NCBI GenBank assembly: GCA_039090665.1 | Contig: JAWCSL010000003.1 | Span: 1 to 63,499, forward strand | DNA from: Candidatus Aenigmatarchaeota archaeon | GTDB lineage: Archaea > Aenigmatarchaeota > Aenigmatarchaeia > CG10238-14 > SCSR01 | Length of the DNA: 63,499 bases | Reading direction: 5' to 3' | Part shown: positions 1 through 63,499 of the stretch, one piece after another | Layout of the letters: each line of letters opens with the position of its first letter | How positions within the stretch are numbered: position 1 is the first letter of the stretch | Program-made: the position numbers and the translations under genes | Notes under the pieces: generated by a model | Told to the model about the DNA's origin: nothing | Databases searched by the model: none | What the model saw: only the letters and a program-made list of their open reading frames with translations

Positions 1-500
1 ACTTTTTTCATAAGCTCAAGCAATTCATCCAAGCCAGCAAACTGACTTTCTTTTGCCATGGTTTCATAAGCAAGCAAAGTTTTTTTAATTCCTCTTTCTC
101 TTGCTTCTTCCAAAATTTCTTTTGTTATCTCAACCATTTTTTCGAAAGCTTCTTCTCTTGGCAAATTCCCGTAGTAAGCAGCATGTACCACAACAGCCTT
201 GGCTTCCATTCTCTCAGCTCTATCCAAAGACTCCAAAATTCTTTTCTTCGAAGCTTCAACAGTTGTTTTATTGTCTGAAAGCAAGTTTATAAAGTAAGGG
301 GCATGAACAGTAAGACTGATTCCAAGCTCTTTAGCAAACTTTCCAACTTCTTCAGCCTTTTTTTGATCAAGATAAACATTTCTCACAAACTCGATTTCCA
401 TTGCATTTAGCCCAAGCTCAAAAACTTTTTTTATTCCACCTTCAGTTGTTCTATCTTCAGCTACAGTTGGAATTCCAGCAGGACCAAGAAAAATTTTCAT
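1..500 (-). CDS. Endonuclease IV / AP-endonuclease-2 TIM-barrel protein (runs off window start)
   Basis: Manual translation from ATG at 500: MKIFLGPAGIP...NAMEIEFVRNV...LTVHAPYFINL...VVVHAAYY...YETMAK, the archaeal EndoIV-like pattern. Not in ORF track. Confidence 0.85.
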   Translation of the reverse strand, partial: MKIFLGPAGIPTVAEDRTTEGGIKKVFELGLNAMEIEFVRNVYLDQKKAEEVGKFAKELGISLTVHAPYFINLLSDNKTTVEASKKRILESLDRAERMEAKAVVVHAAYYGNLPREEAFEKMVEITKEILEEARERGIKKTLLAYETMAKESQFAGLDELLELMKK

Positions 501-533
501 ATTTTAAGATTTATTTCTAAAAAGAAAAATCTT

Positions 534-689
534 TTAGCCCAGAAGCTTAAGTAATAGCTCTAAGGCTATTATGCTTATAACAATCAAAACCACATGTACA
601 GGTTTTATTTTAAACATTTCTTCTTCTTCATGATATCTTAACAAGCCTCCTGTACCCATAGGCATATAAATGCGATCTCGTTTGGCCAT
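534..689 (-). CDS. secG: Preprotein translocase subunit Sec61beta/SecG
   Basis: Manual translation, 51 aa: MAKRDRIYMPMGTGGLLRYHEEEE...IKPVHVVLIVISIIALELLLKLLG; GGLxRY motif plus one C-terminal TM helix. Confidence 0.85.
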   Translation of the reverse strand: MAKRDRIYMPMGTGGLLRYHEEEEMFKIKPVHVVLIVISIIALELLLKLLG

Positions 690-720
690 AATCTATCTTA
701 CTCCTTTTTAAAAATAAAAA

Positions 721-978
721 GGCGTGCTGGTTGTAGCCCGTCTTTTGTTCCAGGGTAGCATTTGTCTAAGCGTCTCAAACTTGCACCTCATAGGGGGCAC
801 CGATCCGTTTCATCTTTGACAACCTCAACTCAATTTCAATCATCGTTATCGAGGTTGCAAAGTGTCGTTTCTGATATCGGTGCTACCTTCTCAGGTAAGC
901 TTACGCTCCCCTCAAAGGTGGACGGAACTTCCTCAGCCTTTCTTTGATGAAAGGCCGAAGCTACCCAACCAGCTCGCC
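721..978 (-). ncRNA. rnpB: RNase P RNA (compact, 258 nt)
   Basis: Minus strand has GAGGAAGUUCCGUCCAC (CR-I), CAGAAAC (CR-II), UGAAACG (CR-III), UGCAAG, GCUUAGACAAAUG (CR-IV), AACAAAAGACGGGCUAC (CR-V); ends pair as P1 (GGCGAGCUGGUUG / CAACCAGCACGCC). Confidence 0.93.
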
Positions 979-1014
979 TAATAATTTCTAGAGAAACAGT
1001 ATTTATAAAACTTT

Positions 1015-1614
1015 CTATTCTTCTTCAAAATCTTCGATTGTATACTTAAAATCTTTGTCAGATTTTATCTCTTCCCTTTTTTTCAAGATTTCCCTAGCAA
1101 GCAACCACAGTAGTGTTGCCAAAGCTTTTTTGCCTTTATTATTTGAAGGAATCACTAAATCAACATTCTTTGTTTCATTAAAGCTATTGCACACAGCTAT
1201 AACAGGAATTCTTGCCTTAACAGCCTCCTCTAAAGCTTGTTTATCTACCATAGGATCAAGAATGAAAACAGCATCCGCTTCTATGTATTTTTCAAAATAA
1301 GGATTTGTTAGAGTTCCTGGTAAGAACCTTCCAACAAAAGCTTTAGCTTTAATTAGTTCAGCAAATTTTTTCACACCTTTTTGTACAGGACTTTTCTTGC
1401 TAGCTACAACTATATTTTTTGATCGTGCCAAAAAACTTGAAGCAATTCTTATTCTTTCATCAATTTTTCTCAAATTCAAAATAGCTAAACCGTCGGGTCT
1501 AATTTTATAGATGAATTCTTTCATGTCTTTTGTTTTTAATTTCATACCCATATGTATGCCAGAAGCCAAATATTTTTCTCTAGGAATTAAAAGTTTTGAA
1601 GGCATTCTAATCAA
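1015..1614 (-). CDS. rps2: 30S ribosomal protein uS2
   Basis: YLASGIHMG, YKIRPDGL, GRFLPGTLTNP, IPVIAVCNS, IPSNNKG motifs. Confidence 0.96.
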   Translation of the reverse strand: MIRMPSKLLIPREKYLASGIHMGMKLKTKDMKEFIYKIRPDGLAILNLRKIDERIRIASSFLARSKNIVVASKKSPVQKGVKKFAELIKAKAFVGRFLPGTLTNPYFEKYIEADAVFILDPMVDKQALEEAVKARIPVIAVCNSFNETKNVDLVIPSNNKGKKALATLLWLLAREILKKREEIKSDKDFKYTIEDFEEE

Positions 1615-2405
1615 CCTATATAAGTTAATTCTTCTTTTTTTCCAGTTTTTTCGGGCGGTGCTAATAGTTGGCCAAGAGTTCTCCTTTGCGCATCTTCTAC
1701 TTTTTTAATCAACTCTTCCATCTCTTTCACCTTTCTTTCGAGTCTAGAAATATCGATTTTCAAATTCAATATTTTTGTCAAAACATTTAAAATAGCTTCT
1801 GCACCTTTTGGGTCAGGGATAATCGGAAATCCTGGTGTTTCACCAAGCAAACAAACTCCTTTTATTCCCCTGAGTTTACCAAGACCTATAAAAAGGCCTG
1901 AAGCTCCTACTATTGTACCTACTTTATTAACCGATTGAAAATCAATCCCATATTTTTCATACTTTTTTATAAGCTCAGGATCATTTACAGCTCCTACAAC
2001 ATTAGGTTTTTCTTTTTCTTCACCTATACTTAAGCCAGCTAGGGCAAAGATTTCTTTAACTCCAAATTTCTGTATGAAATCAAGAATACTTTCTACAATT
2101 TCATAATGTCCTTCTGGATCTATGCTTTGGCTGTCTCCGATTAAAATGATTAAATCTCTCTGATTTTTTTCTTTAGCTTTCCAATAATAGAATTCGTTCT
2201 TCAATACATGTACCGAAGAATTTTCTTGAAGTAAAACAAAAGGCATGAAGTGAGAAGAAAAAAGCTCGGCAAACTTCTTTGCTTTCAGTTCTTCCACCAA
2301 ATAGCCAGCGGCAATTCTACCTACATTTCCAATTCCAGGCAGACCCTCCACAAATACAGGATTTTTCAACTTTGGTTTTTCAAGTTCAATTATTTTTGTT
2401 ACCAT
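1611..2405 (-). CDS. Proteasome assembly chaperone PAC2 family
   Basis: VEGLPGIGNVGRIAA, GTIVGASGL, CLLGET motifs. CAT at 2403-2405 and TCA at 1611-1613 on the + strand show the gene is on the minus strand (ORF track label is wrong). Confidence 0.92.
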   Translation of the reverse strand: MVTKIIELEKPKLKNPVFVEGLPGIGNVGRIAAGYLVEELKAKKFAELFSSHFMPFVLLQENSSVHVLKNEFYYWKAKEKNQRDLIILIGDSQSIDPEGHYEIVESILDFIQKFGVKEIFALAGLSIGEEKEKPNVVGAVNDPELIKKYEKYGIDFQSVNKVGTIVGASGLFIGLGKLRGIKGVCLLGETPGFPIIPDPKGAEAILNVLTKILNLKIDISRLERKVKEMEELIKKVEDAQRRTLGQLLAPPEKTGKKEELTYIG

Positions 2406-2459
2406 AGGCTCACATATAGATTATCTTCTTTGTCTTTTTATATGTTTCTAAATCAAAAT

Positions 2460-2624
2460 TCATACTAAACCTTTTAATTCTTTGATGGCCTTTCTTCTTA
2501 AATCCCCATACTTATCTTGGGGAGAAAATTTTGGTGGATGAGGAGTAACAGTTTCAGCTCCACATTTTGGACAATTTTTCTTAAAAGTATAATTTTTACA
2601 TGAAAGACATTTCCTCATCTTCAT
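2460..2624 (-). CDS. nop10: H/ACA RNP protein Nop10
   Basis: Manual translation: MKMRKCLSCKNYTFKKNCPKCGAETVTPHPPKFSPQDKYGDLRRK; Zn ribbon plus PPKFSPxDKYG. Confidence 0.95.
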   Translation of the reverse strand: MKMRKCLSCKNYTFKKNCPKCGAETVTPHPPKFSPQDKYGDLRRKAIKELKGLV

Positions 2625-2971
2625 ATAATTTATTTTCAAACTCTAAAATGAAAAACATGAATCCACTACTATTGTTTTTGGGCATAATAGATGCTTGTGG
2701 CGCTTTGTTGATTTATTTTGGTCCAAATTTCCCTATAATTGGTGCTTATACAATTTACTTCGCTTATATGCTTTTGGTTAAAGGAATTTTATCGATTTTC
2801 ACAAGTTTCCCAATAGGAATTTTTGATTGGATGGGAATTCTTGATCTTTTGGCAGGTATAGTTTTGGTTTTGATTTCTTTTGGTGTTAATTTTCAAATAT
2901 TTCATCTCTTTGCAATTCTATACATCTTCAAAGCAGTTTATGTTCTCACGAGAACAATTTTCAACTTTTAA
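2600..2971 (+). CDS. Small four-TM membrane protein with internal repeat (probable start ~2648)
   Basis: Hydrophobic; repeated GIIDACGALL / GILDLLAGIV halves. Confidence 0.6.
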   Translation: MKDISSSSYNLFSNSKMKNMNPLLLFLGIIDACGALLIYFGPNFPIIGAYTIYFAYMLLVKGILSIFTSFPIGIFDWMGILDLLAGIVLVLISFGVNFQIFHLFAILYIFKAVYVLTRTIFNF

Positions 2972-3737
2972 GTAGTTTGATTTTTCCTTCACCACCAAAT
3001 TTTTCAATTTGTTGACATACAGCTTCAAGCTCTTTTATTAGCTTCTTTTCTAAAGATTTAGGGTCTTTGCCTTTAATTTCAATTCTATATTTTGGAGCAG
3101 AAATATACTTAACAGTCCCGCCAGTTTTTTCCTTCAAAGAAGAAAGCAGCTCTTTTATCTTTTTTATTCCATCCTTATCAAAAGATTTCAGTTCAATTTC
3201 AGCTTTAATTTCATATTCTTTTTCTTGAATACTTTCTTCCGCTATTTTAGCTATTGCTTCAGCCCATTCTTTGCTAACACCATTTTTAATCAATTCTTCT
3301 TTACTAGTTTTAGCCACTTCAAAGGCTGTGAATAAGTCACCAAATTTTTCTTGTAGTAAAAAACCAACTTCTTCATAAGCTTGATCCAAATTTTTACCGA
3401 GCTCTTTTGCAGCTTGCTCCAAAAGCTTTTCTGCTCTCTGCTCTTTCCTGAAAGCATTCATCTTTTCTTTTTCATCTTTTTCACTTACTCTTTTTAAACT
3501 CAAGTTCACAAAATTTTTCTGATAATCGATCTTGATAACTTTAGCAACATATTGTTTGTTAATTTTTACAAAATCCCGAATGTCATGAACCCACTTACCA
3601 GCGACTTCTGTCACATGAATCATGCCTTCAACTCCAGGATATTCAACAAGCTTACACCAAGCAGCGTAAGGTGTGAGCTTTTCCACAGTTACCAACACAA
3701 GTTCGCTCCATTGTGGCAAACCTTTCTTCCTTACCAT
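2961..3737 (-). CDS. eif2a: Translation initiation factor aIF2 alpha
   Basis: S1 domain (ELVLVTVEK, EGMIHVTEVA, NLSLKRV); C-terminal YISAPKYRI; usual neighbour of nop10-PAC2. Confidence 0.95.
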   Translation of the reverse strand: MVRKKGLPQWSELVLVTVEKLTPYAAWCKLVEYPGVEGMIHVTEVAGKWVHDIRDFVKINKQYVAKVIKIDYQKNFVNLSLKRVSEKDEKEKMNAFRKEQRAEKLLEQAAKELGKNLDQAYEEVGFLLQEKFGDLFTAFEVAKTSKEELIKNGVSKEWAEAIAKIAEESIQEKEYEIKAEIELKSFDKDGIKKIKELLSSLKEKTGGTVKYISAPKYRIEIKGKDPKSLEKKLIKELEAVCQQIEKFGGEGKIKLLKS

Positions 3738-3868
3738 ACTAATACTAAATAAAACAAACTAATTAAAGTTTGTTGTTTAATTAGCCGGATAGTTTATCTC
3801 TATACATTAGGTGTAGAAAGATACCGCCATAACTTTTTCTCTATCAGTCTTTTTTTGTAGTTTTAGAG

Positions 3869-3954
3869 TGCAGGGGGTGGGATTCGAACCCACGTAGGCA
3901 CTAAGCCACGAGGTCCTAAGCCTCGCGCGATTGACCAGACTACGCGACCCCTGC
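3869..3954 (-). tRNA. tRNA-Leu(UAG)
   Basis: Cloverleaf, stem CGAGG/CCTCG, loop CTTAGGA, long variable arm, TTCGAAT T-loop. Confidence 0.95.
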
Positions 3955-4025
3955 AATATTTGAGATAAGTTTTCTAGAAATTAAATCTTTGATGTTTTTT
4001 TATTCTAAAAGCGAAAAGCCTATTT

Positions 4026-5018
4026 ATGAAGAAATTAATCAAAATTCCAAAAGATGCAGAAATTCCCTTGATAGGCTTAGTCCAAATTGGAATAATTGAT
4101 AGGGGCACGAATCTTTTGCAAATAAGACCAACTTCCATTTGCAACTTGAACTGTATTTTCTGCAGTACAGACGCCGGACCATTTTCAAAATATCATGTTT
4201 GCGAATATCTTATTGAAAACCAGTACTTGATAGATTGGTTGAAAGAAGTGATAAAATTTAAAGGAAGAATTCATGCTTTTTTAGATTCTGTTGGCGAAAC
4301 TTTAACACATCCAAAAATTCTTGATTTGATCTCAGAAATTTCTCAGCTCGAAGGAATAGAAACTGTGGCAATAGAAACAAACGGAACTTTGTTAAATGAA
4401 GAAATAGTTAAAGAAATGGAAGAATTGAAATTAGCAAGAATAAATCTTTCTCTTCATGCTTTAGATGAAGAGTTGAATAAAAAACTAGTTGGTTGTAAAG
4501 AATACAACACTGAAAGAATTTTGGAACTAATTAAATTCATTTCTGATAGCAAAATTGATTTAACTTTGACTCCAGTTTGGGTTCCTGGACTGAATGATCA
4601 AGAGATTCCAAAAATTATAGAGTTTGCTAAAAAAACAATTAGGAACAAAAAGTATCCGATATTGGGGATACAAAAGTACGAGAGCCATAAATTTGGAAGA
4701 AAGCCAAAAAATGTGAAACAAATTTCTTGGTTCAACTTTTACAAACAACTTGAAAAATGGGAGAAAGAGTTTGGCGTCAAACTTAAGCTTCAACCATCGG
4801 ATTTTAATATAAAGAAAACTAATTGGCTACCGATTCAATTCAAGGTTGGAGAGAAAGTTTTGGTTGAACTTAAAACTCAAGGCTGGATGGAAAATGAAAT
4901 GATAGGAGTTGCAAAACAAAGAAGTATAACTGTTGTGGATTGTAAAGAAAGTTCAGGTAAGCTTATCAAAGTAAAAATTTTAAGAAATAAAGACAACATC
5001 TACATAGCTAGAAAATGA
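4026..5018 (+). CDS. Radical SAM protein with C-terminal TRAM-like domain
   Basis: CNLNCIFC motif; IDRGTNLLQIRP N-terminus; beta-barrel-like C-terminus. Confidence 0.88.
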   Translation: MKKLIKIPKDAEIPLIGLVQIGIIDRGTNLLQIRPTSICNLNCIFCSTDAGPFSKYHVCEYLIENQYLIDWLKEVIKFKGRIHAFLDSVGETLTHPKILDLISEISQLEGIETVAIETNGTLLNEEIVKEMEELKLARINLSLHALDEELNKKLVGCKEYNTERILELIKFISDSKIDLTLTPVWVPGLNDQEIPKIIEFAKKTIRNKKYPILGIQKYESHKFGRKPKNVKQISWFNFYKQLEKWEKEFGVKLKLQPSDFNIKKTNWLPIQFKVGEKVLVELKTQGWMENEMIGVAKQRSITVVDCKESSGKLIKVKILRNKDNIYIARK

Positions 5019-5638
5019 GAAAGAAAGAACTAGAACTCATTTTAGAAAAACTCAAGCCCTTGGAAAAACCGAAGATAAGTTTAGAACAATATACGATACC
5101 AGCAGATTTGGCAGCAGAAATTTTGAATATTGCTTTTTTGTCGGGTGATATTGAGAATAAAAAGGTTGCTGATTTCGGATGTGGAAGCGGAAGACTTGCA
5201 ATAGGAGCAGCTTTGCTTGGTGCCAAAGAAGTGGTGGGAATAGATATTGATGAAGATGCGGTAAAGCAAGCGAAAGAAAATTTGAGAATCGCTGAAGGAT
5301 TAGTTGGAAGAAAGCTGAAAGTGAAATTCTTCTGTCATGACATAACAAAATGGAGAGGAAAATATGATACCGTGATACAAAACCCACCTTTTGGGATAAA
5401 AGGAATTTACAATGATAGAATATTTCTGGAAAAAGCATTGAATTCTGCTAAAAGAATTTATTCTCTACATAGGAACGGAAGAAAAGAAACACGAAATTTC
5501 ATAATCAAATTTGTTTCTGATAGAGGAGGTAAAATTGAAAATGTAATCAAGTTTAAATTTCTCTTACCCCATCTCTTTAAGTTTCATAGGAAACCAAAGC
5601 TGAGATTTGATATTGATCTTTATATAATAGGTCATTAA
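5015..5638 (+). CDS. METTL5-like N6-adenine RNA methyltransferase
   Basis: LEQYTIP, DFGCGSG, NPPFG motifs. Confidence 0.9.
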   Translation: MRKKELELILEKLKPLEKPKISLEQYTIPADLAAEILNIAFLSGDIENKKVADFGCGSGRLAIGAALLGAKEVVGIDIDEDAVKQAKENLRIAEGLVGRKLKVKFFCHDITKWRGKYDTVIQNPPFGIKGIYNDRIFLEKALNSAKRIYSLHRNGRKETRNFIIKFVSDRGGKIENVIKFKFLLPHLFKFHRKPKLRFDIDLYIIGH

Positions 5639-5813
5639 ATTCTCTATAAATTTTACATCCACCATAAACTCTTAGCCCAAAAAAAATGCGGTGAAGAAGA
5701 TAAGTACATTTTTGGTTACATGTTGTATAGAAATAAGGACAAATACCAAAAATTTTGTTCATTTTTTCCTTTGCCAATTCACACACCTATGGATTTTTTT
5801 GTAGATAAGCTTG

Positions 5814-5888
5814 TGCCCCCACTGGGATTTGAACCCAGGTTTCAAGCCCGAGAAGCTCGTGTCCTTGACCGGGCTAGACGATGGGGGC
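5814..5888 (-). tRNA. tRNA-Glu(CUC)
   Basis: Acceptor GCCCCCA/TGGGGGC, stem CGAGC/GCTTG, loop TTCTCGG. Confidence 0.9.
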
Positions 5889-5947
5889 AATACTTCCTAT
5901 TAAAATTTCTTTTCAAGATTAAAAATTAATGGGTGCCAACTTAAACT

Positions 5948-6211
5948 TCACTCAAGGATTTTGTAAACAGAATCTCCTTCTCTGACTTTATCAATTACTT
6001 TCAAGCCAATTGCATCTCCTGCTTTTGCTTTTGTGATTTTCTTGTGCTCAATTTCCATACTATCAACAGTTTGTTGGAAGTTTGTTACATTACCTTCTAT
6101 TGAAATTTTGTCACCGACTGAAATTTCATCCAACACTTCAACTACAGCAACCCCAATCTTTCCATAGTAATGAGTGATTTTTCCAACCAACTTTTTTTCT
6201 TGATCTGCCAT
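5948..6211 (-). CDS. Small EF-Tu-domain-II-like beta-barrel protein
   Basis: VGKITHYYGKIGVAVV...QTVDSMEIEH...GDAIGLKV...REGDSVY pattern. Confidence 0.75.
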   Translation of the reverse strand: MADQEKKLVGKITHYYGKIGVAVVEVLDEISVGDKISIEGNVTNFQQTVDSMEIEHKKITKAKAGDAIGLKVIDKVREGDSVYKILE

Positions 6212-6247
6212 AATTTTACCTTTAGCTAACTACTATTTAAATCTTTA

Positions 6248-6333
6248 TGGGCCTGGAGGGATTCGAACCCTCAACCCGAGGTTTCTTCAAAAAACCGAAG
6301 CCTCGTCGGATATCCAAGTTTCCACACAGGCCC
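6248..6333 (-). tRNA. tRNA-Arg(UCG) with 12-nt intron at 37/38
   Basis: Stem CGAGG/CCTCG; CT-TCG-G, intron TTTTTTGAAGAA; BHB central helix CTTC/GAAG. Confidence 0.9.
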
Positions 6334-6422
6334 AATTAAATAAATTGCTTTTTTGTTTAAAATAAGACTAAGAAGGGAAAACCAATTTACAAAAAATATA
6401 AAAAAAGAAAAAGAAGAGGGAC

Positions 6423-6506
6423 TCAGAATTCTTCTGACTCCCCTTCTCCTATAAAAAGTTCTTCGTCTTCAAAAGGATCCCACTGGTCTTCGTTTTCTTC
6501 TTCCAT
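6423..6506 (-). CDS. Very acidic 27-aa peptide downstream of ftsZ
   Basis: MEEENEDQWDPFEDEELFIGEGESEEF with a purine-rich GGGGAGGGAG SD-like sequence just upstream. Confidence 0.5.
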   Translation of the reverse strand: MEEENEDQWDPFEDEELFIGEGESEEF

Positions 6507-6616
6507 CTAAGCTCCCTCCCCTACAAACCCATTTCTTCCAAGGTCCAGAGTGTGAAACACGAGGCTATTTGAAAGAAAGAAATTTACCTGAATGAAGTGG
6601 GTTTGCTTCGGTGTGC

Positions 6617-7783
6617 TTACCTTATGATGTCGATGCCCAAAGTTTGACTGATTTCTCTGGTTACAGGTGTCTCATGGCTAACTGGGCCTAGTATATATGG
6701 AGACTTCACTCCTGTAACTATAACTATCACTTGAACTCTTCCTTCAAACTCTGGCAAAATTCTTGCTCCCCAGAAGACTTGTGCTGAAGGATCTAGATAT
6801 TGAGATACAGTTTCGCCAATCAAGTTTACTTCATCTAATCTTAGATCTGGTCCACCTGTTATGTGAACTAGAGCACCTTGAGCTCCTGTGTAGTCTACTT
6901 CTAGTAACGGATTCTCTAAAGCTCTAGTTATAGCATCTCTAGCTCTATCAGAGCTGTTACTTTCTCCTACTCCAATTGCTGCAACTCCCCCACCTGTATG
7001 CATCACAGACTTCACATCCGCATAATCTAGGTTAACGAGCGACGGTAAAGTTATGGTTTCAGTTATTCCCTTGACCATAGAAGCTATAAGCTCATCTGCT
7101 ACTGCAAAAGCTTGCTGAATAGAAAGATTGCCCGCATACTTTAGCAACTTATCATTCTCTATTACTATAACAGTATCACAAACTTGTCTTAGCCTTGCAA
7201 GACCATCTTCAGCTTTAGCAACTCTTGCTCCTTCTAGTTTGAATGGCATGGTTGCAACAGCTATTACTATTGCTCCCATTGATTTTGCTAGCTCACAAAC
7301 AACTGGTATGCTTCCAGTTCCTGTTCCTTTTCCAAGACCTGCTATTGCAAATAGAAGATCAACCCCTTCTATTGCTTCTTTAATTTCATTTCTACTTTCT
7401 TCAGCAGCTTTCCTTCCAACTTCTGGATAACCTCCACAGCCTAGACCTTTGGTCAATTCCTTCCCGATTAATATTTTTTTGTCAGCTTTTGTCACGGCCA
7501 AAGCTTTAGCATCGGTATTTAAAGCTATTGTAGTAGCACCTTCAATTCCCATTTCTGTCAATCTTGTGACTGCATTACATCCTGCACCTCCACATCCGAC
7601 TACAGCAATCTTTGCTTTTCTTACAGAAAAGCCAAACTCTTGTTCAGCAAGTTTGTAATAATCAACATTACTGAAAGTCGCTCCGCTTGTTGGCTCAAGT
7701 CTGAATCTTGTTTCTGGTCTGTCTTCCCTTTGACTGCCAGTCGTTCTTGCTAGTGCACTTTTAATGAGCGAATCCATCGGCAT
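6617..7783 (-). CDS. ftsZ: Cell division protein FtsZ
   Basis: VVGCGGAGCN, ALNTD, GKGTGTG signature variant, NLDYADV T7 loop, C-terminal LGIDII. Confidence 0.96.
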   Translation of the reverse strand: MPMDSLIKSALARTTGSQREDRPETRFRLEPTSGATFSNVDYYKLAEQEFGFSVRKAKIAVVGCGGAGCNAVTRLTEMGIEGATTIALNTDAKALAVTKADKKILIGKELTKGLGCGGYPEVGRKAAEESRNEIKEAIEGVDLLFAIAGLGKGTGTGSIPVVCELAKSMGAIVIAVATMPFKLEGARVAKAEDGLARLRQVCDTVIVIENDKLLKYAGNLSIQQAFAVADELIASMVKGITETITLPSLVNLDYADVKSVMHTGGGVAAIGVGESNSSDRARDAITRALENPLLEVDYTGAQGALVHITGGPDLRLDEVNLIGETVSQYLDPSAQVFWGARILPEFEGRVQVIVIVTGVKSPYILGPVSHETPVTREISQTLGIDIIR

Positions 7784-7899
7784 TTTCCTCCTCCTATATT
7801 CGACAAAATATATTTTGTCTCATCGAAAACCCTTTATTAAGGGTTTTCAATATTCTTCTTTAGAAATAGGTTGTGTATAAATTACACTGCCTAAATCAA

Positions 7900-7932
7900 G
7901 ACCCGAATTCTGGACCCGAACTTAGACCCGAA
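7900..7932. repeat. Three direct GACCCGAA repeats upstream of ftsZ
   Basis: GACCCGAA at 7900, 7913 and 7925 in AT-rich intergenic DNA. Confidence 0.8.
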
Positions 7933-8318
7933 CTAAACAAAATTTTAACAAACTCTGTGTAAATTTTTTATTAAAATTTTATTTAAAAGCATTTTTTATG
8001 TTTAAAATATATGATGAAAATTGTATGATAGTGAATTTAAATCGTGCAAACTATTTTTTTCTTTATATATCTTTTAAATCAACATCAGTTATATCACAAA
8101 AATTTTCTAGTTTCTCTTTTTATTTTTGTCAAATAAATCTTCCAAAGCACAACGTGCAATCAAAAATTTTAAAAAATCATGATTTCTTACACTTGAACCT
8201 AACTTAACAAAAATTTTCCTCAAGTTGAGACAGTCTTAATGGATAACTTCTATACAAAATTTTAATTATTCTTGTGCTGTAATCAATTTCTTTCACAATA
8301 GGAAACAAAAAAATTAAG

Positions 8319-8404
8319 CGCCCTCGGTGGGATTCGAACCCACGACCTACCGGTTAACAGCTTCACCCTATTCGTCGGGTGCTCTACCACTGAGCTACGA
8401 GGGC
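8319..8404 (-). tRNA. tRNA-Asn(GUU) with 14-nt non-canonical intron at 30/31
   Basis: Loop CTGTTAA, G73; removing ACGAATAGGGTGAA (8362-8375) restores a 72-nt cloverleaf; BHB central helix CACC/GGTG with 3-nt bulges. Confidence 0.9.
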
Positions 8405-8416
8405 ATTTTTCAATAA

Positions 8417-9706
8417 TCATGGATAAACCCTATTCACTAATCTTGGAAATGCAGTAGCATCTCTTATGTGTTTGAGTTTACAAACCCACATCACCATTCT
8501 TTCAATTCCTAAACCAAAGCCTGCATGCTGAACAGAACCAAATTTTCTTAAATCCAAATACCATTTGTATGCTGAAGGATCTAGTTTTTCTTCTTCTATT
8601 CTCTTCATCAATTCTTCAAAATTTTCAATTCTTTCTCCAGAACCAATTATCTCACCATAGCCTTCTGGAGCAAGCATATCAACACTTAAAGTCACATTAG
8701 GATTGGAAGGGTCTGGTTTATGATAAAATGCTTTTATTCCTTTTGGAAAGTGTGTGACGAAGAAAGGTTTATCGAACTGTAAAGCTAAGACTCTTTCTTC
8801 ATCTGCTCCAAGATCATCCCCATATTCTATTTTTACTCCCTTCTCTTGTAAGAGCCTTATCGCTTCTTCGTATCTTATCCTTGGAAAAGGGGGTTTCATC
8901 CTCAATAACTCTTCAGGATCTCTTCCCAACTCTCTCAATTCTAAGCTACATTCTTTAGCGACTTTTTGTAAAATGAAACTCACAAGCTCTTCTTCAACTT
9001 TCATTAATTCTTCAATGCCACAAAACGGCATTTCAGCTTCTAAATGCCAGAATTCTGTTAAATGCCTTCTTGTTCTTGATTTTTCAGCTCTAAAAGAAGG
9101 AGCTATTGTATAGCACTTACCAAAACCAAAAATCATAGCTTCCCCGTAAAGTTGCCAAGATTGTGTCAGATAAGCTTTTGAATCAAAATATTTTACTTCA
9201 AACAAAGTTGAGCCACCTTCACAAGCAGTTCCAACTATTATCGGAACTTGAACTTCAAGGAAACCATTATCCTTGAACCATTCTCTAGCCGCTTCCAAGA
9301 TTTTGGCTCTAATTCTGAGGATTCGATTCATTTTTTTGCTTCTGATCCAAAAGTGTCTGTTATCCAAAAGAAATTCGGGACCATGGTATTTTTTTCCAAT
9401 CGGAAAACCTTCCATAGCTTTGCTTAACACATTAACTTTTTTTACTGCGATTTCATACCCATAAGGTGCTCTTTCATCTTTTCTTACTGTACCAAAAATT
9501 TCTACTGCCGACTCTAGGGGAAGTCTTTCTATTTCATCAAAAGTTTTTTCATCAACTTGATCTTTTTTCAAAGTACATTGAATGAAACCTGTACCATCTC
9601 TTATTATCAAGAATAAAATTCCACCTGAGCTACGCTTGTTGTGAAGCCAACCTTTTATTTCAACTTCTCCTTCTTCTTTACCTTCTAATATTTTTGAAAT
9701 TTCCAT
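8417..9706 (-). CDS. asnS: Asparaginyl-tRNA synthetase
   Basis: OB-fold N-terminus (GWLHNKRSSG), YLTQSWQLY, RTRRHLTEFWHLEAE, HAGFGLGIER. Confidence 0.94.
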   Translation of the reverse strand: MEISKILEGKEEGEVEIKGWLHNKRSSGGILFLIIRDGTGFIQCTLKKDQVDEKTFDEIERLPLESAVEIFGTVRKDERAPYGYEIAVKKVNVLSKAMEGFPIGKKYHGPEFLLDNRHFWIRSKKMNRILRIRAKILEAAREWFKDNGFLEVQVPIIVGTACEGGSTLFEVKYFDSKAYLTQSWQLYGEAMIFGFGKCYTIAPSFRAEKSRTRRHLTEFWHLEAEMPFCGIEELMKVEEELVSFILQKVAKECSLELRELGRDPEELLRMKPPFPRIRYEEAIRLLQEKGVKIEYGDDLGADEERVLALQFDKPFFVTHFPKGIKAFYHKPDPSNPNVTLSVDMLAPEGYGEIIGSGERIENFEELMKRIEEEKLDPSAYKWYLDLRKFGSVQHAGFGLGIERMVMWVCKLKHIRDATAFPRLVNRVYP

Positions 9707-9744
9707 ACAATCACCTAATTTTGTTTTTTAAAAAAATAAAATAA

Positions 9745-9818
9745 CTGCGGCGGGGAGATTCGAACTCCCATCATCCGGGTAACAGCCAGATATGCTAGCC
9801 TCTTAGCACCACGCCGCT
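9745..9818 (-). tRNA. Atypical tRNA or tRNA-like element: GUU anticodon, Asp-like body, A1-A72 mismatch
   Basis: AGCGGCG TG GTGC TAAGAGGCTA GCAT A TCTGG CTGTTAC CCGGA TGAT GGGAG TTCGAAT CTCCC CGCCGCA G; all four stems form; C38 and 4-nt variable loop. Confidence 0.8.
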
Positions 9819-9898
9819 GTAGCTTAATCCAGGTAGAGAAGCAATTTTCAAGAATTTTTTTGAATCTAATCGAGGCTAGCCAAATCTCAGGATAAGAA

Positions 9899-9931
9899 TC
9901 AACAACTATTGTTTTGGCAATCGCCCCTCAT
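9899..9931 (-). CDS. Putative leader peptide MRGDCQNNSC
   Basis: ATG at 9931 preceded by GGTGAAGGA (SD-like); tandem AAC AAT codons; TGA at 9899-9901. Confidence 0.4.
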   Translation of the reverse strand: MRGDCQNNSC

Positions 9932-9963
9932 TCCTTCACCTTGATTATTTATTTAATTCACAC

Positions 9964-9971
9964 TATTTAAA
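9964..9971 (-). promoter_or_regulatory. Candidate TATA box (TTTAAATA) with purine-rich BRE-like upstream sequence
   Basis: Minus strand AGGAAAATATTTAAATAG, ~25 nt upstream of the GGTGA SD of the micro-ORF. Confidence 0.5.
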
Positions 9972-10064
9972 TATTTTCCTTAATTGGCTATCAGATCAGA
10001 AAATTCTTTTTATTCAAATGCAGACAAATGGGGTGTGATTCTTGGATTTGTATTTTGATCCAAA

Positions 10065-11060
10065 TCAAGGCGAGGCTATTCCAGGAACTTTCGGAAAAGG
10101 AACAGCTTCCCATATTTTTTCCAACCCACAAATCCATCTTGTTAATCTTTCAACACCAATACCAAAACCAGAAGAAGGTGGTATGCCAATTTTCAGCATG
10201 TTTAAATACCACTTGTATTTTTTTGGATCTTCTCCAGTTTTTTTCATCCTTTCAACAACTTTTTTGTATTCATGCTCCCTCTCACCACCAGAAATAACTT
10301 CACCAAAACCTTCTGGTAAAATCAAGTCAAAATCTCTTAGTTTTTTCGTTTTGGGATCTTCAAGATAATAAAAACCTCTTGCTTTGAGGGGATAATCTGT
10401 TATCCATAAAGGTTCAGAACTCTGAGCAGACAAAGCTTCTTCAGCTTCCCATGGAATTTCTTCTTCATCACCCATTTTGAATCCAAGTTTTCTTACAATT
10501 TCAACTACTTGCTCATGAGTAAGTCTTTTGAAAGGAGTTTTTGGAACTTTTAATTTTCTGCCAAAAATTTCCAATTCTTTGAAACATTTCTTTTTCACAT
10601 CTTTTACCAAATAAACAATCATTTTTTCTGCCAAATGCATGGAATCTTCATAAGTAGCATAAGCCTCTTCTAGGTCAATTTGTCTGAATTCTGCTAAATG
10701 TCTTCCAGTTTTTGCAGATTTTTTTGGTTCAATTCTTATGTTTGGTGAAAGTGAAAAGATTTTATGGACAGAAGAGATTGCCATTTGTTTATACAAAATC
10801 ATGCTGCTCATGAGCTTGAACTTCTGGCCGTAAAAATCTATCGTAACTTGTTTAGCTCCTCTAATTCCAGGATCTGTAGCAGGACCTATTATTGGAGCAA
10901 GAATTTCTATGAAGCCTTGTTTCCTCAAAAATTCTCTTATAGCAGATAAAATTTCGTCTTGAATTTTAAGCATAGCAACCATTTTTGGATGTTTTAAGGC
11001 TATGTGTCTGTATTTGATTGATTGGATTGAGTTCAAGTTGCTAATTTCCATTATTATCAC
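10065..11060 (-). CDS. Archaeal asparagine synthetase A (AsnRS paralogue lacking the anticodon-binding domain)
   Basis: Class IIb catalytic core only; SMILYKQMAI, SPNIRIE, GRHLAEF, GEVISGGEREHEY, GFGIGVERL, PFPKVPG; no OB-fold. Confidence 0.9.
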   Translation of the reverse strand: MIIMEISNLNSIQSIKYRHIALKHPKMVAMLKIQDEILSAIREFLRKQGFIEILAPIIGPATDPGIRGAKQVTIDFYGQKFKLMSSMILYKQMAISSVHKIFSLSPNIRIEPKKSAKTGRHLAEFRQIDLEEAYATYEDSMHLAEKMIVYLVKDVKKKCFKELEIFGRKLKVPKTPFKRLTHEQVVEIVRKLGFKMGDEEEIPWEAEEALSAQSSEPLWITDYPLKARGFYYLEDPKTKKLRDFDLILPEGFGEVISGGEREHEYKKVVERMKKTGEDPKKYKWYLNMLKIGIPPSSGFGIGVERLTRWICGLEKIWEAVPFPKVPGIASP

Positions 11061-11095
11061 TAAAGTTTTTATATGGAAGCTGACAAATTAAATTT

Positions 11096-11374
11096 ATGCA
11101 ACCTAGCTTAAAAAAAGTTAAGGCTTTTATTCTTGCTTCTTTTACTTACACACAAAAAGGTAAGTTTTTGGACCAAAAAGAAATTTTAGCACAAATAGCA
11201 AAATTCCCAGAAGTTGAAGAAGCTCACATCATAAGTGGTAATTGGGATATTTTAATAAAAGTTGCTATGAATAGTGTGGATGACATAGGAAAGTTTGTGG
11301 TTGATAAATTAAGAAAAGTTAAAGGAATAGAGAAAACAATAACTTGCATGGTTTTCCAAACTGCAAAAGAGTAA
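11096..11374 (+). CDS. Stand-alone Lrp/AsnC ligand-binding (RAM) domain
   Basis: PEVEEAHIISGNWDILIKV...VVDKLRKVKGIEKTIT; no N-terminal HTH. Confidence 0.85.
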   Translation: MQPSLKKVKAFILASFTYTQKGKFLDQKEILAQIAKFPEVEEAHIISGNWDILIKVAMNSVDDIGKFVVDKLRKVKGIEKTITCMVFQTAKE

Positions 11375-11380
11375 ATGTTT

Positions 11381-11680
11381 TCAAACCTCTTCCTCTGGAG
11401 CTTCCTCTGGAATTTCCTCTGGAATTTCTGGTGTGGGTATGTGTTTTATTATCACTATATCACCCACAGCTTGAACCATCGGGTAAGGAACTATTACTCC
11501 TTTCTTTCCACCCAAAGCTTTGCCCAAAAAACCTTCTCTTGCAGCTTCTATAAGCAAGCTTCTTATCTTGAATCTTGCTAGGTCAAGCTCAACATCCGAA
11601 ACCTTACCACAGTAAAAACCTTTTGTAGTGAAGACATCTTTGCCAAACAAATCAGCAATGTCTTTAACATTAAGTGGCAT
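11381..11680 (-). CDS. PRC-barrel domain protein (CdpB-like)
   Basis: GKDVFTTKGFYCGKVSDVELD...IVPYPMVQAVGDIVII; acidic PEE-repeat tail. Confidence 0.85.
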   Translation of the reverse strand: MPLNVKDIADLFGKDVFTTKGFYCGKVSDVELDLARFKIRSLLIEAAREGFLGKALGGKKGVIVPYPMVQAVGDIVIIKHIPTPEIPEEIPEEAPEEEV

Positions 11681-11748
11681 TTTTACATCCTCCTAATAAA
11701 TTGTGGGTTTTAATATTAAATAAACTTTTGTGTATAAATTATTTTAGT

Positions 11749-11844
11749 GCCTAGGTGGCCGAATCTGGTTAAGGCGCCAGTCTGCTAAAGTTGTAGAGAG
11801 CTGGTGGTCGTAAGACCGTGTGGGTTCAAATCCCACCCTAGGCG
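11749..11844 (+). tRNA. tRNA-Ser(GCU) with 11-nt intron at 37/38
   Basis: Stem CCAGT/GCTGG; CT-GCT-A, intron AAGTTGTAGAG; BHB helix CTGC/GTAG; long variable arm. Confidence 0.9.
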
Positions 11845-11935
11845 TATTTTTTCTTTGTTTATTGAGAAAGAAATTTCCCCCTTCTTAATCAAATTTTTAA
11901 TTTTCCCCACCCTTAAAACTATTTTAGTGAGTTCA

Positions 11936-12445
11936 ATGAACTATTTGATGATTATCTTCCTTTTCTTTATTTTGTACTTCTGGATAAGGTTGATTTTTGA
12001 CGAGGCAATTTATGTTCCTTTACCAACTTCAACTATAAGAAAAATGCTCAAGCTTGCTAAAGTCAGCAAAAAAGATTTGCTCTATGATTTGGGAGCAGGA
12101 GACGGAAGAGTTGTGATAATAGCTGCGAAAGAATTTGGTTGTAAAGCTGTTGGCATAGAAAGAAGTGCTTTGCTTGCTGCAATTTGCAGGTGGAGAATTA
12201 AAAGAGCAGGCTTGCAAGATAAAATCAAGATCATAGAGAAAAATTACTTTGATGTTAACTTGAGTAAGGCTACAGTGGTAACAGCTTACCTATCAAAAAA
12301 GCAAAATGAAAAGCTTGTGCCAAAGTTGAAGAAAGAATTGAAGAAAGGAACAAGAGTAGTTTCTGCATCTCATATTTTTCCTGGACTGAAAGAAGTGAAA
12401 AGAATAAAAACAGGGCACTTTTATTCTTATTTATACAAGATTTAA
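11936..12445 (+). CDS. Class I SAM methyltransferase with N-terminal TM anchor (FAM173-like)
   Basis: IYVPLP, YDLGAGDGRVV, ATVVTAYL, GTRVVS. Start moved to ATG 11936 because the track start overlaps tRNA-Ser. Confidence 0.82.
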   Translation: MNYLMIIFLFFILYFWIRLIFDEAIYVPLPTSTIRKMLKLAKVSKKDLLYDLGAGDGRVVIIAAKEFGCKAVGIERSALLAAICRWRIKRAGLQDKIKIIEKNYFDVNLSKATVVTAYLSKKQNEKLVPKLKKELKKGTRVVSASHIFPGLKEVKRIKTGHFYSYLYKI

Positions 12446-12479
12446 TTTTTTTATAGAGAGTCAACAATTTTTTATTAAA

Positions 12480-12550
12480 GGGTCCGTAGTCTAACGGTAG
12501 GACGTCACCCTGACACGGTGAAGGAAGGAGTTCGACTCTCCTCGGACCCA
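12480..12550 (+). tRNA. tRNA-Val(GAC)
   Basis: GGGTCCG/CGGACCC, stem TCACC/GGTGA, loop CTGACAC. Confidence 0.94.
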
Positions 12551-12655
12551 CTTACAAAAACAGCAAAGATAAATTTTACGATTTTACAGAAGAATGGTTA
12601 ATTTCTAGAAATTTTTGTTCTATCAGTAACACTCAAAAGGTTATCTATTTTTAAA

Positions 12656-12742
12656 AGCCCCAGGCGGGATTTGCACCCGCGACCTCATGCTTACCACGCT
12701 TGCGCAATTCTTATGCGCTCTAGCTAGCTGAGCTACTGGGGC
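12656..12742 (-). tRNA. tRNA-Thr(GGU) with 13-nt intron at 29/30 and atypical elbow
   Basis: GCCCCAG/CTGGGGC, U73; removing AAGAATTGCGCAA (12700-12712) restores CATGC/GCATG; loop GTGGTAA; T-loop TGCAAAT. Confidence 0.8.
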
Positions 12743-12887
12743 ACGAACATTTTATTTCTTGTACTCAAAAAACACTTGTTTTTTCAATATAAAAAATTTG
12801 GTTTGGCCAATATTTCAAAACCATTAGTCAAAAATATCATTTCAACTGAAGAAAAAAATTTATAAAAAACTTAGTAACCATTTCTTT

Positions 12888-13502
12888 ATGTCAAAAGGAG
12901 TTTTCATAGTTCTTGAAGGCATAGATGGCAGTGGAAAAAGCTCACAATCAAAACTTCTCTTTGATTTCCTCCAGAAAAACAAAATCCCAGCAATTTTAAC
13001 TCATGAACCAACAGATGGTGAGATTGGTTACTTACTTACAAATAAATACCTTAAAGAAGTTGATTTACCTTTGGTTGATGCTTTTCTCTTCGCTGCTGAT
13101 AGGGAAGAACATTTGAAGAAAACTGTTATTCCAGCTTTAGAGCAGGGCAAAATTGTTATTTCAGATCGCTATTATCATTCAACTCTAGCTTACCAACAAG
13201 CCCAAGGTCTCGAGTTAAAATTTCTTCTTGAATTGAACAAAAAGTTCATCAAACCCGATTTAACCATAATAATTGATCTTGAGCCTGAGATTGCTGTTGA
13301 GAGAATAGAAAAAGATAAGAACAGGAAAATGGAAGAGAGGAAGAAATTTGAGAAGGTTGAATTCTTGAAGAAAGTGAGGAAGAATTTTCTTGAGCTGAAA
13401 GAGATCTTGAAAGATGAGAGAATTGTTGTGATAGATGGCAACAAGACGAAAGAAGAGGTTTTTGAAGCTGTGTTGAGTGAGGTCAAAAAGATTTTATTCT
13501 AA
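12888..13502 (+). CDS. tmk: Thymidylate kinase
   Basis: EGIDGSGKSS, THEPT, ISDRYYHSTLAYQ, KPDLTI. Confidence 0.95.
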   Translation: MSKGVFIVLEGIDGSGKSSQSKLLFDFLQKNKIPAILTHEPTDGEIGYLLTNKYLKEVDLPLVDAFLFAADREEHLKKTVIPALEQGKIVISDRYYHSTLAYQQAQGLELKFLLELNKKFIKPDLTIIIDLEPEIAVERIEKDKNRKMEERKKFEKVEFLKKVRKNFLELKEILKDERIVVIDGNKTKEEVFEAVLSEVKKILF

Positions 13503-14757
13503 AATCCAAATTAATTTTATGGTTGACGAGCTTTTTTTGAAAATAGTTCTTTCTCTTGGGATAGGAGCTTTGGTTGGAATAGAAAGGGAGCAAAGAGCAA
13601 AAGGTGAAGTTGCCCAAGGAATAAGAACTTTCATGCTCGCTTCCTTTTTGGGCTTCCTTTCCACACACTTTTCTTTTCTCTTTCAGTCTTTCTTACCTTT
13701 CTACATAGCTTTTTGTACAGCAGGAGTTTTGACAGCTTTGGCTTACTTGAGAAAAACGAGGGAAAAACATGTCGGTCAAACAACCAACTTTGCTTTTTTA
13801 ATCACATTCTTACTAGGAGTTTTGCTCTATTTTGACACTTTTCCATACTACCTTTCAATCTCTCTTGCAATCTTGCTGACTTTCATCCTTGCTTCAAAAG
13901 AGATTCTCCACACTTTTTCAAAACACTTGACTAAAAAAGAAATTTGGAACGCTGTTTTCTTTGCAGTACTTTCTTTTGTGATCTTACCAGTTCTCCCGAA
14001 TCACACTATAGATCCTTTCAATTCAATAAATCCATTCTTGATTTGGTCAAGTGTCGTCATAGTCCTTTCTCTCAGCTTTTTAGCTTACATCTTGATGAAA
14101 ATCTTTGGACCAAAGAAAGGAATAATTCTTTCGGGAATTTTAGGTGGAATTGTCTCTTCAGTTGCAGTAACCATATCAATGGCAAGTGATGCCAAGAAGA
14201 ACAAGAAAATCTTCTATTCTGCAGTTTTTTCAATTGCTCTTGCTTCTTCCACCATGTTCTTGAGGATGTTTTTTGTCTCGATAATCTTTAACTACAGCCT
14301 TGCTTTCCAAATTTTCGCTCCTCTCGCAATGTTAAGTGTCTTAGGATATTTTTTAACACTAGGTTTCTTGGATAAGATCAAGAAAGAGAAACCTAAACTC
14401 ATCTTGAGATCTCCCCTTGATTTAAAGGTTGCTTTGAGATTTGGCATATTTTTCACGATAGCTATGATAGTGATAAACATAGCCAAAAACTATTTCAGCG
14501 AGACTGTTGTTTACCCCATAGCTTTTATCACAGGCTTGGTAGATGTTGATGCAATTGTCATCTCCCTTTCATCTCTTGCTCTAACTTCAATCTCATCAAC
14601 AGTTGCTATAAAAGGAATAATCCTTGCAGCCATTTCAAACACTTTCTCCAAATGGCTTTTGGCTCTATGGCTAGGCAATAGAAAAGTTGCCTTGGATGTT
14701 GGTAAAGTTTTCTCAGTTTTGATTTTAGTGGGAGCAGCAATTCTATTTTTCATTTAA
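13477..14757 (+). CDS. MgtC/SapB + DUF4010-type membrane protein (probable start ~13519)
   Basis: GALVGIERE, GIRTF, GGIVSSVAVT, GLVDVDAI motifs; many TM helices. Confidence 0.85.
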   Translation: MRSKRFYSKIQINFMVDELFLKIVLSLGIGALVGIEREQRAKGEVAQGIRTFMLASFLGFLSTHFSFLFQSFLPFYIAFCTAGVLTALAYLRKTREKHVGQTTNFAFLITFLLGVLLYFDTFPYYLSISLAILLTFILASKEILHTFSKHLTKKEIWNAVFFAVLSFVILPVLPNHTIDPFNSINPFLIWSSVVIVLSLSFLAYILMKIFGPKKGIILSGILGGIVSSVAVTISMASDAKKNKKIFYSAVFSIALASSTMFLRMFFVSIIFNYSLAFQIFAPLAMLSVLGYFLTLGFLDKIKKEKPKLILRSPLDLKVALRFGIFFTIAMIVINIAKNYFSETVVYPIAFITGLVDVDAIVISLSSLALTSISSTVAIKGIILAAISNTFSKWLLALWLGNRKVALDVGKVFSVLILVGAAILFFI

Positions 14758-14770
14758 ACAAATTATTATT

Positions 14771-15514
14771 ATGGAAGAAGAGTTTCCGATTGTCACTGTA
14801 TCCTTATCAATCTTGCTCCTAGCAATTTTCCTCTTCACTTCAAACTTTGGTGAGAAGCTTTTTAATCCACAAGCCGAAAGCCATTTGGAATATTATGAAA
14901 ACTTGCTTGGTTTCATCCCAGCAAGACCGAAAATCTATTCCCTAATAACTTACACACTGATTCATGCCGATCTCTTCCACCTACTTGGTAACTTGATATT
15001 TTTGATAATTGCAGGTCTTGTGCTTGAAAGAAGAATAGGCAAGATTCCCTTCATCTCGATTTACATCTCTTCTGGCTGCATAGCAGCGATATTTGATATC
15101 ATTAATAGGCTCTTCTTGGGGATTTCCATGCATGCTCCTTTCGTCGGAGCTTCTGGTTCAATTTTTGGCCTGATTGCAATAGCAAGCTTAACAAGACCAA
15201 TGGAAAAAATTCCAACATTCTTGGTTTTGCTCTCTTTCTTACCATTATTTCAACTTTTGGTAAGCGAGGTGATGATGATTTTCACAGACCAAGCCTCTCT
15301 GGCCGCTTTGCTCTTTTTCCTTCCTTTTCTTGCTTTTGGTTTCATATTCTTGCCCCGCCACTTGCCCATATTTTTAGCGACGATTTTGTTCATTTTTTCT
15401 TGGATTATTTTTCTGGCATTAAACTTACCGGTTTTGGTTTCCCATCTTGGGCATCTAGGCGGTCTTCTTGGAGGATTTTTTGGCATGCTACTCTTCCCTA
15501 AACAAAAATCTTAG
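14771..15514 (+). CDS. Rhomboid intramembrane serine protease
   Basis: HADLFHLLGN, LERRIG, VGASGSIFG, VSHLGHLGG. Confidence 0.9.
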   Translation: MEEEFPIVTVSLSILLLAIFLFTSNFGEKLFNPQAESHLEYYENLLGFIPARPKIYSLITYTLIHADLFHLLGNLIFLIIAGLVLERRIGKIPFISIYISSGCIAAIFDIINRLFLGISMHAPFVGASGSIFGLIAIASLTRPMEKIPTFLVLLSFLPLFQLLVSEVMMIFTDQASLAALLFFLPFLAFGFIFLPRHLPIFLATILFIFSWIIFLALNLPVLVSHLGHLGGLLGGFFGMLLFPKQKS

Positions 15515-15545
15515 GTTTTTATATTTTGAGAGAGAAATAAAATTT

Positions 15546-15806
15546 ATGATAGCAAGAACAGGGGCAATACTTATTGGAATAATAGTCTTAAGCTTCATAG
15601 CAGCTTTGTTATTGGTGGATTTGACAAGCTCAGGAGGTTTCAAGCAAGGAGAATCTTTGGCAAGCTTTTTCAGTTTTTTGTCAGGAAATCAAGAAAAATC
15701 GGAATGTGATTGTGAGTTCAGTTCTCAACTTCAACAACACATTTGCAATCCTTTTTGTGGTGAGCTTGCTGGTAAAAGTTGTGAGGAAAAGGCAGATTGT
15801 GTTTAG
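15546..15806 (+). CDS. Membrane-anchored small Cys-rich protein
   Basis: N-terminal TM, C-terminal CDC...CNPFC...C...C. Confidence 0.6.
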   Translation: MIARTGAILIGIIVLSFIAALLLVDLTSSGGFKQGESLASFFSFLSGNQEKSECDCEFSSQLQQHICNPFCGELAGKSCEEKADCV

Positions 15807-18604
15807 CTGCTCCAATATTTTCTAGTTCTTACGAATTTTCTCTCTTCTTCCAGGATATCTCTCAAGAAATCATCTTCATCTCTGTGAAATCTCGCAAGAA
15901 TTCTTTTTGCAGTTTCTGGTCCTACACCTCGGGCTGCTAAAGCTATTGCTGCTTTTTTCCCATACACAAGGAAGAGATCTGCAGCTTGTCTTATCCTTTC
16001 GAATTTTCTCTTTTCCCCTTCAGCCAAAGCTCCTCTCAATTTCTTTTTCACAAGTTTTATTGCTTCCATGTTTCTTGGATGAACTACAGCCAAAAGCTTT
16101 GCTTCACACTTCTTACACTTCACTTTATCAGAAATTTCTTTAACTAAGAAGCTTTGCTGCCATTGTCCGCAATTGACGCAAACAAGCTTCACGCTTGTGT
16201 TCAAAAGCCTTTTCTTGAAAAGTTCGAAGATTTCAAGTTCTGGTCTCGGAGGTCCAACAAGCTCCGCAAACTCGTGCCTCAAACCAATTTTTCCAAGAGG
16301 CGAAAGACCAGGTTTAAATACAACATCAATTTCCCTGTTTTGGATCTTCTTCAAAATTTCTGTAGCTTTTTCTATGTCAAGCTTTTCAGTTTCCAACTCT
16401 TTCAAAGTCTCCTTGAAGATTGGTGTACCAATAAAACTTTCAGCGATTTTTCCTAATCTCACTTTGCTGTAGTCAGCATCTTTTGCTATAGCTCCAAACC
16501 TCTTTGCCACATGCACAAACTTCCACTCGAACAAATTGCTCTTGCTTAAGTACATCTCAATGTAAGTCCTCAAATGCTCTGGGTTTGTTTTGAAGAGAAC
16601 TTCTTTCAAAAGCTCTAGAGCTTTAACTTGGAAGTGTAAGATTATTCGGTAAGGATCTGTTCTCAAGCCAACAGAACCAATCCTTGCTGTCAAAAGAGAA
16701 GATAAAAATCTGCCTAGAGTTTCATTCACGAGAGATCCAAAACAAGCATGAATTATCACAGAATTTTCATAATCTTCTATCAATATTGTCTTATCATCTG
16801 GCACTACACCATACTTCTTCTGCTGTTTTATCGTCTTGATCATCTTCTTGGCACAATTTTCGTCTATCGGATAAGCTGACAAGAGCAAGTTAATAATTTC
16901 ACTTTCACTTTTTTCTTCCAAATATTCTGACAAAATTTTTCTCAACTTTCCAACTTCTTGTGCAACTTCAAAAGGAACTGGAATGAGCTCACCTTCCCAT
17001 CCTGGTATGGCAGCCTCTATGTCCTCAACTGGCTCAACAAAAATTTTGTCTTCTTCAACTGAAATTATCTTGTAAGGTTCACCTTTCAAGATGAAAGTTG
17101 TTCCTGGTTCAGCATTTAATACTACAAACTCTTCATCTAACACGCCAACAAAAGAATTGTCTAAGCTGTTGAAAACTTTGAATTGTTTTGTGTCAGGAAT
17201 TGTTGAAAGCTGGGTGAAGTAATATTCAAAACCTCTCCTCTTCTTCTTGATTTCACCGTTCAAGAAAATTAGTCCAAGTTGTTGCAACTGTTTGCAAACT
17301 TCCAAAAATTCGGTGAAGCTTAGATTTTGATAAGGATAAGCTCTTCTCACGAGCTCGTAAGCTTTTTGAAGCTCAACTTTCCAATTGTCGAGAGTCAAGC
17401 CAACGATCTGGTGAGCCAAAACATCTAAAGAATTTTCATGTAGCTTCAAGCTTTCAATTTCTTCCTTCAAAGCTTTTCTTGCTATCAAAGCTGACTCAAA
17501 AACATCATCTTCATCTGTTGCTATTATTATTCCTTTGCTTACTTTTTCAACACCATGTCCACTCCTTCCTATCCTTTGAATTGCTTGCGTTACAGTACGA
17601 GGAGACATGTACTGAAGCACAAGATCAACACTTCCTATATCAATTCCCAATTGAAGCGAGGAAGTTGCTATTATGCTTTTGATTTTTTCCTCCTTGAAAT
17701 CTTTCTCAGCTTTTATTCTAACTTCTTTGCTTAAACTTGAATGATGAACAGCCACAGGAAAATCTTTATCCAAAGCTTTAATTCTTGAAGCCAAAATTTC
17801 TGCAAACTCCCTCGTGTTGGTAAAAGCTAAAACAGAGCGAGATTTTTTTATGAGTTCCATTATTGTTCTAAGTCTTGCTGCAGTTTCTGGTGTGACGAAA
17901 AGCTTTTTAGCTATTTTCATATCTTCAGCTTTAGGTTCAGGGCTTATGACTTTTATCTCCATGGCTTTTGGTTGAATTGCTTTAATTATTTCGATATTTC
18001 CATTTGGACAGAGAAACTTTGCAACTTTTTCTGGTGAGCCAACTGTTGCTGACAAGCCAATGATCTGAAAATCATGGCCAGCAAGTATTTTCAATCTCTC
18101 TAAAGCTAAAGCAAGTTGAGTTCCACGCTTGCTGTCAACGAGCTCATGAATTTCATCAACCACAACATATCTTACACTCTTCAAATGCTCTCTTATTACC
18201 TTTCCCGGTAAAATTGCTTGTAAAGTTTCTGGTGTTGTTATCAAGAGCTGGGGAGGAAATTCTGCTTGTTGTTTTCTTTCATAAGACGAAGTGTCACCAT
18301 GTCTTACAGAAGCTTCTATTCCAATTTCATTACACCACCAAAGCAACCTATCAAGCAAATCTCTATTGAGTGCTCTCAAAGGGGTGATGTAAAGTATTGC
18401 TATGGGCTTTGGTTTTTCTTGCATGAGAAGATGAAAAAGAGGAAGCATGCAACTTTCTGTTTTTCCTAAGCCTGTGGGTGCAATTATCAAAACGTTCTTT
18501 CCTTCTAAAATTGGTTTAAAAGCTAGCTCTTGGACTAAAGTTGGTTTAACAAATCTTTTTTTCACAATTTTTTGAAGTTCTGGGTTCAAAAACTCGAAGA
18601 CCAT
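15803..18604 (-). CDS. lhr: Lhr-family SF2 helicase with C-terminal Zn finger
   Basis: APTGLGKT, DEIHE, SATV, HHSSLS, QRIGRSGH, CVNC..CKKC, ARGVGPETA. Confidence 0.93.
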   Translation of the reverse strand: MVFEFLNPELQKIVKKRFVKPTLVQELAFKPILEGKNVLIIAPTGLGKTESCMLPLFHLLMQEKPKPIAILYITPLRALNRDLLDRLLWWCNEIGIEASVRHGDTSSYERKQQAEFPPQLLITTPETLQAILPGKVIREHLKSVRYVVVDEIHELVDSKRGTQLALALERLKILAGHDFQIIGLSATVGSPEKVAKFLCPNGNIEIIKAIQPKAMEIKVISPEPKAEDMKIAKKLFVTPETAARLRTIMELIKKSRSVLAFTNTREFAEILASRIKALDKDFPVAVHHSSLSKEVRIKAEKDFKEEKIKSIIATSSLQLGIDIGSVDLVLQYMSPRTVTQAIQRIGRSGHGVEKVSKGIIIATDEDDVFESALIARKALKEEIESLKLHENSLDVLAHQIVGLTLDNWKVELQKAYELVRRAYPYQNLSFTEFLEVCKQLQQLGLIFLNGEIKKKRRGFEYYFTQLSTIPDTKQFKVFNSLDNSFVGVLDEEFVVLNAEPGTTFILKGEPYKIISVEEDKIFVEPVEDIEAAIPGWEGELIPVPFEVAQEVGKLRKILSEYLEEKSESEIINLLLSAYPIDENCAKKMIKTIKQQKKYGVVPDDKTILIEDYENSVIIHACFGSLVNETLGRFLSSLLTARIGSVGLRTDPYRIILHFQVKALELLKEVLFKTNPEHLRTYIEMYLSKSNLFEWKFVHVAKRFGAIAKDADYSKVRLGKIAESFIGTPIFKETLKELETEKLDIEKATEILKKIQNREIDVVFKPGLSPLGKIGLRHEFAELVGPPRPELEIFELFKKRLLNTSVKLVCVNCGQWQQSFLVKEISDKVKCKKCEAKLLAVVHPRNMEAIKLVKKKLRGALAEGEKRKFERIRQAADLFLVYGKKAAIALAARGVGPETAKRILARFHRDEDDFLRDILEEERKFVRTRKYWSS

Positions 18605-18652
18605 AACATCACTTATAGCTTACGCTAAGCAGAAGAGGAATATATATTAAAT

Positions 18653-18674
18653 ATTTCACTCTCATAAGTGAAAT
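18653..18674. promoter_or_regulatory. Perfect 8-bp inverted repeat between divergent lhr and nth
   Basis: ATTTCACT-ctcata-AGTGAAAT. Confidence 0.45.
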
Positions 18675-18712
18675 GCTATACTCTATTATTTCTCCTTACT
18701 TAAATATTTTTT

Positions 18713-19417
18713 GTGAATAAGAGAGAAAAAATGCAAATAGTGATGAAATTCTTGAAGAAAAAATATGGGAAAGAAATAAGAAGCTTTCTCAAAACAAAGC
18801 CAGATATTTTCAAGCTTTTGATAACAACAATCCTTTCCCAAAGGACAAGAGATGAGAACACAAGAAAAGCTGCAAAAATTTTGTTTTCTGTAGCTTCAAA
18901 ACCAGAAGAAATTTTGAAACTTTCTGACAAAAAATTACAAAAGCTGATAAAGCCTTCTGGTATGTACAAACAAAAAGCCAAAAACATCAAGAAGCTTTGC
19001 AAGATTTTGGTCGAAGAGTTAAAAGGAAGAATTCCAAGCTCAAGAGAAGAGCTTATGAAGCTTCCAGGAGTAGGAAATAAAACTGCTGACATTGTTTTAT
19101 CTTATGGGTTTGGACTTCCTGTTATCGCTGTTGATATTCATGTGGAAGTTTGCAACAAAAGATTGGGCTTGGTTGATGAAAAAGCTAACTACATGGAAAT
19201 AAGGAAAAGTTTGGAAAAAATCGTACCAGAGAAAGATAGGTATCTTGTCAATTTAGGTTTTGTTAAATTTGGTCAAGAGATTTGTTTGACGAGAAACCCT
19301 AAATGCTACGCTTGCCCTTTCTTCGATTTTTGTCAGTTCAAAAATAAATTCTCTATAAAGGAAAAATATATTAATGAAGTTTCAAGGAATTGGGATAAAG
19401 GAAGCGAAAAAAGATGA
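18713..19417 (+). CDS. nth: Endonuclease III
   Basis: ILSQRTRDE, HhH LPGVGNKTA, AVDIHV, C-x6-C-x2-C-x5-C cluster motif. Confidence 0.94.
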   Translation: MNKREKMQIVMKFLKKKYGKEIRSFLKTKPDIFKLLITTILSQRTRDENTRKAAKILFSVASKPEEILKLSDKKLQKLIKPSGMYKQKAKNIKKLCKILVEELKGRIPSSREELMKLPGVGNKTADIVLSYGFGLPVIAVDIHVEVCNKRLGLVDEKANYMEIRKSLEKIVPEKDRYLVNLGFVKFGQEICLTRNPKCYACPFFDFCQFKNKFSIKEKYINEVSRNWDKGSEKR

Positions 19418-19868
19418 TTTTGAAGCTTTGCTTAAACTTTGGAAAAAAGCAACGGACTATCATCACAAGCTTGACAAAAAAAGATTTTTGTCTGGAGAAG
19501 AAAGGGAAAATTTTTTAAAGAAGAGGTTAAAAGAGTTTTTGGCTAAGAAGAGAAGAAACAGGAAAATTCTCTTAGCTGTCAAGAAAGAAAAACCAATTGG
19601 TCTTTTTATCGCCTCAATTCGTAAATCTCCAAACTATTTGCGTGAGAGAAAAATTGGTGAAATTGAAGTGGCTTTTATTGAAGAAAAGTTCAGGAGGAAA
19701 GGAATAGGGAAAATGTTGTTTGAAGAATTGGTGAAGTGGTTCAAGAAAAGGAAAATAAACCTAATAGAAGTTTTAGTCGATTCAAGAAATGAGATAGGAA
19801 TTTCTGCTTACAAGAAATATGGTTTCAAAGAAGTTGCAAAGAGGATGGCTTTGACTTTATCAGAATAA
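19374..19868 (+). CDS. GNAT acetyltransferase
   Basis: FRRKGIGKML and AYKKYGF motifs. Confidence 0.88.
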   Translation: MKFQGIGIKEAKKDDFEALLKLWKKATDYHHKLDKKRFLSGEERENFLKKRLKEFLAKKRRNRKILLAVKKEKPIGLFIASIRKSPNYLRERKIGEIEVAFIEEKFRRKGIGKMLFEELVKWFKKRKINLIEVLVDSRNEIGISAYKKYGFKEVAKRMALTLSE

Positions 19869-19896
19869 TATTTTAGAAAAAATTCAAATTAATCTT

Positions 19897-22572
19897 ATGA
19901 ACCAAACCAAGTGGCACATCTTTGAAGCTGAAGATGTGATGAAAATCCTTGAAAGTAGCGAAAATGGCTTAAGTGAGCAAGAAGCCAAGCAAAGACTTGA
20001 AAAATTTGGGTTGAATGAGATAAAAGAAAAGAAAAGAATTTCTCCTTTAAAAATTTTCTTGAGGCAGTTCAAAAGCTTTTTGATAGGTATATTGCTTGTT
20101 GCAGCAATCGTTTCTTTCTTTCTAAAAGAATTTCTCGACGCTTCGGCAATTTTTGCAATCTTGATGATGAATGCTTTTCTAGGATTTTACCAAGAGTACA
20201 AAGCAGAAAAAGCGATGGAATCTTTAAAGAAGATGATGGTTCAGAAAGTTAAAGTGATAAGGGAAGGGAAGCAAACAGAAATTTCTTCAAAAGAGCTTGT
20301 TCCTGGCGATATTATAATTCTCGAAGAAGGTGAAGGAATTCCTGCTGATGCTAGGATAATAGAAGCTTTCGGTTTGGCTACAGATGAATCAGCTTTGACT
20401 GGAGAATCAACACCAGTTGAAAAACAAGTCAAGCCAATTCAAGATTTACCAATAGCTGAAAGAAACAACATGGTCTTCATGGGAACTTATGTTGCTAGAG
20501 GAAGAGGTAAGGCTATTGTGGTTGCTACCGGAATGAACACAGAAGTTGGAAAAATAGCGAAAGAGATTGAAGAAGCAGAAGAAGAAACTCCTTTGCAGAA
20601 AAAACTTGACAAGTTTGGAAAATGGTTGGGCTTGCTTGTTCTTGTTGTTTGTTTCTTTGTCTTTGTTTTAGGCTACTTGGAAGATTTGGATATAGTGGAT
20701 GATTTCTTCACAGCAGTGGCTTTAGCTGTTTCAGCAGTTCCAGAAGGCTTGCCTGCTGTTGTTACAGTAGCTTTGGCTTTAGGCGTGAACAAAATGGCAA
20801 AAAGGAATGCTTTGGTTAGAAAGCTTTCGGCAGTTGAAACTTTGGGCTGTACTACAGTGATAGCTGCGGATAAAACTGGAACGATGACTGTGAATGAGAT
20901 GTGTGTGAAGAAGATTTGGTGTTCTGGCAAAATAGTTGAAGTTTCCGGCACAGGTTTCGAGCCAAGAGGAGAATTTTTCTCGGAAGGAATGAGAATTGAG
21001 CCAACAAAAAACAAAGATCTTATGCTTTTGATAAAAGCTGGTTTGCTCTGCAACAATTCAACTTTAGAATTCAAGGAAGGAAAATGGCATGTGGTTGGTG
21101 ACCCAACAGAAGCTGCTCTGCTTGTGTTAGCTTCAAAAGCTGGTCTTGCAAAACAAGAAAAAGCAGAGTTTGAAATTCCATTTTCTTCTGAAAGAAAGCT
21201 CATGACAGTAGTTTACAAACAAGGAAAAGAATTCGTAGCTTTCACAAAAGGTGCTCCTGAAAAAGTTCTTCAGCTCTCTACTTACATCCTAAAGAAAGGT
21301 AAAACAGAAAGGCTGAGCGAAAAAGAGAAAGTAAAGATAAGCTTTGAAATGGAAGAAATGGCAAAGCAAGGTTTTAGAGTTTTGGCTCTAGCTTACAAGC
21401 GAGTGAAAAAAATTGAAGAGAGCAAGCTTGAGAAAGATTTAACTTTCTTGGGATTTGTTGGGATGATTGATCCTCCTAGACCAGAAGTCAAACAAGCAAT
21501 AGAAACTTGCAAGCAGGCTGGCATAAGGGTTGTGATGATAACTGGAGATCACAAGCTCACAGCTTTGGCAGTAGCTAAAGAAATTGGTTTGGTTGAAGGC
21601 GAGGAAGAAGTTTTAACTGGTGAAGAGCTGGAAAAAATGAGTGAAGAAGAGCTGGAAGAAAAAGTGGAGAAAGTTGCAATCTATGCAAGAGTTTCACCTC
21701 AGCACAAGTCAAGGATAGTTAAAGCTTTGAAGAAAAAAGGCCACATAGTTGCTGTCACTGGAGATGGAATAAATGATGCTCCTGCTTTGAAAAAGTCTGA
21801 CATCGGAGTTGCAATGGGAATTAAAGGAACTGATGTTGCTAAAGAAGCAAGTGATATGGTTCTGCTGGATGACAATTTTGCAACAATAGTTAATGCTGTG
21901 GAAGAGGGAAGGGGAATTTACGACAACATAAGAAAGTTCGTGAGATTTTTGCTCTGCTTGAATTTCGATGAGATAGCTTTGATAACAACTGCAATTATTT
22001 TATCAACTATGTTACCAAATTTACCTTTGCCTTTGTTACCTTTACAAATTCTTTGGCTAAATTTGCTTACAGATGGTCTTCCGGCTTTGGCTATAACCGC
22101 AGATCCGTACGAAGAAGATTTGATGAAAAAGAAGCCAAGAAATCCAAAGCATGGAATCTTGCATGGTATGCTTCCTTTCATACTCATGGCAACTTTAGTC
22201 AATTTCATCTCCACATTCACTATCTTCATCTGGAGCTTTAACTCTGGTTATAGCCCAGAAAAAATTAGAACGATGGTGTTCACTACAGCAGTTTTCTTTG
22301 AGTTGTTCTTTGTTTTCAATTGTCGCTCAGAGAACAAATCGGTTTTCAAGAAAGGTTTTTTAGACAACAAAAAACTTTTGGTTGCTGTTTTAATTTCTTT
22401 CTTGCTTCAGCTTCTTGCAGTTTATCATCCTTTCTTCCAGCAAATCTTCAAAACGGTTGCACTTGGACCAAAAGAATTTTTTGTCATTTTGGCAATGAGT
22501 TCTTTGGGCTTGTTGGTCTTGCCAGAAATTTTCATGAATCGCGATTTAAAATTCAGAAGAATTGAAAGTTAA
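19897..22572 (+). CDS. P-type (P2A-like) cation ATPase, probably Ca2+
   Basis: TGES, VPEGLP, DKTGT, KGAPE, TGDGINDAP, NLLTDG. Confidence 0.95.
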   Translation: MNQTKWHIFEAEDVMKILESSENGLSEQEAKQRLEKFGLNEIKEKKRISPLKIFLRQFKSFLIGILLVAAIVSFFLKEFLDASAIFAILMMNAFLGFYQEYKAEKAMESLKKMMVQKVKVIREGKQTEISSKELVPGDIIILEEGEGIPADARIIEAFGLATDESALTGESTPVEKQVKPIQDLPIAERNNMVFMGTYVARGRGKAIVVATGMNTEVGKIAKEIEEAEEETPLQKKLDKFGKWLGLLVLVVCFFVFVLGYLEDLDIVDDFFTAVALAVSAVPEGLPAVVTVALALGVNKMAKRNALVRKLSAVETLGCTTVIAADKTGTMTVNEMCVKKIWCSGKIVEVSGTGFEPRGEFFSEGMRIEPTKNKDLMLLIKAGLLCNNSTLEFKEGKWHVVGDPTEAALLVLASKAGLAKQEKAEFEIPFSSERKLMTVVYKQGKEFVAFTKGAPEKVLQLSTYILKKGKTERLSEKEKVKISFEMEEMAKQGFRVLALAYKRVKKIEESKLEKDLTFLGFVGMIDPPRPEVKQAIETCKQAGIRVVMITGDHKLTALAVAKEIGLVEGEEEVLTGEELEKMSEEELEEKVEKVAIYARVSPQHKSRIVKALKKKGHIVAVTGDGINDAPALKKSDIGVAMGIKGTDVAKEASDMVLLDDNFATIVNAVEEGRGIYDNIRKFVRFLLCLNFDEIALITTAIILSTMLPNLPLPLLPLQILWLNLLTDGLPALAITADPYEEDLMKKKPRNPKHGILHGMLPFILMATLVNFISTFTIFIWSFNSGYSPEKIRTMVFTTAVFFELFFVFNCRSENKSVFKKGFLDNKKLLVAVLISFLLQLLAVYHPFFQQIFKTVALGPKEFFVILAMSSLGLLVLPEIFMNRDLKFRRIES

Positions 22573-22625
22573 CCTACTTCAGGAGTTACAAATCTTTATA
22601 ATGAGCTTTTTCTCAAAAGCTTCTC

Positions 22626-23036
22626 ATGAAGCTGAAGAAAATTTTAATTGGAACAATAGCAATAGTTTTGCTAGTTTCTTCGGTTCAAGCTTTGAGCGTA
22701 AATATAACAGAAGGTATGATATCAAGCCTTGAGCCAAAAGAGTTTCTCGTGAACTTTGGAATGTTGACAGGAGCTATAACTTTTAGGCTTGGTAATTACA
22801 CTTGGCCTGCTAACGAAGTTTGGCTCGTGCCTGTTGGGACCAATCCAAACCAATTCAAGTCAAATAACACTTACCTTGAAATTCCAGAAAACATAACTTA
22901 CACAACCTGCAAGACAAGTGTTTACTTTAATTCAACCTACGGTTTTGCTTTCAAATCTTTAGCAAAAATTTTACCAGATGGAACTTTTTGCATCTTAGCT
23001 TACAATGGAACTTATGATGTTGTTGCAAAATACTAG
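22626..23036 (+). CDS. Secreted hypothetical protein
   Basis: Signal peptide ending VQA; several N-x-S/T sequons. Confidence 0.7.
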   Translation: MKLKKILIGTIAIVLLVSSVQALSVNITEGMISSLEPKEFLVNFGMLTGAITFRLGNYTWPANEVWLVPVGTNPNQFKSNNTYLEIPENITYTTCKTSVYFNSTYGFAFKSLAKILPDGTFCILAYNGTYDVVAKY

Positions 23037-23257
23037 TGAGCAATATGCGGGCATTGTGTTTAGCTTTAATCCTTTTCCTTCTTCTCTTGATTTTTCTTTT
23101 TGCAAGAAACTTGGAAATTTCTAAAACAGGGAAGTTCTTTGAATCAGTTAAACCTAGTAATGGAGAATGGAAAGTTGTGACAAGAGTTGAAATTCTGAAC
23201 GGGAAGATAGTCAATGTGTCAAAAAATTTGATTGAAATAGAACGAGTTTTTATTTAA
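23036..23257 (+). CDS. Small membrane-anchored hypothetical protein
   Basis: N-terminal hydrophobic helix; packed between neighbours. Confidence 0.55.
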   Translation: MSNMRALCLALILFLLLLIFLFARNLEISKTGKFFESVKPSNGEWKVVTRVEILNGKIVNVSKNLIEIERVFI

Positions 23258-23287
23258 ATTTCGGAAAACAAAATATAAAAAGAGAAG

Positions 23288-23914
23288 ATGAAATTCAAGT
23301 TTTTAGACTGGATTTACAGGATTTTTGGACTGAGAAGAAACATTAAGATAGGAATTTATGGTGAGACAGGAGTAGGGAAAACAACTTTAGCGAATAGAAT
23401 CTCTCTTGATTGGACTGGCGAAGAGATTGGTAAAGTTACGGGAATACCTCATGAAACTAGAGCAGTTCAAAAAAAGGAAAAAATTGAGATAAAGGTTAAT
23501 AAGAAGAAGATCTTGCTAAGCATCTTGGACATGCCTGGCTTGTCCACAAAAGTTGATTATAGAAGTTTCTTGAAGTATGGTCTTTCAAAAAAAGAAGCAA
23601 GGGAAAGGGCAAGGGAAGCAACTGAAGGGGTAATAGAAGCAATTAAATGGTTAAGTAATGTGGATGCTGTTTTGGCAGTTATGGATGCGACTCGTGACCC
23701 GTTGACTCAAGTCAATATTACATTGCTTGGAAACCTTGAAGCCAGAAAAATTCCTGTGATAATAGTGGCAAACAAGATTGATAAGAAAGGAGCCAAACCT
23801 CACTTGATAAAGGAGGCTTTTCCAACTTATCCTGTTGTTGAAATCTCAGCCTTAAAAGGAAAGAACATGGATTCCCTTTACGAAGCTATAGCAAAATATG
23901 CAAGGGGAGGATGA
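23288..23914 (+). CDS. oapA: Small Era-like GTPase (OapA-like)
   Basis: GETGVGKT, GIPHETR, DMPG, NKID, SALKG; followed by DUF2073-like and Zn-ribbon genes. Confidence 0.85.
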   Translation: MKFKFLDWIYRIFGLRRNIKIGIYGETGVGKTTLANRISLDWTGEEIGKVTGIPHETRAVQKKEKIEIKVNKKKILLSILDMPGLSTKVDYRSFLKYGLSKKEARERAREATEGVIEAIKWLSNVDAVLAVMDATRDPLTQVNITLLGNLEARKIPVIIVANKIDKKGAKPHLIKEAFPTYPVVEISALKGKNMDSLYEAIAKYARGG

Positions 23915-24327
23915 TGAAGTTAAAATTCGATTTTGTTTCTTCAGCTGTCTTGGAATCTAAGCCAAGAGATAAAAGAATAAACTTCATCTTGAACAAGGTC
24001 AAAGATGGAACAATTTTGGTTACAGATGGGGTTATGAGTCCAGAAGAAGAAATGGAGCTTATAAAAGAGACGATGAGAAGAGTTGATGAGGGCTTTCCAG
24101 GAATTGAAGTTGCTAGTTTGAAAAAACCTGTGAGTGGAATAGCAAAGTGGATTGAAAAATTTTCGGAACAAAAAGATAAGGTAAAAATTTTCTTTGCGAG
24201 CTTGACTGGAGAGAAAAAAGTTTCCAAAAGTTGGAAAACTGGCTTAACTTTAATAGGGCCTGCTAAATACATCAAACAAGTGAAGAAAAACCCCAATTCT
24301 TTTTCAATTTTAACAGAGGTTAAATGA
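23911..24327 (+). CDS. oapB: DUF2073-type protein (OapB-like)
   Basis: ILVTDGVMSPEEEMELIKETM...FPGIEV...GLTLIGPA. Confidence 0.82.
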   Translation: MMKLKFDFVSSAVLESKPRDKRINFILNKVKDGTILVTDGVMSPEEEMELIKETMRRVDEGFPGIEVASLKKPVSGIAKWIEKFSEQKDKVKIFFASLTGEKKVSKSWKTGLTLIGPAKYIKQVKKNPNSFSILTEVK

Positions 24328-24743
24328 TGCATAAGTGTGTGAGATGTGGAACAATTTATCAGGATGAGGATTCTTCAATATTGAGAGGATGCACAAGTTG
24401 TGGATCAATTTTTTTCCTTTATTTAAAAGATCAACAAGATTTAGCTCAAGTAAAAGAGATAGAGAAAGAGCTTGAAGCTAGAGACACAACACTTGAAAAA
24501 GAAATAGTCAAAAAGATTGAAGAAAAAAAGGAAGAGCAGAGATTTGTTGTTGAAAAAGACAAGAAAAAAGCTAAGAAGGAAAGAAAGATTAAGTTTGGAA
24601 TTGAGACTGTGAGGATACCAAGAGAAGGAGTTTATGAAATAAATCTTGACGCTTTGATGCAGAAGAAACCTTTGATAATTTTGGAAAAGGGGAAAGTTTA
24701 CTTCATTCACTTACCTTCTGTTTTTGAAAGCAAGAAAGAATAA
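24324..24743 (+). CDS. oapC: Zn-ribbon protein (OapC-like)
   Basis: MHKCVRCG...GCTSCGSIFF...ETVRIPREGVYEINL. Confidence 0.85.
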   Translation: MMHKCVRCGTIYQDEDSSILRGCTSCGSIFFLYLKDQQDLAQVKEIEKELEARDTTLEKEIVKKIEEKKEEQRFVVEKDKKKAKKERKIKFGIETVRIPREGVYEINLDALMQKKPLIILEKGKVYFIHLPSVFESKKE

Positions 24744-25376
24744 TTAGCAAACTAATAATTATGTTCAAGATATTGCTTTGGAGTGTAGCTAGTGTAACAT
24801 TTTTTTGGTTTGATATATTATGGTGCACATAGGGAAGATTCACATGAATCCCATGTTTCCTCATTTCAAACTTCTTGATAAACACGCACAACCTCTTCAC
24901 AATCTCTTAAAATGCTAGGATCAATAAAATCTTGATATGCTTTTGGCTTCAAAATGTTGAATTTTATCATCCATGTTCCTTGCTCAATAGGGCACTTCAC
25001 TTTAAACGGTTCAGAAGATGAAAATTGTTTTTAATCTTTTATTTTTCCAAAAAACTGTAAAAGAATTACTTGTTCATACTTTAAAAAGACGGGAAAATAT
25101 CGACGAAATATTAGCTTGAGCTACAATTTTGATCACATAAATTATTCTTTTTGTACCTTGTGGTTCTTCAAACAATCTAAAAAAGTAGAAGAGAAAAAGA
25201 TTTAAGCAAGTAATACCAATAAAAATATAGAAGAAGAATGCAGTCCCTACCTTTGTGGTTGCACAGAATGCTTGTAGCAAGGCTTTTTATTAGTTGCTAC
25301 ACCACAAAGGGTCAATTTGGGATGATTCCTTCTTTTTGATTCCAAAGGATGACCAGAAAATTAATTTCATGTTCTT

Positions 25377-25555
25377 GAATTGGCATGGGTCAATGAGAAA
25401 GGGCGAGACTAACCCCTAAGAGGTATTCTGATAGATCGACACCGGTTTAAGGTCTCCGTCCCCTCAACATTGAGAATGAACTGGAGAATTGAAAAATCGA
25501 CACCGGTATGTAAATCTAATTCTTCCGTTCCTCGAATTTCTCATTGACTCAATTC
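25377..25555 (+). ncRNA. Candidate structured RNA upstream of lysW with twin AUCG-ACAC-CGGU hairpins
   Basis: 14-bp closing stem 25387-25400/25537-25550; ATCGACACCGGT at 25435 and 25496; G-U pairs favour the + strand. Confidence 0.6.
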
Positions 25556-25588
25556 GTGGTAAAATTTAAATAGGGGAGGTTGAGAGAA

Positions 25589-25783
25589 ATGAAAAGCAAT
25601 TATGTTGGAAAATGTGAAGAATGTCTAGCAACAGTAGAATATATGGAAGGGGATCCAATTGTTGGTGAAGTAATAACATGCCCGGAGTGTGGAAGTGATC
25701 TGGAAATTATAACTATAGAGAGAAGCTCTTATACTCTTAACTTTAGAAAAGTCAAGCTGCAGGGAGAAGATTGGGGTGAATAG
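25589..25783 (+). CDS. lysW: LysW-type amino-group carrier protein
   Basis: CEEC...VGEVITCPECGSDLEI...C-terminal EDWGE; GGAGGT SD. Confidence 0.9.
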   Translation: MKSNYVGKCEECLATVEYMEGDPIVGEVITCPECGSDLEIITIERSSYTLNFRKVKLQGEDWGE

Positions 25784-26143
25784 TTAAATCAATCCCCTTG
25801 CTTTATCTTCCCTTGCTTGTTTTTCAAGTTCAGGCTTAATTTTTATTAGTCCTTCAAAAAGTTTTTCATAATATTCTTCAGAAATTAGTCTATCATCTTT
25901 CAATTGTTTGAGGAGAATAAAAGCATCTAGGTTTACTTCGTCCCTTTTTTTCATTTCCTCAGGTTTGCAATTTTCTTTTTTCATTTCTTCTTTTCTACAA
26001 GCTTCGCACAAAACTCTGGCAACAACATTGTAAATTTCAGCAACAACAATTTGTTCAGGATATGGAATTTGCTGGGTTCTTGCTATTTCTTCTTTCATCT
26101 TTTCAATTGTTTCTTTTACGGCTTTAAGAGCACAATCCTCCAT
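25784..26143 (-). CDS. Hypothetical helical protein
   Basis: 119-aa ORF with native-looking composition; no motif recognised. Confidence 0.55.
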   Translation of the reverse strand: MEDCALKAVKETIEKMKEEIARTQQIPYPEQIVVAEIYNVVARVLCEACRKEEMKKENCKPEEMKKRDEVNLDAFILLKQLKDDRLISEEYYEKLFEGLIKIKPELEKQAREDKARGLI

Positions 26144-26182
26144 ATAATCATCTTTTTAAAATTTTTCTTCTTAATTTTATTT

Positions 26183-26620
26183 ATGGAAGAGTCTCAATTC
26201 CAAAATTTTCCTAACCCTCAAATACTCGCTGCTGCTTTAGTAGCTAAGGCTCGAGGTAAACTTAATTTAACTACTTTACAAAAATTACTCTGGGAAGGCT
26301 TTAATTTGAATGATGAAGAATATGAAAAAATAAAACAACTTGAAGGAATTAAAACTTCAGAGCTCTCATCAGAACTAAAAAAACTAGGAGTTGACCATAT
26401 TCCTATAGAGGAAATTGAAAGTTTTCTTAATTTCTATTTCAAACCAGATCTTCCAACACAAAGAGTTTTGAAAATAATTTTTTCTATCCCCCAAGGCATT
26501 TTTTTGTCATATCTTGAAAGGCAAATTGAATTGAATAAAATTGAACTAAAGTTCCCCATACTTGATTACTTGGAAGCGTTAAAGTTAGGTTATAAAAAAG
26601 AAAATATATTTATACCTTAA
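26183..26620 (+). CDS. Hypothetical protein
   Basis: ORF from ATG 26183 (MEESQFQNF); the track's N-terminal extension overlaps the neighbouring gene. Confidence 0.55.
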   Translation: MEESQFQNFPNPQILAAALVAKARGKLNLTTLQKLLWEGFNLNDEEYEKIKQLEGIKTSELSSELKKLGVDHIPIEEIESFLNFYFKPDLPTQRVLKIIFSIPQGIFLSYLERQIELNKIELKFPILDYLEALKLGYKKENIFIP

Positions 26621-26870
26621 TAAGAAAAAAATGCAAAAGGTTTGGAGTTTTCTTAGTGACGAAAACTATAAAGTTACATTTTCTCCAGAGTTTATCTCAA
26701 ACTACTGAAATCCATTTTTCCCTTAAATTTATCCAAATTACTGTCTGAGAAAGAGTTAAAAGTTTTTATAAGTTTTAGTGAAGAGAAAAAAAATCAAGCA
26801 AAAAATGTAACACTAAGCAATTCAGAGTAAATAATTTATACCATCTTTTTCAAATTCTGATAAAGAGAAA

Positions 26871-27107
26871 ATGTTAAAAGAAGAAAACAAAGTGGTTAAA
26901 GATATAATAACTGGCAATGCTGTTCCAAAGAGCATAAGCTTGATTGAACTTGAAAAGAATTATGCCTTACTTGCTGAGATGTTTGCTCGATTGTTAGATA
27001 GAATTAAAACAATAGAAGACGAATTAGATAAGTTGGAAGAAAAAGTTGCGCTACTTCTTATGGAAAAAGAAGAAAATAAAAGAAAGAAAAACAATAGAGA
27101 AGTTTAA
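26871..27107 (+). CDS. Small coiled-coil protein
   Basis: Heptad-like LLDRIKTIEDELDKLEEKV. Confidence 0.6.
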   Translation: MLKEENKVVKDIITGNAVPKSISLIELEKNYALLAEMFARLLDRIKTIEDELDKLEEKVALLLMEKEENKRKKNNREV

Positions 27108-27163
27108 GTCTTGTTTTCTTAATCGAAAAGCTTAAATCTTTTAATTACTTTTAAGTAATCACC

Positions 27164-27469
27164 ATGAACAACTTAAAAATCTTCGAAATAAGTGAAGTGT
27201 TAGCTTCGGCAAAGAGAACTTTGTTACTTTTTTTGCTTAACAACCAACCGATGAGCTACACTCAGATAGAAAAAGGGTTTAGAAAGAATGAAGTGAAAAT
27301 AGGTAGTAGTGAGATTTACAAGCATCTGGATGTTTTGCTTAAATATCGCTACATAGCAAAACGTGGCAAAATGTACATGGTAACACTTAAAGGAAAAAAA
27401 CTGGTAGAAAGCTTGAGTTCTATTGAAAATGTACCACCAACTATTCCAAAGATTGAAATGGTTTTCTAG
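27164..27469 (+). CDS. Winged-helix (ArsR-like) DNA-binding protein
   Basis: SSEIYKHLDVLLKYRYIAK...YMVTLKGKKL pattern. Confidence 0.75.
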   Translation: MNNLKIFEISEVLASAKRTLLLFLLNNQPMSYTQIEKGFRKNEVKIGSSEIYKHLDVLLKYRYIAKRGKMYMVTLKGKKLVESLSSIENVPPTIPKIEMVF

Positions 27470-27664
27470 AGAATTTTTACTTAATTCTCTTCTCCCTATT
27501 ATTTGATGTTGGTTGCTAAGGGTTGATGATTTTAAAATTTCTCCTTTTCGGATAACTATTTAAATCTTTTCCCAATTTTTTCTATTAGATAGATAAAAAG
27601 CTACTATAGCTTATCCATATACTCTTAAATCTTTTAACTGTTTATTAGTTAATAGGTAGGAAGA

Positions 27665-28642
27665 ATGAAGAAAAAATTGTTGTTGCTAGTAATTTTGGTT
27701 GCAGGAATAATAGTTTTGACAAATTTTGTTCAATTCGTTCAAGCTCCGAGACCATTAAGAGGTTTTGTAATAGATTTACCGTCTACGGTTGACGCTTCTC
27801 CTGGAGAAACTATAACTATAAATGGAACAATTTTGAACATTGGTTATTATTGGCTTCGCAATTTTAACATTTCAGTCTCAGGCTTGCCAGAAGATTTTAA
27901 GGTTAAAGTTATTCCTGAAAAATTTGATGCTGTTAGGATTTTAAGGGAATGGAATCCTGAGCAAGGAGTTTATCGAGTTCCTGAGAAATTCTGGATTGAA
28001 ATAAAAATACCTGAAGGTAAAGTCGGGGCTTTTCTTGTTGAAGTTAAAGGGAAAGAATGGTGGAGTTTTAAGAAAGTGGAAAACTCAACTAAATTTGTTT
28101 TAAGAGTTTCTGCACAACCAAAGCTTTCTATTTCTGATATAGAAGTTCCTGAAAAAGTAGTCGAGTTTAAACCTTTTAACATAAGTTTTGAAGTCAAGAA
28201 CGAGGGAGCTGGTAATTGGCCAGTTTCTTTAAGAGTGATTGCTCCGGAAGACTGGAAAGTTGAACCTGAAGTTCAGAATTTCACGATAAATGCAAGTTCA
28301 TCTGAAAAAGTTGTTTTCACTTTAACACCAACAAACACAAGCGGAAACATTTCAATTTTCATGGAATATCCTTACAAATCAGAAATTTTGAATTTAACCA
28401 AGATTGGGCCAATGATAGTTCCAACTAAGGAAGAAGTTGTTGAAGGAATAAAAATACCAACTGCTTTAGCAGCTTTGACAGAATTTGTTAAAGCAAATCC
28501 AGTTGTTACATTGATTGCAATCATTCTTTTGGCTATAATCTTCTGGAATGTTTGGCAAATAGTGAAGCAGATCAAGTTCAAAAAAGTGAGGAAGAAGCCT
28601 GAAGAGATTGTTGAGACGAACGCAAAAGTAAAACCGGTTTAA
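27665..28642 (+). CDS. Membrane-anchored surface protein with Ig/CARDB-like domains
   Basis: Signal peptide; two beta-rich repeats (PGETITINGTILN; FNISFEVKNEG...PEDWKV); C-terminal TM with basic tail. Confidence 0.75.
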   Translation: MKKKLLLLVILVAGIIVLTNFVQFVQAPRPLRGFVIDLPSTVDASPGETITINGTILNIGYYWLRNFNISVSGLPEDFKVKVIPEKFDAVRILREWNPEQGVYRVPEKFWIEIKIPEGKVGAFLVEVKGKEWWSFKKVENSTKFVLRVSAQPKLSISDIEVPEKVVEFKPFNISFEVKNEGAGNWPVSLRVIAPEDWKVEPEVQNFTINASSSEKVVFTLTPTNTSGNISIFMEYPYKSEILNLTKIGPMIVPTKEEVVEGIKIPTALAALTEFVKANPVVTLIAIILLAIIFWNVWQIVKQIKFKKVRKKPEEIVETNAKVKPV

Positions 28643-28934
28643 ATTAGTTTGAATAAAAAACAAAAATCTTTTACAATCTCTTTTCTGCTTCTCTTGCTTC
28701 AAAGCCAATCTTAAAGTTATCAGCAATTTAATAATCTCAAATAAAGAGTGTGGAATCCAGCCTGTGGAATATTCTTTCTATGAATCTTACACAACAAACA
28801 ATTCATTTTTCAGCAACTTCTTGAATAATTCAAAAAATGTTTGTTTTTGCGATTGGAATTGCTACTGCTTCGCATACTTTTCAAGAAAAGTTCTCCTTTA
28901 ATCTTTTTATATTTTCAAAAAGCAAAATAAAATC

Positions 28935-30137
28935 ATGAAAAAGCTTTTAGCTTTGCTGCTTCTAGCTTTGCTTTTGCCTTTGCTTGCTACAGCTCAATCT
29001 CCAAGATCAAGATTCATAGCCAGGACAAACTTAAGATTCATTCCAGTTTTGCACGGCTGCAAAATTTTGCATGAATTGAATGATGCCACAGCAGTAGAGT
29101 GCTCAGAAGCTGCAGTGGAATTAATGAAAAAATTTGTTTCAGTTGAGGAAGATCAAATTTATTACATCATGGATCTTCAAGCTGATGTGCAAATAGGAGC
29201 AGATAAAGTTTGGGCTCAAGGCTACACAGGCTCAGGAATTGTGATAGCAATTTTGGACACAGGAGTTGATTTGAATCATCCGGAGCTTGTTGATAGCATA
29301 GCAGGAGGCAAAAGCTTTGTTTCTTACACTGAAAGCTTTCAAGATGATAATGGTCATGGGACTCATGTTGCCGGAATAATAACTGCTAATGGTTTAAATG
29401 AGCAAGCAAAGGGTGTTGCACCAGATGCTTTAATTTGGGCAGCAAAAGTTTGTGATTCTTCCGGCTCTTGCTACAGCAGCGACATTGCTGCTGCGATAGA
29501 ATATGTGGTTAACAATAGAATAGCTAAAATCATCAGCATAAGCTTAGGTGGAGGTGGCACCACAAAAGCAAATTGTGATTCTGACTATTTAGCTCAAAAA
29601 GTGAATTGGGCTGTTAGCAATGGTGTGACAGTTGTGGCTGCTGCCGGCAACACTGGTGGTAAAGTTGCTTCACCTGCATGTGCTTCCAAAGCCATAGCAG
29701 TAGGGGCAGTTGACAAGAGCGATAAAAGACCGAGCTGGTCAGGCTCAGGCTCAGCTTTAGACATAGTTGCTCCTGGAGTCAGCATTTATTCTACTATTCC
29801 AGGTGGCTATGCTTCTTGGTCTGGGACAAGCATGGCAACTCCTCATGTTTCAGCTGTTGTTGCTCTGCTTTTACAAGCAAATTCTGCTTTAACTGACAGC
29901 CAAATAAAAGATGCTTTGTACAAAACTGCAAAAGATTTAGGCTCAGCAGGTTGGGACAAATATTATGGTTACGGAAGGGTTGACGCTCATGCTGCCTTGA
30001 ATTATGTTTTGGCACCACCAACCACAACCACCACAACTTTACCATGCTTACCAAGGCTTAGCTCTTGCACTTCAAATGAGCAGTGTTGCTCAGGCTATTG
30101 CAGAAGAATAAGCTCTAACAGAAGCATTTGTTGGTGA
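28935..30137 (+). CDS. Secreted subtilisin-like S8 protease with Thr linker and Cys-knot-like tail
   Basis: ILDTG, GHGTHVAG, AAAGN, GTSMATPHV; PPTTTTTTLPC then C-x6-C-x5-CC-x3-C-x8-C. Confidence 0.93.
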   Translation: MKKLLALLLLALLLPLLATAQSPRSRFIARTNLRFIPVLHGCKILHELNDATAVECSEAAVELMKKFVSVEEDQIYYIMDLQADVQIGADKVWAQGYTGSGIVIAILDTGVDLNHPELVDSIAGGKSFVSYTESFQDDNGHGTHVAGIITANGLNEQAKGVAPDALIWAAKVCDSSGSCYSSDIAAAIEYVVNNRIAKIISISLGGGGTTKANCDSDYLAQKVNWAVSNGVTVVAAAGNTGGKVASPACASKAIAVGAVDKSDKRPSWSGSGSALDIVAPGVSIYSTIPGGYASWSGTSMATPHVSAVVALLLQANSALTDSQIKDALYKTAKDLGSAGWDKYYGYGRVDAHAALNYVLAPPTTTTTTLPCLPRLSSCTSNEQCCSGYCRRISSNRSICW

Positions 30138-30215
30138 AGATGAAAAAGCTTTGTTGTTTTGATTTTCAGAGGAATTCTAGAGAATTTACTTGCTGACAAG
30201 GAAAAAATTTTTTAT

Positions 30216-30650
30216 TTAAATTTCATCAGTTAAATAACCTTCTTTTTTGCTTGGGTTTACAAATAAAGATAATTTTGTTTCTGCAAGAAAATCCAATCCC
30301 AAAATAGATATGCTGGAATATATCATGCCTGCTCTTTTCCAAGCCGTTTCAGCAACTTTTAGATTACTAAAATCTATTGATGCCAAATTACCATTAATAT
30401 CTTTGAAGTTAATTTTAACTTTACCTAACTTGAATAGAGCAATTTTTGTTCCACCCATTATCATATAATGATCCAATTGTAAATTTTTTGTCAAAATTCT
30501 GAATTTTGAGGTTGTGAATTCATCAACAAATGTTTCTGGACTACCAGTGTCAACTATAAAAACAACTGGTATACAACGACCAGAAAAATTCACAGTTGCA
30601 ATTACAGATAATCTATTTCCTTCTTTGTTGAAATCTAGCGGTATCTTCAA
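30216..30650 (-). CDS. Single-domain retropepsin-like aspartic protease
   Basis: FIVDTGSPETFV and ILGLDFL. Confidence 0.8.
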   Translation of the reverse strand: MKIPLDFNKEGNRLSVIATVNFSGRCIPVVFIVDTGSPETFVDEFTTSKFRILTKNLQLDHYMIMGGTKIALFKLGKVKINFKDINGNLASIDFSNLKVAETAWKRAGMIYSSISILGLDFLAETKLSLFVNPSKKEGYLTDEI

Positions 30651-30663
30651 TAAAACCCCGGAT

Positions 30664-30909
30664 TTAATACAAAATTACTGTATTTTTTTCTGGTATAAAA
30701 TACACAAGAATTGTAGTCAAATCTTTTTCTTTTGTTTTGAGTCTATCTCTAAGTTTTTCTATTTCAGTATCATGATCGATAACTTTCCCGTTTTTTATGG
30801 CAATAAATTCATTTTTATATTTCTTTTGTAGTTCTTCATAGTTTTTTCTCACAAGTTCGTCGTTCTTGTCCATTTTTTCTATGAGTTGTAATTGTTTTTG
30901 ACATTCCAC
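30664..30909 (-). CDS. DUF5678-like small protein
   Basis: NYEELQKKYKNEFIAIKNGKVIDHD pattern; directly upstream of the retropepsin. Confidence 0.7.
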   Translation of the reverse strand: MECQKQLQLIEKMDKNDELVRKNYEELQKKYKNEFIAIKNGKVIDHDTEIEKLRDRLKTKEKDLTTILVYFIPEKNTVILY

Positions 30910-31043
30910 AATTTAAATATAAAGGGAGTAATGATTTAAACTTTTTGAATGATTTAATTGAAGTTAGTTCAAATAAAATATTTTGTAACTCCAAGAGTGT
31001 TAAGCTCACAAGAATTAAATTTCCCTAGTCTTTAATTCAACCT

Positions 31044-31871
31044 TCAGCTATATATTTCTCTTGCATTTCTTATAATCAGTTTCAATTTCTTCTTAGAAAT
31101 TCCAGTCTTTCTTTGCAGCTCATCAACATCTTCCTCCAAGAGTTGCTTTATAGTAACAATTCCGGCATCACCAAGCTTTTGCTCTGTCTTAAAATCAAGA
31201 TTTTTCAGTAAGGTTATTGGGTAAAGCTTTTTCTCTTCTATCATGTCTTCAAGACCAGCATCTGCAGGTGCTTTCCACCCAATGTAATCTATTCCCTTGC
31301 ACTCAGCATAAATCAAAGCATGGTCAGAAAATTTCGTGTTGCAGATTACCAAAGCTTTTGAAAAATTGTAGCCATGTCTTCCAAGCTTGAAACCCTCCTT
31401 CAAATCTTCCAGCCTTGCTTGTGTTTCAAGCATGACATCAACTCCAGTGTAAGTGTGAGGTTGAAAGTGGTGCTTGACTTCGACAAAAAAAGTTTCAGTA
31501 CCACGAATTGCAATAGCATCCACTTCATGTGTTATACACTTTCCAGGAACAAGCAAATTCGTTTGTACAGAATAACCATACTCTTTCAAAAGCAAAGCGA
31601 CAAAAATCTCAAAATCTGGTTTTGGTCTTAACCTGCTTATAGCTTCTCTCAAATCTATTCTGTGCTTGAGTTCAGGCTTGAAATCTTTTAGGTAAGTGAA
31701 GATCATCTTCAAGATTTTTTTGGTCGGTATTCCATCGTAAACCTCTTTTTCAATTTTGTTGGCAACAGCTTGGGCTTGCTCCAAGCTAGCATGAAGCCTT
31801 AAACAAGTGTTTATGATTTTGCTCTTGTCGAAAGGCTGTCTTCTTCCGTCAAACTTTGTAACAAAAACCAT
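31044..31871 (-). CDS. ATP-cone + Mrr-like restriction-endonuclease fold + HhH protein
   Basis: VTKFDGRRQPFDKSKI (ATP cone); FEIFVALLL...EVDAIA...VEVKH (PD-D/ExK); C-terminal AGIVTIKQLL. Confidence 0.82.
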   Translation of the reverse strand: MVFVTKFDGRRQPFDKSKIINTCLRLHASLEQAQAVANKIEKEVYDGIPTKKILKMIFTYLKDFKPELKHRIDLREAISRLRPKPDFEIFVALLLKEYGYSVQTNLLVPGKCITHEVDAIAIRGTETFFVEVKHHFQPHTYTGVDVMLETQARLEDLKEGFKLGRHGYNFSKALVICNTKFSDHALIYAECKGIDYIGWKAPADAGLEDMIEEKKLYPITLLKNLDFKTEQKLGDAGIVTIKQLLEEDVDELQRKTGISKKKLKLIIRNAREIYS

Positions 31872-31943
31872 TTCAATTCTTTTTAAAATTTTGGATTTTG
31901 TGTAAAAAATATTTAAGTTATTTTAGCCAACAAAATAACAAAT

Positions 31944-32390
31944 ATGGCCAAATTTTCACAAGAAGCCCTAAAACTAATTTTGCGGTATGGTATGGGATGC
32001 ATTCCTGAAGAAAAAAGGGAGAAAGCAAAAGAGGCTATCTTTGAAAACTGTACAGAAGAACTTGTGAAGGAATTGCTGCCAGAAGCATGCCAAAATTTGG
32101 AAGCTCTTGTGCCAAATGAAATAAAAGAAAATCATGTGAGAAAATATTTTTTAGATCTACACACAAAAATAGCAAGTATAACTGAGAAGATGAATTGCAC
32201 AGCTTTCAAAGCTAAAATCATCAAGTCTTACGGCGATGAGTGTGTAGTAGTTTACAACAACAGAACAGAAAAAGTTAAGTGTTTAGAAAAATTTGATGTT
32301 GGCGATGTGGTTATAGTGCATCGTAGCTATGTGGTTGAAAAATATGATGAAAATCTACACGCTTGGCAATCCTTTGTTGAAAAAAGATAG
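31944..32390 (+). CDS. Hydrogenase-locus protein with HypC-like C-terminal OB segment
   Basis: DVGDVVIVHRSYVVEK resembles HypC VGDYVLVH; adjacent to hydrogenase genes. Confidence 0.6.
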   Translation: MAKFSQEALKLILRYGMGCIPEEKREKAKEAIFENCTEELVKELLPEACQNLEALVPNEIKENHVRKYFLDLHTKIASITEKMNCTAFKAKIIKSYGDECVVVYNNRTEKVKCLEKFDVGDVVIVHRSYVVEKYDENLHAWQSFVEKR

Positions 32391-32712
32391 GTTGGCTCTT
32401 GAAGTAGCAGAAGAGCTTAAAAACAAACTGGAAGTCGAGTTTGTGGAATTCGATCCAATAGAAACAATTGAAGGTGATGTTTGGTTAATGGATGTGGTCA
32501 AAGGAGTAAAAGATGTGGAATTGATAACTGAAGACCATTTTGAGAAAAACAAAGTTTATTCAATGCACGATTTAGACTTATCACACATGCTTGCTCTTTT
32601 GAAAAAGACAGGAAAAATAAAAAGCTTTAAACTGATAGCAATTCCTTTTGGAATGAAGAAAAAAGAAGCAGCAAAGAAAGTGGAGAGATTGCTCAAATCT
32701 TTATCCATTTAA
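32344..32712 (+). CDS. Divergent hydrogenase maturation protease-like protein
   Basis: LGNPLLKKD, LMDVV, SMHDL motifs align with HycI/HyaD-type motifs. Confidence 0.7.
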   Translation: MMKIYTLGNPLLKKDRLALEVAEELKNKLEVEFVEFDPIETIEGDVWLMDVVKGVKDVELITEDHFEKNKVYSMHDLDLSHMLALLKKTGKIKSFKLIAIPFGMKKKEAAKKVERLLKSLSI

Positions 32713-33982
32713 TCTTAAGGAAGTGACTTGCACAGCTGAAGCAAGGATCATAAGCCCTTATCAACCTTTCAATAGCATGCTGCATTTCATGTTTGTCTTT
32801 TCCTTCATCCAGAAGCTTTTGAACCAAATCTTTTATATCTTTTTCCATCTGTATCTGGTTTTGGGCAGTCGGTATTATGAAATTCGCATACTTGACTTTA
32901 CCTTCTTCATTCAAATAGACCATGTGATACAATGTGCCGCGCGGTGCTTCAACCACACCTATCCCTTCAGTTGCTTTAACTGAAATTTTTGGCAAATCTT
33001 CTTGCTTGAAACTAAAGTTTTCGAATATTGATATACAAGAATCTATCGAGTGCAATATTTCTATCGCTTGAGCAAGATTGTTGTCGTAAATGTTGTGAGA
33101 AGGAAACCTTTCCAAGATATTTCCAACACTTTTTATTGTTTTCGGATGTAAAGCTACTTTGTTGAGATTCAGTCTAGCCAAGGCACCAACCATGTATTCT
33201 TTACCTTCAAACTGAAAGCTTGTTGCTTGTGAATAAGGTATGACAACACGGTCAACAAAATCAGCAAAATTTTCTTCAGGGATTACAGTCCCTTCAAAAG
33301 TTCTTATTTCGCCTTCTATGAAGTTGAAGCTTGGGCTACAGAGTGCCACATAATTTCTTTCTTTTTCAAAACTCAATTTACATTTAGCCAATATATCTAT
33401 TAGCTCTAGAGCTTTTTTCCTCACATTTTTCAATTTGCTTACGGCTTCTTCTATTTCTTCTTCAGATGGAACTCTTGAAAAACCACCAATTCTCACTTCA
33501 GTTGGATGCACAGCCCTGCCGCCTATAATTTTGCACACAAAGTTTCCAGCATCTTTGACATCAAAAGCATCTTTTATCAAGTTTGGTTGCTCGTCTGAAA
33601 GCTCAAGCAAAGAATCTTTTTCAAAGATATCTGGAAGAGTGAAAAAATAAAGATGCATGGCATGGTCTCTTATCATTAAGCCAAACGCTAAAAGCTTCTT
33701 CATCACCATCGCTTGTTCACTAACTCTCACCCTCAAGCCTTTCTCTAAAGCTTCTGTTGATGCAAGAACATGTGCTATACTACATGTTCCACAAATTCTA
33801 GAAACGAATTGAGGCACAGCCAAATATTCTTTCTTTCTAGTTGCTTGTGTGAAAAATCTCTTGTTTTCTGCAACTTTCAGTTTAACATCTTTAACTTTTC
33901 CTCCAGAAACTTCTACTTCTAACTTAGCATGTCCTTCTGTCTTGCTTATCTTCTCTATTCCTATTTGGAAATCAGTGTGCAT
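32693..33982 (-). CDS. NiFe hydrogenase large subunit (group 3b-like alpha)
   Basis: KTEGH, SRICGTCSIAH, GGRAVHP, EAPRGTLYH, RAYDPCFSCASH plus a 9-aa extension. Confidence 0.93.
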   Translation of the reverse strand: MHTDFQIGIEKISKTEGHAKLEVEVSGGKVKDVKLKVAENKRFFTQATRKKEYLAVPQFVSRICGTCSIAHVLASTEALEKGLRVRVSEQAMVMKKLLAFGLMIRDHAMHLYFFTLPDIFEKDSLLELSDEQPNLIKDAFDVKDAGNFVCKIIGGRAVHPTEVRIGGFSRVPSEEEIEEAVSKLKNVRKKALELIDILAKCKLSFEKERNYVALCSPSFNFIEGEIRTFEGTVIPEENFADFVDRVVIPYSQATSFQFEGKEYMVGALARLNLNKVALHPKTIKSVGNILERFPSHNIYDNNLAQAIEILHSIDSCISIFENFSFKQEDLPKISVKATEGIGVVEAPRGTLYHMVYLNEEGKVKYANFIIPTAQNQIQMEKDIKDLVQKLLDEGKDKHEMQHAIERLIRAYDPCFSCASHFLKIKWIKI

Positions 33983-34457
33983 TCAAAACACCAAACTCTT
34001 TCAGATATTTTTCAATCACAGCTATCATTTTATCTTCCAGCATAGGGCATCCAGGTACTTCTTCATCTATTTTTACTAAATTTTTTGGAGCAATCGCTTT
34101 TTCCATATGTCCAAATTTCTTCATGATAGGTTTTATCTCTTCCATTTCTTCCTTATCCAAGAAATTCCTTGCATTTGAAGGCGAGCCAGTGATAGCACAA
34201 CTACCAACTGCCACAACCTTCTTGCTCACTTTCCTTATCTTTTCAAGTAACTTTTTTTCTTTTTCAGTAGAGATAACACCTTCTACAAAAGCTACATCTA
34301 TTTCAGAAAGTTCTTCTCTTGTTTGGATTAAACGAAAAGCTTTGAAATCTATCAAATCTTTCCATTCCCTATATTTTTTGTTCAATAGTTCCAAGAAGCT
34401 TATGCTACAGCCTTCATCACATGTGAAAGAAATGAATGCAATTTCTAACCTTTTCAT
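33972..34457 (-). CDS. NiFe hydrogenase small (delta) subunit, proximal-cluster domain only
   Basis: FTCDEGC, VEGVI, AVGSCA, VPGCP; ends 23 aa after GCP. Confidence 0.88.
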   Translation of the reverse strand: MKRLEIAFISFTCDEGCSISFLELLNKKYREWKDLIDFKAFRLIQTREELSEIDVAFVEGVISTEKEKKLLEKIRKVSKKVVAVGSCAITGSPSNARNFLDKEEMEEIKPIMKKFGHMEKAIAPKNLVKIDEEVPGCPMLEDKMIAVIEKYLKEFGVLNAH

Positions 34458-34529
34458 ATTTAATTTTTTACTTCTCTATTTTATTTCTTTTGAGTCAATC
34501 TTATCAATTTTTAAAGCTAAATTTATTCT

Positions 34530-35024
34530 ATGAATCCGAAAGCCTTACTTGAGGCTGCCCTTTTTGTTTCTGATAAGCCTTTAAGCGTAGAAAAGCTTTC
34601 GAAAATTCTGAACATAAGTTCTGAAGAAGTGAAAAAGTTTCTGCTTAAGATTCAAACTGAGCTTCAGCAAGAAGACCATGGTATAGAGCTTGTGGAAACT
34701 CCAGAAGGTTTTGAGCTAAGGGTGAAACAAGAATATAGAGAAAAAGTTGCTAAACTTGCTCCTTTTGCTGATTTGAGCGATGGTATGATGAGGACTTTAG
34801 CGATAGTTGCTGCCAAGCAGCCTATAAAGCAATCTATAATTGTGAAAATTCAAGGAAACAAAGCTTACGGTTACATTGCTAGCTTGGAAGAAAAAGGTTT
34901 GATAAAGAGTGAAAAATTTGGAAGGACAAAGCTTCTCTCAACTACTTCAGACTTTGAAAAATATTTCGGCAAGAGCAGCGAGGAGATAAAGAGGATTTTG
35001 AGCGAAGCTGAGAAGAAAGCTTAA
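34530..35024 (+). CDS. scpB: SMC-Scp complex subunit ScpB
   Basis: LEAALFVS, METLA-like MRTLAIVA..QPI, GRTKLLSTT..FEKYFG. Confidence 0.92.
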   Translation: MNPKALLEAALFVSDKPLSVEKLSKILNISSEEVKKFLLKIQTELQQEDHGIELVETPEGFELRVKQEYREKVAKLAPFADLSDGMMRTLAIVAAKQPIKQSIIVKIQGNKAYGYIASLEEKGLIKSEKFGRTKLLSTTSDFEKYFGKSSEEIKRILSEAEKKA

Positions 35025-35048
35025 ATCTTTTCTTTTTAAGTAAAAATC

Positions 35049-35314
35049 ATGTTAGAAGAGTTAAGAAAGGGTTTTTTTTGATATTGATATATCCTTTACC
35101 AACTTTGTTTTTGCTAGTTTATGCTGGAAAAGAAAAAGCGATAAATATTTTGAAAGAGCATTCAGACACATACTATCAATTTTATAGGAGCAACAGACTG
35201 AGAGGATATGGGATAAAAACTTCTGTAGAAAGATCGATAGCTGGTTATGGTTGCTTCAAAGGCTTTAGAGCTAAACAAATAGATAAGGTTGGGATTCTTC
35301 ACCACTTGATTTAA
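35049..35314 (+). pseudogene. Small ORF interrupted by a frameshift at G-GGT-TTT-TTT-TGA
   Basis: ATG 35049 hits TGA at 35079; the -1 frame continues to 35314. Confidence 0.35.
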
Positions 35315-35346
35315 GAAATTAATTTTGCTTAAGCCAACTTATTATC

Positions 35347-35982
35347 ATGAGCAAAAAATGGTACGAGCGCTATCATTGGTTTTTCTCGAGCAACAACATT
35401 TTGGTTATCCTTGGCAAAAATTCAAGAAATGATGAAACCATTCTCAAAAGATATACAAGACCACAAGACTTGGTTTTACATTCAGATTTGAAATCAAATT
35501 TCGCTGTGATAAGAAATGATTCTGCTCAAGTTTTACCAGCAGAAACAATTTATGAAGCTGCTGTTTTTCTTGCTTGTTACTCAGAAGCTTGGGATAAAAA
35601 GCTGGAGAAAGAGCAAGTTAGTGTTTTTTATGTCAAGCCTGAGCAAGTTAAGAAGCAAGAAGGAACAAAAGGGGTTTTTGAAATTATTGGAGAAAAGAAA
35701 TATCTGGAAAAAATTGAACCAAGGCTTTCTATTGGAATAAAACAAGAAGAAGTTTTTAACGCCAAGCTAATTTATGGTCCACCCACAGCAGTTAAAGCTC
35801 ACACTCCTTATTTAGTAACTCTTGTTCCAGGCGATACTCAAGCTAAAGCTTTGGCTGAAGAAATAAAGAGAGAATTGTTGCTAAAAGTTTGTCCTGAAAT
35901 TTCAAAAGCTACTGAAGAAATAGAACTGAAAGAAATAGAGAAGATAATTCCTTTCAAGAAAGGCGAGCTTGTTAAGCTTTAA
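35347..35982 (+). CDS. Stand-alone NFACT-R (Rqc2/NEMF C-terminal) domain protein
   Basis: KWYERYHWFFSS...LGKNSRNDE...LHSDL...EAAVFLACYSEAW...YVKPEQV. Confidence 0.82.
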   Translation: MSKKWYERYHWFFSSNNILVILGKNSRNDETILKRYTRPQDLVLHSDLKSNFAVIRNDSAQVLPAETIYEAAVFLACYSEAWDKKLEKEQVSVFYVKPEQVKKQEGTKGVFEIIGEKKYLEKIEPRLSIGIKQEEVFNAKLIYGPPTAVKAHTPYLVTLVPGDTQAKALAEEIKRELLLKVCPEISKATEEIELKEIEKIIPFKKGELVKL

Positions 35983-36013
35983 ATTTTTATTTTGATAACA
36001 CCAAAAGAATTTA

Positions 36014-36423
36014 ATGCAGTTCATCTTTAGTGAGCTGATAGAAAGGTTTCACGAGCTTTTAGGAACGCCTAAAGATCTTATTTTGGAAACATTCAAAGGC
36101 CTGATGCTACAGATTTTGTTTTGAATAAATGCATCTCGATAAAAAACTTCGGCAATTTTTATCTCTTAATAATATTTGAGATGGATGACCAGCTTGTGAG
36201 ATTTTCAAATGCTTACAGAATCTATCCACAGCTTTTGAATGGCTTTGATATAAGCAAGATGAAGCCTGTTGAAATTCTGGAAGAATTCATGAAAAAGTTT
36301 GGTATTCTTAAGCTGATACCAGCTTATGGCGAATGCAAATTCCTAATAGACAAAAAGAATAAGATTTTCTTTCCAGGAATTTTAGACATAGAGAAATATT
36401 TACAAGCACTTAAAAACTTGTAA
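36014..36423 (+). pseudogene. Probable frameshifted gene
   Basis: ATG 36014 frame stops at 36122-36124; the -1 frame is open from 36073 to 36423. Confidence 0.45.
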
Positions 36424-36446
36424 ATAGTTGGCAACAATAGATAATT

Positions 36447-37199
36447 ATGGTTAATTTGTTGCAAGCTTTGATTTTAGCAATAATCCAAGGCTTGACAGAA
36501 TGGCTTCCAATCTCAAGCTCTGGCCATTTGGTCATAGCCCAGCAGCTTTTTGGAATTAAAGCTTCTGTTTCTTTTAATGTCATACTCCACTTTGGTACTT
36601 TGCTTGCTGTAATTTATTTTTTGAGAAGAGATTTGCTTAAGCTCTTGAAATTTGATAGAGAAAGCAGGCAACTACTTGCCCATATTATAATAGGGAGTTT
36701 GCCTCTCGCCTTTTTTGGCCTTCTTCTCAAAAGCTTCTTCGAATCTCTCTTCTCAAGCTTACTTGCTGTTGGCTTAGCATTGCTTGCAAACGGAACAATT
36801 CTTTACTCAACAAAATTCTTCAGGCCAAAAAGAAAGCTCAATTTGCTTGATTCTTTTGCAATAGGTTTGGCTCAAATTTTCTCTCTAGCTCCAGGAATTT
36901 CAAGAAGTGGGATAACAATTTCTACTGCTTTGATGAGAAAGCTGGAGAAAAAAGAAGCTTACAAATTTTCCTTCTTGCTTTCCATAATTGCAATTCTTGG
37001 AGCAAGCTTGCTTAAGTTTGGCAAAATTGATTTTTCTCAAGAGCCGATCGAAATTGTTTTGGCAGGAATTTTGACTTCTGCTATTTTTGGCTACATTGCT
37101 CTAAAAACCATAGCCAAAACTGTTTTGGAAGGAAACTTTTACAAGTTTGCTTACTATTGTTGGATTGTTGGGGCAATAATTCTTTTGTTAAGCTTATAA
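36447..37199 (+). CDS. uppP: Undecaprenyl-diphosphate phosphatase (BacA/UppP)
   Basis: QGLTEWLPISSSGHL, LHFGT, PGISRSG. Confidence 0.92.
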   Translation: MVNLLQALILAIIQGLTEWLPISSSGHLVIAQQLFGIKASVSFNVILHFGTLLAVIYFLRRDLLKLLKFDRESRQLLAHIIIGSLPLAFFGLLLKSFFESLFSSLLAVGLALLANGTILYSTKFFRPKRKLNLLDSFAIGLAQIFSLAPGISRSGITISTALMRKLEKKEAYKFSFLLSIIAILGASLLKFGKIDFSQEPIEIVLAGILTSAIFGYIALKTIAKTVLEGNFYKFAYYCWIVGAIILLLSL

Positions 37200-37221
37200 T
37201 TTTTTATTTTCTCAATAAAAT

Positions 37222-37935
37222 TTAAGTTTCATAAAGTTTTTTCTCCAACCCTTTTTTAATGAATTCAATTTCCTCTTTTGTTGGGTCATATCTCAAGAAA
37301 GGATCTTTAATACCTTGTTCGTATGGATTGTCCTCGCCTCCTGCTATGTGATATAATTCATGTAGAACTTGCCTTTTAATTCTTACATCTCTAGGAATTT
37401 TTGAGTAAACTGCATCAAGACTTTTTATAGATATTACAATATTATTGCCAGAAAAAATTCCGTGTGGGTCATAAGTGTCGGAAGCCATTCTTCTTAATTT
37501 TTCATCTATATCTTTTCCAGTGAAACGAATTACAATCATATTTTTACCATAAGGCATTTCCTTAAGATCGTCAAGAGAAAAATTTTCTCCGCTTTCCTTA
37601 ACAATTTTTTTATAAACCGCTCTAGGAAAATAACTTTTAAGAAGCTTGTATACCTCTTCTATATCTTCCATATAAGACATACTTTCTGGAATCTCTATCT
37701 GAATTGTAGAAGGTATCTCTCCCTTACTCCACTCTTTCACTTCCTTTACTTTTGGCCCCCTGGCAAATAGCGTAATTGAAACTAAAGAAATTAAGATAAA
37801 TGAAAAGACTAAAGTGAAATTTTTTGGTGATGGAATAAGCATAAAACTTCCTGTAGTCGAATCAAATATTAAAATTAAGGCAAGAATCAGCATTAAAATC
37901 AAAACAAAGATTTGGAGCTTTTTCATTTTTATCAA
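37222..37935 (-). CDS. Membrane-anchored protein with zincin-like HExxH motif
   Basis: Two N-terminal hydrophobic helices; VLHELYHIAG near the C-terminus. Confidence 0.65.
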   Translation of the reverse strand: MIKMKKLQIFVLILMLILALILIFDSTTGSFMLIPSPKNFTLVFSFILISLVSITLFARGPKVKEVKEWSKGEIPSTIQIEIPESMSYMEDIEEVYKLLKSYFPRAVYKKIVKESGENFSLDDLKEMPYGKNMIVIRFTGKDIDEKLRRMASDTYDPHGIFSGNNIVISIKSLDAVYSKIPRDVRIKRQVLHELYHIAGGEDNPYEQGIKDPFLRYDPTKEEIEFIKKGLEKKLYET

Positions 37936-37999
37936 TAATACTTTTGTTTAATAAACTAAATAATCTTACTTGAATTAAATTCACAAGAAAAAAAGAAAG

Positions 38000-38303
38000 C
38001 TAAACTTTTTCCACTTTCTCTTTTTTCAGCGCAAACTTTGCTATCAAGAAGACAACAAAAGCTATTATCACAAGTTTATCACTGCTGACAAGAAAGACCC
38101 TAACTTTAAGACCACTGGTCCTTGGCGAAAGTTGCGGTTTTCCAATCTTCTCCTGGCAGTACTGGCGTGAGAATTGGCATTATTATGTCATTCACTAGAG
38201 ACTGAATCAAAGCAGTTATGGCAACACCCATGAGGAATGCTATCGCTAGTGGCAAAACCTTGTATTCCTTCAAGAAATCCAAAAATTCTTTCAACAAACC
38301 CAT
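38000..38303 (-). pseudogene. mscL: Large-conductance mechanosensitive channel with two single-base frameshifts
   Basis: EFLDFLKEYKVLPLAIAF...SLVNDIIMP in frame 1; GPVVLKLGSFLSAVIN in frame 2; VIIAFVVFLIAK...KEKVEKV in frame 3. Confidence 0.85.
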
Positions 38304-38383
38304 TTTCTCACTAATTATTATATTTGGTTAATAAATAAAAATTAACTGTAATGAAAATAGAACATAACCGTTTTTTGAATAAA

Positions 38384-39079
38384 TCATGACTTGTTTTCTT
38401 CAATTTTTCTGATCCAAATTTCTTTGAAGTAGTCTTCTTGCTCAGTTTCTATTTTTTTGTCATTCTCCAAATGTAACAGAGGAACAAATTTTTCTACAAT
38501 TCTCTTTCTCTCCCACTTCTTCACTATCTGGCTAAACCCAACTTTTTCACTCTTCATCTTCTTCATCAGCTCATCTATTTCTCTCATCATCTCTTCTATT
38601 CTCTTTGTGATGTCTTCTTCTGTTATTTGCAATTCAATCCTTTCTCTCCACCTTCTGCTTCTTTCAATCCTCCTTTCTCTCACAGCCATGGCTTTCCTTA
38701 AAGCCAAAATTAGCTCGTCTAGTGTTATTTGCCTTTTTGGTATTCTTCTTATAGGAATACCAAGCTGAACTAGGTTGGGATCTATACCTAAATCAACAGG
38801 TTGTTGTTGAGCAATTTGTTCTATTGTTTCTTCTTCTTCAAAAATTGAAAGATAATCTGCTTTTAATCTTAATAGAACAGCAGCAACAAACACAACACGG
38901 GCAGGAATTCTGAAATCTAACTCTTCTATTTTTTTCAAATAATTCAGGAAGCTGTCAGTTAGTTTGATCAAATCAATATTCCAAGGATCAAGCTTTTCTA
39001 TACTGACTATGTGGTAAATTATTTCTTCCCAATTTTCCTTTTCAAGAACAAGTTGGAGAATGTTTTCTTCTTCCGTCAT
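38384..39079 (-). CDS. scpA: Kleisin ScpA
   Basis: LDPWNIDLIKL, AAVLLRLK, ITLDELI, FVPLLHL...EQEDYF. Confidence 0.9.
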   Translation of the reverse strand: MTEEENILQLVLEKENWEEIIYHIVSIEKLDPWNIDLIKLTDSFLNYLKKIEELDFRIPARVVFVAAVLLRLKADYLSIFEEEETIEQIAQQQPVDLGIDPNLVQLGIPIRRIPKRQITLDELILALRKAMAVRERRIERSRRWRERIELQITEEDITKRIEEMMREIDELMKKMKSEKVGFSQIVKKWERKRIVEKFVPLLHLENDKKIETEQEDYFKEIWIRKIEENKS

Positions 39080-39149
39080 AATAATAATTTGGTTTTTTGT
39101 CTGAATAAAGCTTGAAAAGATTTAAATCTTTTTTAAATAAAGTTAATTT

Positions 39150-39819
39150 GTGAATTTAAAAAATTTAATAAAAAAATTTAAGAATTTTGAAAAAGCGATT
39201 TATGACCTTGATTTAAAAGAAAAAATAAAATCCTTACCTTATCCATCCGCTGTCGCTACTCCAATTGCAAATATTGTTGTTACTTATTTGGGATTGAAAC
39301 TTCCTACAAAAATAATAAGAATAAAAGAAGCATATATTCCTGCTCAAAGATTCATAGATATATATGGTTTAGAAAGAGGACTTTTGCTAACTTATATATA
39401 CAATCTCCCCAACTTAGTATTTTCTACTTACTGCCAATTCCATCTATGGTTATTGAAAATTTAATTTCTCGAGAGTTCAAAAAGATATAACTGGCACAAT
39501 TTCTGCTCTACCTTTAAATTCTTTGACACTTTTGGGAAGCTACATCATAGCTAAAGATGTTTACAACATTACTCGTGTACTTTTATATGAAAGCTGCGGT
39601 CTTTTGCCTCCATTTCGTGAAATTGTTGGAGCCATTTCGTCTACAGCAATGGTTTTTCCATTTTTCTATACATTTTTCAAAAGAAATTTTTCGAAGGATA
39701 TGAGAGAAAAATATAAAAATCTTTACAATTTTTTCGTGGACATAAAAAAAAGACATAGAAGAAGAGATTTATGGTATGCGTACGGTAGGGAAGAAAAAGA
39801 AATAACTCTCCTAATTTAA
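39150..39819 (+). pseudogene. Opposite-strand insert between smc and scpA: two ORFs, possibly one broken gene
   Basis: ORFs 39150-39464 and 39457-39819 overlap in different frames, with a third short open frame bridging them. Confidence 0.4.
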
Positions 39820-39823
39820 GAAG

Positions 39824-42313
39824 TTAAGTTTCTTTAGGCAACTCAATTCCCAAAATTTTCGTTTCTCCCCTATCCATAGTACAACCATAAACCCTGTCAC
39901 CATAAGTTATTGTTGTATCATTGTGTGTGATCACAATGAACTGAGCTTCTTTCGAGAGCATTTTCAACAATTCGGCAACCTTCTTGCTATTCTCTTTATC
40001 CAAAGCAGCATCCACTTCATCCAAGATGTAAAAAGGAGCTGGTTTGTATTCTTGAACAGCAAACAAGAATGCTAAGGCAGTCAAGCTCTTCTCCCCACCA
40101 GACATAGCATCTATGTTCAAAAGCATCTTGCCCCCAGGATTTGCTTGAATTAACAACCCACTTTCTAAATTGTTTGGATCCTCAAGTTCCAAACTTGCAT
40201 TACCACCAGTCATCTTGTTGAACATTTCATTGAACTTCTTGCTGACATCTTGCAAAGTCTTAAAGAAAACTTCTCTTCTCTTTTGCTCTATTTGTTCAAT
40301 CATCTCAAGTACAGCTTTTTTTTCTGCCAATATCTTTTCATACTTTTGTTTGTATTCATCAAATTCCGTCTTAAACTTCTCGTATTGCTCTATTGCTTTA
40401 AAATTCACAGCTCCTAAGCTTAAAAGCTCATTTTGGGCTTGTCTTATTGCTATTTCCAAACTTCTCACACTTTTTTCAATAGGCTTAATTTCACCATATT
40501 GCTGAGCTTCCACTTTTAATGTCTCAAGTTCGGCTTCTATTCTTGCTTTTTGAATGGAAAGTTTATTGAGTTCTGTCTGAACCGCAAGTCTTTGTTCATA
40601 TGCAATTTTTCTCTTTTGTCTTAAGGAATCAAGCTCTTGTTCAGTATCAATTTTTATTTTTTCCAAATCAACCAGTTCTTTTGTTTCTTCAGATTTTGAA
40701 AGTTCTTTTAATCTTGCTTCACATTCTTGAATTTCTTTTTCGAAAGTTTGAATTTCTTCCTTTAATTTTTCCCTCAGTTTGAGATATTCTTCTATTTCAG
40801 CTTCGGTTGGTACAACTTTTGTAGCTCTTAAATAATAGCCTCCTATCATTGCTCCGCTTTTTTCAGCTAAATCTCCATCTAGGCTGACCATTCTAACTTT
40901 TCCTATGCCAATTTTTCTCATTGTTTCTAAATCTTCAACCACAAGTGTATTACCAAAAACAAACTCAATGGCAGGAGAAAACTTTTTATCAAACTCTATG
41001 AGTTTGCTTGCAACACCAATAACACCTTCCTCTTTGAGCAGATCTTTTTCTTCAAGTTCAACTGGTTTTATTTTGTTTAAGGGCAAGAAAGTAGCCCTTC
41101 CTATTCTTTCTTTCTTCAAAAATTCTATGCAGTTTTTAGCAGTTTCATCAGAATCAACAACTAAATCGTTTAAGTGAGGTCCGGCAGCAACTTCTATTGC
41201 TGTTTGATATTTTTCCGGAACTCTTATTAGGCTAGATATGACACCAAAAACACCTTTTATTTTTTGGTCTAAAATAGCTTTCACAGCTCTTGGTAATCCC
41301 AATTCACTTCTGGCTTCAATTTCCCTTAGCTTTTGAATCAAAGAATCTATTCTTTCAATTTCTTTTTTGTTTGAGTCAATTTTATCTTTATTAATCATTA
41401 TTTTAGTTCTCAGGTAAGAAATTTCTCTTTCAACTTCAACCTTCTTTGATAATGTTACAAGTTTGGCAGCAATCTCTCTTATTCCTTTTTCTCTTCTTTC
41501 AAGCTCAGCCTCTAAGGCTTCGATTTCTTTCTGTAGCAATTCATTTTCTTTTTCTTTCTTTTCAATTTCTTTGTTTAAATCTTCTATGGCTTTGTTGAAC
41601 TCTTGAATTTTTCTATGAACTAAGGAAGCTTTTAATAATTGCAATTGGGCTTGAAGTTCTTGGTATCTCAAAGCAGCATTTCTCTCTTCTTCTAACCTCT
41701 TAAAAATTTCATATCTTTCTGTAATCACTATTTCAGCTTCTTTTAACTTTGCATCCACTTCGGCCAAATCTTTCATCGCTTTTTCTTTCTTTTCATTGTA
41801 TTCAGCTATTCCTGAAATCTCATCTATTATAGCTCTTCTTTCTATAGGATTCATCTCTATCACATTGGTGACATCTCCTTGCAACACAATGTTATGACCA
41901 TCAGGGTAAATTCTAGCCGTGGCCAAAACTTCTAATATTTTTTCTCTTGTTGTAGTTTTTCCATTTAGCTTGTAAACAGAAACTCCTTTTCTGTTTATTT
42001 TTCTTGTTATAGAAATTTCAGGCTCTTCAAAAGGAAAGACCTTTTCACTATTGTCAAAATAAATGGTAACCGAAGCTATTTCAGCTGGAGGTTTTCCATT
42101 TCCCCCATGGAAAATTAGCTCGTGGAGCCTTCCCGCTCTGAGAGATTTAACAGAAGTGCTTCCTAAAGCAAAAGCTATTGCGTCAAGTAGATTTGATTTT
42201 CCACTTCCATTCGGTCCACATATTATTATTAATCCAGGTGAAAGGGGAACTGCAATTTTTTTATTAAAACTTTTGAATCCTTGTAACACAATTTTTTTAA
42301 TGTAAGTTTTCAT
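39824..42313 (-). CDS. smc: SMC protein (short, 829 aa)
   Basis: GPNGSGKSN, LQGDV Q-loop, hinge GVFGVISSLI...GRATFLPL...LDGD...GAMIGG, MSGGEKS, ILDEVDAALD, ITHN. Confidence 0.95.
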   Translation of the reverse strand: MKTYIKKIVLQGFKSFNKKIAVPLSPGLIIICGPNGSGKSNLLDAIAFALGSTSVKSLRAGRLHELIFHGGNGKPPAEIASVTIYFDNSEKVFPFEEPEISITRKINRKGVSVYKLNGKTTTREKILEVLATARIYPDGHNIVLQGDVTNVIEMNPIERRAIIDEISGIAEYNEKKEKAMKDLAEVDAKLKEAEIVITERYEIFKRLEEERNAALRYQELQAQLQLLKASLVHRKIQEFNKAIEDLNKEIEKKEKENELLQKEIEALEAELERREKGIREIAAKLVTLSKKVEVEREISYLRTKIMINKDKIDSNKKEIERIDSLIQKLREIEARSELGLPRAVKAILDQKIKGVFGVISSLIRVPEKYQTAIEVAAGPHLNDLVVDSDETAKNCIEFLKKERIGRATFLPLNKIKPVELEEKDLLKEEGVIGVASKLIEFDKKFSPAIEFVFGNTLVVEDLETMRKIGIGKVRMVSLDGDLAEKSGAMIGGYYLRATKVVPTEAEIEEYLKLREKLKEEIQTFEKEIQECEARLKELSKSEETKELVDLEKIKIDTEQELDSLRQKRKIAYEQRLAVQTELNKLSIQKARIEAELETLKVEAQQYGEIKPIEKSVRSLEIAIRQAQNELLSLGAVNFKAIEQYEKFKTEFDEYKQKYEKILAEKKAVLEMIEQIEQKRREVFFKTLQDVSKKFNEMFNKMTGGNASLELEDPNNLESGLLIQANPGGKMLLNIDAMSGGEKSLTALAFLFAVQEYKPAPFYILDEVDAALDKENSKKVAELLKMLSKEAQFIVITHNDTTITYGDRVYGCTMDRGETKILGIELPKET

Positions 42314-42483
42314 TTTTTCTTCACCTCGATTTCATGTTTTTCCATCAACAGTCTTAACCCAGCTCTTATCGCTTCAGCTTTTGTAGCGTAAAGTCCGCTT
42401 TCGACAAGAGTATCGAGAAGCTCTAGCAAGGCGCCATCAAACTTTATCGGAATTATTTTGGTTTTGTTTTTCAAGTTTTTCAT
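42310..42483 (-). CDS. Ribbon-helix-helix protein (CdrS/CopG-like) overlapping the smc start
   Basis: Manual translation, 57 aa: MKNLKNKTKIIPIKFDGALLELLDTLVESGLYATKAEAIRAGLRLLMEKH; ATGA overlap with smc. Not in ORF track. Confidence 0.8.
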   Translation of the reverse strand: MKNLKNKTKIIPIKFDGALLELLDTLVESGLYATKAEAIRAGLRLLMEKHEIEVKKK

Positions 42484-42519
42484 ATATAAATATTATATCT
42501 TTTTTATATATAGCCTAAA

Positions 42520-43743
42520 CTACACATCAAAATACTTTTCAATTTCCCAGTCCGTGATTTTTTTCCTGTTGTATTCTTCTACTTCTGCTTTCTTTAATTC
42601 AATGAATTTTTCAAAAGATGGTCCTAACAAGTTTTTCATCAGCCCATCTTTTTCTAATTCTTTTAAAGCCTCTTCAAGAGTCGACGGCAAGCTTTCTAGA
42701 GTTTTGTACTTCCCATTTTCATAAATATCTTCTTCTATAGCTTTTTCTAGTTGAAGTTTGTCTTTTATTCCTTCAAGCCCAGCTTCAATAAGAGCAGCAA
42801 GAGCTAGATATGGGTTTGCACTCGCATCCGAAGCCCTAAACTCTATCCTTGCAGAAGCTTGGCTAAGAATTTCAGGAATCCTTACTAGAGCATCCCTGTT
42901 CTTACTTCCCCAGTAAATATACTTTGGAGCTTCAAATTCACCTAATCTCTTGTAGGAATTTATTGTTGGATTTGTTATTGCAGCTATTGCTTTAACATGT
43001 TTGAAGATACCTGCAATAAAAAATTTTGCTGTTTGTGAGAGCTTATGCTCATCATTTTCATCGTAAAACAAATTTCTTTCTTTACTCCAAAGGCTTATGT
43101 GTAAGTGCATACCATTTCCAGGTAATCCAAAGAAAGGTTTTGGCATGAAAGTAGCTCTAAGACCAGAAGATTCTGCCACCAGCTTTATAACATTTTTAGC
43201 AAACAAAATTTTGTCTGCTGTGGAGACAGGATTATCATACTTTATGTCAATTTCATTCTGTCCAGGACCTACTTCATGATGTCCTGTATCCCATTCTATC
43301 CCAGCTTTTGTTAGAGTTTCGATTATTTTTATTTTGATTTCGTGTGCTTTATCTTTAGGTGAGACATCAAAATAACTTCCTTTGTCAATTTTTTCTCCAT
43401 TTTTCAAAAGATAAAACTCAAGCTCACCAGCGGCAAAAGTTCTAAATCCTAAAGATTCAACCTCCTTTAAAACTTTTTTTAAGATGACTCTTGGATCACC
43501 TTCATAGGGTTTGTCCCCTGAATAAATATCACAAAAATATACTTCTGAATCATTTAATTTGAATCTTGAATTTTCATCTGGCTTGAGTCTCATGTCGCTT
43601 TCAAACCTTCTTGCTAAGCCAAGAATAGAAGAACCATCAAACCATATCCCCTTTTCTTTAGATTCTCTAAATTTTCTTTCAGAAACAAGAACTTCTTTTA
43701 AAGTTCCATTCATGTCAGAAAATCTTAGGCTGACGAAATCCAT
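42520..43743 (-). CDS. glnA: Glutamine synthetase type I
   Basis: FDGSSI, GELEFY, HHEVGPGQNEI, TFMPKP, GNGMHLH, NSYKRL, NRDALVRIP, RIEFR. Confidence 0.94.
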   Translation of the reverse strand: MDFVSLRFSDMNGTLKEVLVSERKFRESKEKGIWFDGSSILGLARRFESDMRLKPDENSRFKLNDSEVYFCDIYSGDKPYEGDPRVILKKVLKEVESLGFRTFAAGELEFYLLKNGEKIDKGSYFDVSPKDKAHEIKIKIIETLTKAGIEWDTGHHEVGPGQNEIDIKYDNPVSTADKILFAKNVIKLVAESSGLRATFMPKPFFGLPGNGMHLHISLWSKERNLFYDENDEHKLSQTAKFFIAGIFKHVKAIAAITNPTINSYKRLGEFEAPKYIYWGSKNRDALVRIPEILSQASARIEFRASDASANPYLALAALIEAGLEGIKDKLQLEKAIEEDIYENGKYKTLESLPSTLEEALKELEKDGLMKNLLGPSFEKFIELKKAEVEEYNRKKITDWEIEKYFDV

Positions 43744-43776
43744 ATTTTTTCTTTGAATTTAATCTTTAAAAACTTT

Positions 43777-44085
43777 TCAAGAGGTCTTAAATTTTGACAA
43801 GATGTATGTGAGGAAAACTGTAATAAAACTTATCGCTAAAGCAACATAAAACTTATAGTAAACTTCACTTTGTGAGGGCAAAAAAGTTGTTATTGCACTT
43901 CTTATAGCTTCATTCCAACTTAAGGCTGCAACAAGAGTGAAGGAAGAGATTAGTAGTGTGATTAAATTTTCCTTGAAAACTTTCCTGAATTTTCTCAGTT
44001 CATTTTTTATAGCAATTCCTCTACTTTGGAGCTTCCACTTGTTGTTGTTTTTGAACCTTTTGATAAGATAGACAAGAGGACTCAT
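43777..44085 (-). CDS. DUF5654-type small membrane protein
   Basis: LISSFTLVAALSWNEAI motif. Confidence 0.7.
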   Translation of the reverse strand: MSPLVYLIKRFKNNNKWKLQSRGIAIKNELRKFRKVFKENLITLLISSFTLVAALSWNEAIRSAITTFLPSQSEVYYKFYVALAISFITVFLTYILSKFKTS

Positions 44086-44234
44086 AGAGAAATAGTTTTG
44101 TTTTCTCTATTTTTAAAATTTTATCTTTTTTAGAAAAATACAAAAAATTCATTAATGGATTTCTCCAAATCTTCAATTTTTTAATTTTTCCCATTCACAT
44201 AAAGAATTAGTTTTATAAAAAAATTTGAGCTTTA

Positions 44235-44308
44235 TGGGCCCGGAGGGATTTGAACCCTCGACCAACTGGTTAAGAGCCAGCTGCTCTACCATGCTGAGCT
44301 ACGGGCCC
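44235..44308 (-). tRNA. tRNA-Lys(CUU)
   Basis: GGGCCCG/CGGGCCC, stem GCTGG/CCAGT, loop CTCTTAA. Confidence 0.95.
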
Positions 44309-44383
44309 GATAAAAGATATCTCTGTTTTCACAAATTAATTTGTTTAAACTTTTATTATAAAACAACAAAAAGTTTTTCTGAT

Positions 44384-45364
44384 ATGGAAAAGCTTACAAT
44401 AGATCAAATTACAAGAAAGAAATTGAGGAATGCCAAGTACGGAGTTTTCGGACACTCCACAGTTCATATTTGTAACTGGACAAAGAGAGCTTTACGCAAT
44501 CAAGGCACATGCTACAAAAACAAGTTTTATGGTATAGAGACACATAGATGCATGGAATTCTCTCCAGCTGGAATGTTTTGTCAGAATCGTTGCATTTATT
44601 GCTGGCGCCCCACAGAATTTTACAAGCTTTTGGAGATGAAAGTTGAGCAGGTTGATGAGCCGGAGCAAATAATCCAAGCTTTGATTAAAGAAAGAAAAAA
44701 GCTCTTGACAGGTTTCGGAAGCAATAAAAAAGTGAAAAGAGAGAAGCTGAAAGAAGCTTATGATCCAACGCATTTTGCAATTTCTCTTAGCGGGGAGCCG
44801 ACTATATATCCCAAGCTTCCAGAAATGATAAAGTATTTAAAAACCTTACCTCAAACAAAATCAATTTTTTTGGTGACAAACGGTCAAGAGCCAAAAATGC
44901 TTGAAAGACTGGAGAGAGAAAGCGCTTTACCTACTCAAATTTACTTGAGTATGAATGCTGGCACAAAAGGAACTTTTTTTAAAGTGAATTGTCCTTTGCT
45001 AAAAGATGCTTGGAAAAGGTTCGACAAGAGCTTGAAATTTTTAAGCAAGACAAAAACAAGGACTGTTATAAGGATAACTTTAATCAAAGGTTTTAATGAT
45101 TCTGAAGAAGAGATTCCAGAATTTGCAAAACTGGTGAAAAAAGCAAATCCAAATTTTGTTGAAGTAAAATCTTACATGCACGTTGGTAGCTCTATAACAA
45201 GACTTTCGGCTCAACACATGCTTGAACAAAATGAAGTAAAAAATTGGGCCGAAAAATTGCGTAATTTCTTACCAAATTTTGAATATATGGATGAGCAAGA
45301 AGAATCAAGAATTGTGGTTATGCAGAACAAAGAAAGATTTGTGGATAGATGGATAATCAAATAA
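44384..45364 (+). CDS. taw1: 4-demethylwyosine synthase (Tyw1/Taw1)
   Basis: HSTVHICNW, YGIETHRC, CQNRCIYCWRP, AISLSGEPT, VTNG, EVKSY. Start moved past the tRNA. Confidence 0.93.
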   Translation: MEKLTIDQITRKKLRNAKYGVFGHSTVHICNWTKRALRNQGTCYKNKFYGIETHRCMEFSPAGMFCQNRCIYCWRPTEFYKLLEMKVEQVDEPEQIIQALIKERKKLLTGFGSNKKVKREKLKEAYDPTHFAISLSGEPTIYPKLPEMIKYLKTLPQTKSIFLVTNGQEPKMLERLERESALPTQIYLSMNAGTKGTFFKVNCPLLKDAWKRFDKSLKFLSKTKTRTVIRITLIKGFNDSEEEIPEFAKLVKKANPNFVEVKSYMHVGSSITRLSAQHMLEQNEVKNWAEKLRNFLPNFEYMDEQEESRIVVMQNKERFVDRWIIK

Positions 45365-45386
45365 AATCTAGAATAAAATTTTATTT

Positions 45387-45731
45387 ATGAAGATTGATTC
45401 AACAGACTTCGGGTATATTATAGTGGAAGGCAAAAAATATGAGCATGATGTTCTGGTAAGCTATAGAGGAAAAGTGTCGAAAGTTCAACTACAAACAAGA
45501 CATTTAATTTCAAAGAAAGAATTTTCGGATTTTCTGAAGGAAGCTCCAGAAATTATCGTCATAGGAAATGGACAATACGGTGCTTGTGAAGTTTCTGAAG
45601 AGTTTTTAAATTTAGCAAAAGAGAAAGGGATAGAAGTTATAATTAAAGAGACACCAGAAGCAATTAGCTATTTTAATGAGTTTTTAAAAGCGGGCAAGAA
45701 AGTGGTTGCTTATATGCATGTAACTTGCTGA
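45387..45731 (+). CDS. Mth938/DUF498-like protein
   Basis: FGYIIVEGKKYEHDV, IVIGNGQYG, TPEAI, HVTC terminus. Confidence 0.88.
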   Translation: MKIDSTDFGYIIVEGKKYEHDVLVSYRGKVSKVQLQTRHLISKKEFSDFLKEAPEIIVIGNGQYGACEVSEEFLNLAKEKGIEVIIKETPEAISYFNEFLKAGKKVVAYMHVTC

Positions 45732-45745
45732 CTCTTATTTTTGAA

Positions 45746-45857
45746 TGGGCCTACCGGGATTTGAACCCGGGACCAACGGGTTTCTTTCATCTTTTTAATC
45801 AAAGCTTTTAGCTTTAAGCTAAAAGCCCGCTGCTCTACCATGCTGAGCTATAGGCCC
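45746..45857 (-). tRNA. tRNA-Lys(UUU) with 38-nt intron at 37/38
   Basis: Stem GCGGG/CCCGT; intron 45782-45819; BHB helix CTTT/AAAG. Confidence 0.9.
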
Positions 45858-45923
45858 TTTTTTATTTATATTCAATTTTTAGTTTTTTTAAATTAAAATT
45901 CATGAGATGAGGTTTAAAACAGT

Positions 45924-46112
45924 CTAAACCACTCTTTTCTTTCTTGTCACATTATGGGTTTTCCAAGAATATGCTTTTATTTTACTACTCCTTCCATAGC
46001 CACAAGCAGCACAAACTTTTGTCTTAAGATTGTAAGATGTTCTTCCGCAGCGTCTACATCTTATGTGTGTAATCTTATGTTTTTTGCCCATCGATGGTGT
46101 TCCTTTTGTCAT
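45924..46112 (-). CDS. rpl37e: 50S ribosomal protein eL37
   Basis: [20 protein letters not shown]...CAACGYG. Confidence 0.96.
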
Positions 46113-46153
46113 GATACCACTAAAAGAATTTGTAGGCTAAGATTTAAATTTGT

Positions 46154-46723
46154 TCAAAACTTGATTTCAACATCTTTCCTTTCTTCTTCTGTTGCTTTGA
46201 AAAGTTCTATTGGTTTATAGCCTAATAAGCTGGCTATGAATTTATCTGGTATTGATTGAATTCTTATGTTGTAGTTATTAACACTATCATTATAAAATTC
46301 TCTTCTGTCAGCGAGCTCATTTTCTAATCCAGTTATTCTCGATTGTAACTGCAAGAAATTCTCGTTTGCCTTTAGTTGAGGATAATTTTCAGCCACAGCA
46401 AACAAAGTCTTCAAAGTGCTGGAAATAGCATCAGATATTTTTGCTTTTTCTGTTATGGTTGTAGCGGAAGCCCATCTCGTCCTAAGTTCTGTAATTTTTT
46501 CCAAAACTTCTCTTTCATACTTCATATATCCTTTACAAGCTTCCACAAGCTTTGGGATTTCATCATGCCTTTGTTTCAATATAACATCTATATTAGACCA
46601 AGCTTTATTAATGTTGTTCCTTAACCTTACTAGGCTATTGTATACTATAACAAAATAAGCGACTAGTGCAACAATAATCAAAGCCAAAGCAGTGCCAATT
46701 ATCATCCAAATCATTTTTATCAA
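46154..46723 (-). CDS. lemA: LemA family protein
   Basis: YNSLVRL...QRHDEIPKLV...AENYPQLKAN...RREFYND. Confidence 0.94.
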   Translation of the reverse strand: MIKMIWMIIGTALALIIVALVAYFVIVYNSLVRLRNNINKAWSNIDVILKQRHDEIPKLVEACKGYMKYEREVLEKITELRTRWASATTITEKAKISDAISSTLKTLFAVAENYPQLKANENFLQLQSRITGLENELADRREFYNDSVNNYNIRIQSIPDKFIASLLGYKPIELFKATEEERKDVEIKF

Positions 46724-46764
46724 AAAATTTTTTATTCATTTTAGAATATAAAGCTTTTAAAGCT

Positions 46765-47502
46765 TTATAGTATAATAAAACTGGCTACAGCAACAATTAT
46801 AAGTAACCCACCAATAAACATAATACCAAGTGATTTCCACATTAACTTCTTAACAACTTCCTTTTCACTTCTATTTGAAATGTAGTAAATGTTTTCACCT
46901 TTTTGGATCATCACATCTTCCACCCCACTTTGTGCCCACCCTTCCTTTACGAAAGGATTATCACCAGCAGTTCCTATTATATATAGCTTGTCTCCTGGCC
47001 TAATACAAAATTCTCTAAATCTCATGGTTTTATTCATTCCAAAAAAATCTTTAGACCTTATGTTGTTTGCTTCGAGGAAACTTTTTACCGATTCGGGCGG
47101 GTCCTTACCGGGCCCGGACTCAAAAGTAAAGGTTGCAACCAAATCTATTTCAGCCCATTTTGGATCTACCAAAACACTTCCGGTCTCATCTTGAAGATAA
47201 AAGTAAGTTCCATTCTCCCCAACTTTTATTATCACCCATTTTGAACTTTCTTCAGATTTTTTCAATTCTTCAATCAGATATTTATAATACACACACTCCG
47301 TTTGTGTAAGAGGACTTTTCAATATTCTATCTTTTATCGGTACCACTTTACCATAAATTTCAACAAGACCCATTGCTATGGATCGAATTTTAGATGTTGG
47401 TATATCTTCTATCAGTCTTTTCTTCTTGAAGTAATGTATTCCTAAACAGAAAATGAAAATACCAAAGAGGAGAGTTAAGATAGAATATTCTAAGCTCATC
47501 AA
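46765..47502 (-). CDS. GIDE-domain-like membrane protein
   Basis: IEDIPTSKIRSIAMGLVEI, FYLQDETGSVLVDP, GDKLYIIG; terminal TMs; next to lemA. Confidence 0.75.
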   Translation of the reverse strand: MMSLEYSILTLLFGIFIFCLGIHYFKKKRLIEDIPTSKIRSIAMGLVEIYGKVVPIKDRILKSPLTQTECVYYKYLIEELKKSEESSKWVIIKVGENGTYFYLQDETGSVLVDPKWAEIDLVATFTFESGPGKDPPESVKSFLEANNIRSKDFFGMNKTMRFREFCIRPGDKLYIIGTAGDNPFVKEGWAQSGVEDVMIQKGENIYYISNRSEKEVVKKLMWKSLGIMFIGGLLIIVAVASFIIL

Positions 47503-47551
47503 CTGAATTTTTGTTTTATAAACAAAAATTTTTTGATTTTTAGTTTTGATC

Positions 47552-47776
47552 TCAAACAGTCACTGGAGAAGCGTAAACTATTGTATCTCCTCTTACTAAT
47601 ACAGTCCCAAGTCTTATTTTTGTTTCATTTTTTGAAACTTCCGCTTCATCTAACCAAAGGTTCAGGTGTAGATCTAAAGCTCTGAGCACACCACTTATTT
47701 CTTCCCCATTTTTAAGTTTGACTATGATTTTCTTCCCTTTTGCTTTATCCAAAGCATCTATCGGTCTTTCTGTCAT
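47552..47776 (-). CDS. Sm-like archaeal protein (SmAP1)
   Basis: RPIDAL...VKLKNG...GVLRALDLHLNL...LVRGDTIVY. Confidence 0.93.
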   Translation of the reverse strand: MTERPIDALDKAKGKKIIVKLKNGEEISGVLRALDLHLNLWLDEAEVSKNETKIRLGTVLVRGDTIVYASPVTV

Positions 47777-47853
47777 TTTGTTCCCTTTTTTAATTGACTT
47801 TAAATTAATATAAACCTTTAACTTTTTAAGCTTATTTTACCAAAATTTATTGA

Positions 47854-48303
47854 ATGGAATATTTAGGCTACCTTTCAGCCTTTGTTGGTAATATGTTAGC
47901 TTCTTCTACACTACTCTTCCCTGTACCTTTCTTTGCAGTTTATGCTTATTTAGCTACTTTCCTCAATCCTCTATTGTTGGCACCGATTTCAGCTTTAGGC
48001 TCGTCCCTGGGAGAGTTAATTACTTATACTATAGGATATGCTAGTGGCGATTTGTTAAAGAAGAATAAATATTTCAAATTCGCAAAAAAATGGTTCAAGA
48101 GGAATGGTGCTTTCACTATTTTTCTCTTTGCAGCTACTCCACTACCTGATGATGTAGTAGGCTTAATAGCAGGTGCTACTGACTACAATCGATCCAAATT
48201 CTTTTTAGCTTGTCTAGCAGGAAAACTCTTGTTATTCTTACTAATAGCTTTTGCGGTTCGCTATTCCTATACAAATTTGCCTACTTTTTTCCACTGGATG
48301 TAA
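47854..48303 (+). CDS. VTT/DedA-family membrane protein
   Basis: ALGSSLGELITYTIG, ATPLPDDVVG, GKLL. Confidence 0.85.
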   Translation: MEYLGYLSAFVGNMLASSTLLFPVPFFAVYAYLATFLNPLLLAPISALGSSLGELITYTIGYASGDLLKKNKYFKFAKKWFKRNGAFTIFLFAATPLPDDVVGLIAGATDYNRSKFFLACLAGKLLLFLLIAFAVRYSYTNLPTFFHWM

Positions 48304-48342
48304 GTTTTAAATTTTTTCTAAGAGAATAATTAAAGTGATTTC

Positions 48343-48741
48343 ATGTCAGTTTGGCATGGTGAAAAAGGGAGAAAAAAGACCGGTGGAAAAATAATTTTGG
48401 CCAGAAAAAAGAAGAAAAGGGAGCTAGGGAACTTACCCGTTTACACAAAAATAGGAAAAGAGAAAAGAGAAAAAGTAAGAACTAAAGGAGGGGGAGAAAA
48501 AATAAAAGCTTATCGAGTAGAATTTGCAAATGTTATTGATCCCAAGACCAATCTCACCAAAAAAGTAAAAATTTTAGATGTGGTAGAACATCCTGATAAC
48601 CCACACTTCACACGTAGAGGCATAATCACAAAAGGATGTACAATAAAAACAGAGCTAGGTCTTGCAAAAGTTACAAGCCGCCCTTCCCAACATGGTGTAG
48701 TTAATGCTATTTTACTTGAAACTAAAGAAGGTTCAAGCTAA
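48343..48741 (+). CDS. rps8e: 30S ribosomal protein eS8
   Basis: RKKTGG, RTKGG, NPHFTRRGIITKG, VTSRPSQHGVVNA. Confidence 0.96.
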   Translation: MSVWHGEKGRKKTGGKIILARKKKKRELGNLPVYTKIGKEKREKVRTKGGGEKIKAYRVEFANVIDPKTNLTKKVKILDVVEHPDNPHFTRRGIITKGCTIKTELGLAKVTSRPSQHGVVNAILLETKEGSS

Positions 48742-48763
48742 AACTTTTTAAAATCAAGAAAAA

Positions 48764-50101
48764 ATGTTTTCTTTTACTATGAATGAAAGAAGTTTTTACA
48801 TTTCCCAATTTTTCCGTTCTTTGGCAGAAGCCATGATTTCACCATTTCTTTCTGTTTACTTCCTATTCTTAGGAGCAACAAAATTTTTAATTGGTTTGGC
48901 TTCAACTCTCCCAAACCTAGCCCACTTATTCTTCCAACTTTTCTGGAGCAGTTTCAGCGAAACCACTTACAAGAAAAAATTTTTCATAATTTTTGGTGGT
49001 ATTGCCTGGGGTTTGATGTGGATACCTATAGCTTTAGTCAAAGACCCTTTCTTGCTGATAATTTTGCTTGTGATCCAATCTGCAATTTCGGCAGCTTCCA
49101 CTCCTGCTTGGACTACACTTTTGATTCGCATAACTTCGGGTTACAAAATAGCTTATGTTCAGGGTAACTTAAATGTCATAGGAAAGTTTGCCTCTTTGAT
49201 AGGAAATTTGATAGCAGGTTTAATTTTGAACACGTTTGGCTTTATTCCTTTCATTTTTTACATAATAGCTTTTTTCGGCTTGATGAGTAGAATTCCATTT
49301 TTCCCCATGAGAGAACCATTAATGCCTTGCAGTGACAGAAGCTTGAAAAGTATTCTCAAAAGAACTCTTGAGTTGTCAAACATAAAAAAAGAGAAGAATT
49401 TGGTTAAGATAATAATTGCAATAACTTTTTTGAACTTTTCAGTTTCTCTTTCTTCCCCATTCCTTTCAGTTTATGTTATAACAAACTTGGGTGGAAATCT
49501 CATAAACATTACTATGCTTTCAATAATCGAAGCTATAATCATGATAATCTTTTCTAGGCCTTGGGGCAGTGTGATTAACAAAATAGGTAAAAAATTCGTG
49601 ATGCTTGCCTGTATTTTACCTATCTCTTTCATTCCTTCCGTGTACGCTTTGGCACCAAGTATTGAATGGATTTACCTATATCAAATCCTTGGTGTGATGT
49701 CTTGGACAGGATTTAACCTTGCTGTTTTCACTTATCTTGCAAGTATTTTACCAAAAGATAAAACAGATTCTTCCATAGCTTTCTACAATCTCTTTGTAGG
49801 TTTGGGTTCGGCCATTGGTCCAGTTATAGGGGGAATTTTCTCAGAATTCATCGGTTTCAGAAGCTTATTTTTCCTTTCAACTATCCTAAGGTTTTTATCA
49901 ATTTTTTTGATAGAAAGGCTAGAAGAAAAGGAAGAACAAAAACCAAAACTTGTGGGTTTTCCTTTTGAATTATTCGATTTGAGCTATAGGATAGAGAATT
50001 TTGTGAACACATATTCTCTTGTAATGATTGAAACTTTGAGACAGAGCACAAGTTTGTTCAAAAAACCTAAGTTTTCTTTGCATAAAGCTTCCAAGCTTTG
50101 A
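48764..50101 (+). CDS. MFS transporter
   Basis: About 12 TM helices; WGSVINKIGKK motif-A-like loop. Confidence 0.85.
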   Translation: MFSFTMNERSFYISQFFRSLAEAMISPFLSVYFLFLGATKFLIGLASTLPNLAHLFFQLFWSSFSETTYKKKFFIIFGGIAWGLMWIPIALVKDPFLLIILLVIQSAISAASTPAWTTLLIRITSGYKIAYVQGNLNVIGKFASLIGNLIAGLILNTFGFIPFIFYIIAFFGLMSRIPFFPMREPLMPCSDRSLKSILKRTLELSNIKKEKNLVKIIIAITFLNFSVSLSSPFLSVYVITNLGGNLINITMLSIIEAIIMIIFSRPWGSVINKIGKKFVMLACILPISFIPSVYALAPSIEWIYLYQILGVMSWTGFNLAVFTYLASILPKDKTDSSIAFYNLFVGLGSAIGPVIGGIFSEFIGFRSLFFLSTILRFLSIFLIERLEEKEEQKPKLVGFPFELFDLSYRIENFVNTYSLVMIETLRQSTSLFKKPKFSLHKASKL

Positions 50102-50255
50102 GTTCTAAAGTTCCTGTTTCTAGAAATAAGTTGAAAAAATGTTTATGCCAATCAAAAATTGTCCAGTAACTATCAGCGCAAGTAATAAAATACTTAATGT
50201 ATTTCAGCACCATAAAACTAAATTTAATTTAGAATTTAGAAATAAAATTATCTTT

Positions 50256-50549
50256 ATGGATATGAGAAAAATTTTGTTTTTCATAGGTTTGATGTTTTCT
50301 AATCCGATAATTCCGGATTACGGTTTACAATTTCTTGTTTCTTTGGGAATAGGACTTTTGCTACCAGATTTCATAATCAATCCCATAGACAAGCTCGTAA
50401 GGAAAATTCCTGGTGTGGAAAAATTCGTGAAATTGTTAGGAAAGAACAAGAGAATAAAGACGATAATCCCAAGGATTCTTGCAGGCTATTTCTTCACTTA
50501 CTTAATTGGCTGGACTTTTTTGTTAATCAGCTGGCTTTCCTGGTTTTAA
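50256..50549 (+). CDS. Small membrane protein
   Basis: Hydrophobic ORF from ATG 50256. Confidence 0.55.
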   Translation: MDMRKILFFIGLMFSNPIIPDYGLQFLVSLGIGLLLPDFIINPIDKLVRKIPGVEKFVKLLGKNKRIKTIIPRILAGYFFTYLIGWTFLLISWLSWF

Positions 50550-50588
50550 GCTCCATAAAGGTTTTATTTTAAGTTTTATCAATTAATT

Positions 50589-51347
50589 TTGATGATTGAT
50601 GTTCATTGTCATCTAGAGCAATCCGATTATAATTCAGACAGAGAAGAAGTTATAGAAAAGTGTAAAAAAGAGCTAAAAGCAGTTATCACTTCTTGTGCTC
50701 ATCCAAAAGATTTTGAATTAACTATGAAGCTAGTTGAGCAACATAAAGGCTTTGTTTTTGCCACTGTTGGAATTCATCCAGAGTACATAAAAGAAGTAGG
50801 CAAAGAAGAGAAAGAAGAATTTTTTGAGCTTGTTAGGAAAAATAAGGAGAAAATAGTTGGTATAGGCGAAGTTGGTCTAGATTTTTTGATAGAAGAACAG
50901 GAATGGAGGGAAAAACAGAAAGAGTTGTTCTTAGAATTTATCTCTTTGGCAAAAAAGCTAAACAAGCCTCTTGTGATTCATGCTAGAAAAGCTTTTGGAG
51001 AAGCTATTGAAATTTTGGAAAATCAAAATGCAAAAAATGTTTTGATGCATTTCTTTTCTGCTAAAGAACTTTTGGAGAGAGTGAAAGAAAATGGTTGGTA
51101 CATTTCTGTTAATACCACGCTACTTACAAGTAAGAAGATAAAGAAAATAGTTAGGGATATGCCTTTGGAAAGAATTCTCACAGAAACAGACTCACCTTGG
51201 TTGGGATTAGAACATAAAAGAAATGATCCTCTATCTGTAAAGATTGTTATTCAAAGAATTGCTGAAATAAAGAAAATTGACGAGAGAAGAGTTGACGAAG
51301 TAACTACAGAAAATGCTTATAAACTCTTTAGTCTAAAGGTTGAATAA
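50589..51347 (+). CDS. tatD: TatD-family nuclease
   Basis: IDVHCHL, GIHP, GEVGLD, VIHAR, HFF, TETDSPW. Confidence 0.94.
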   Translation: MMIDVHCHLEQSDYNSDREEVIEKCKKELKAVITSCAHPKDFELTMKLVEQHKGFVFATVGIHPEYIKEVGKEEKEEFFELVRKNKEKIVGIGEVGLDFLIEEQEWREKQKELFLEFISLAKKLNKPLVIHARKAFGEAIEILENQNAKNVLMHFFSAKELLERVKENGWYISVNTTLLTSKKIKKIVRDMPLERILTETDSPWLGLEHKRNDPLSVKIVIQRIAEIKKIDERRVDEVTTENAYKLFSLKVE

Positions 51348-51372
51348 AAAAAGAAGGAAAAATTGACAAAGT

Positions 51373-51702
51373 TTATTTCTTCTTAGCAAGGTCGAATATC
51401 GTTTTTAAAGCAACTACTACAACAGCCGGTGCGACAAACGCTTGTATGTTGGCAATTATTGGTTCAAGATAAACTCCAAATATAGGAATTTTTTCTAGAC
51501 CCGCAGAACCAACGATCAGTAAAGCTACTGCAGCCAGTAAGAAAGATATAGTTTCTTTAGAGGTTATGTTCATTAGTCCAACCACTAACCCCAAAAGTAC
51601 GAGGAGTACTGAAATCCAACCTCCTGTTTGCATCAGCAAGCCGGCTACTACTGCTAATCCTATGCCTAGAAGGAAGGCATATTCTCCAACATTTCTTTTC
51701 AT
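51373..51702 (-). CDS. Small multi-TM membrane protein
   Basis: 109-aa hydrophobic ORF (GLVVGLMNI, FVAPA). Confidence 0.7.
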   Translation of the reverse strand: MKRNVGEYAFLLGIGLAVVAGLLMQTGGWISVLLVLLGLVVGLMNITSKETISFLLAAVALLIVGSAGLEKIPIFGVYLEPIIANIQAFVAPAVVVVALKTIFDLAKKK

Positions 51703-51771
51703 TTGGTCACCCTTAAGAAAAAGTTATAAGTTTAAATTAATATATCTTTAGCTTGAATTCGTATAAGAAGA

Positions 51772-52701
51772 TTGGAAGTGGTGGAGTTGGATAGCCGAAG
51801 TGAAGTGTTCAAGATGAAAATAAATGAAGCTTGGGAAGCCTCTAGAGAATTAATTGAAAAAGGAAAAGAAAATAAACTTTCTCAAAAAGAAGTAGCAAAA
51901 GTTTTAGCTCGAACACTTTTTCTAACTAAGCTTGGACAAATAAGAGATTATGAACAAATTGCAAAAGAAGGACCTTTCAAATATGAGGGCAATTTAGAAA
52001 GAATGAGGAATGAAAAATTAATTCCTGAAGATGTTTATGAAATACTCAAAAATAGAATAAAAAAAGACCCTAGAATGGTAGGTCCTCTAGACTTGAAGAT
52101 CGAAAATCTTCTTACATTTTTGCATGTAAAAAATTTTTATGCCAAACAATTATGTTTTCATATTCTCGATTATCTTAACATTTCTTATGATGAGAAATGT
52201 CTAATTTTACGAATAGCTCCTGGTGGTATGGATTTAGGTGGCGAAATTCTTGAACAACTCAAAAACACAAGCAATAAATACAATTTTTGGTCATTCTCCC
52301 CCTACATCAGAAATACAAGAAAACCAGTTGGTTCATCTTCTTTTGAAGATTCAAGCGAATATGTAGGTCCTCCTTTGCCCCCATCCAATAAAGTTTTTTT
52401 AATAGATGATGTGATTAATTATGCAGAAAATATCTTCGATTCTATAAAAATTCTTAGAAATTTCGGATATGATGATGTAGAAATAATCCCGACTTGCATA
52501 TTAGATTATGAAAATCCGATAGGTAAAAAAAGACTTGAAAAATTGGGCATAGTTAATACTTTGTATCTCTCAACAGCAAAGGATTTAATAGAAGCGGCAA
52601 ATGATCTTTGGCTTATTACTGAATCTCAATATAAAACAGCAAAATCTTTTTTAGAAGATCCTTTTGAATTTTGCCTAGAAATAGCACCATATATAAAGTA
52701 G
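51772..52701 (+). CDS. Divergent type I phosphoribosyltransferase-like protein (PyrE-like)
   Basis: VFLIDDVI motif and PyrE-like C-terminus (ILDYENPIGKKRLEKLGI...LSTAKDLI). Confidence 0.55.
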   Translation: MEVVELDSRSEVFKMKINEAWEASRELIEKGKENKLSQKEVAKVLARTLFLTKLGQIRDYEQIAKEGPFKYEGNLERMRNEKLIPEDVYEILKNRIKKDPRMVGPLDLKIENLLTFLHVKNFYAKQLCFHILDYLNISYDEKCLILRIAPGGMDLGGEILEQLKNTSNKYNFWSFSPYIRNTRKPVGSSSFEDSSEYVGPPLPPSNKVFLIDDVINYAENIFDSIKILRNFGYDDVEIIPTCILDYENPIGKKRLEKLGIVNTLYLSTAKDLIEAANDLWLITESQYKTAKSFLEDPFEFCLEIAPYIK

Positions 52702-52712
52702 AGTTAAATAAT

Positions 52713-53939
52713 TCAATCAATCTTATATCTTAAGAAAGCCCCAATTCCGCCAAGCTCCTTGAACTGAATTCCTTCGCTTGTTTCTGTAGAAATGTATTCA
52801 ACTCTTGTTCCCAAACAAGAAGCTTTTTCCACAAGCTCGTCCAAAAGTTCATAGCTCTCTTCTTCAATCAATCTTTGTCCACAATTTGGGCACTTCTGTT
52901 TTTCTACCAAGAACCTTGGTAAATCTTTTTCTTCAGAAAAACCACAAACACATTTGAACTTAACATGAAGCCAATTGAATTCTTCTGAAATAAGCAACAA
53001 ATCAACAGCTCCAGCTTCCAAAGCTTTTTTTGTTTCTTCAAGTCCATAAACCACATTACCATTGTTTTTGAGTTCAGTGAAAAATTTTTGCATGATTTCT
53101 CTCTCTTTTGAGATGGTTGCCTCTTTCAACAAGTCTTGAGATTTGAAAACAAGCTCTTCCAAACCATACTCATCAGTTGAACCTATATCCTTAACACCCA
53201 AAACTTTCTTTTGAAGCTGGTAATGTAAATAATTTTTGTCATAAAAAGTTTCTTTTACCGGACCAGGACCACCTATAAGCACTCCTTTCAAATTTTCTTG
53301 TTTGAGCAGAAGATTTGAAGCTTCTTCTCCAACTTTTACCAAAAATTCATTTAAGGCGTCATCCCTAAGTCTATCATACCTTTTTTGCGACATCCCGCCT
53401 TTTACGGTCTTGCTCGGTACGGTTGACTCAAAACTTTTCAATTTTTCAACTTTCTTTCCTTTCAACAAGCCTATTGTAGCTTCTTTTGCATCCAAAACTA
53501 TCAACCCATAAACTTCTTTTTCAGAAATCAAATCTTTCAAAGGATCGAGCACAAAAGTTTGGTCGCACCAATAAATTTTTTGAGAAATTGGAATTGGAGG
53601 CTCATAGCTCCAAAGCCTTATATCTTCCTTTCCCTCAACTTCAGAAACATTACCACAAAATATTACCAAACCATTATCAGGAGTTTTCCTGAAAAGCTTC
53701 AAGTGTTGCAAGATTTTTTCTAAAGCTGCTAATACATTTTTTCGTGTGGTCTTGCTTTTTATGTTGTTTGCAGTACCCTTTTCTTGAAAAATCTGGTTTA
53801 CAGCTTCGGCTAAATTGTAGCCAGCAGGAATATAAACACTAACCAATTCTGTATGTCTTCCTTTAATTTTTTCAAGTTCTTTTATCAGTTTTTTCAGTTT
53901 CAGCTTTTCTTCCTCTTTTATTTCATTCATTAAAACCAC
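52713..53939 (-). CDS. prf1: Peptide chain release factor aRF1
   Basis: GRHTELVSVYIP, TANNIKS, YWCDQTF, C-terminal LGGIGAFLRY; GGM at the GGQ position. Confidence 0.95.
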   Translation of the reverse strand: MVLMNEIKEEEKLKLKKLIKELEKIKGRHTELVSVYIPAGYNLAEAVNQIFQEKGTANNIKSKTTRKNVLAALEKILQHLKLFRKTPDNGLVIFCGNVSEVEGKEDIRLWSYEPPIPISQKIYWCDQTFVLDPLKDLISEKEVYGLIVLDAKEATIGLLKGKKVEKLKSFESTVPSKTVKGGMSQKRYDRLRDDALNEFLVKVGEEASNLLLKQENLKGVLIGGPGPVKETFYDKNYLHYQLQKKVLGVKDIGSTDEYGLEELVFKSQDLLKEATISKEREIMQKFFTELKNNGNVVYGLEETKKALEAGAVDLLLISEEFNWLHVKFKCVCGFSEEKDLPRFLVEKQKCPNCGQRLIEEESYELLDELVEKASCLGTRVEYISTETSEGIQFKELGGIGAFLRYKID

Positions 53940-53996
53940 CTTATTTCAATAAAAATTCTGGAGTAATATTTAAAAACCTATGTAAAAAGGATATGA

Positions 53997-56327
53997 TTAG
54001 TGGATTATATTGTGCATTGCTTTCAAATCTTTTTCAAAAACTTTGAGTTCTTCAGGAATTTCAACTTCAATATTATCTTTGAGAGAAAGTCCTTTTTCTT
54101 TCTTTAAATTCCAAACTTTAGAATTAAACTCAACAATCTTTTCAGTAAGCTTTTCTAGTTCACTTTTCCACTCAGGTTTTGGAAAGTTTTGCAAGTGAAT
54201 CGATTCTTTGTTGTAAAGTTCTAACCATATCTTTTCTGTTATGAAAGGAGTTATGGGGGCAAGCAGAAGCAAAATGTTCTTAAGACAAGTATGTAAAGTG
54301 AACCAAGCAGCCTCTTGCTCTTCTTTTGTAAAACCTTGACCATAAGCTCTTGGTTTAACCATTTCTAGATAGTGGGAAGCAAACAAATTCCAAGCAAATT
54401 CTCTTATTTTTGTGGCAGGAATAAAGAAGTTGAAATCTTCGTATCCTTTCAGACATTCTTCTATCAATTTGCTGAGTTCAGCCAAAATCCATTTATCAGT
54501 TTCGGTAAGATTTGCTTTTTGTGGTTGTGGGAAGGAAGAAATAAACCTTGCTATGTTCCAGAGCTTGGTCAAAAACTTTGAAGCAGAAGCGATTCTTTCT
54601 TCCGAACATCTGAAATCATATCCTAGGCTAACTTCAGAAGCACTCCAAAATCTGAAGTTGTCCGCACCATATTTCTCCAAAATAGGCAAAGGATCTATAA
54701 CATTGCCTTTACTTTTACTCATCCTTTCTCCTTTTTCATCAACACCATATCCCATTATCCAGGCATGTTGCCAAGCCTCTATTCCTGTGAGTTGGTAGCA
54801 TCTTAGCAAAGTATAATATAGCCAAGTCCTTACTATATCTTTTGCTTGTGGTCTTAAACTATTTGGGAAAGTTTTCTTAAAGAATTCCTCATCTCTTAAA
54901 AATTTTGAAATGAACAAGGGTGTGATGCTTGAGTCAAACCAAGTATCAAAAGTTCTGGTTTCACCTTCAAATTCTTTCCCATCACAATATTTACACTTCT
55001 CGAAAGGAGGTTTTTCTTTCCAAGGTTGGTAATATTTTCCAGGTTTTGGTAGGTTCGGCTTACCACATTTCTTGCAATACCATACAGGAACTTCTGTTCC
55101 ATAGTATCTTCTCCTAGAAATTGGCCAGTCTATGGTAACAGAATTAATCCAGTTATAAAGGATTTGTCTATGTTGCTCAGGATGAAATATAATCCTTTCA
55201 GCTATTTTTTTCACATCTTCCAAAAAAGGTAATTGTTTGAGATAAAATTCATCTAAAGATATAATTTCTATTGGTGTTTTGCTTCTTTCACAAACTGGCG
55301 TGCGGTGGAGTATATTTTCTTTCTTTTCAATTAGTCCTTCAGCTTCTAAATCTTCGATGATCTTCTTTCTTGCTTCTTTGACCTCAAGTCCAGCATACTT
55401 TCCAGCATTTTCATTCATCTTTCCCTCCAGGTTTATAGCTATTATCTCTTTCAAACCAAGCTCTCTAAATAGTCTCACGTCTGTGGTATCACCATAACTA
55501 CAGATCATCACAATTCCAGAGCCAAACTCAGGATTCGCTGCCGGATTTGCGAGAATAGGAACCTCTCTATTATATATAGGTAATACAGCCCTTTTTCCAA
55601 CTAAATGTTTATATCTCCCATCTTCAGGATGGACTAGAATCGCTTGACAAGAACAAATGAGTTCTGGTCTTGTTGTCGCTATTGTTATATACCCCTCTTC
55701 ACCAGCAAGCTTGAACTTAACATAAACAAGTTGTGTTGGCAATTCTTCATAAACAATATCGGCATCTGCTATTGTTGTTCTACAATCCGGACAATAATTG
55801 TTGGGTCTTGTTGCTTGGTATATCAAGCCCTTTTCCCAAAGAATTAAGAAAGTTTCTTGTGTTAGCTTTCTATATTCTTCTGAATCTGTTCTGTAGTAAT
55901 TTTCAAAATCTCCACTCAACCCCATTCTTTTCATTATTTGTATTAGCTCAGCTTCTAAATCATCCAAAGCTGTTTTTGCTAAAGCAATGAATTTTTCTCT
56001 TGGGGTTTCGTGCATTTTTATGTTGAATTTTTTCTCTGTGTATCTTTCGACTGGTACACCATTCCTATCAATCCCAATTGGGAAGAAAACTTCAAATCCA
56101 AACATTCGAGCGGTTCTTGCTATCATGTCTATTTGGGAGTAGTGGGCTGCAGCTCCAATATGCCATGGTCGGCCTGAAGGATAGGGTGGTGGAGTATCTA
56201 TGGAAAAAATCTTTTTGTTAGTTTTGAGGTTGAAAGAGAAAATCTTTTCCTTTTCCCACTTCTTAAATATCTCTTTTTCAATTTCAACATTCCATCTATT
56301 TTCCTTTATTTTTGGTTCAAATGACAT
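53997..56327 (-). CDS. valS: Valyl-tRNA synthetase
   Basis: SIDTPPPYPSG..HIGA, ATTRPE, DWPISRRRYYG, DTWFDSS, RMSKSKGN. Confidence 0.94.
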   Translation of the reverse strand: MSFEPKIKENRWNVEIEKEIFKKWEKEKIFSFNLKTNKKIFSIDTPPPYPSGRPWHIGAAAHYSQIDMIARTARMFGFEVFFPIGIDRNGVPVERYTEKKFNIKMHETPREKFIALAKTALDDLEAELIQIMKRMGLSGDFENYYRTDSEEYRKLTQETFLILWEKGLIYQATRPNNYCPDCRTTIADADIVYEELPTQLVYVKFKLAGEEGYITIATTRPELICSCQAILVHPEDGRYKHLVGKRAVLPIYNREVPILANPAANPEFGSGIVMICSYGDTTDVRLFRELGLKEIIAINLEGKMNENAGKYAGLEVKEARKKIIEDLEAEGLIEKKENILHRTPVCERSKTPIEIISLDEFYLKQLPFLEDVKKIAERIIFHPEQHRQILYNWINSVTIDWPISRRRYYGTEVPVWYCKKCGKPNLPKPGKYYQPWKEKPPFEKCKYCDGKEFEGETRTFDTWFDSSITPLFISKFLRDEEFFKKTFPNSLRPQAKDIVRTWLYYTLLRCYQLTGIEAWQHAWIMGYGVDEKGERMSKSKGNVIDPLPILEKYGADNFRFWSASEVSLGYDFRCSEERIASASKFLTKLWNIARFISSFPQPQKANLTETDKWILAELSKLIEECLKGYEDFNFFIPATKIREFAWNLFASHYLEMVKPRAYGQGFTKEEQEAAWFTLHTCLKNILLLLAPITPFITEKIWLELYNKESIHLQNFPKPEWKSELEKLTEKIVEFNSKVWNLKKEKGLSLKDNIEVEIPEELKVFEKDLKAMHNIIH

Positions 56328-56659
56328 TTCCTCTACCTCTCAATTAGAATTAATTTTATAAATAGAAGTAGATAAAAGTCAAAGCTGTACCCGACGATCG
56401 CCCTTCATTTGCCTCAAAATAGTTTTAGTGTTTTAGAAAATTTAAATCTTTTAGTTTTTTTAAGAGATGCAAAAAGAAATTGTCTTTATTCAAAGCTTCT
56501 TAGCGCTTTCAATCTCTTTCTTAACATTCCTATTAAGTTGAATGTGCTTCAAAAATATCTCTTTAGCTCTTGAGCCATTCATCATGTTTGAGCCAAATTT
56601 TCTCAGAAATTTATCATTTCTTTCTCAACTATTTTAATTTGAAAATCAAAATTAAAATT

Positions 56660-57136
56660 GTGAAACATCCATTCAAAATAGGCTTCAGCTTTGGTTTGAC
56701 TTCAGGAATAATCACAACTCTGGGCTTAATAGTTGGTCTTCACTCAGGAACTCATTCTACTCTAGCAATAATTGGAGGGATTCTTACAATAGCAATAGCT
56801 GACGCCTTTTCAGATGCTTTAGGAATTCACATTTCAGAAGAATCTGAGAACAAGCATAGTGAAAAAGAGATATGGCAGTCAACTGCTTCAACTTTTCTTT
56901 CCAAGTTTGTTTTTGCTTCAACTTTCATCGTACCAGTACTTCTCTTTGAGCTCACGACTGCAATTCTTGTTAGTGTGGCTTGGGGATTGTCTTTGTTAAG
57001 TTTGCTTAGTTATCATATGGCAAAGAAACAGAAGAAGAAAGCCTGGAAAGTTATAGCAGAGCATTTAATCATTGCTTTTGTTGTCATTATGGCAACACAT
57101 TTAATCGGTGATTGGGTTAGCTTAACTTTTGGTTAA
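56660..57136 (+). CDS. VIT1/CCC1-like membrane protein
   Basis: FGLTSGIITTLGL, IADAFSDALGIHISEES; GTG start at 56660 inferred. Confidence 0.75.
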   Translation: MKHPFKIGFSFGLTSGIITTLGLIVGLHSGTHSTLAIIGGILTIAIADAFSDALGIHISEESENKHSEKEIWQSTASTFLSKFVFASTFIVPVLLFELTTAILVSVAWGLSLLSLLSYHMAKKQKKKAWKVIAEHLIIAFVVIMATHLIGDWVSLTFG

Positions 57137-57792
57137 GTTTGTTCCAGATTAAAAATAGCAACTTTGCCATACATATTGTCATAAACAGTTAAAGATGAGG
57201 GCTTTTCTCCGATATTTTTTAGTTCTTCAATATCAACAATTTTTGGAGAAGAATAAATGGAAACACTATAACTCCTATTATTTTTTATCGGAGTTTCTTT
57301 CAATTCAGTTAATTTATAGCCCATTTCTTCTAGCTTTTTGATAGTTTTCTCGAACTCTCGATTTTTTGGCACAAAAGTCTGAGAAGGTTGTGTAAAAAGA
57401 GTAGTAGTGTCCATTAAAATATCTTCTAAAGTGCCCAATGTCGTGGGAAAGACAAACCCAGAGCTTCTCATTCTTTTGGAAAAAAGGGTTTCAAATCCCT
57501 CCCACAAAGCTAGACTTAAGAGAGTCAGCATCTTTGGAGAATATCTATGAAAATTGCTAGGATAAGTAAGGAAAAGTTTGTTGAATATTGAAGAATTAGA
57601 AAAAAGGCTATTCCCAAAAGAAGTATCTTTGAGTTTAATTGCAATTTCGTCAATTTTATATACAATTCTCTCTACAGCTCTATAAAGAAGAGAAGCAAGC
57701 ATCGGTCTAAATATTTCATCGATTTGTGGGGTAAACACTTTTAGAGAGCTGATCGTTCTCAAAATAATGATTAATAATTCTCCTAAACCCAA
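57133..57792 (-). CDS. Hypothetical protein
   Basis: 219-aa ORF; no motif recognised. Confidence 0.55.
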   Translation of the reverse strand: MGLGELLIIILRTISSLKVFTPQIDEIFRPMLASLLYRAVERIVYKIDEIAIKLKDTSFGNSLFSNSSIFNKLFLTYPSNFHRYSPKMLTLLSLALWEGFETLFSKRMRSSGFVFPTTLGTLEDILMDTTTLFTQPSQTFVPKNREFEKTIKKLEEMGYKLTELKETPIKNNRSYSVSIYSSPKIVDIEELKNIGEKPSSLTVYDNMYGKVAIFNLEQT

Positions 57793-57926
57793 ATCCCGAG
57801 ATAGAGCCAGCTACAGGTGATATAAGATTGCTTAAGTGTTTCAATTTCTCTAACATTTTCACCAACAGGCTAAAAGAAATAATTGGAGTAAAACTTTTTA
57901 TTTCTTTTCAACTTTAAAATATAATT

Positions 57927-57995
57927 GCCTTGCTCTTAACGCCTCTGTCAAGCGATGAGTCGAGCAAGCAAGGAAACAGATGCACGAGGCAAGGC
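57927..57995 (-). other. GC-rich extended hairpin 5 nt after the stop codon of the large surface-protein gene
   Basis: GCCTTGC/GCAAGGC, GTGC/GCGT and TCTGTT/GACAGA helices on the minus strand. Confidence 0.5.
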
Positions 57996-58000
57996 CACAC

Positions 58001-60262
58001 TCAACAATCTCTTCCAAACCATTCAGGTTTTCTTCTATTTCTCCTGAATTTCATTAAGTCTAGAAGCCAAAGAATCAGTAAAGCTAGCAAGAAGACTATC
58101 AAAATTATTAAGACAACCCAGGCAACATCTGATAAAACAAAGCGGCCAGTTGGTGCTACTTCTTTTTTCTCAACCTCCGCTTCAACACAAGGTAAAGTTG
58201 TTGTAGTTGTGGTAGGTTTAGGCAAACAATTCCCACTTAAACAACCATAGCCACAATATTCCACATAAACCCAACCAGTGGAGCAGTCTGAATATCTATA
58301 AAGCTGGAGCTTCCAATTGCCTGAGCACTTGAACTCTTCCAAGAATTTAGCAACACATTTAGCTTCTTTTTCTCTTACTGAAAAAACTCCTGAATAAGCT
58401 ACACCACTTTTATCACAACCAGTATAAGAAACTTTAACTTCATAGTTGCCAGCTTCATAAACTCTGGCACTACATGTAAAACTTCTACTGCTTTGGCCAG
58501 GAACATAAACCGTTGGGTCGATAGAACCATCACAACTCATAGGTATGCAGTAAGGATCAGATTTGCAAACATAAGCATCAAAGCTCACATAACCACCAGC
58601 ATCACCTGAATTGCTTATTTTTACTGTAGCACTCACTGTCTCACCAACTTTAACATTAGCAGGTGTTGTAACGCTTATGCTTATCTTACAAGGCTCTTCC
58701 GGCTTAGGTAAGCAACTTCCATCTGAGCAGCCATAGGCACAGTATTCCCAATTCACCCAGCTTGTTGAACAATCTGAATACTGGTATTTTCTTTGGACCC
58801 AACTTCCTGAGCATCTGTACTCATTCAAATATCTAGGCTCACACTCGATTGTTTTCACACAGTATCCTGCTTGACATGTGTAGCCTGAAGCACAACCTTG
58901 GTAGCAAGTGCCTATAACAACCCATCTCCTTTCTCTAACAACATAAGTGCAAGTTACTCCAATGCAAGTGTAATCCCTATATTCTTGCTCTTTTTCTTTT
59001 GTCCCTACTCCACATTCTAAGCCGTAAAGATTACATCTCTCCCTACCAGTATCATACCATCCATCTTTCTCTAAAACACAATAACCATTTTCACAAACAT
59101 AGCCTGAAGGACAGTTTTCAACAACAGTGTACCAACCTGAGCCATCTTCTTTACACTTTTCATAGGCGACTTGTGTTGAAGAAACACAATATCTATTCCT
59201 AATTTCTCCTGGAATACAGACTTGAATTGAGCTCAAGACTAAATCAACCCTTCTAGTTTCACCACAAGAACAACTCACGATCTTACTATCAGAGTTGTAT
59301 CCAGGTTTACTCCCACTAACAGTATGAGTGCCAACAACAACTTGTTGTGTTGTGTGGGAAGTGTAGGCTATGTAGTTTCCATCAACATAGACATTAGCAC
59401 TCAAAGGATTTCCATATTCATCTTTGACATAAATATCAAGGTAGCAATACTGAATTGTTGTTGGTTGATAAACTAAAAAACTTGCTATAGAAGAACCTTC
59501 TGTACAACCGTCTATCTTTGAAACAGCTTTTACAGTATGTGAGCCAGGAGAAATTGAATAAGGAGTTTTGTAAGAGTATGAATAATAACCGTAAGAGTCT
59601 GTGTAAGTTGAGCCTATGTAATTACCATCAAGGTAAAGGTAAACTGTTGGGTCAATTTGGAAAGTAGAAACTGTAACTCTTCCAGAAATTTGTATGTAGT
59701 CTCCTTGATAAATTGTGGTTGGATTTACTGCAACTGTAACAACAGTGTTACAAGGTTGTTGATAAGATTCGACAACCTCAACTTTAGCAGTCCAACAAAA
59801 ACAAGGATCTACTTGAGCAACTTCATAGCAATCGCTGCTTACTCTCACTTCAACTATCCCAGTATAAGGAGAATATTCTCCCAAATCGTATTCAGCATAA
59901 CCAAAATCACTTGCAACTCTATAGCCAGAAGAATAGCAGCTTGGAGCTGTGGAAGCCCATGCTTGCTGCCAGTTTTCTGGTGAATAAGGAAGACCGTCCA
60001 AATTCACATACTTTCCATTGACTTTTATCCACGCAGTGAAACATCTCGGATATCTATCACCCATTGAATTGTATACTGTAACACCAATTCTTCTAGCATT
60101 GTTAACATAAAACACAGCAGACTTACTTCTATAAGTTTCATGACTCGCATCACAAACAGCTCTTCCTACCTCTGGTAAAATCAAGAGGATAACTAAAGCT
60201 AAAATCAAAGCTTTAATTTTCATGATTATGGTATGGAAAGAAAACTTTAAATCCTTTACCAC
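58001..60262 (-). CDS. Large Cys-rich membrane-anchored surface protein (probable start 60223)
   Basis: Signal peptide, Ig/PEGA/CARDB-like segments, repeated CSG.W..Q.Y.YSDCS..WV..EYC.YGC modules, Thr linker, C-terminal TM. Confidence 0.85.
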   Translation of the reverse strand: MVKDLKFSFHTIIMKIKALILALVILLILPEVGRAVCDASHETYRSKSAVFYVNNARRIGVTVYNSMGDRYPRCFTAWIKVNGKYVNLDGLPYSPENWQQAWASTAPSCYSSGYRVASDFGYAEYDLGEYSPYTGIVEVRVSSDCYEVAQVDPCFCWTAKVEVVESYQQPCNTVVTVAVNPTTIYQGDYIQISGRVTVSTFQIDPTVYLYLDGNYIGSTYTDSYGYYSYSYKTPYSISPGSHTVKAVSKIDGCTEGSSIASFLVYQPTTIQYCYLDIYVKDEYGNPLSANVYVDGNYIAYTSHTTQQVVVGTHTVSGSKPGYNSDSKIVSCSCGETRRVDLVLSSIQVCIPGEIRNRYCVSSTQVAYEKCKEDGSGWYTVVENCPSGYVCENGYCVLEKDGWYDTGRERCNLYGLECGVGTKEKEQEYRDYTCIGVTCTYVVRERRWVVIGTCYQGCASGYTCQAGYCVKTIECEPRYLNEYRCSGSWVQRKYQYSDCSTSWVNWEYCAYGCSDGSCLPKPEEPCKISISVTTPANVKVGETVSATVKISNSGDAGGYVSFDAYVCKSDPYCIPMSCDGSIDPTVYVPGQSSRSFTCSARVYEAGNYEVKVSYTGCDKSGVAYSGVFSVREKEAKCVAKFLEEFKCSGNWKLQLYRYSDCSTGWVYVEYCGYGCLSGNCLPKPTTTTTTLPCVEAEVEKKEVAPTGRFVLSDVAWVVLIILIVFLLALLILWLLDLMKFRRNRRKPEWFGRDC

Positions 60263-60316
60263 CAGAAGTTAATAAAACTTTTTTTGATGGAAAAAACCAA
60301 TTAATCAATAGAGAAA

Positions 60317-61027
60317 ATGATAATAGCTGCAACTAGCGATGTTCATTCACCACGCTACTTTGAAGATTTTGTTAAAGCTGTTGATAATCTTCAAGCTAAA
60401 CCACAGCTCATGTTTTTGCTAGGTGATATGATAGACAGAGGTCAAGTAGAAGAATATGAAAGAATTCTCAACGCTTTTTTCGGAAAAATCACTTGTCCCA
60501 TAATAGCTTGTTTTGGAAACAATGAATATGGGGAACTAAGAGAGCAGCTAAAACAAAAGTATAGAGAAGTGAAATTCTTGGATGATGAAGCTACTATGGT
60601 TCAGGTCGGTTCTCTTACCGTGGGAATAGTAGGAACAACAGGAAGCTTAGATGAGCCAACAAGATGGCAAAAAGCGAATATTCCAAACATAGAGAATATT
60701 TACCGTTCAAGAGTTGCCTTGGTTGATAACTTACTTCAGAGGATGAAGACGAACATCTCAATTCTACTAACTCACTATGCACCAACTTACAAGATTTTAG
60801 AAGGAGAAAATCCAAATTTCTACAAAAACATGGGCTCAGTAGCTTATGAGCAAGTTTTGATAAAAAGGAAGCCAACCTTAGTTTTAACAGGCCATTCTCA
60901 CAAGGGTTTAAAGAGCACTTGGGTAGATACAGTGCCAATATTCAATGTAGCTTTGCCCTTGAACAAACAGATAGTAGTTATAGACACTGAGAAAGATTTG
61001 AAACCAGGGATAGCAAAGTTCATTTAG
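60317..61027 (+). CDS. Calcineurin-like metallophosphoesterase
   Basis: SDVH, GDMID, GNNE, THYAP, GHSH. Confidence 0.9.
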   Translation: MIIAATSDVHSPRYFEDFVKAVDNLQAKPQLMFLLGDMIDRGQVEEYERILNAFFGKITCPIIACFGNNEYGELREQLKQKYREVKFLDDEATMVQVGSLTVGIVGTTGSLDEPTRWQKANIPNIENIYRSRVALVDNLLQRMKTNISILLTHYAPTYKILEGENPNFYKNMGSVAYEQVLIKRKPTLVLTGHSHKGLKSTWVDTVPIFNVALPLNKQIVVIDTEKDLKPGIAKFI

Positions 61028-61304
61028 ATTTCTTCAAAAATTTAGAAATTTTGTCTTTCAAGTGGCAAAATAAATCATTAGCTATAGTACCGAGGCTTAT
61101 GTTCAATAATGCAACTTGACCTGTTAAACTGGCAAAAAAAGCACCTACTGCTCCAATATAAGCATGATGGATCTTAATCTTTTTCTTACCGTTTGCTATG
61201 AATAACCTAAGCTTGGGAAAATTTCTTGTCACAATTTCTGTTATTATAAAGCCTAGGCTGAAGATGAGAAAATCAAACTGAAAGCTTTCAGCTAAGCTTA
61301 TCAT
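61020..61304 (-). CDS. Small membrane protein
   Basis: Hydrophobic; IHHAYIG motif. Confidence 0.6.
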   Translation of the reverse strand: MISLAESFQFDFLIFSLGFIITEIVTRNFPKLRLFIANGKKKIKIHHAYIGAVGAFFASLTGQVALLNISLGTIANDLFCHLKDKISKFLKKSK

Positions 61305-61409
61305 TTAAAATGGAATTTAGTTTTTGAGAATATAAAATTTAAACTTTACTTTTCTTCTATAACTCGACAGTAGTAAAGGATTTAAAGTTAAGTGTATATT
61401 GAAATATGT

Positions 61410-61748
61410 ATGGCAGAAGAAAGAGACTGGAAAGATTGCTTGAATGAAGCTGATAGAGAAATCTTAGCTCAGCTCATAGATTCCACTAAAAAACACAAGT
61501 GTGCTTTCATGCAAGCTGAAGACGTGAAGGTGGCTCAGCTCTGGTGTGCCCTAGTTGAGATGAGAAAGCAAATGATAGAGCTTGAGCAGCTTGTTGGAAA
61601 AGTTGCTGAGCCTTTCAGGGCAATAGTGGAGATGGGCGAAATAGAGAAGAGGAAGACAATAGACAGGATGGTAAGAGAGATTTTGAGACCAGAGCCTGAT
61701 CACGAAGAGGCTACCAAAAAGCTAGTAGACAGCTTGATGAAATTCTAA
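61410..61748 (+). CDS. Hypothetical helical protein
   Basis: DWKDCL...AEDVKVAQLWCAL; native composition. Confidence 0.7.
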   Translation: MAEERDWKDCLNEADREILAQLIDSTKKHKCAFMQAEDVKVAQLWCALVEMRKQMIELEQLVGKVAEPFRAIVEMGEIEKRKTIDRMVREILRPEPDHEEATKKLVDSLMKF

Positions 61749-61796
61749 GCTTTAAAGCTGGGCAAAAATTGAGATTTTGCTAGCTCTTTTTGTTTT

Positions 61797-61958
61797 TTAG
61801 CTTTTAACTCTAAAGCAAGCAGGCAAAGGCCATTGCTTGCTCTTCAAATGATACCTTATGCAAAGGCAACAGATACCATGTCTTTCACAGCTTGTTTCTT
61901 CACAAGGGCAATCTTTTTCATTGATTTCCTTGTTTGGACAAGCTTTCCTCTCAGCCAT
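61797..61958 (-). CDS. Small Cys-rich metal-binding protein (DUF6485-like)
   Basis: Manual translation, 53 aa: MAERKACPNKEINEKDCPCEETSCERHGICCLCIRYHLKSKQWPLPACFRVKS. Not in ORF track. Confidence 0.75.
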   Translation of the reverse strand: MAERKACPNKEINEKDCPCEETSCERHGICCLCIRYHLKSKQWPLPACFRVKS

Positions 61959-61982
61959 AAAATTAATTTTGAAACTTTTAGT

Positions 61983-62318
61983 TTAAAAACACCATTGGGG
62001 ATTTTCTTTTATGACCAAATTTCTTCCTAAGGCTGAAGCAAAATCTTTAAGGATTTCTTCTGCTTCTTCCTTTTCATACCAATAAACTGCAAGCCCGTTT
62101 TTACCATAGAGCAAAGAAAGCAAGCCCGGCTTTACTTTATGTTTAAATTTCCTTTCTACAGTTTTTCTTTCATCATCATATTCTTCTTTCAACTCTACTG
62201 CTTCCTCAAACCCATACCTTTTCAAAATTTCTACTAAAAGTTCAACTTTCTCTTCTATTTTCTCCTCTTCTATTTCAAAACTAGAGTGTGAAATATGGTA
62301 AATAACTTTGAGACTCAT
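61983..62318 (-). CDS. Hypothetical acidic protein
   Basis: 111-aa ORF; no motif recognised. Confidence 0.55.
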   Translation of the reverse strand: MSLKVIYHISHSSFEIEEEKIEEKVELLVEILKRYGFEEAVELKEEYDDERKTVERKFKHKVKPGLLSLLYGKNGLAVYWYEKEEAEEILKDFASALGRNLVIKENPQWCF

Positions 62319-62348
62319 TTTTAATTTTTTGTTAAAAAACTTTAAATT

Positions 62349-63011
62349 ATGAAGTGGGACAAAAGAGCTTGGGATAAAATCTTCAAGAAAGAGGGAAAAC
62401 CGTATAAGAAGATCCTCAAGGATATGAGGAAAATTGTGAAATTTTTCAAGAAAAGAAATGTAAAAAGAATTCTTGATCTAGGCTGTGGCACAGGAAGGCA
62501 TTTAGTTTACTTGGCAAAGCAAGGTTTTGAAGTTTATGGCCTTGATATTTCTGAGCAGGGAATAAAAATAGCTAGGAAATATCTTAAAAAAGAAAAAGTT
62601 GAAGGAAAGCTTAAGGTTGGTGACATTTACAAGAAGCTACCTTATGAAGATGATTTTTTCGATGCCATAGTTAGCACTAAAGTCATACACCACGCTGACA
62701 TAGAGAACATAAGGAAATTGATAAGAGAAATGGAGAGAATTCTCAAGCCAAGTGGCTTAATTTTCATAACCGTTGATAAAAAAAAGCCAAAAAAAGAAAT
62801 ACCAAAAGAAAAGCTTTGGAAAATAAAATTCATAGCACCGAGAACTTTCATGCCATTAACAGGTCCAGAGAAAGGAATGATTCACTTTTGGTTCAACAAG
62901 AAACTTTTGAGAAAAGAGTTCAAGAATTTCAAGATTTACGATATTTGGATTGATTCAGAAGACCATTATGCTTTATTAGGAGAGCTAAAAGATGGACCGG
63001 CCGGGATTTGA
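62349..63011 (+). CDS. Class I SAM methyltransferase
   Basis: ILDLGCGTGRH, LPYEDDFFDAIV, ILKPSG. Confidence 0.9.
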   Translation: MKWDKRAWDKIFKKEGKPYKKILKDMRKIVKFFKKRNVKRILDLGCGTGRHLVYLAKQGFEVYGLDISEQGIKIARKYLKKEKVEGKLKVGDIYKKLPYEDDFFDAIVSTKVIHHADIENIRKLIREMERILKPSGLIFITVDKKKPKKEIPKEKLWKIKFIAPRTFMPLTGPEKGMIHFWFNKKLLRKEFKNFKIYDIWIDSEDHYALLGELKDGPAGI

Positions 63012-63064
63012 ACCCGGAGCCCTCTCCTTGCGAAGGAGACGATCTACCATTGATCTACCGGCCC
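62993..63064 (-). tRNA. tRNA-Ala(CGC)
   Basis: G3-U70, stem TCTCC/GGAGA, loop TTCGCAA. Confidence 0.95.
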
Positions 63065-63128
63065 CTCAATAAAACATAAGTAAAAATAAGATAATATAAG
63101 ATAATATTAAAATCTATCTATGGAAAAA

Positions 63129-63203
63129 GGGCTCGTAGCTTAGCCTGGTTGGAGCGTTCGCCTGATAAGCGAAAGGTCGGGAGTTCAAATCTCCCCGAGC
63201 CCA
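63129..63203 (+). tRNA. tRNA-Ile(GAU)
   Basis: GGGCTCG/CGAGCCC, stem TTCGC/GCGAA, loop CTGATAA. Confidence 0.95.
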
Positions 63204-63381
63204 CTTGAGCTTAAATTCTTTTCTAAAGTATCTTAAATTATGAAGCTGAGATATTGCTCGCGTTTAGAAAAAAAAAGGCCAGAAGGCAAAGATATAGAGA
63301 AAGAAGTAAATATAGAAAGCTGGAAGAGAAAATAATGGAAAGGTTAAGAAAAGAGATTGAAGAAAAATATGGGGTGAAGCT

Positions 63382-63499
63382 GTGAATTTAAGAATAAACG
63401 GCGAAAGAATTTTTTTGAAAATTCCTGAGATGAAAGATGCGAAAGCAATTTGCAAGTACGCAAACGATAAAGCAATAGCAAGATATACCACAATTCCTC
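63382..63499 (+). CDS. RimJ/RimL-type GNAT, N-terminal part (runs off window end)
   Basis: GTG after GGGGTGA SD: VNLRINGERIFLKIPEMKDAKAICKYANDKAIARYTTIP. Confidence 0.65.
   Translation, partial: MNLRINGERIFLKIPEMKDAKAICKYANDKAIARYTTIP

What the first reader, a model, noticed from the sequence alone, without database searches (positions are those of the whole stretch)
53391..53399. aRF1 with GGM instead of the near-universal GGQ
Seen: codons AAA GGC GGG ATG TCG CAA = K-G-G-M-S-Q, in a protein that keeps NIKS and YxCxxxF and is therefore aRF1, not pelota. Established: the GGQ Gln enters the peptidyl-transferase centre and is N5-methylated by HemK-type enzymes. CAR to ATG needs at least two base changes, so a single miscall is unlikely. 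Inference: a lineage-specific release chemistry with Met as a fixed mimic of methyl-Gln, possibly with loss of the methylase.
Basis: partly seen in the sequence, partly recalled or inferred. Interest (0 to 1): 0.78.

Follow-up and report, generated by a model that had tools for sequence, protein, structure and literature searches.

The report
Archaeal release factor lacking catalytic glutamine
This archaeon's translation release factor (aRF1) carries methionine where all textbook release factors have the "universal" catalytic glutamine of the GGQ motif, and a whole clade of related DPANN archaea has Met, Trp or Phe there, which offers a natural test of what that glutamine and its methylation are for.

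Summary
Window 53391-53399 (minus strand) encodes G181-G182-M183 of a 405/408-aa aRF1 (52713-53939). The Met aligns with the Gln of GGQ in solved aRF1/eRF1 structures. It is not a sequencing error. All 115 regex-matched sequences among the 120 closest database relatives (58-95% identity) have GGM (111), GGF (2) or GGW (2), and none has GGQ. dN/dS against the closest genome is 0.05.

The gene lies directly downstream of valS, where canonical GGQ aRF1 lies in related DPANN and other archaea, so it is the aRF1 ortholog, not a spare paralog. No second aRF1, pelota or GGQ protein is in the window, and no assembly or long contig was seen carrying both a GGQ and a non-Q aRF1.

GGW is a second large variant, including one closed 742-kb chromosome, and in a rough tree it sits basal to the GGM clade. 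Met therefore probably replaced Trp, not Gln. That weakens "Met mimics methyl-Gln" and favours "any bulky hydrophobic residue works". 88% of non-Q sequences have Gln two residues later (GG-x-S-Q), but 23 have no loop Gln.

Loss of the Mtq2 methylase remains untested. No prior report was found.

The parts
52713..53939 (-). aRF1 gene. The ORF runs from a GTG at 53939 (408 aa); the probable true start is the ATG at 53930 (405 aa, MNEIK...). The stop is TGA.
   Evidence: eRF1_1 (residues 16-137), eRF1_2 (144-273), eRF1_3 (276-407); TIGR03676 471.7 bits; PDB 4af1 E 2.2e-84. AF2 model pLDDT 89.1, with aRF1 and eRF1 as best folds. dN/dS 0.05 against L007.
53391..53399 (-). Codons GGC GGG ATG = Gly181-Gly182-Met183, at the position of the GGQ motif.
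   Evidence: In the AF2 model the tripeptide lies in the loop that caps helix 185-212.
53385..53387 (-). Gln185 (CAA), two residues after the Met, giving G-G-M-S-Q, i.e. a GG-x-S-Q pattern.
   Evidence: Gln at +2 in 163 of 186 non-Q aRF1s against 22 of 209 GGQ aRF1s. [quoted passage not shown]
53754..53765 (-). NIKS stop-codon recognition motif (residues 59-62).
   Evidence: translation. NIKS is kept in 161 of 186 non-Q sequences.
53553..53573 (-). YxCxxxF motif (YWCDQTF, residues 123-129).
   Evidence: Conserved in both the non-Q and Q groups.
53997..56327 (-). Valine-tRNA ligase (valS) immediately upstream of aRF1 on the same strand, 57-nt gap. This is the conserved syntenic partner that marks the aRF1 locus.
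   Evidence: NF009687, 940 bits; valS then aRF1 at all 11 assessable GGM loci, at GGW locus L028 and at 13 canonical GGQ loci (gap within -200 to 600 nt).

Best explanation
The gene is this organism's orthologous, functional class-I release factor (aRF1). In its lineage, a large clade whose sources label it Aenigmatarchaeota (DPANN), the Gln of the catalytic GGQ tripeptide has been permanently replaced by a bulky hydrophobic residue: Trp in the deeper lineages, Met in the subclade that holds this window, and occasionally Phe.

Proposed mechanism (inferred, not shown):
- The two glycines keep the backbone conformation that inserts the loop into the peptidyl-transferase centre.
- The main-chain NH of residue 183 still positions the hydrolytic water.
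- The hydrophobic side chain takes over the packing role against the 23S rRNA PTC nucleotides. In other organisms that role falls to the Gln side chain and is reinforced by its N5-methyl group.
- On this view the factor needs no Mtq2/HemK2 methylation.
- The Gln commonly found two residues downstream (GG-x-S-Q) and the Phe-to-Tyr change at +5 may be compensatory, but they are not obligatory.

Shown: identity, orthology, fixation, purifying selection, and the restriction of the position to M, W or F.
Inferred: catalytic competence, the packing mechanism, and independence from methylation.
For: Identity and fold:
- TIGR03676 471.7 bits; three eRF1 domains.
- Met on the Gln of GGQ in PDB alignments.
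- AF2 pLDDT 89.1, best hits aRF1 4af1 and eRF1 5lzt.

Fixation:
- 111 GGM, 2 GGF, 2 GGW and 0 GGQ among the 115 regex-matched sequences of the 120 nearest clusters.
- In an NJ tree built with the motif and its flanks masked, the split holding all GGM representatives (61 M, 3 F, 1 W, 0 Q) has 86% bootstrap support.
- GGW lineages are basal to it.

Constraint:
- dN/dS 0.05 against L007.
- The loop V-P-S-K-T-V-K-G-G-M-S-Q-x-R-Y-D-R is nearly invariant in 133 sequences.
- NIKS and YxCxxxF are retained.
- Within the 107-representative clade that holds this window only M, W, F (and 9 Q) occur, which indicates selection for a large hydrophobic residue, not drift. Elsewhere three isolated sequences carry Ser or Ala.

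Orthology:
- valS then aRF1 adjacency is shared with canonical GGQ aRF1 loci of Aenigmatarchaeota-labelled, Undinarchaeota and Woesearchaeota genomes and several unnamed archaea.

No second factor seen:
- tblastn finds no other eRF1-family gene in the window, and no other GGQ or GGxSQ ORF of 80 aa or more.
- No assembly occurs twice among the 80 best genome loci, which reach down to Thermococcus and Thermoplasmata aRF1s and include the closed GGW chromosome CP070804.1.
- No shared long-contig lengths between the Q and non-Q lists; the one 7035-bp coincidence was two different contigs.

Standard code:
- TAA 32, TGA 19 and TAG 10 end the long ORFs.

Literature:
- The Gln side chain has a packing role in the PTC.
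- N5-methylation adds van der Waals contacts with U2506, A2451 and A2452.

Methylase:
- A true Mtq2 was found beside GGQ-type aRF1s only.
Against: - No biochemical data exist for any of these proteins.
- Elsewhere, replacing the Gln is harmful in vivo. Mutation of each GGQ residue is reported lethal in bacteria (PMC9589212, citing Mora 2003). Drosophila eRF1 Q185A is non-functional and dominant-negative (bioRxiv 10.1101/2024.01.29.576963). Catalytic competence of GGM or GGW therefore needs compensation that I have not identified.
- The strong association with Gln at +2 (88% against 10.5%) fits a relocated catalytic Gln at least as well for most sequences.
- Only 63 kb of the genome is in hand.
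- Absence of Mtq2 in GGM and GGW genomes was not demonstrated. Long GGQ control contigs also failed to appear in the Mtq2 hit list.
- The tree is NJ only. The pure non-Q split has just 44% bootstrap support, and 9 GGQ representatives nest among the GGW lineages.
Confidence: 0.55

Rival explanations
1. Register shift. The catalytic Gln has moved two residues, from GG-Q-S-A to GG-x-S-Q. Gln185 does the job of the classical Gln, as proposed for the GGxSQ loops of VLRF-1-type release-factor homologs, and Met, Trp or Phe at the old position is a spacer. Gln185 might still be methylated.
For: - Gln at +2 occurs in 163 of 186 non-Q aRF1s (93% of GGM, 79% of GGW, all GGF and GGA) against 22 of 209 GGQ aRF1s.
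- Most isolated non-Q sequences outside the main clade (P0151, P0162, P0165, P0193, P0196, P0238, P0246, P0254) also have S-Q.
- GGQSQ exists as a plausible intermediate (10% of GGQ sequences).
- Burroughs & Aravind give GGxSQ as the motif of aVLRF-1 and acVLRF-1, and GxuQ as a general pattern (PMC6514570).
Against: - 23 non-Q sequences in several separate clusters have no Gln anywhere in the loop (GGMSA, GGMSS, GGWSA; e.g. P0017, P0035, P0127, L026), so the +2 Gln is dispensable.
- The old position is not free to vary as a spacer would be: in the main clade it is restricted to M, W or F.
- The association is not corrected for phylogeny.
- In the AF2 model residue 185 is the first residue of helix 185-212, not the loop tip. 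Geometry on the ribosome was not modelled.
Confidence: 0.22
2. The GGM/GGW protein recognises stop codons but cannot catalyse release. Hydrolysis is carried out by a second factor elsewhere in the genome: a canonical aRF1 paralog, a bacterial-type GGQ protein, or a host-supplied factor in these episymbionts.
For: - Q-to-A substitutions inactivate eRF1 elsewhere.
- Only 63 kb of the genome was examined.
- Sources label GGQ-, GGW- and GGM-type aRF1s alike as 'Aenigmarchaeota', so co-occurrence could not be excluded by name alone.
Against: - The GGM gene occupies the ancestral valS-aRF1 locus.
- It shows no rate acceleration: short stem branches and dN/dS 0.05.
- The GG backbone and the whole loop are nearly invariant, which a dead catalytic loop would not require.
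- No assembly appears twice among the 80 genome loci, including a closed GGW chromosome.
- No shared long contigs.
- aRF1 is normally single-copy in archaea (my own knowledge, not tested here).
Confidence: 0.08
3. Sequencing, assembly or binning artefact, or a pseudogene.
For: None beyond the a priori rarity of non-GGQ release factors.
Against: - The same motif appears in more than 130 independent sequences from four data sources and on contigs up to 938 kb.
- The reading frame is intact and all other motifs are conserved.
- dN/dS is 0.05.
Confidence: 0.01

Closest known systems
Canonical archaeal/eukaryotic class-I release factor aRF1/eRF1 (TIGR03676; PDB 4af1, 3agk, 1dt9, 5lzt)
   Same: Full-length homology (39% identity to 4af1 in the structural alignment); three-domain fold; NIKS, YxCxxxF, the Gly-Gly pair and the following Ser-x-x-Arg; the Cys4 insertion in domain 3; genomic position downstream of valS as in related archaea.
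   Different: The catalytic Gln of GGQ is Met here (Trp or Phe in relatives). This is usually accompanied by Gln at +2 and Tyr instead of Phe at +5, and by Lys at -1 in all GGM sequences. The substrate residue of Mtq2-Trm112 is therefore absent.
VLRF-1 families (Vms1-like release factors: aVLRF-1, acVLRF-1) with a GGxSQ loop (Burroughs & Aravind 2019, PMC6514570)
   Same: The loop sequence G-G-M-S-Q fits their GGxSQ pattern. The Pfam acVLRF1 model gives a secondary hit on domain 2 (47 bits).
   Different: The protein has the NIKS-bearing stop-codon recognition domain and the aEF1-alpha-binding domain 3 of true aRF1, and it is the positional ortholog of aRF1. The VLRF1 hit lies under a much stronger eRF1_2 hit (139 bits).
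Pelota/Dom34 and Balon-type eRF1 homologs (no GGQ, no peptide release)
   Same: eRF1 superfamily fold; absence of the classical Gln.
   Different: Pelota and Balon also lack NIKS and the Gly-Gly loop. Scores are far below cutoff (pelota 88 bits against 177.65; Balon-type 39 bits against 480).
Laboratory GGQ Gln mutants of RF1/RF2/eRF1
   Same: The same residue is replaced. Published work assigns the side chain a packing role, with catalysis helped by the main-chain NH (PMC5799190).
   Different: Those are engineered and deleterious in vivo. Here the replacement is natural, ancient, fixed in a clade and under purifying selection.

Membership tests
aRF1/eRF1 class-I release factor (by descent) | Equivalog HMM TIGR03676 above its curated cutoff, and eRF1 domains 1, 2 and 3 in order | tested here: met
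   471.7 bits against 234.7; PF03463, PF03464 and PF03465 all above cutoff.
aRF1/eRF1 class-I release factor (by descent) | Three-domain eRF1 fold | tested here: met
   AF2 pLDDT 89.1, pTM 0.72. Foldseek top hits: 4af1 aRF1 E 2e-43; 5lzt eRF1 TM 0.81.
aRF1/eRF1 class-I release factor (by descent) | Stop-codon recognition motifs NIKS and YxCxxxF in domain 1 | tested here: met
   NIKS at residues 59-62 and YWCDQTF at 123-129; conserved across the non-Q clade.
aRF1/eRF1 class-I release factor (by descent) | Positional orthology with canonical aRF1 | tested here: met
   valS then aRF1 on the same strand in the window, at all 11 assessable GGM loci and at 13 canonical GGQ loci of related archaea.
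aRF1/eRF1 class-I release factor (canonical, functional definition) | Invariant Gly-Gly-Gln catalytic tripeptide | tested here: not met
   G181-G182-M183. For this reason I file it as a variant of aRF1 (an ortholog with an altered catalytic motif), not as a canonical member.
aRF1/eRF1 class-I release factor (canonical, functional definition) | Stop-codon-dependent peptidyl-tRNA hydrolysis | not testable with these tools
   Needs an in vitro release assay or genetics.
aRF1/eRF1 class-I release factor (canonical, functional definition) | Sole class-I factor of the genome | tested here: inconclusive
   No second copy in the 63-kb window. No assembly appears twice among 80 loci and no long contigs are shared. 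But scans were truncated (600 rows, 120 hits) and whole genomes could not be read.
Pelota | TIGR00111 above cutoff; no NIKS and no GG loop | tested here: not met
   88.2 bits against 177.65; NIKS and the GG pair are present.
Balon / ribosome-hibernation eRF1 homologs | NF052288 / NF052289 / NF052287 above cutoff | tested here: not met
   39, 27 and 23 bits against cutoffs of 480, 320 and 330.
VLRF-1 (Vms1-like) release factors | GGxSQ loop in a VLRF1-type domain, without a stop-codon recognition domain | tested here: not met
   The loop pattern fits (GGMSQ), but NF041024 scores 34 bits against 125, and the protein has the NIKS domain and eRF1 domain 3.
HemK2/Mtq2 glutamine methyltransferase (window ORF 5015-5638) | TIGR00537 above cutoff and an N-x-P-Y motif | tested here: not met
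   33 bits against 87; the motif is NPPF. For comparison, L001:3183-3785 from a GGQ lineage scores 195 bits with NTPY.

The most novel reading that the evidence does not exclude
A phylum-scale group of archaea terminates all protein synthesis with a release factor that has no glutamine at the catalytic position (Trp, Met or Phe instead; in some lineages no Gln anywhere in the loop) and has dispensed with Mtq2 methylation. This would show in nature that the "universal" GGQ glutamine is not chemically required for peptidyl-tRNA hydrolysis, and that a hydrophobic plug can replace methyl-glutamine in the peptidyl-transferase centre.
Probability: 0.45. Interest if true: 0.9.

Novelty: new variant of a known kind. 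Interest (0 to 1): 0.8.

Why it matters
[quoted passage not shown] What the side chain and its methyl group contribute (water positioning, nucleophile exclusion, packing) has been argued from engineered mutants that are sick or lethal.

A large natural clade that has replaced the Gln with Trp, Met or Phe under strong purifying selection gives several things:
- Ready-made functional variants for release assays and cryo-EM.
- A direct test of whether methylation becomes dispensable.
- A set of co-varying positions (+2 Gln, +5 Tyr, -1 Lys) that point to how the loop was re-engineered.

It also has a practical side. Annotation and classification pipelines that use "has GGQ" to tell aRF1 from pelota- or Balon-like paralogs (for example the filter described in PMC13324472) would mishandle these proteins.

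Tried and rejected
- **Second aRF1 or pelota in the window.** tblastn with the aRF1 found only itself. A motif scan found no other GGQ or GGxSQ ORF.
- **Mtq2 in the window.** ORF 5015-5638 looked promising (PF05175 MTS) but is an NPPF methyltransferase below the Mtq2 cutoff, probably METTL5/COG2263-like. ORF 62349-63011 is a generic class-I methyltransferase.
- **Contig-length fingerprints for aRF1 paralogs or Mtq2.** The method worked as a positive control for the P0273 GGQ lineage (33866, 34904, 21730, 14694 bp). It gave no hit for GGM or GGW contigs, but none for the other long GGQ contigs either, so the negative result is weak.
- **The 7035-bp coincidence.** It proved to be two unrelated contigs.
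- **Metagenome scan with an Mtq2 alignment.** It returned 80 loci; none has the length of a known GGM or GGW contig and none carries a confident aRF1. Uninformative.
- **Weak Mtq2-HMM hit in GGW locus L025.** It is KsgA/RsmA.
- **23S rRNA PTC segment in fetched loci**, to look for compensatory rRNA changes: none present.
- **Primary mutagenesis papers** (Seit-Nebi 2001, Shaw & Green 2007) are not held in the library, so what I recall of them is not used as evidence.
- **Stop-codon reassignment** as an explanation is rejected: all three stops terminate long ORFs.
- **Literature searches** for GGM/GGW, DPANN or Aenigmatarchaeota together with GGQ found no prior description.

Full report
**1. The observation**

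On the plus strand, 53391-53399 reads catcccgcc. On the minus strand this is GGC GGG ATG, preceded by AAA and followed by TCG CAA, giving K-G-G-M-S-Q. The codons lie in ORF 52713-53939 (minus strand). It is 408 aa from a GTG, but the closest homologs are 404-405 aa and start at MNEIK, so the ATG at 53930 is the likely start.

The product has eRF1 domains 1, 2 and 3. It scores 471.7 bits on the aRF1 equivalog TIGR03676 (cutoff 234.7), while pelota and Balon-type models stay far below their cutoffs. Alignments to solved aRF1 (4af1, E 2e-84) and human eRF1 put Met183 on the Gln of GGQ. NIKS (59-62) and YWCDQTF (123-129) are present. An AlphaFold2 model (pLDDT 89.1) matches aRF1 and eRF1 best and places G181-G182-M183 in the loop that caps helix 185-212.

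**2. Not an error: the substitution is fixed in a clade**

The 120 nearest 90%-identity clusters (58-95% identical) come from NCBI, JGI, ENA and Logan, and several are labelled Candidatus Aenigmatarchaeota. They contain 111 GGM, 2 GGF, 2 GGW and no GGQ. The other five carry an intein at the motif and are also GGM.

Evidence of constraint:
- dN/dS between the window gene and the closest genome copy (L007, 91% amino-acid identity) is 0.05.
- In 133 GGM sequences the loop V-P-[SG]-K-[TS]-V-K-G-G-M-S-Q-x-R-Y-D-R is almost invariant.
- All three stop codons end long ORFs in the window (TAA 32, TGA 19, TAG 10), so the genetic code looks standard.

**3. The phenomenon is wider than GGM**

A search of 50%-identity representatives and a second search seeded with a GGQ relative turned up more variants:
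- A large set of GGW aRF1s: 67 sequences in the final set.
- More GGF sequences.
- Three isolated sequences with GGA or GGS.

Among one-per-species genomes I found 9 GGM loci (one on a 791-kb contig), 15 GGW loci (one on the closed 742-kb chromosome CP070804.1) and 11 GGQ loci labelled Aenigmatarchaeota (one on the closed chromosome CP066684.1).

I built an NJ tree of 246 representatives with the motif and its flanks masked:
- All GGM sequences fall in one split (61 M, 3 F, 1 W, no Q; bootstrap 86%).
- That split is nested in a 107-member clade in which GGW lineages are basal and paraphyletic.
- Nine GGQ representatives also sit in that clade.
- Parsimony needs about 7 Q/non-Q changes over the whole tree.

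The tree is rough: NJ only, with 44% support for the pure non-Q split. Its message is still that Trp came first and Met replaced Trp in the window's subclade.

**4. Ortholog or paralog?**

In the window, aRF1 lies 57 nt downstream of valS on the same strand. The same adjacency holds at:
- all 11 GGM loci with enough upstream sequence;
- GGW locus L028;
- 13 canonical GGQ aRF1 loci, including those labelled Aenigmatarchaeota (L040, L042, L044, L045, L047, L049), Undinarchaeota (L060), Woesearchaeota (L081) and several unnamed archaea.

The GGM gene therefore sits at the ancestral aRF1 locus.

I found no sign of a second factor:
- No second eRF1-family gene in the window and no other GGQ or GGxSQ ORF.
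- No assembly represented twice among 80 genome loci that reach down to Thermococcus and Thermoplasmata aRF1s.
- No long contig shared between the GGQ and non-Q lists. The single 7035-bp coincidence was two different contigs.

These negatives are limited by truncated outputs (120 hits, 600 scan rows) and by my inability to read whole genomes.

**5. The methylase**

The window's only HemK-like hit (5015-5638) is an NPPF methyltransferase scoring 33 bits against the 87-bit Mtq2 cutoff. A true Mtq2 (195 bits, NTPY) lies 6 kb from the GGQ aRF1 of another "Aenigmarchaeota" lineage (L001).

Its database relatives share contigs with GGQ aRF1s of that lineage. Beyond those, the named hits are methanogens and Thermoplasmata, not GGM or GGW Aenigmatarchaeota. 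An Mtq2 HMM hit only GGQ loci among all fetched loci. A weak hit in a GGW locus is KsgA. This points towards loss of Mtq2 in the non-Q lineages but does not prove it. A metagenome scan added nothing.

**6. Mechanism**

Published structures assign the Gln side chain a packing role in the PTC. The N5-methyl group adds van der Waals contacts to U2506, A2451 and A2452, and the water is held by the main-chain NH (PMC5799190).

My best explanation is that a large hydrophobic side chain (W, M or F) provides that packing permanently, the Gly-Gly backbone and the main-chain NH do the chemistry, and methylation becomes unnecessary.

The main rival is a register shift. 88% of non-Q sequences have Gln at +2 (GG-x-S-Q) against 10.5% of GGQ sequences, and they also have Tyr instead of Phe at +5. 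GGxSQ is the loop pattern reported for VLRF-1 families (PMC6514570). However, 23 sequences (GGMSA, GGMSS, GGWSA) have no loop Gln, so the +2 Gln cannot be essential everywhere. It may have been a permissive or compensatory step (GGQSA to GGQSQ to GGWSQ to GGMSQ).

Against any claim of activity: Gln substitutions are lethal or dominant-negative in bacteria and flies, and nothing here has been assayed.

**7. Comparison and novelty**

By descent this is the aRF1 ortholog. By the canonical functional definition (invariant GGQ) it fails one defining feature, so I classify it as a new variant of a known kind.

The papers I could search call GGQ "universally conserved", propose that the Gln is methylated in archaea generally (PMC6144793), and even use GGQ presence to tell aeRF1 from paralogs (PMC13324472). 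I found no paper describing GGM, GGW or GGF release factors. The library is incomplete, so an earlier report cannot be excluded.

**8. Verdict**

- Interest is high because a textbook invariant is broken by natural, constrained variants that make the role of the GGQ glutamine directly testable.

Noticed in passing
homologs P0006, P0031, P0093, P0108, P0112, P0121-P0126 and others (not in the window): Intein hot spot exactly at the catalytic motif. 61 long aRF1 homologs carry an intein between GG[Q/M/W/F/S] and the following Ser, for example KGGM|CVEEDT...HN|SQKRY (intein Cys1, terminal His-Asn, Ser as the +1 extein residue). The same site is used in Q-, M-, W- and F-type factors. No paper on aRF1 inteins was found.
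   Followed up: partly
window 5015-5638 (+): 207-aa methyltransferase with an NPPF motif, below the Mtq2 cutoff and probably a METTL5/COG2263-like RNA methylase. Its start overlaps the stop of a radical-SAM gene (4026-5018).
   Followed up: partly
window 35347-35982 (+): 211-aa ORF that matches only the C-terminal third (positions 439-643 of 645) of archaeal RqcH (NF041120, 172 bits, cutoff 400). It may be a stand-alone C-terminal module of the ribosome-rescue protein.
   Followed up: no
window 39824-42313 (-), 38384-39079 (-), 34530-35024 (+): The SMC protein is only 829 aa and matches the ~1165-aa TIGR02169 model in three stretches, which suggests a shortened coiled coil. ScpA and ScpB are encoded nearby.
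   Followed up: no
window 24324-24743 (+) and about 24.9-26 kb: An origin-associated protein OapC (PF09845) lies next to an ORF-poor stretch. This may be a replication origin.
   Followed up: no
window 6247-6334, 8318-8404, 12656-12742, 45746-45857 (all -): tRNA genes that ARAGORN reads oddly (anticodons 'tcgg' and 'ga') or misses, but that Rfam scores as tRNA. One is 112 nt long. They are probably intron-containing archaeal tRNAs.
   Followed up: no
window 722-977 (-): Archaeal RNase P RNA (RF00373, 133 bits).
   Followed up: no
window 10065-11060 (-) and 8417-9706 (-): A class-II aaRS catalytic core without an anticodon-binding domain (331 aa) lies next to a full Asp/Asn-type tRNA synthetase (429 aa).
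   Followed up: no
window 44225-45364 (+) vs 44235-44308 (-): The TYW1 ORF as listed (TTG start) overlaps tRNA-Lys on the other strand. The family match starts at residue 65, so the true start is probably downstream.
   Followed up: no
window 32693-33982 (-) and 33972-34457 (-): [NiFe]-hydrogenase large subunit and a small/delta-type subunit in a DPANN genome fragment.
   Followed up: no
L001:3183-3785 and P0403-P0522: About half of the archaeal Mtq2 homologs recovered have NTPY instead of the textbook NPPY motif (52 NTPY against 54 NPPY among 117 sequences).
   Followed up: no
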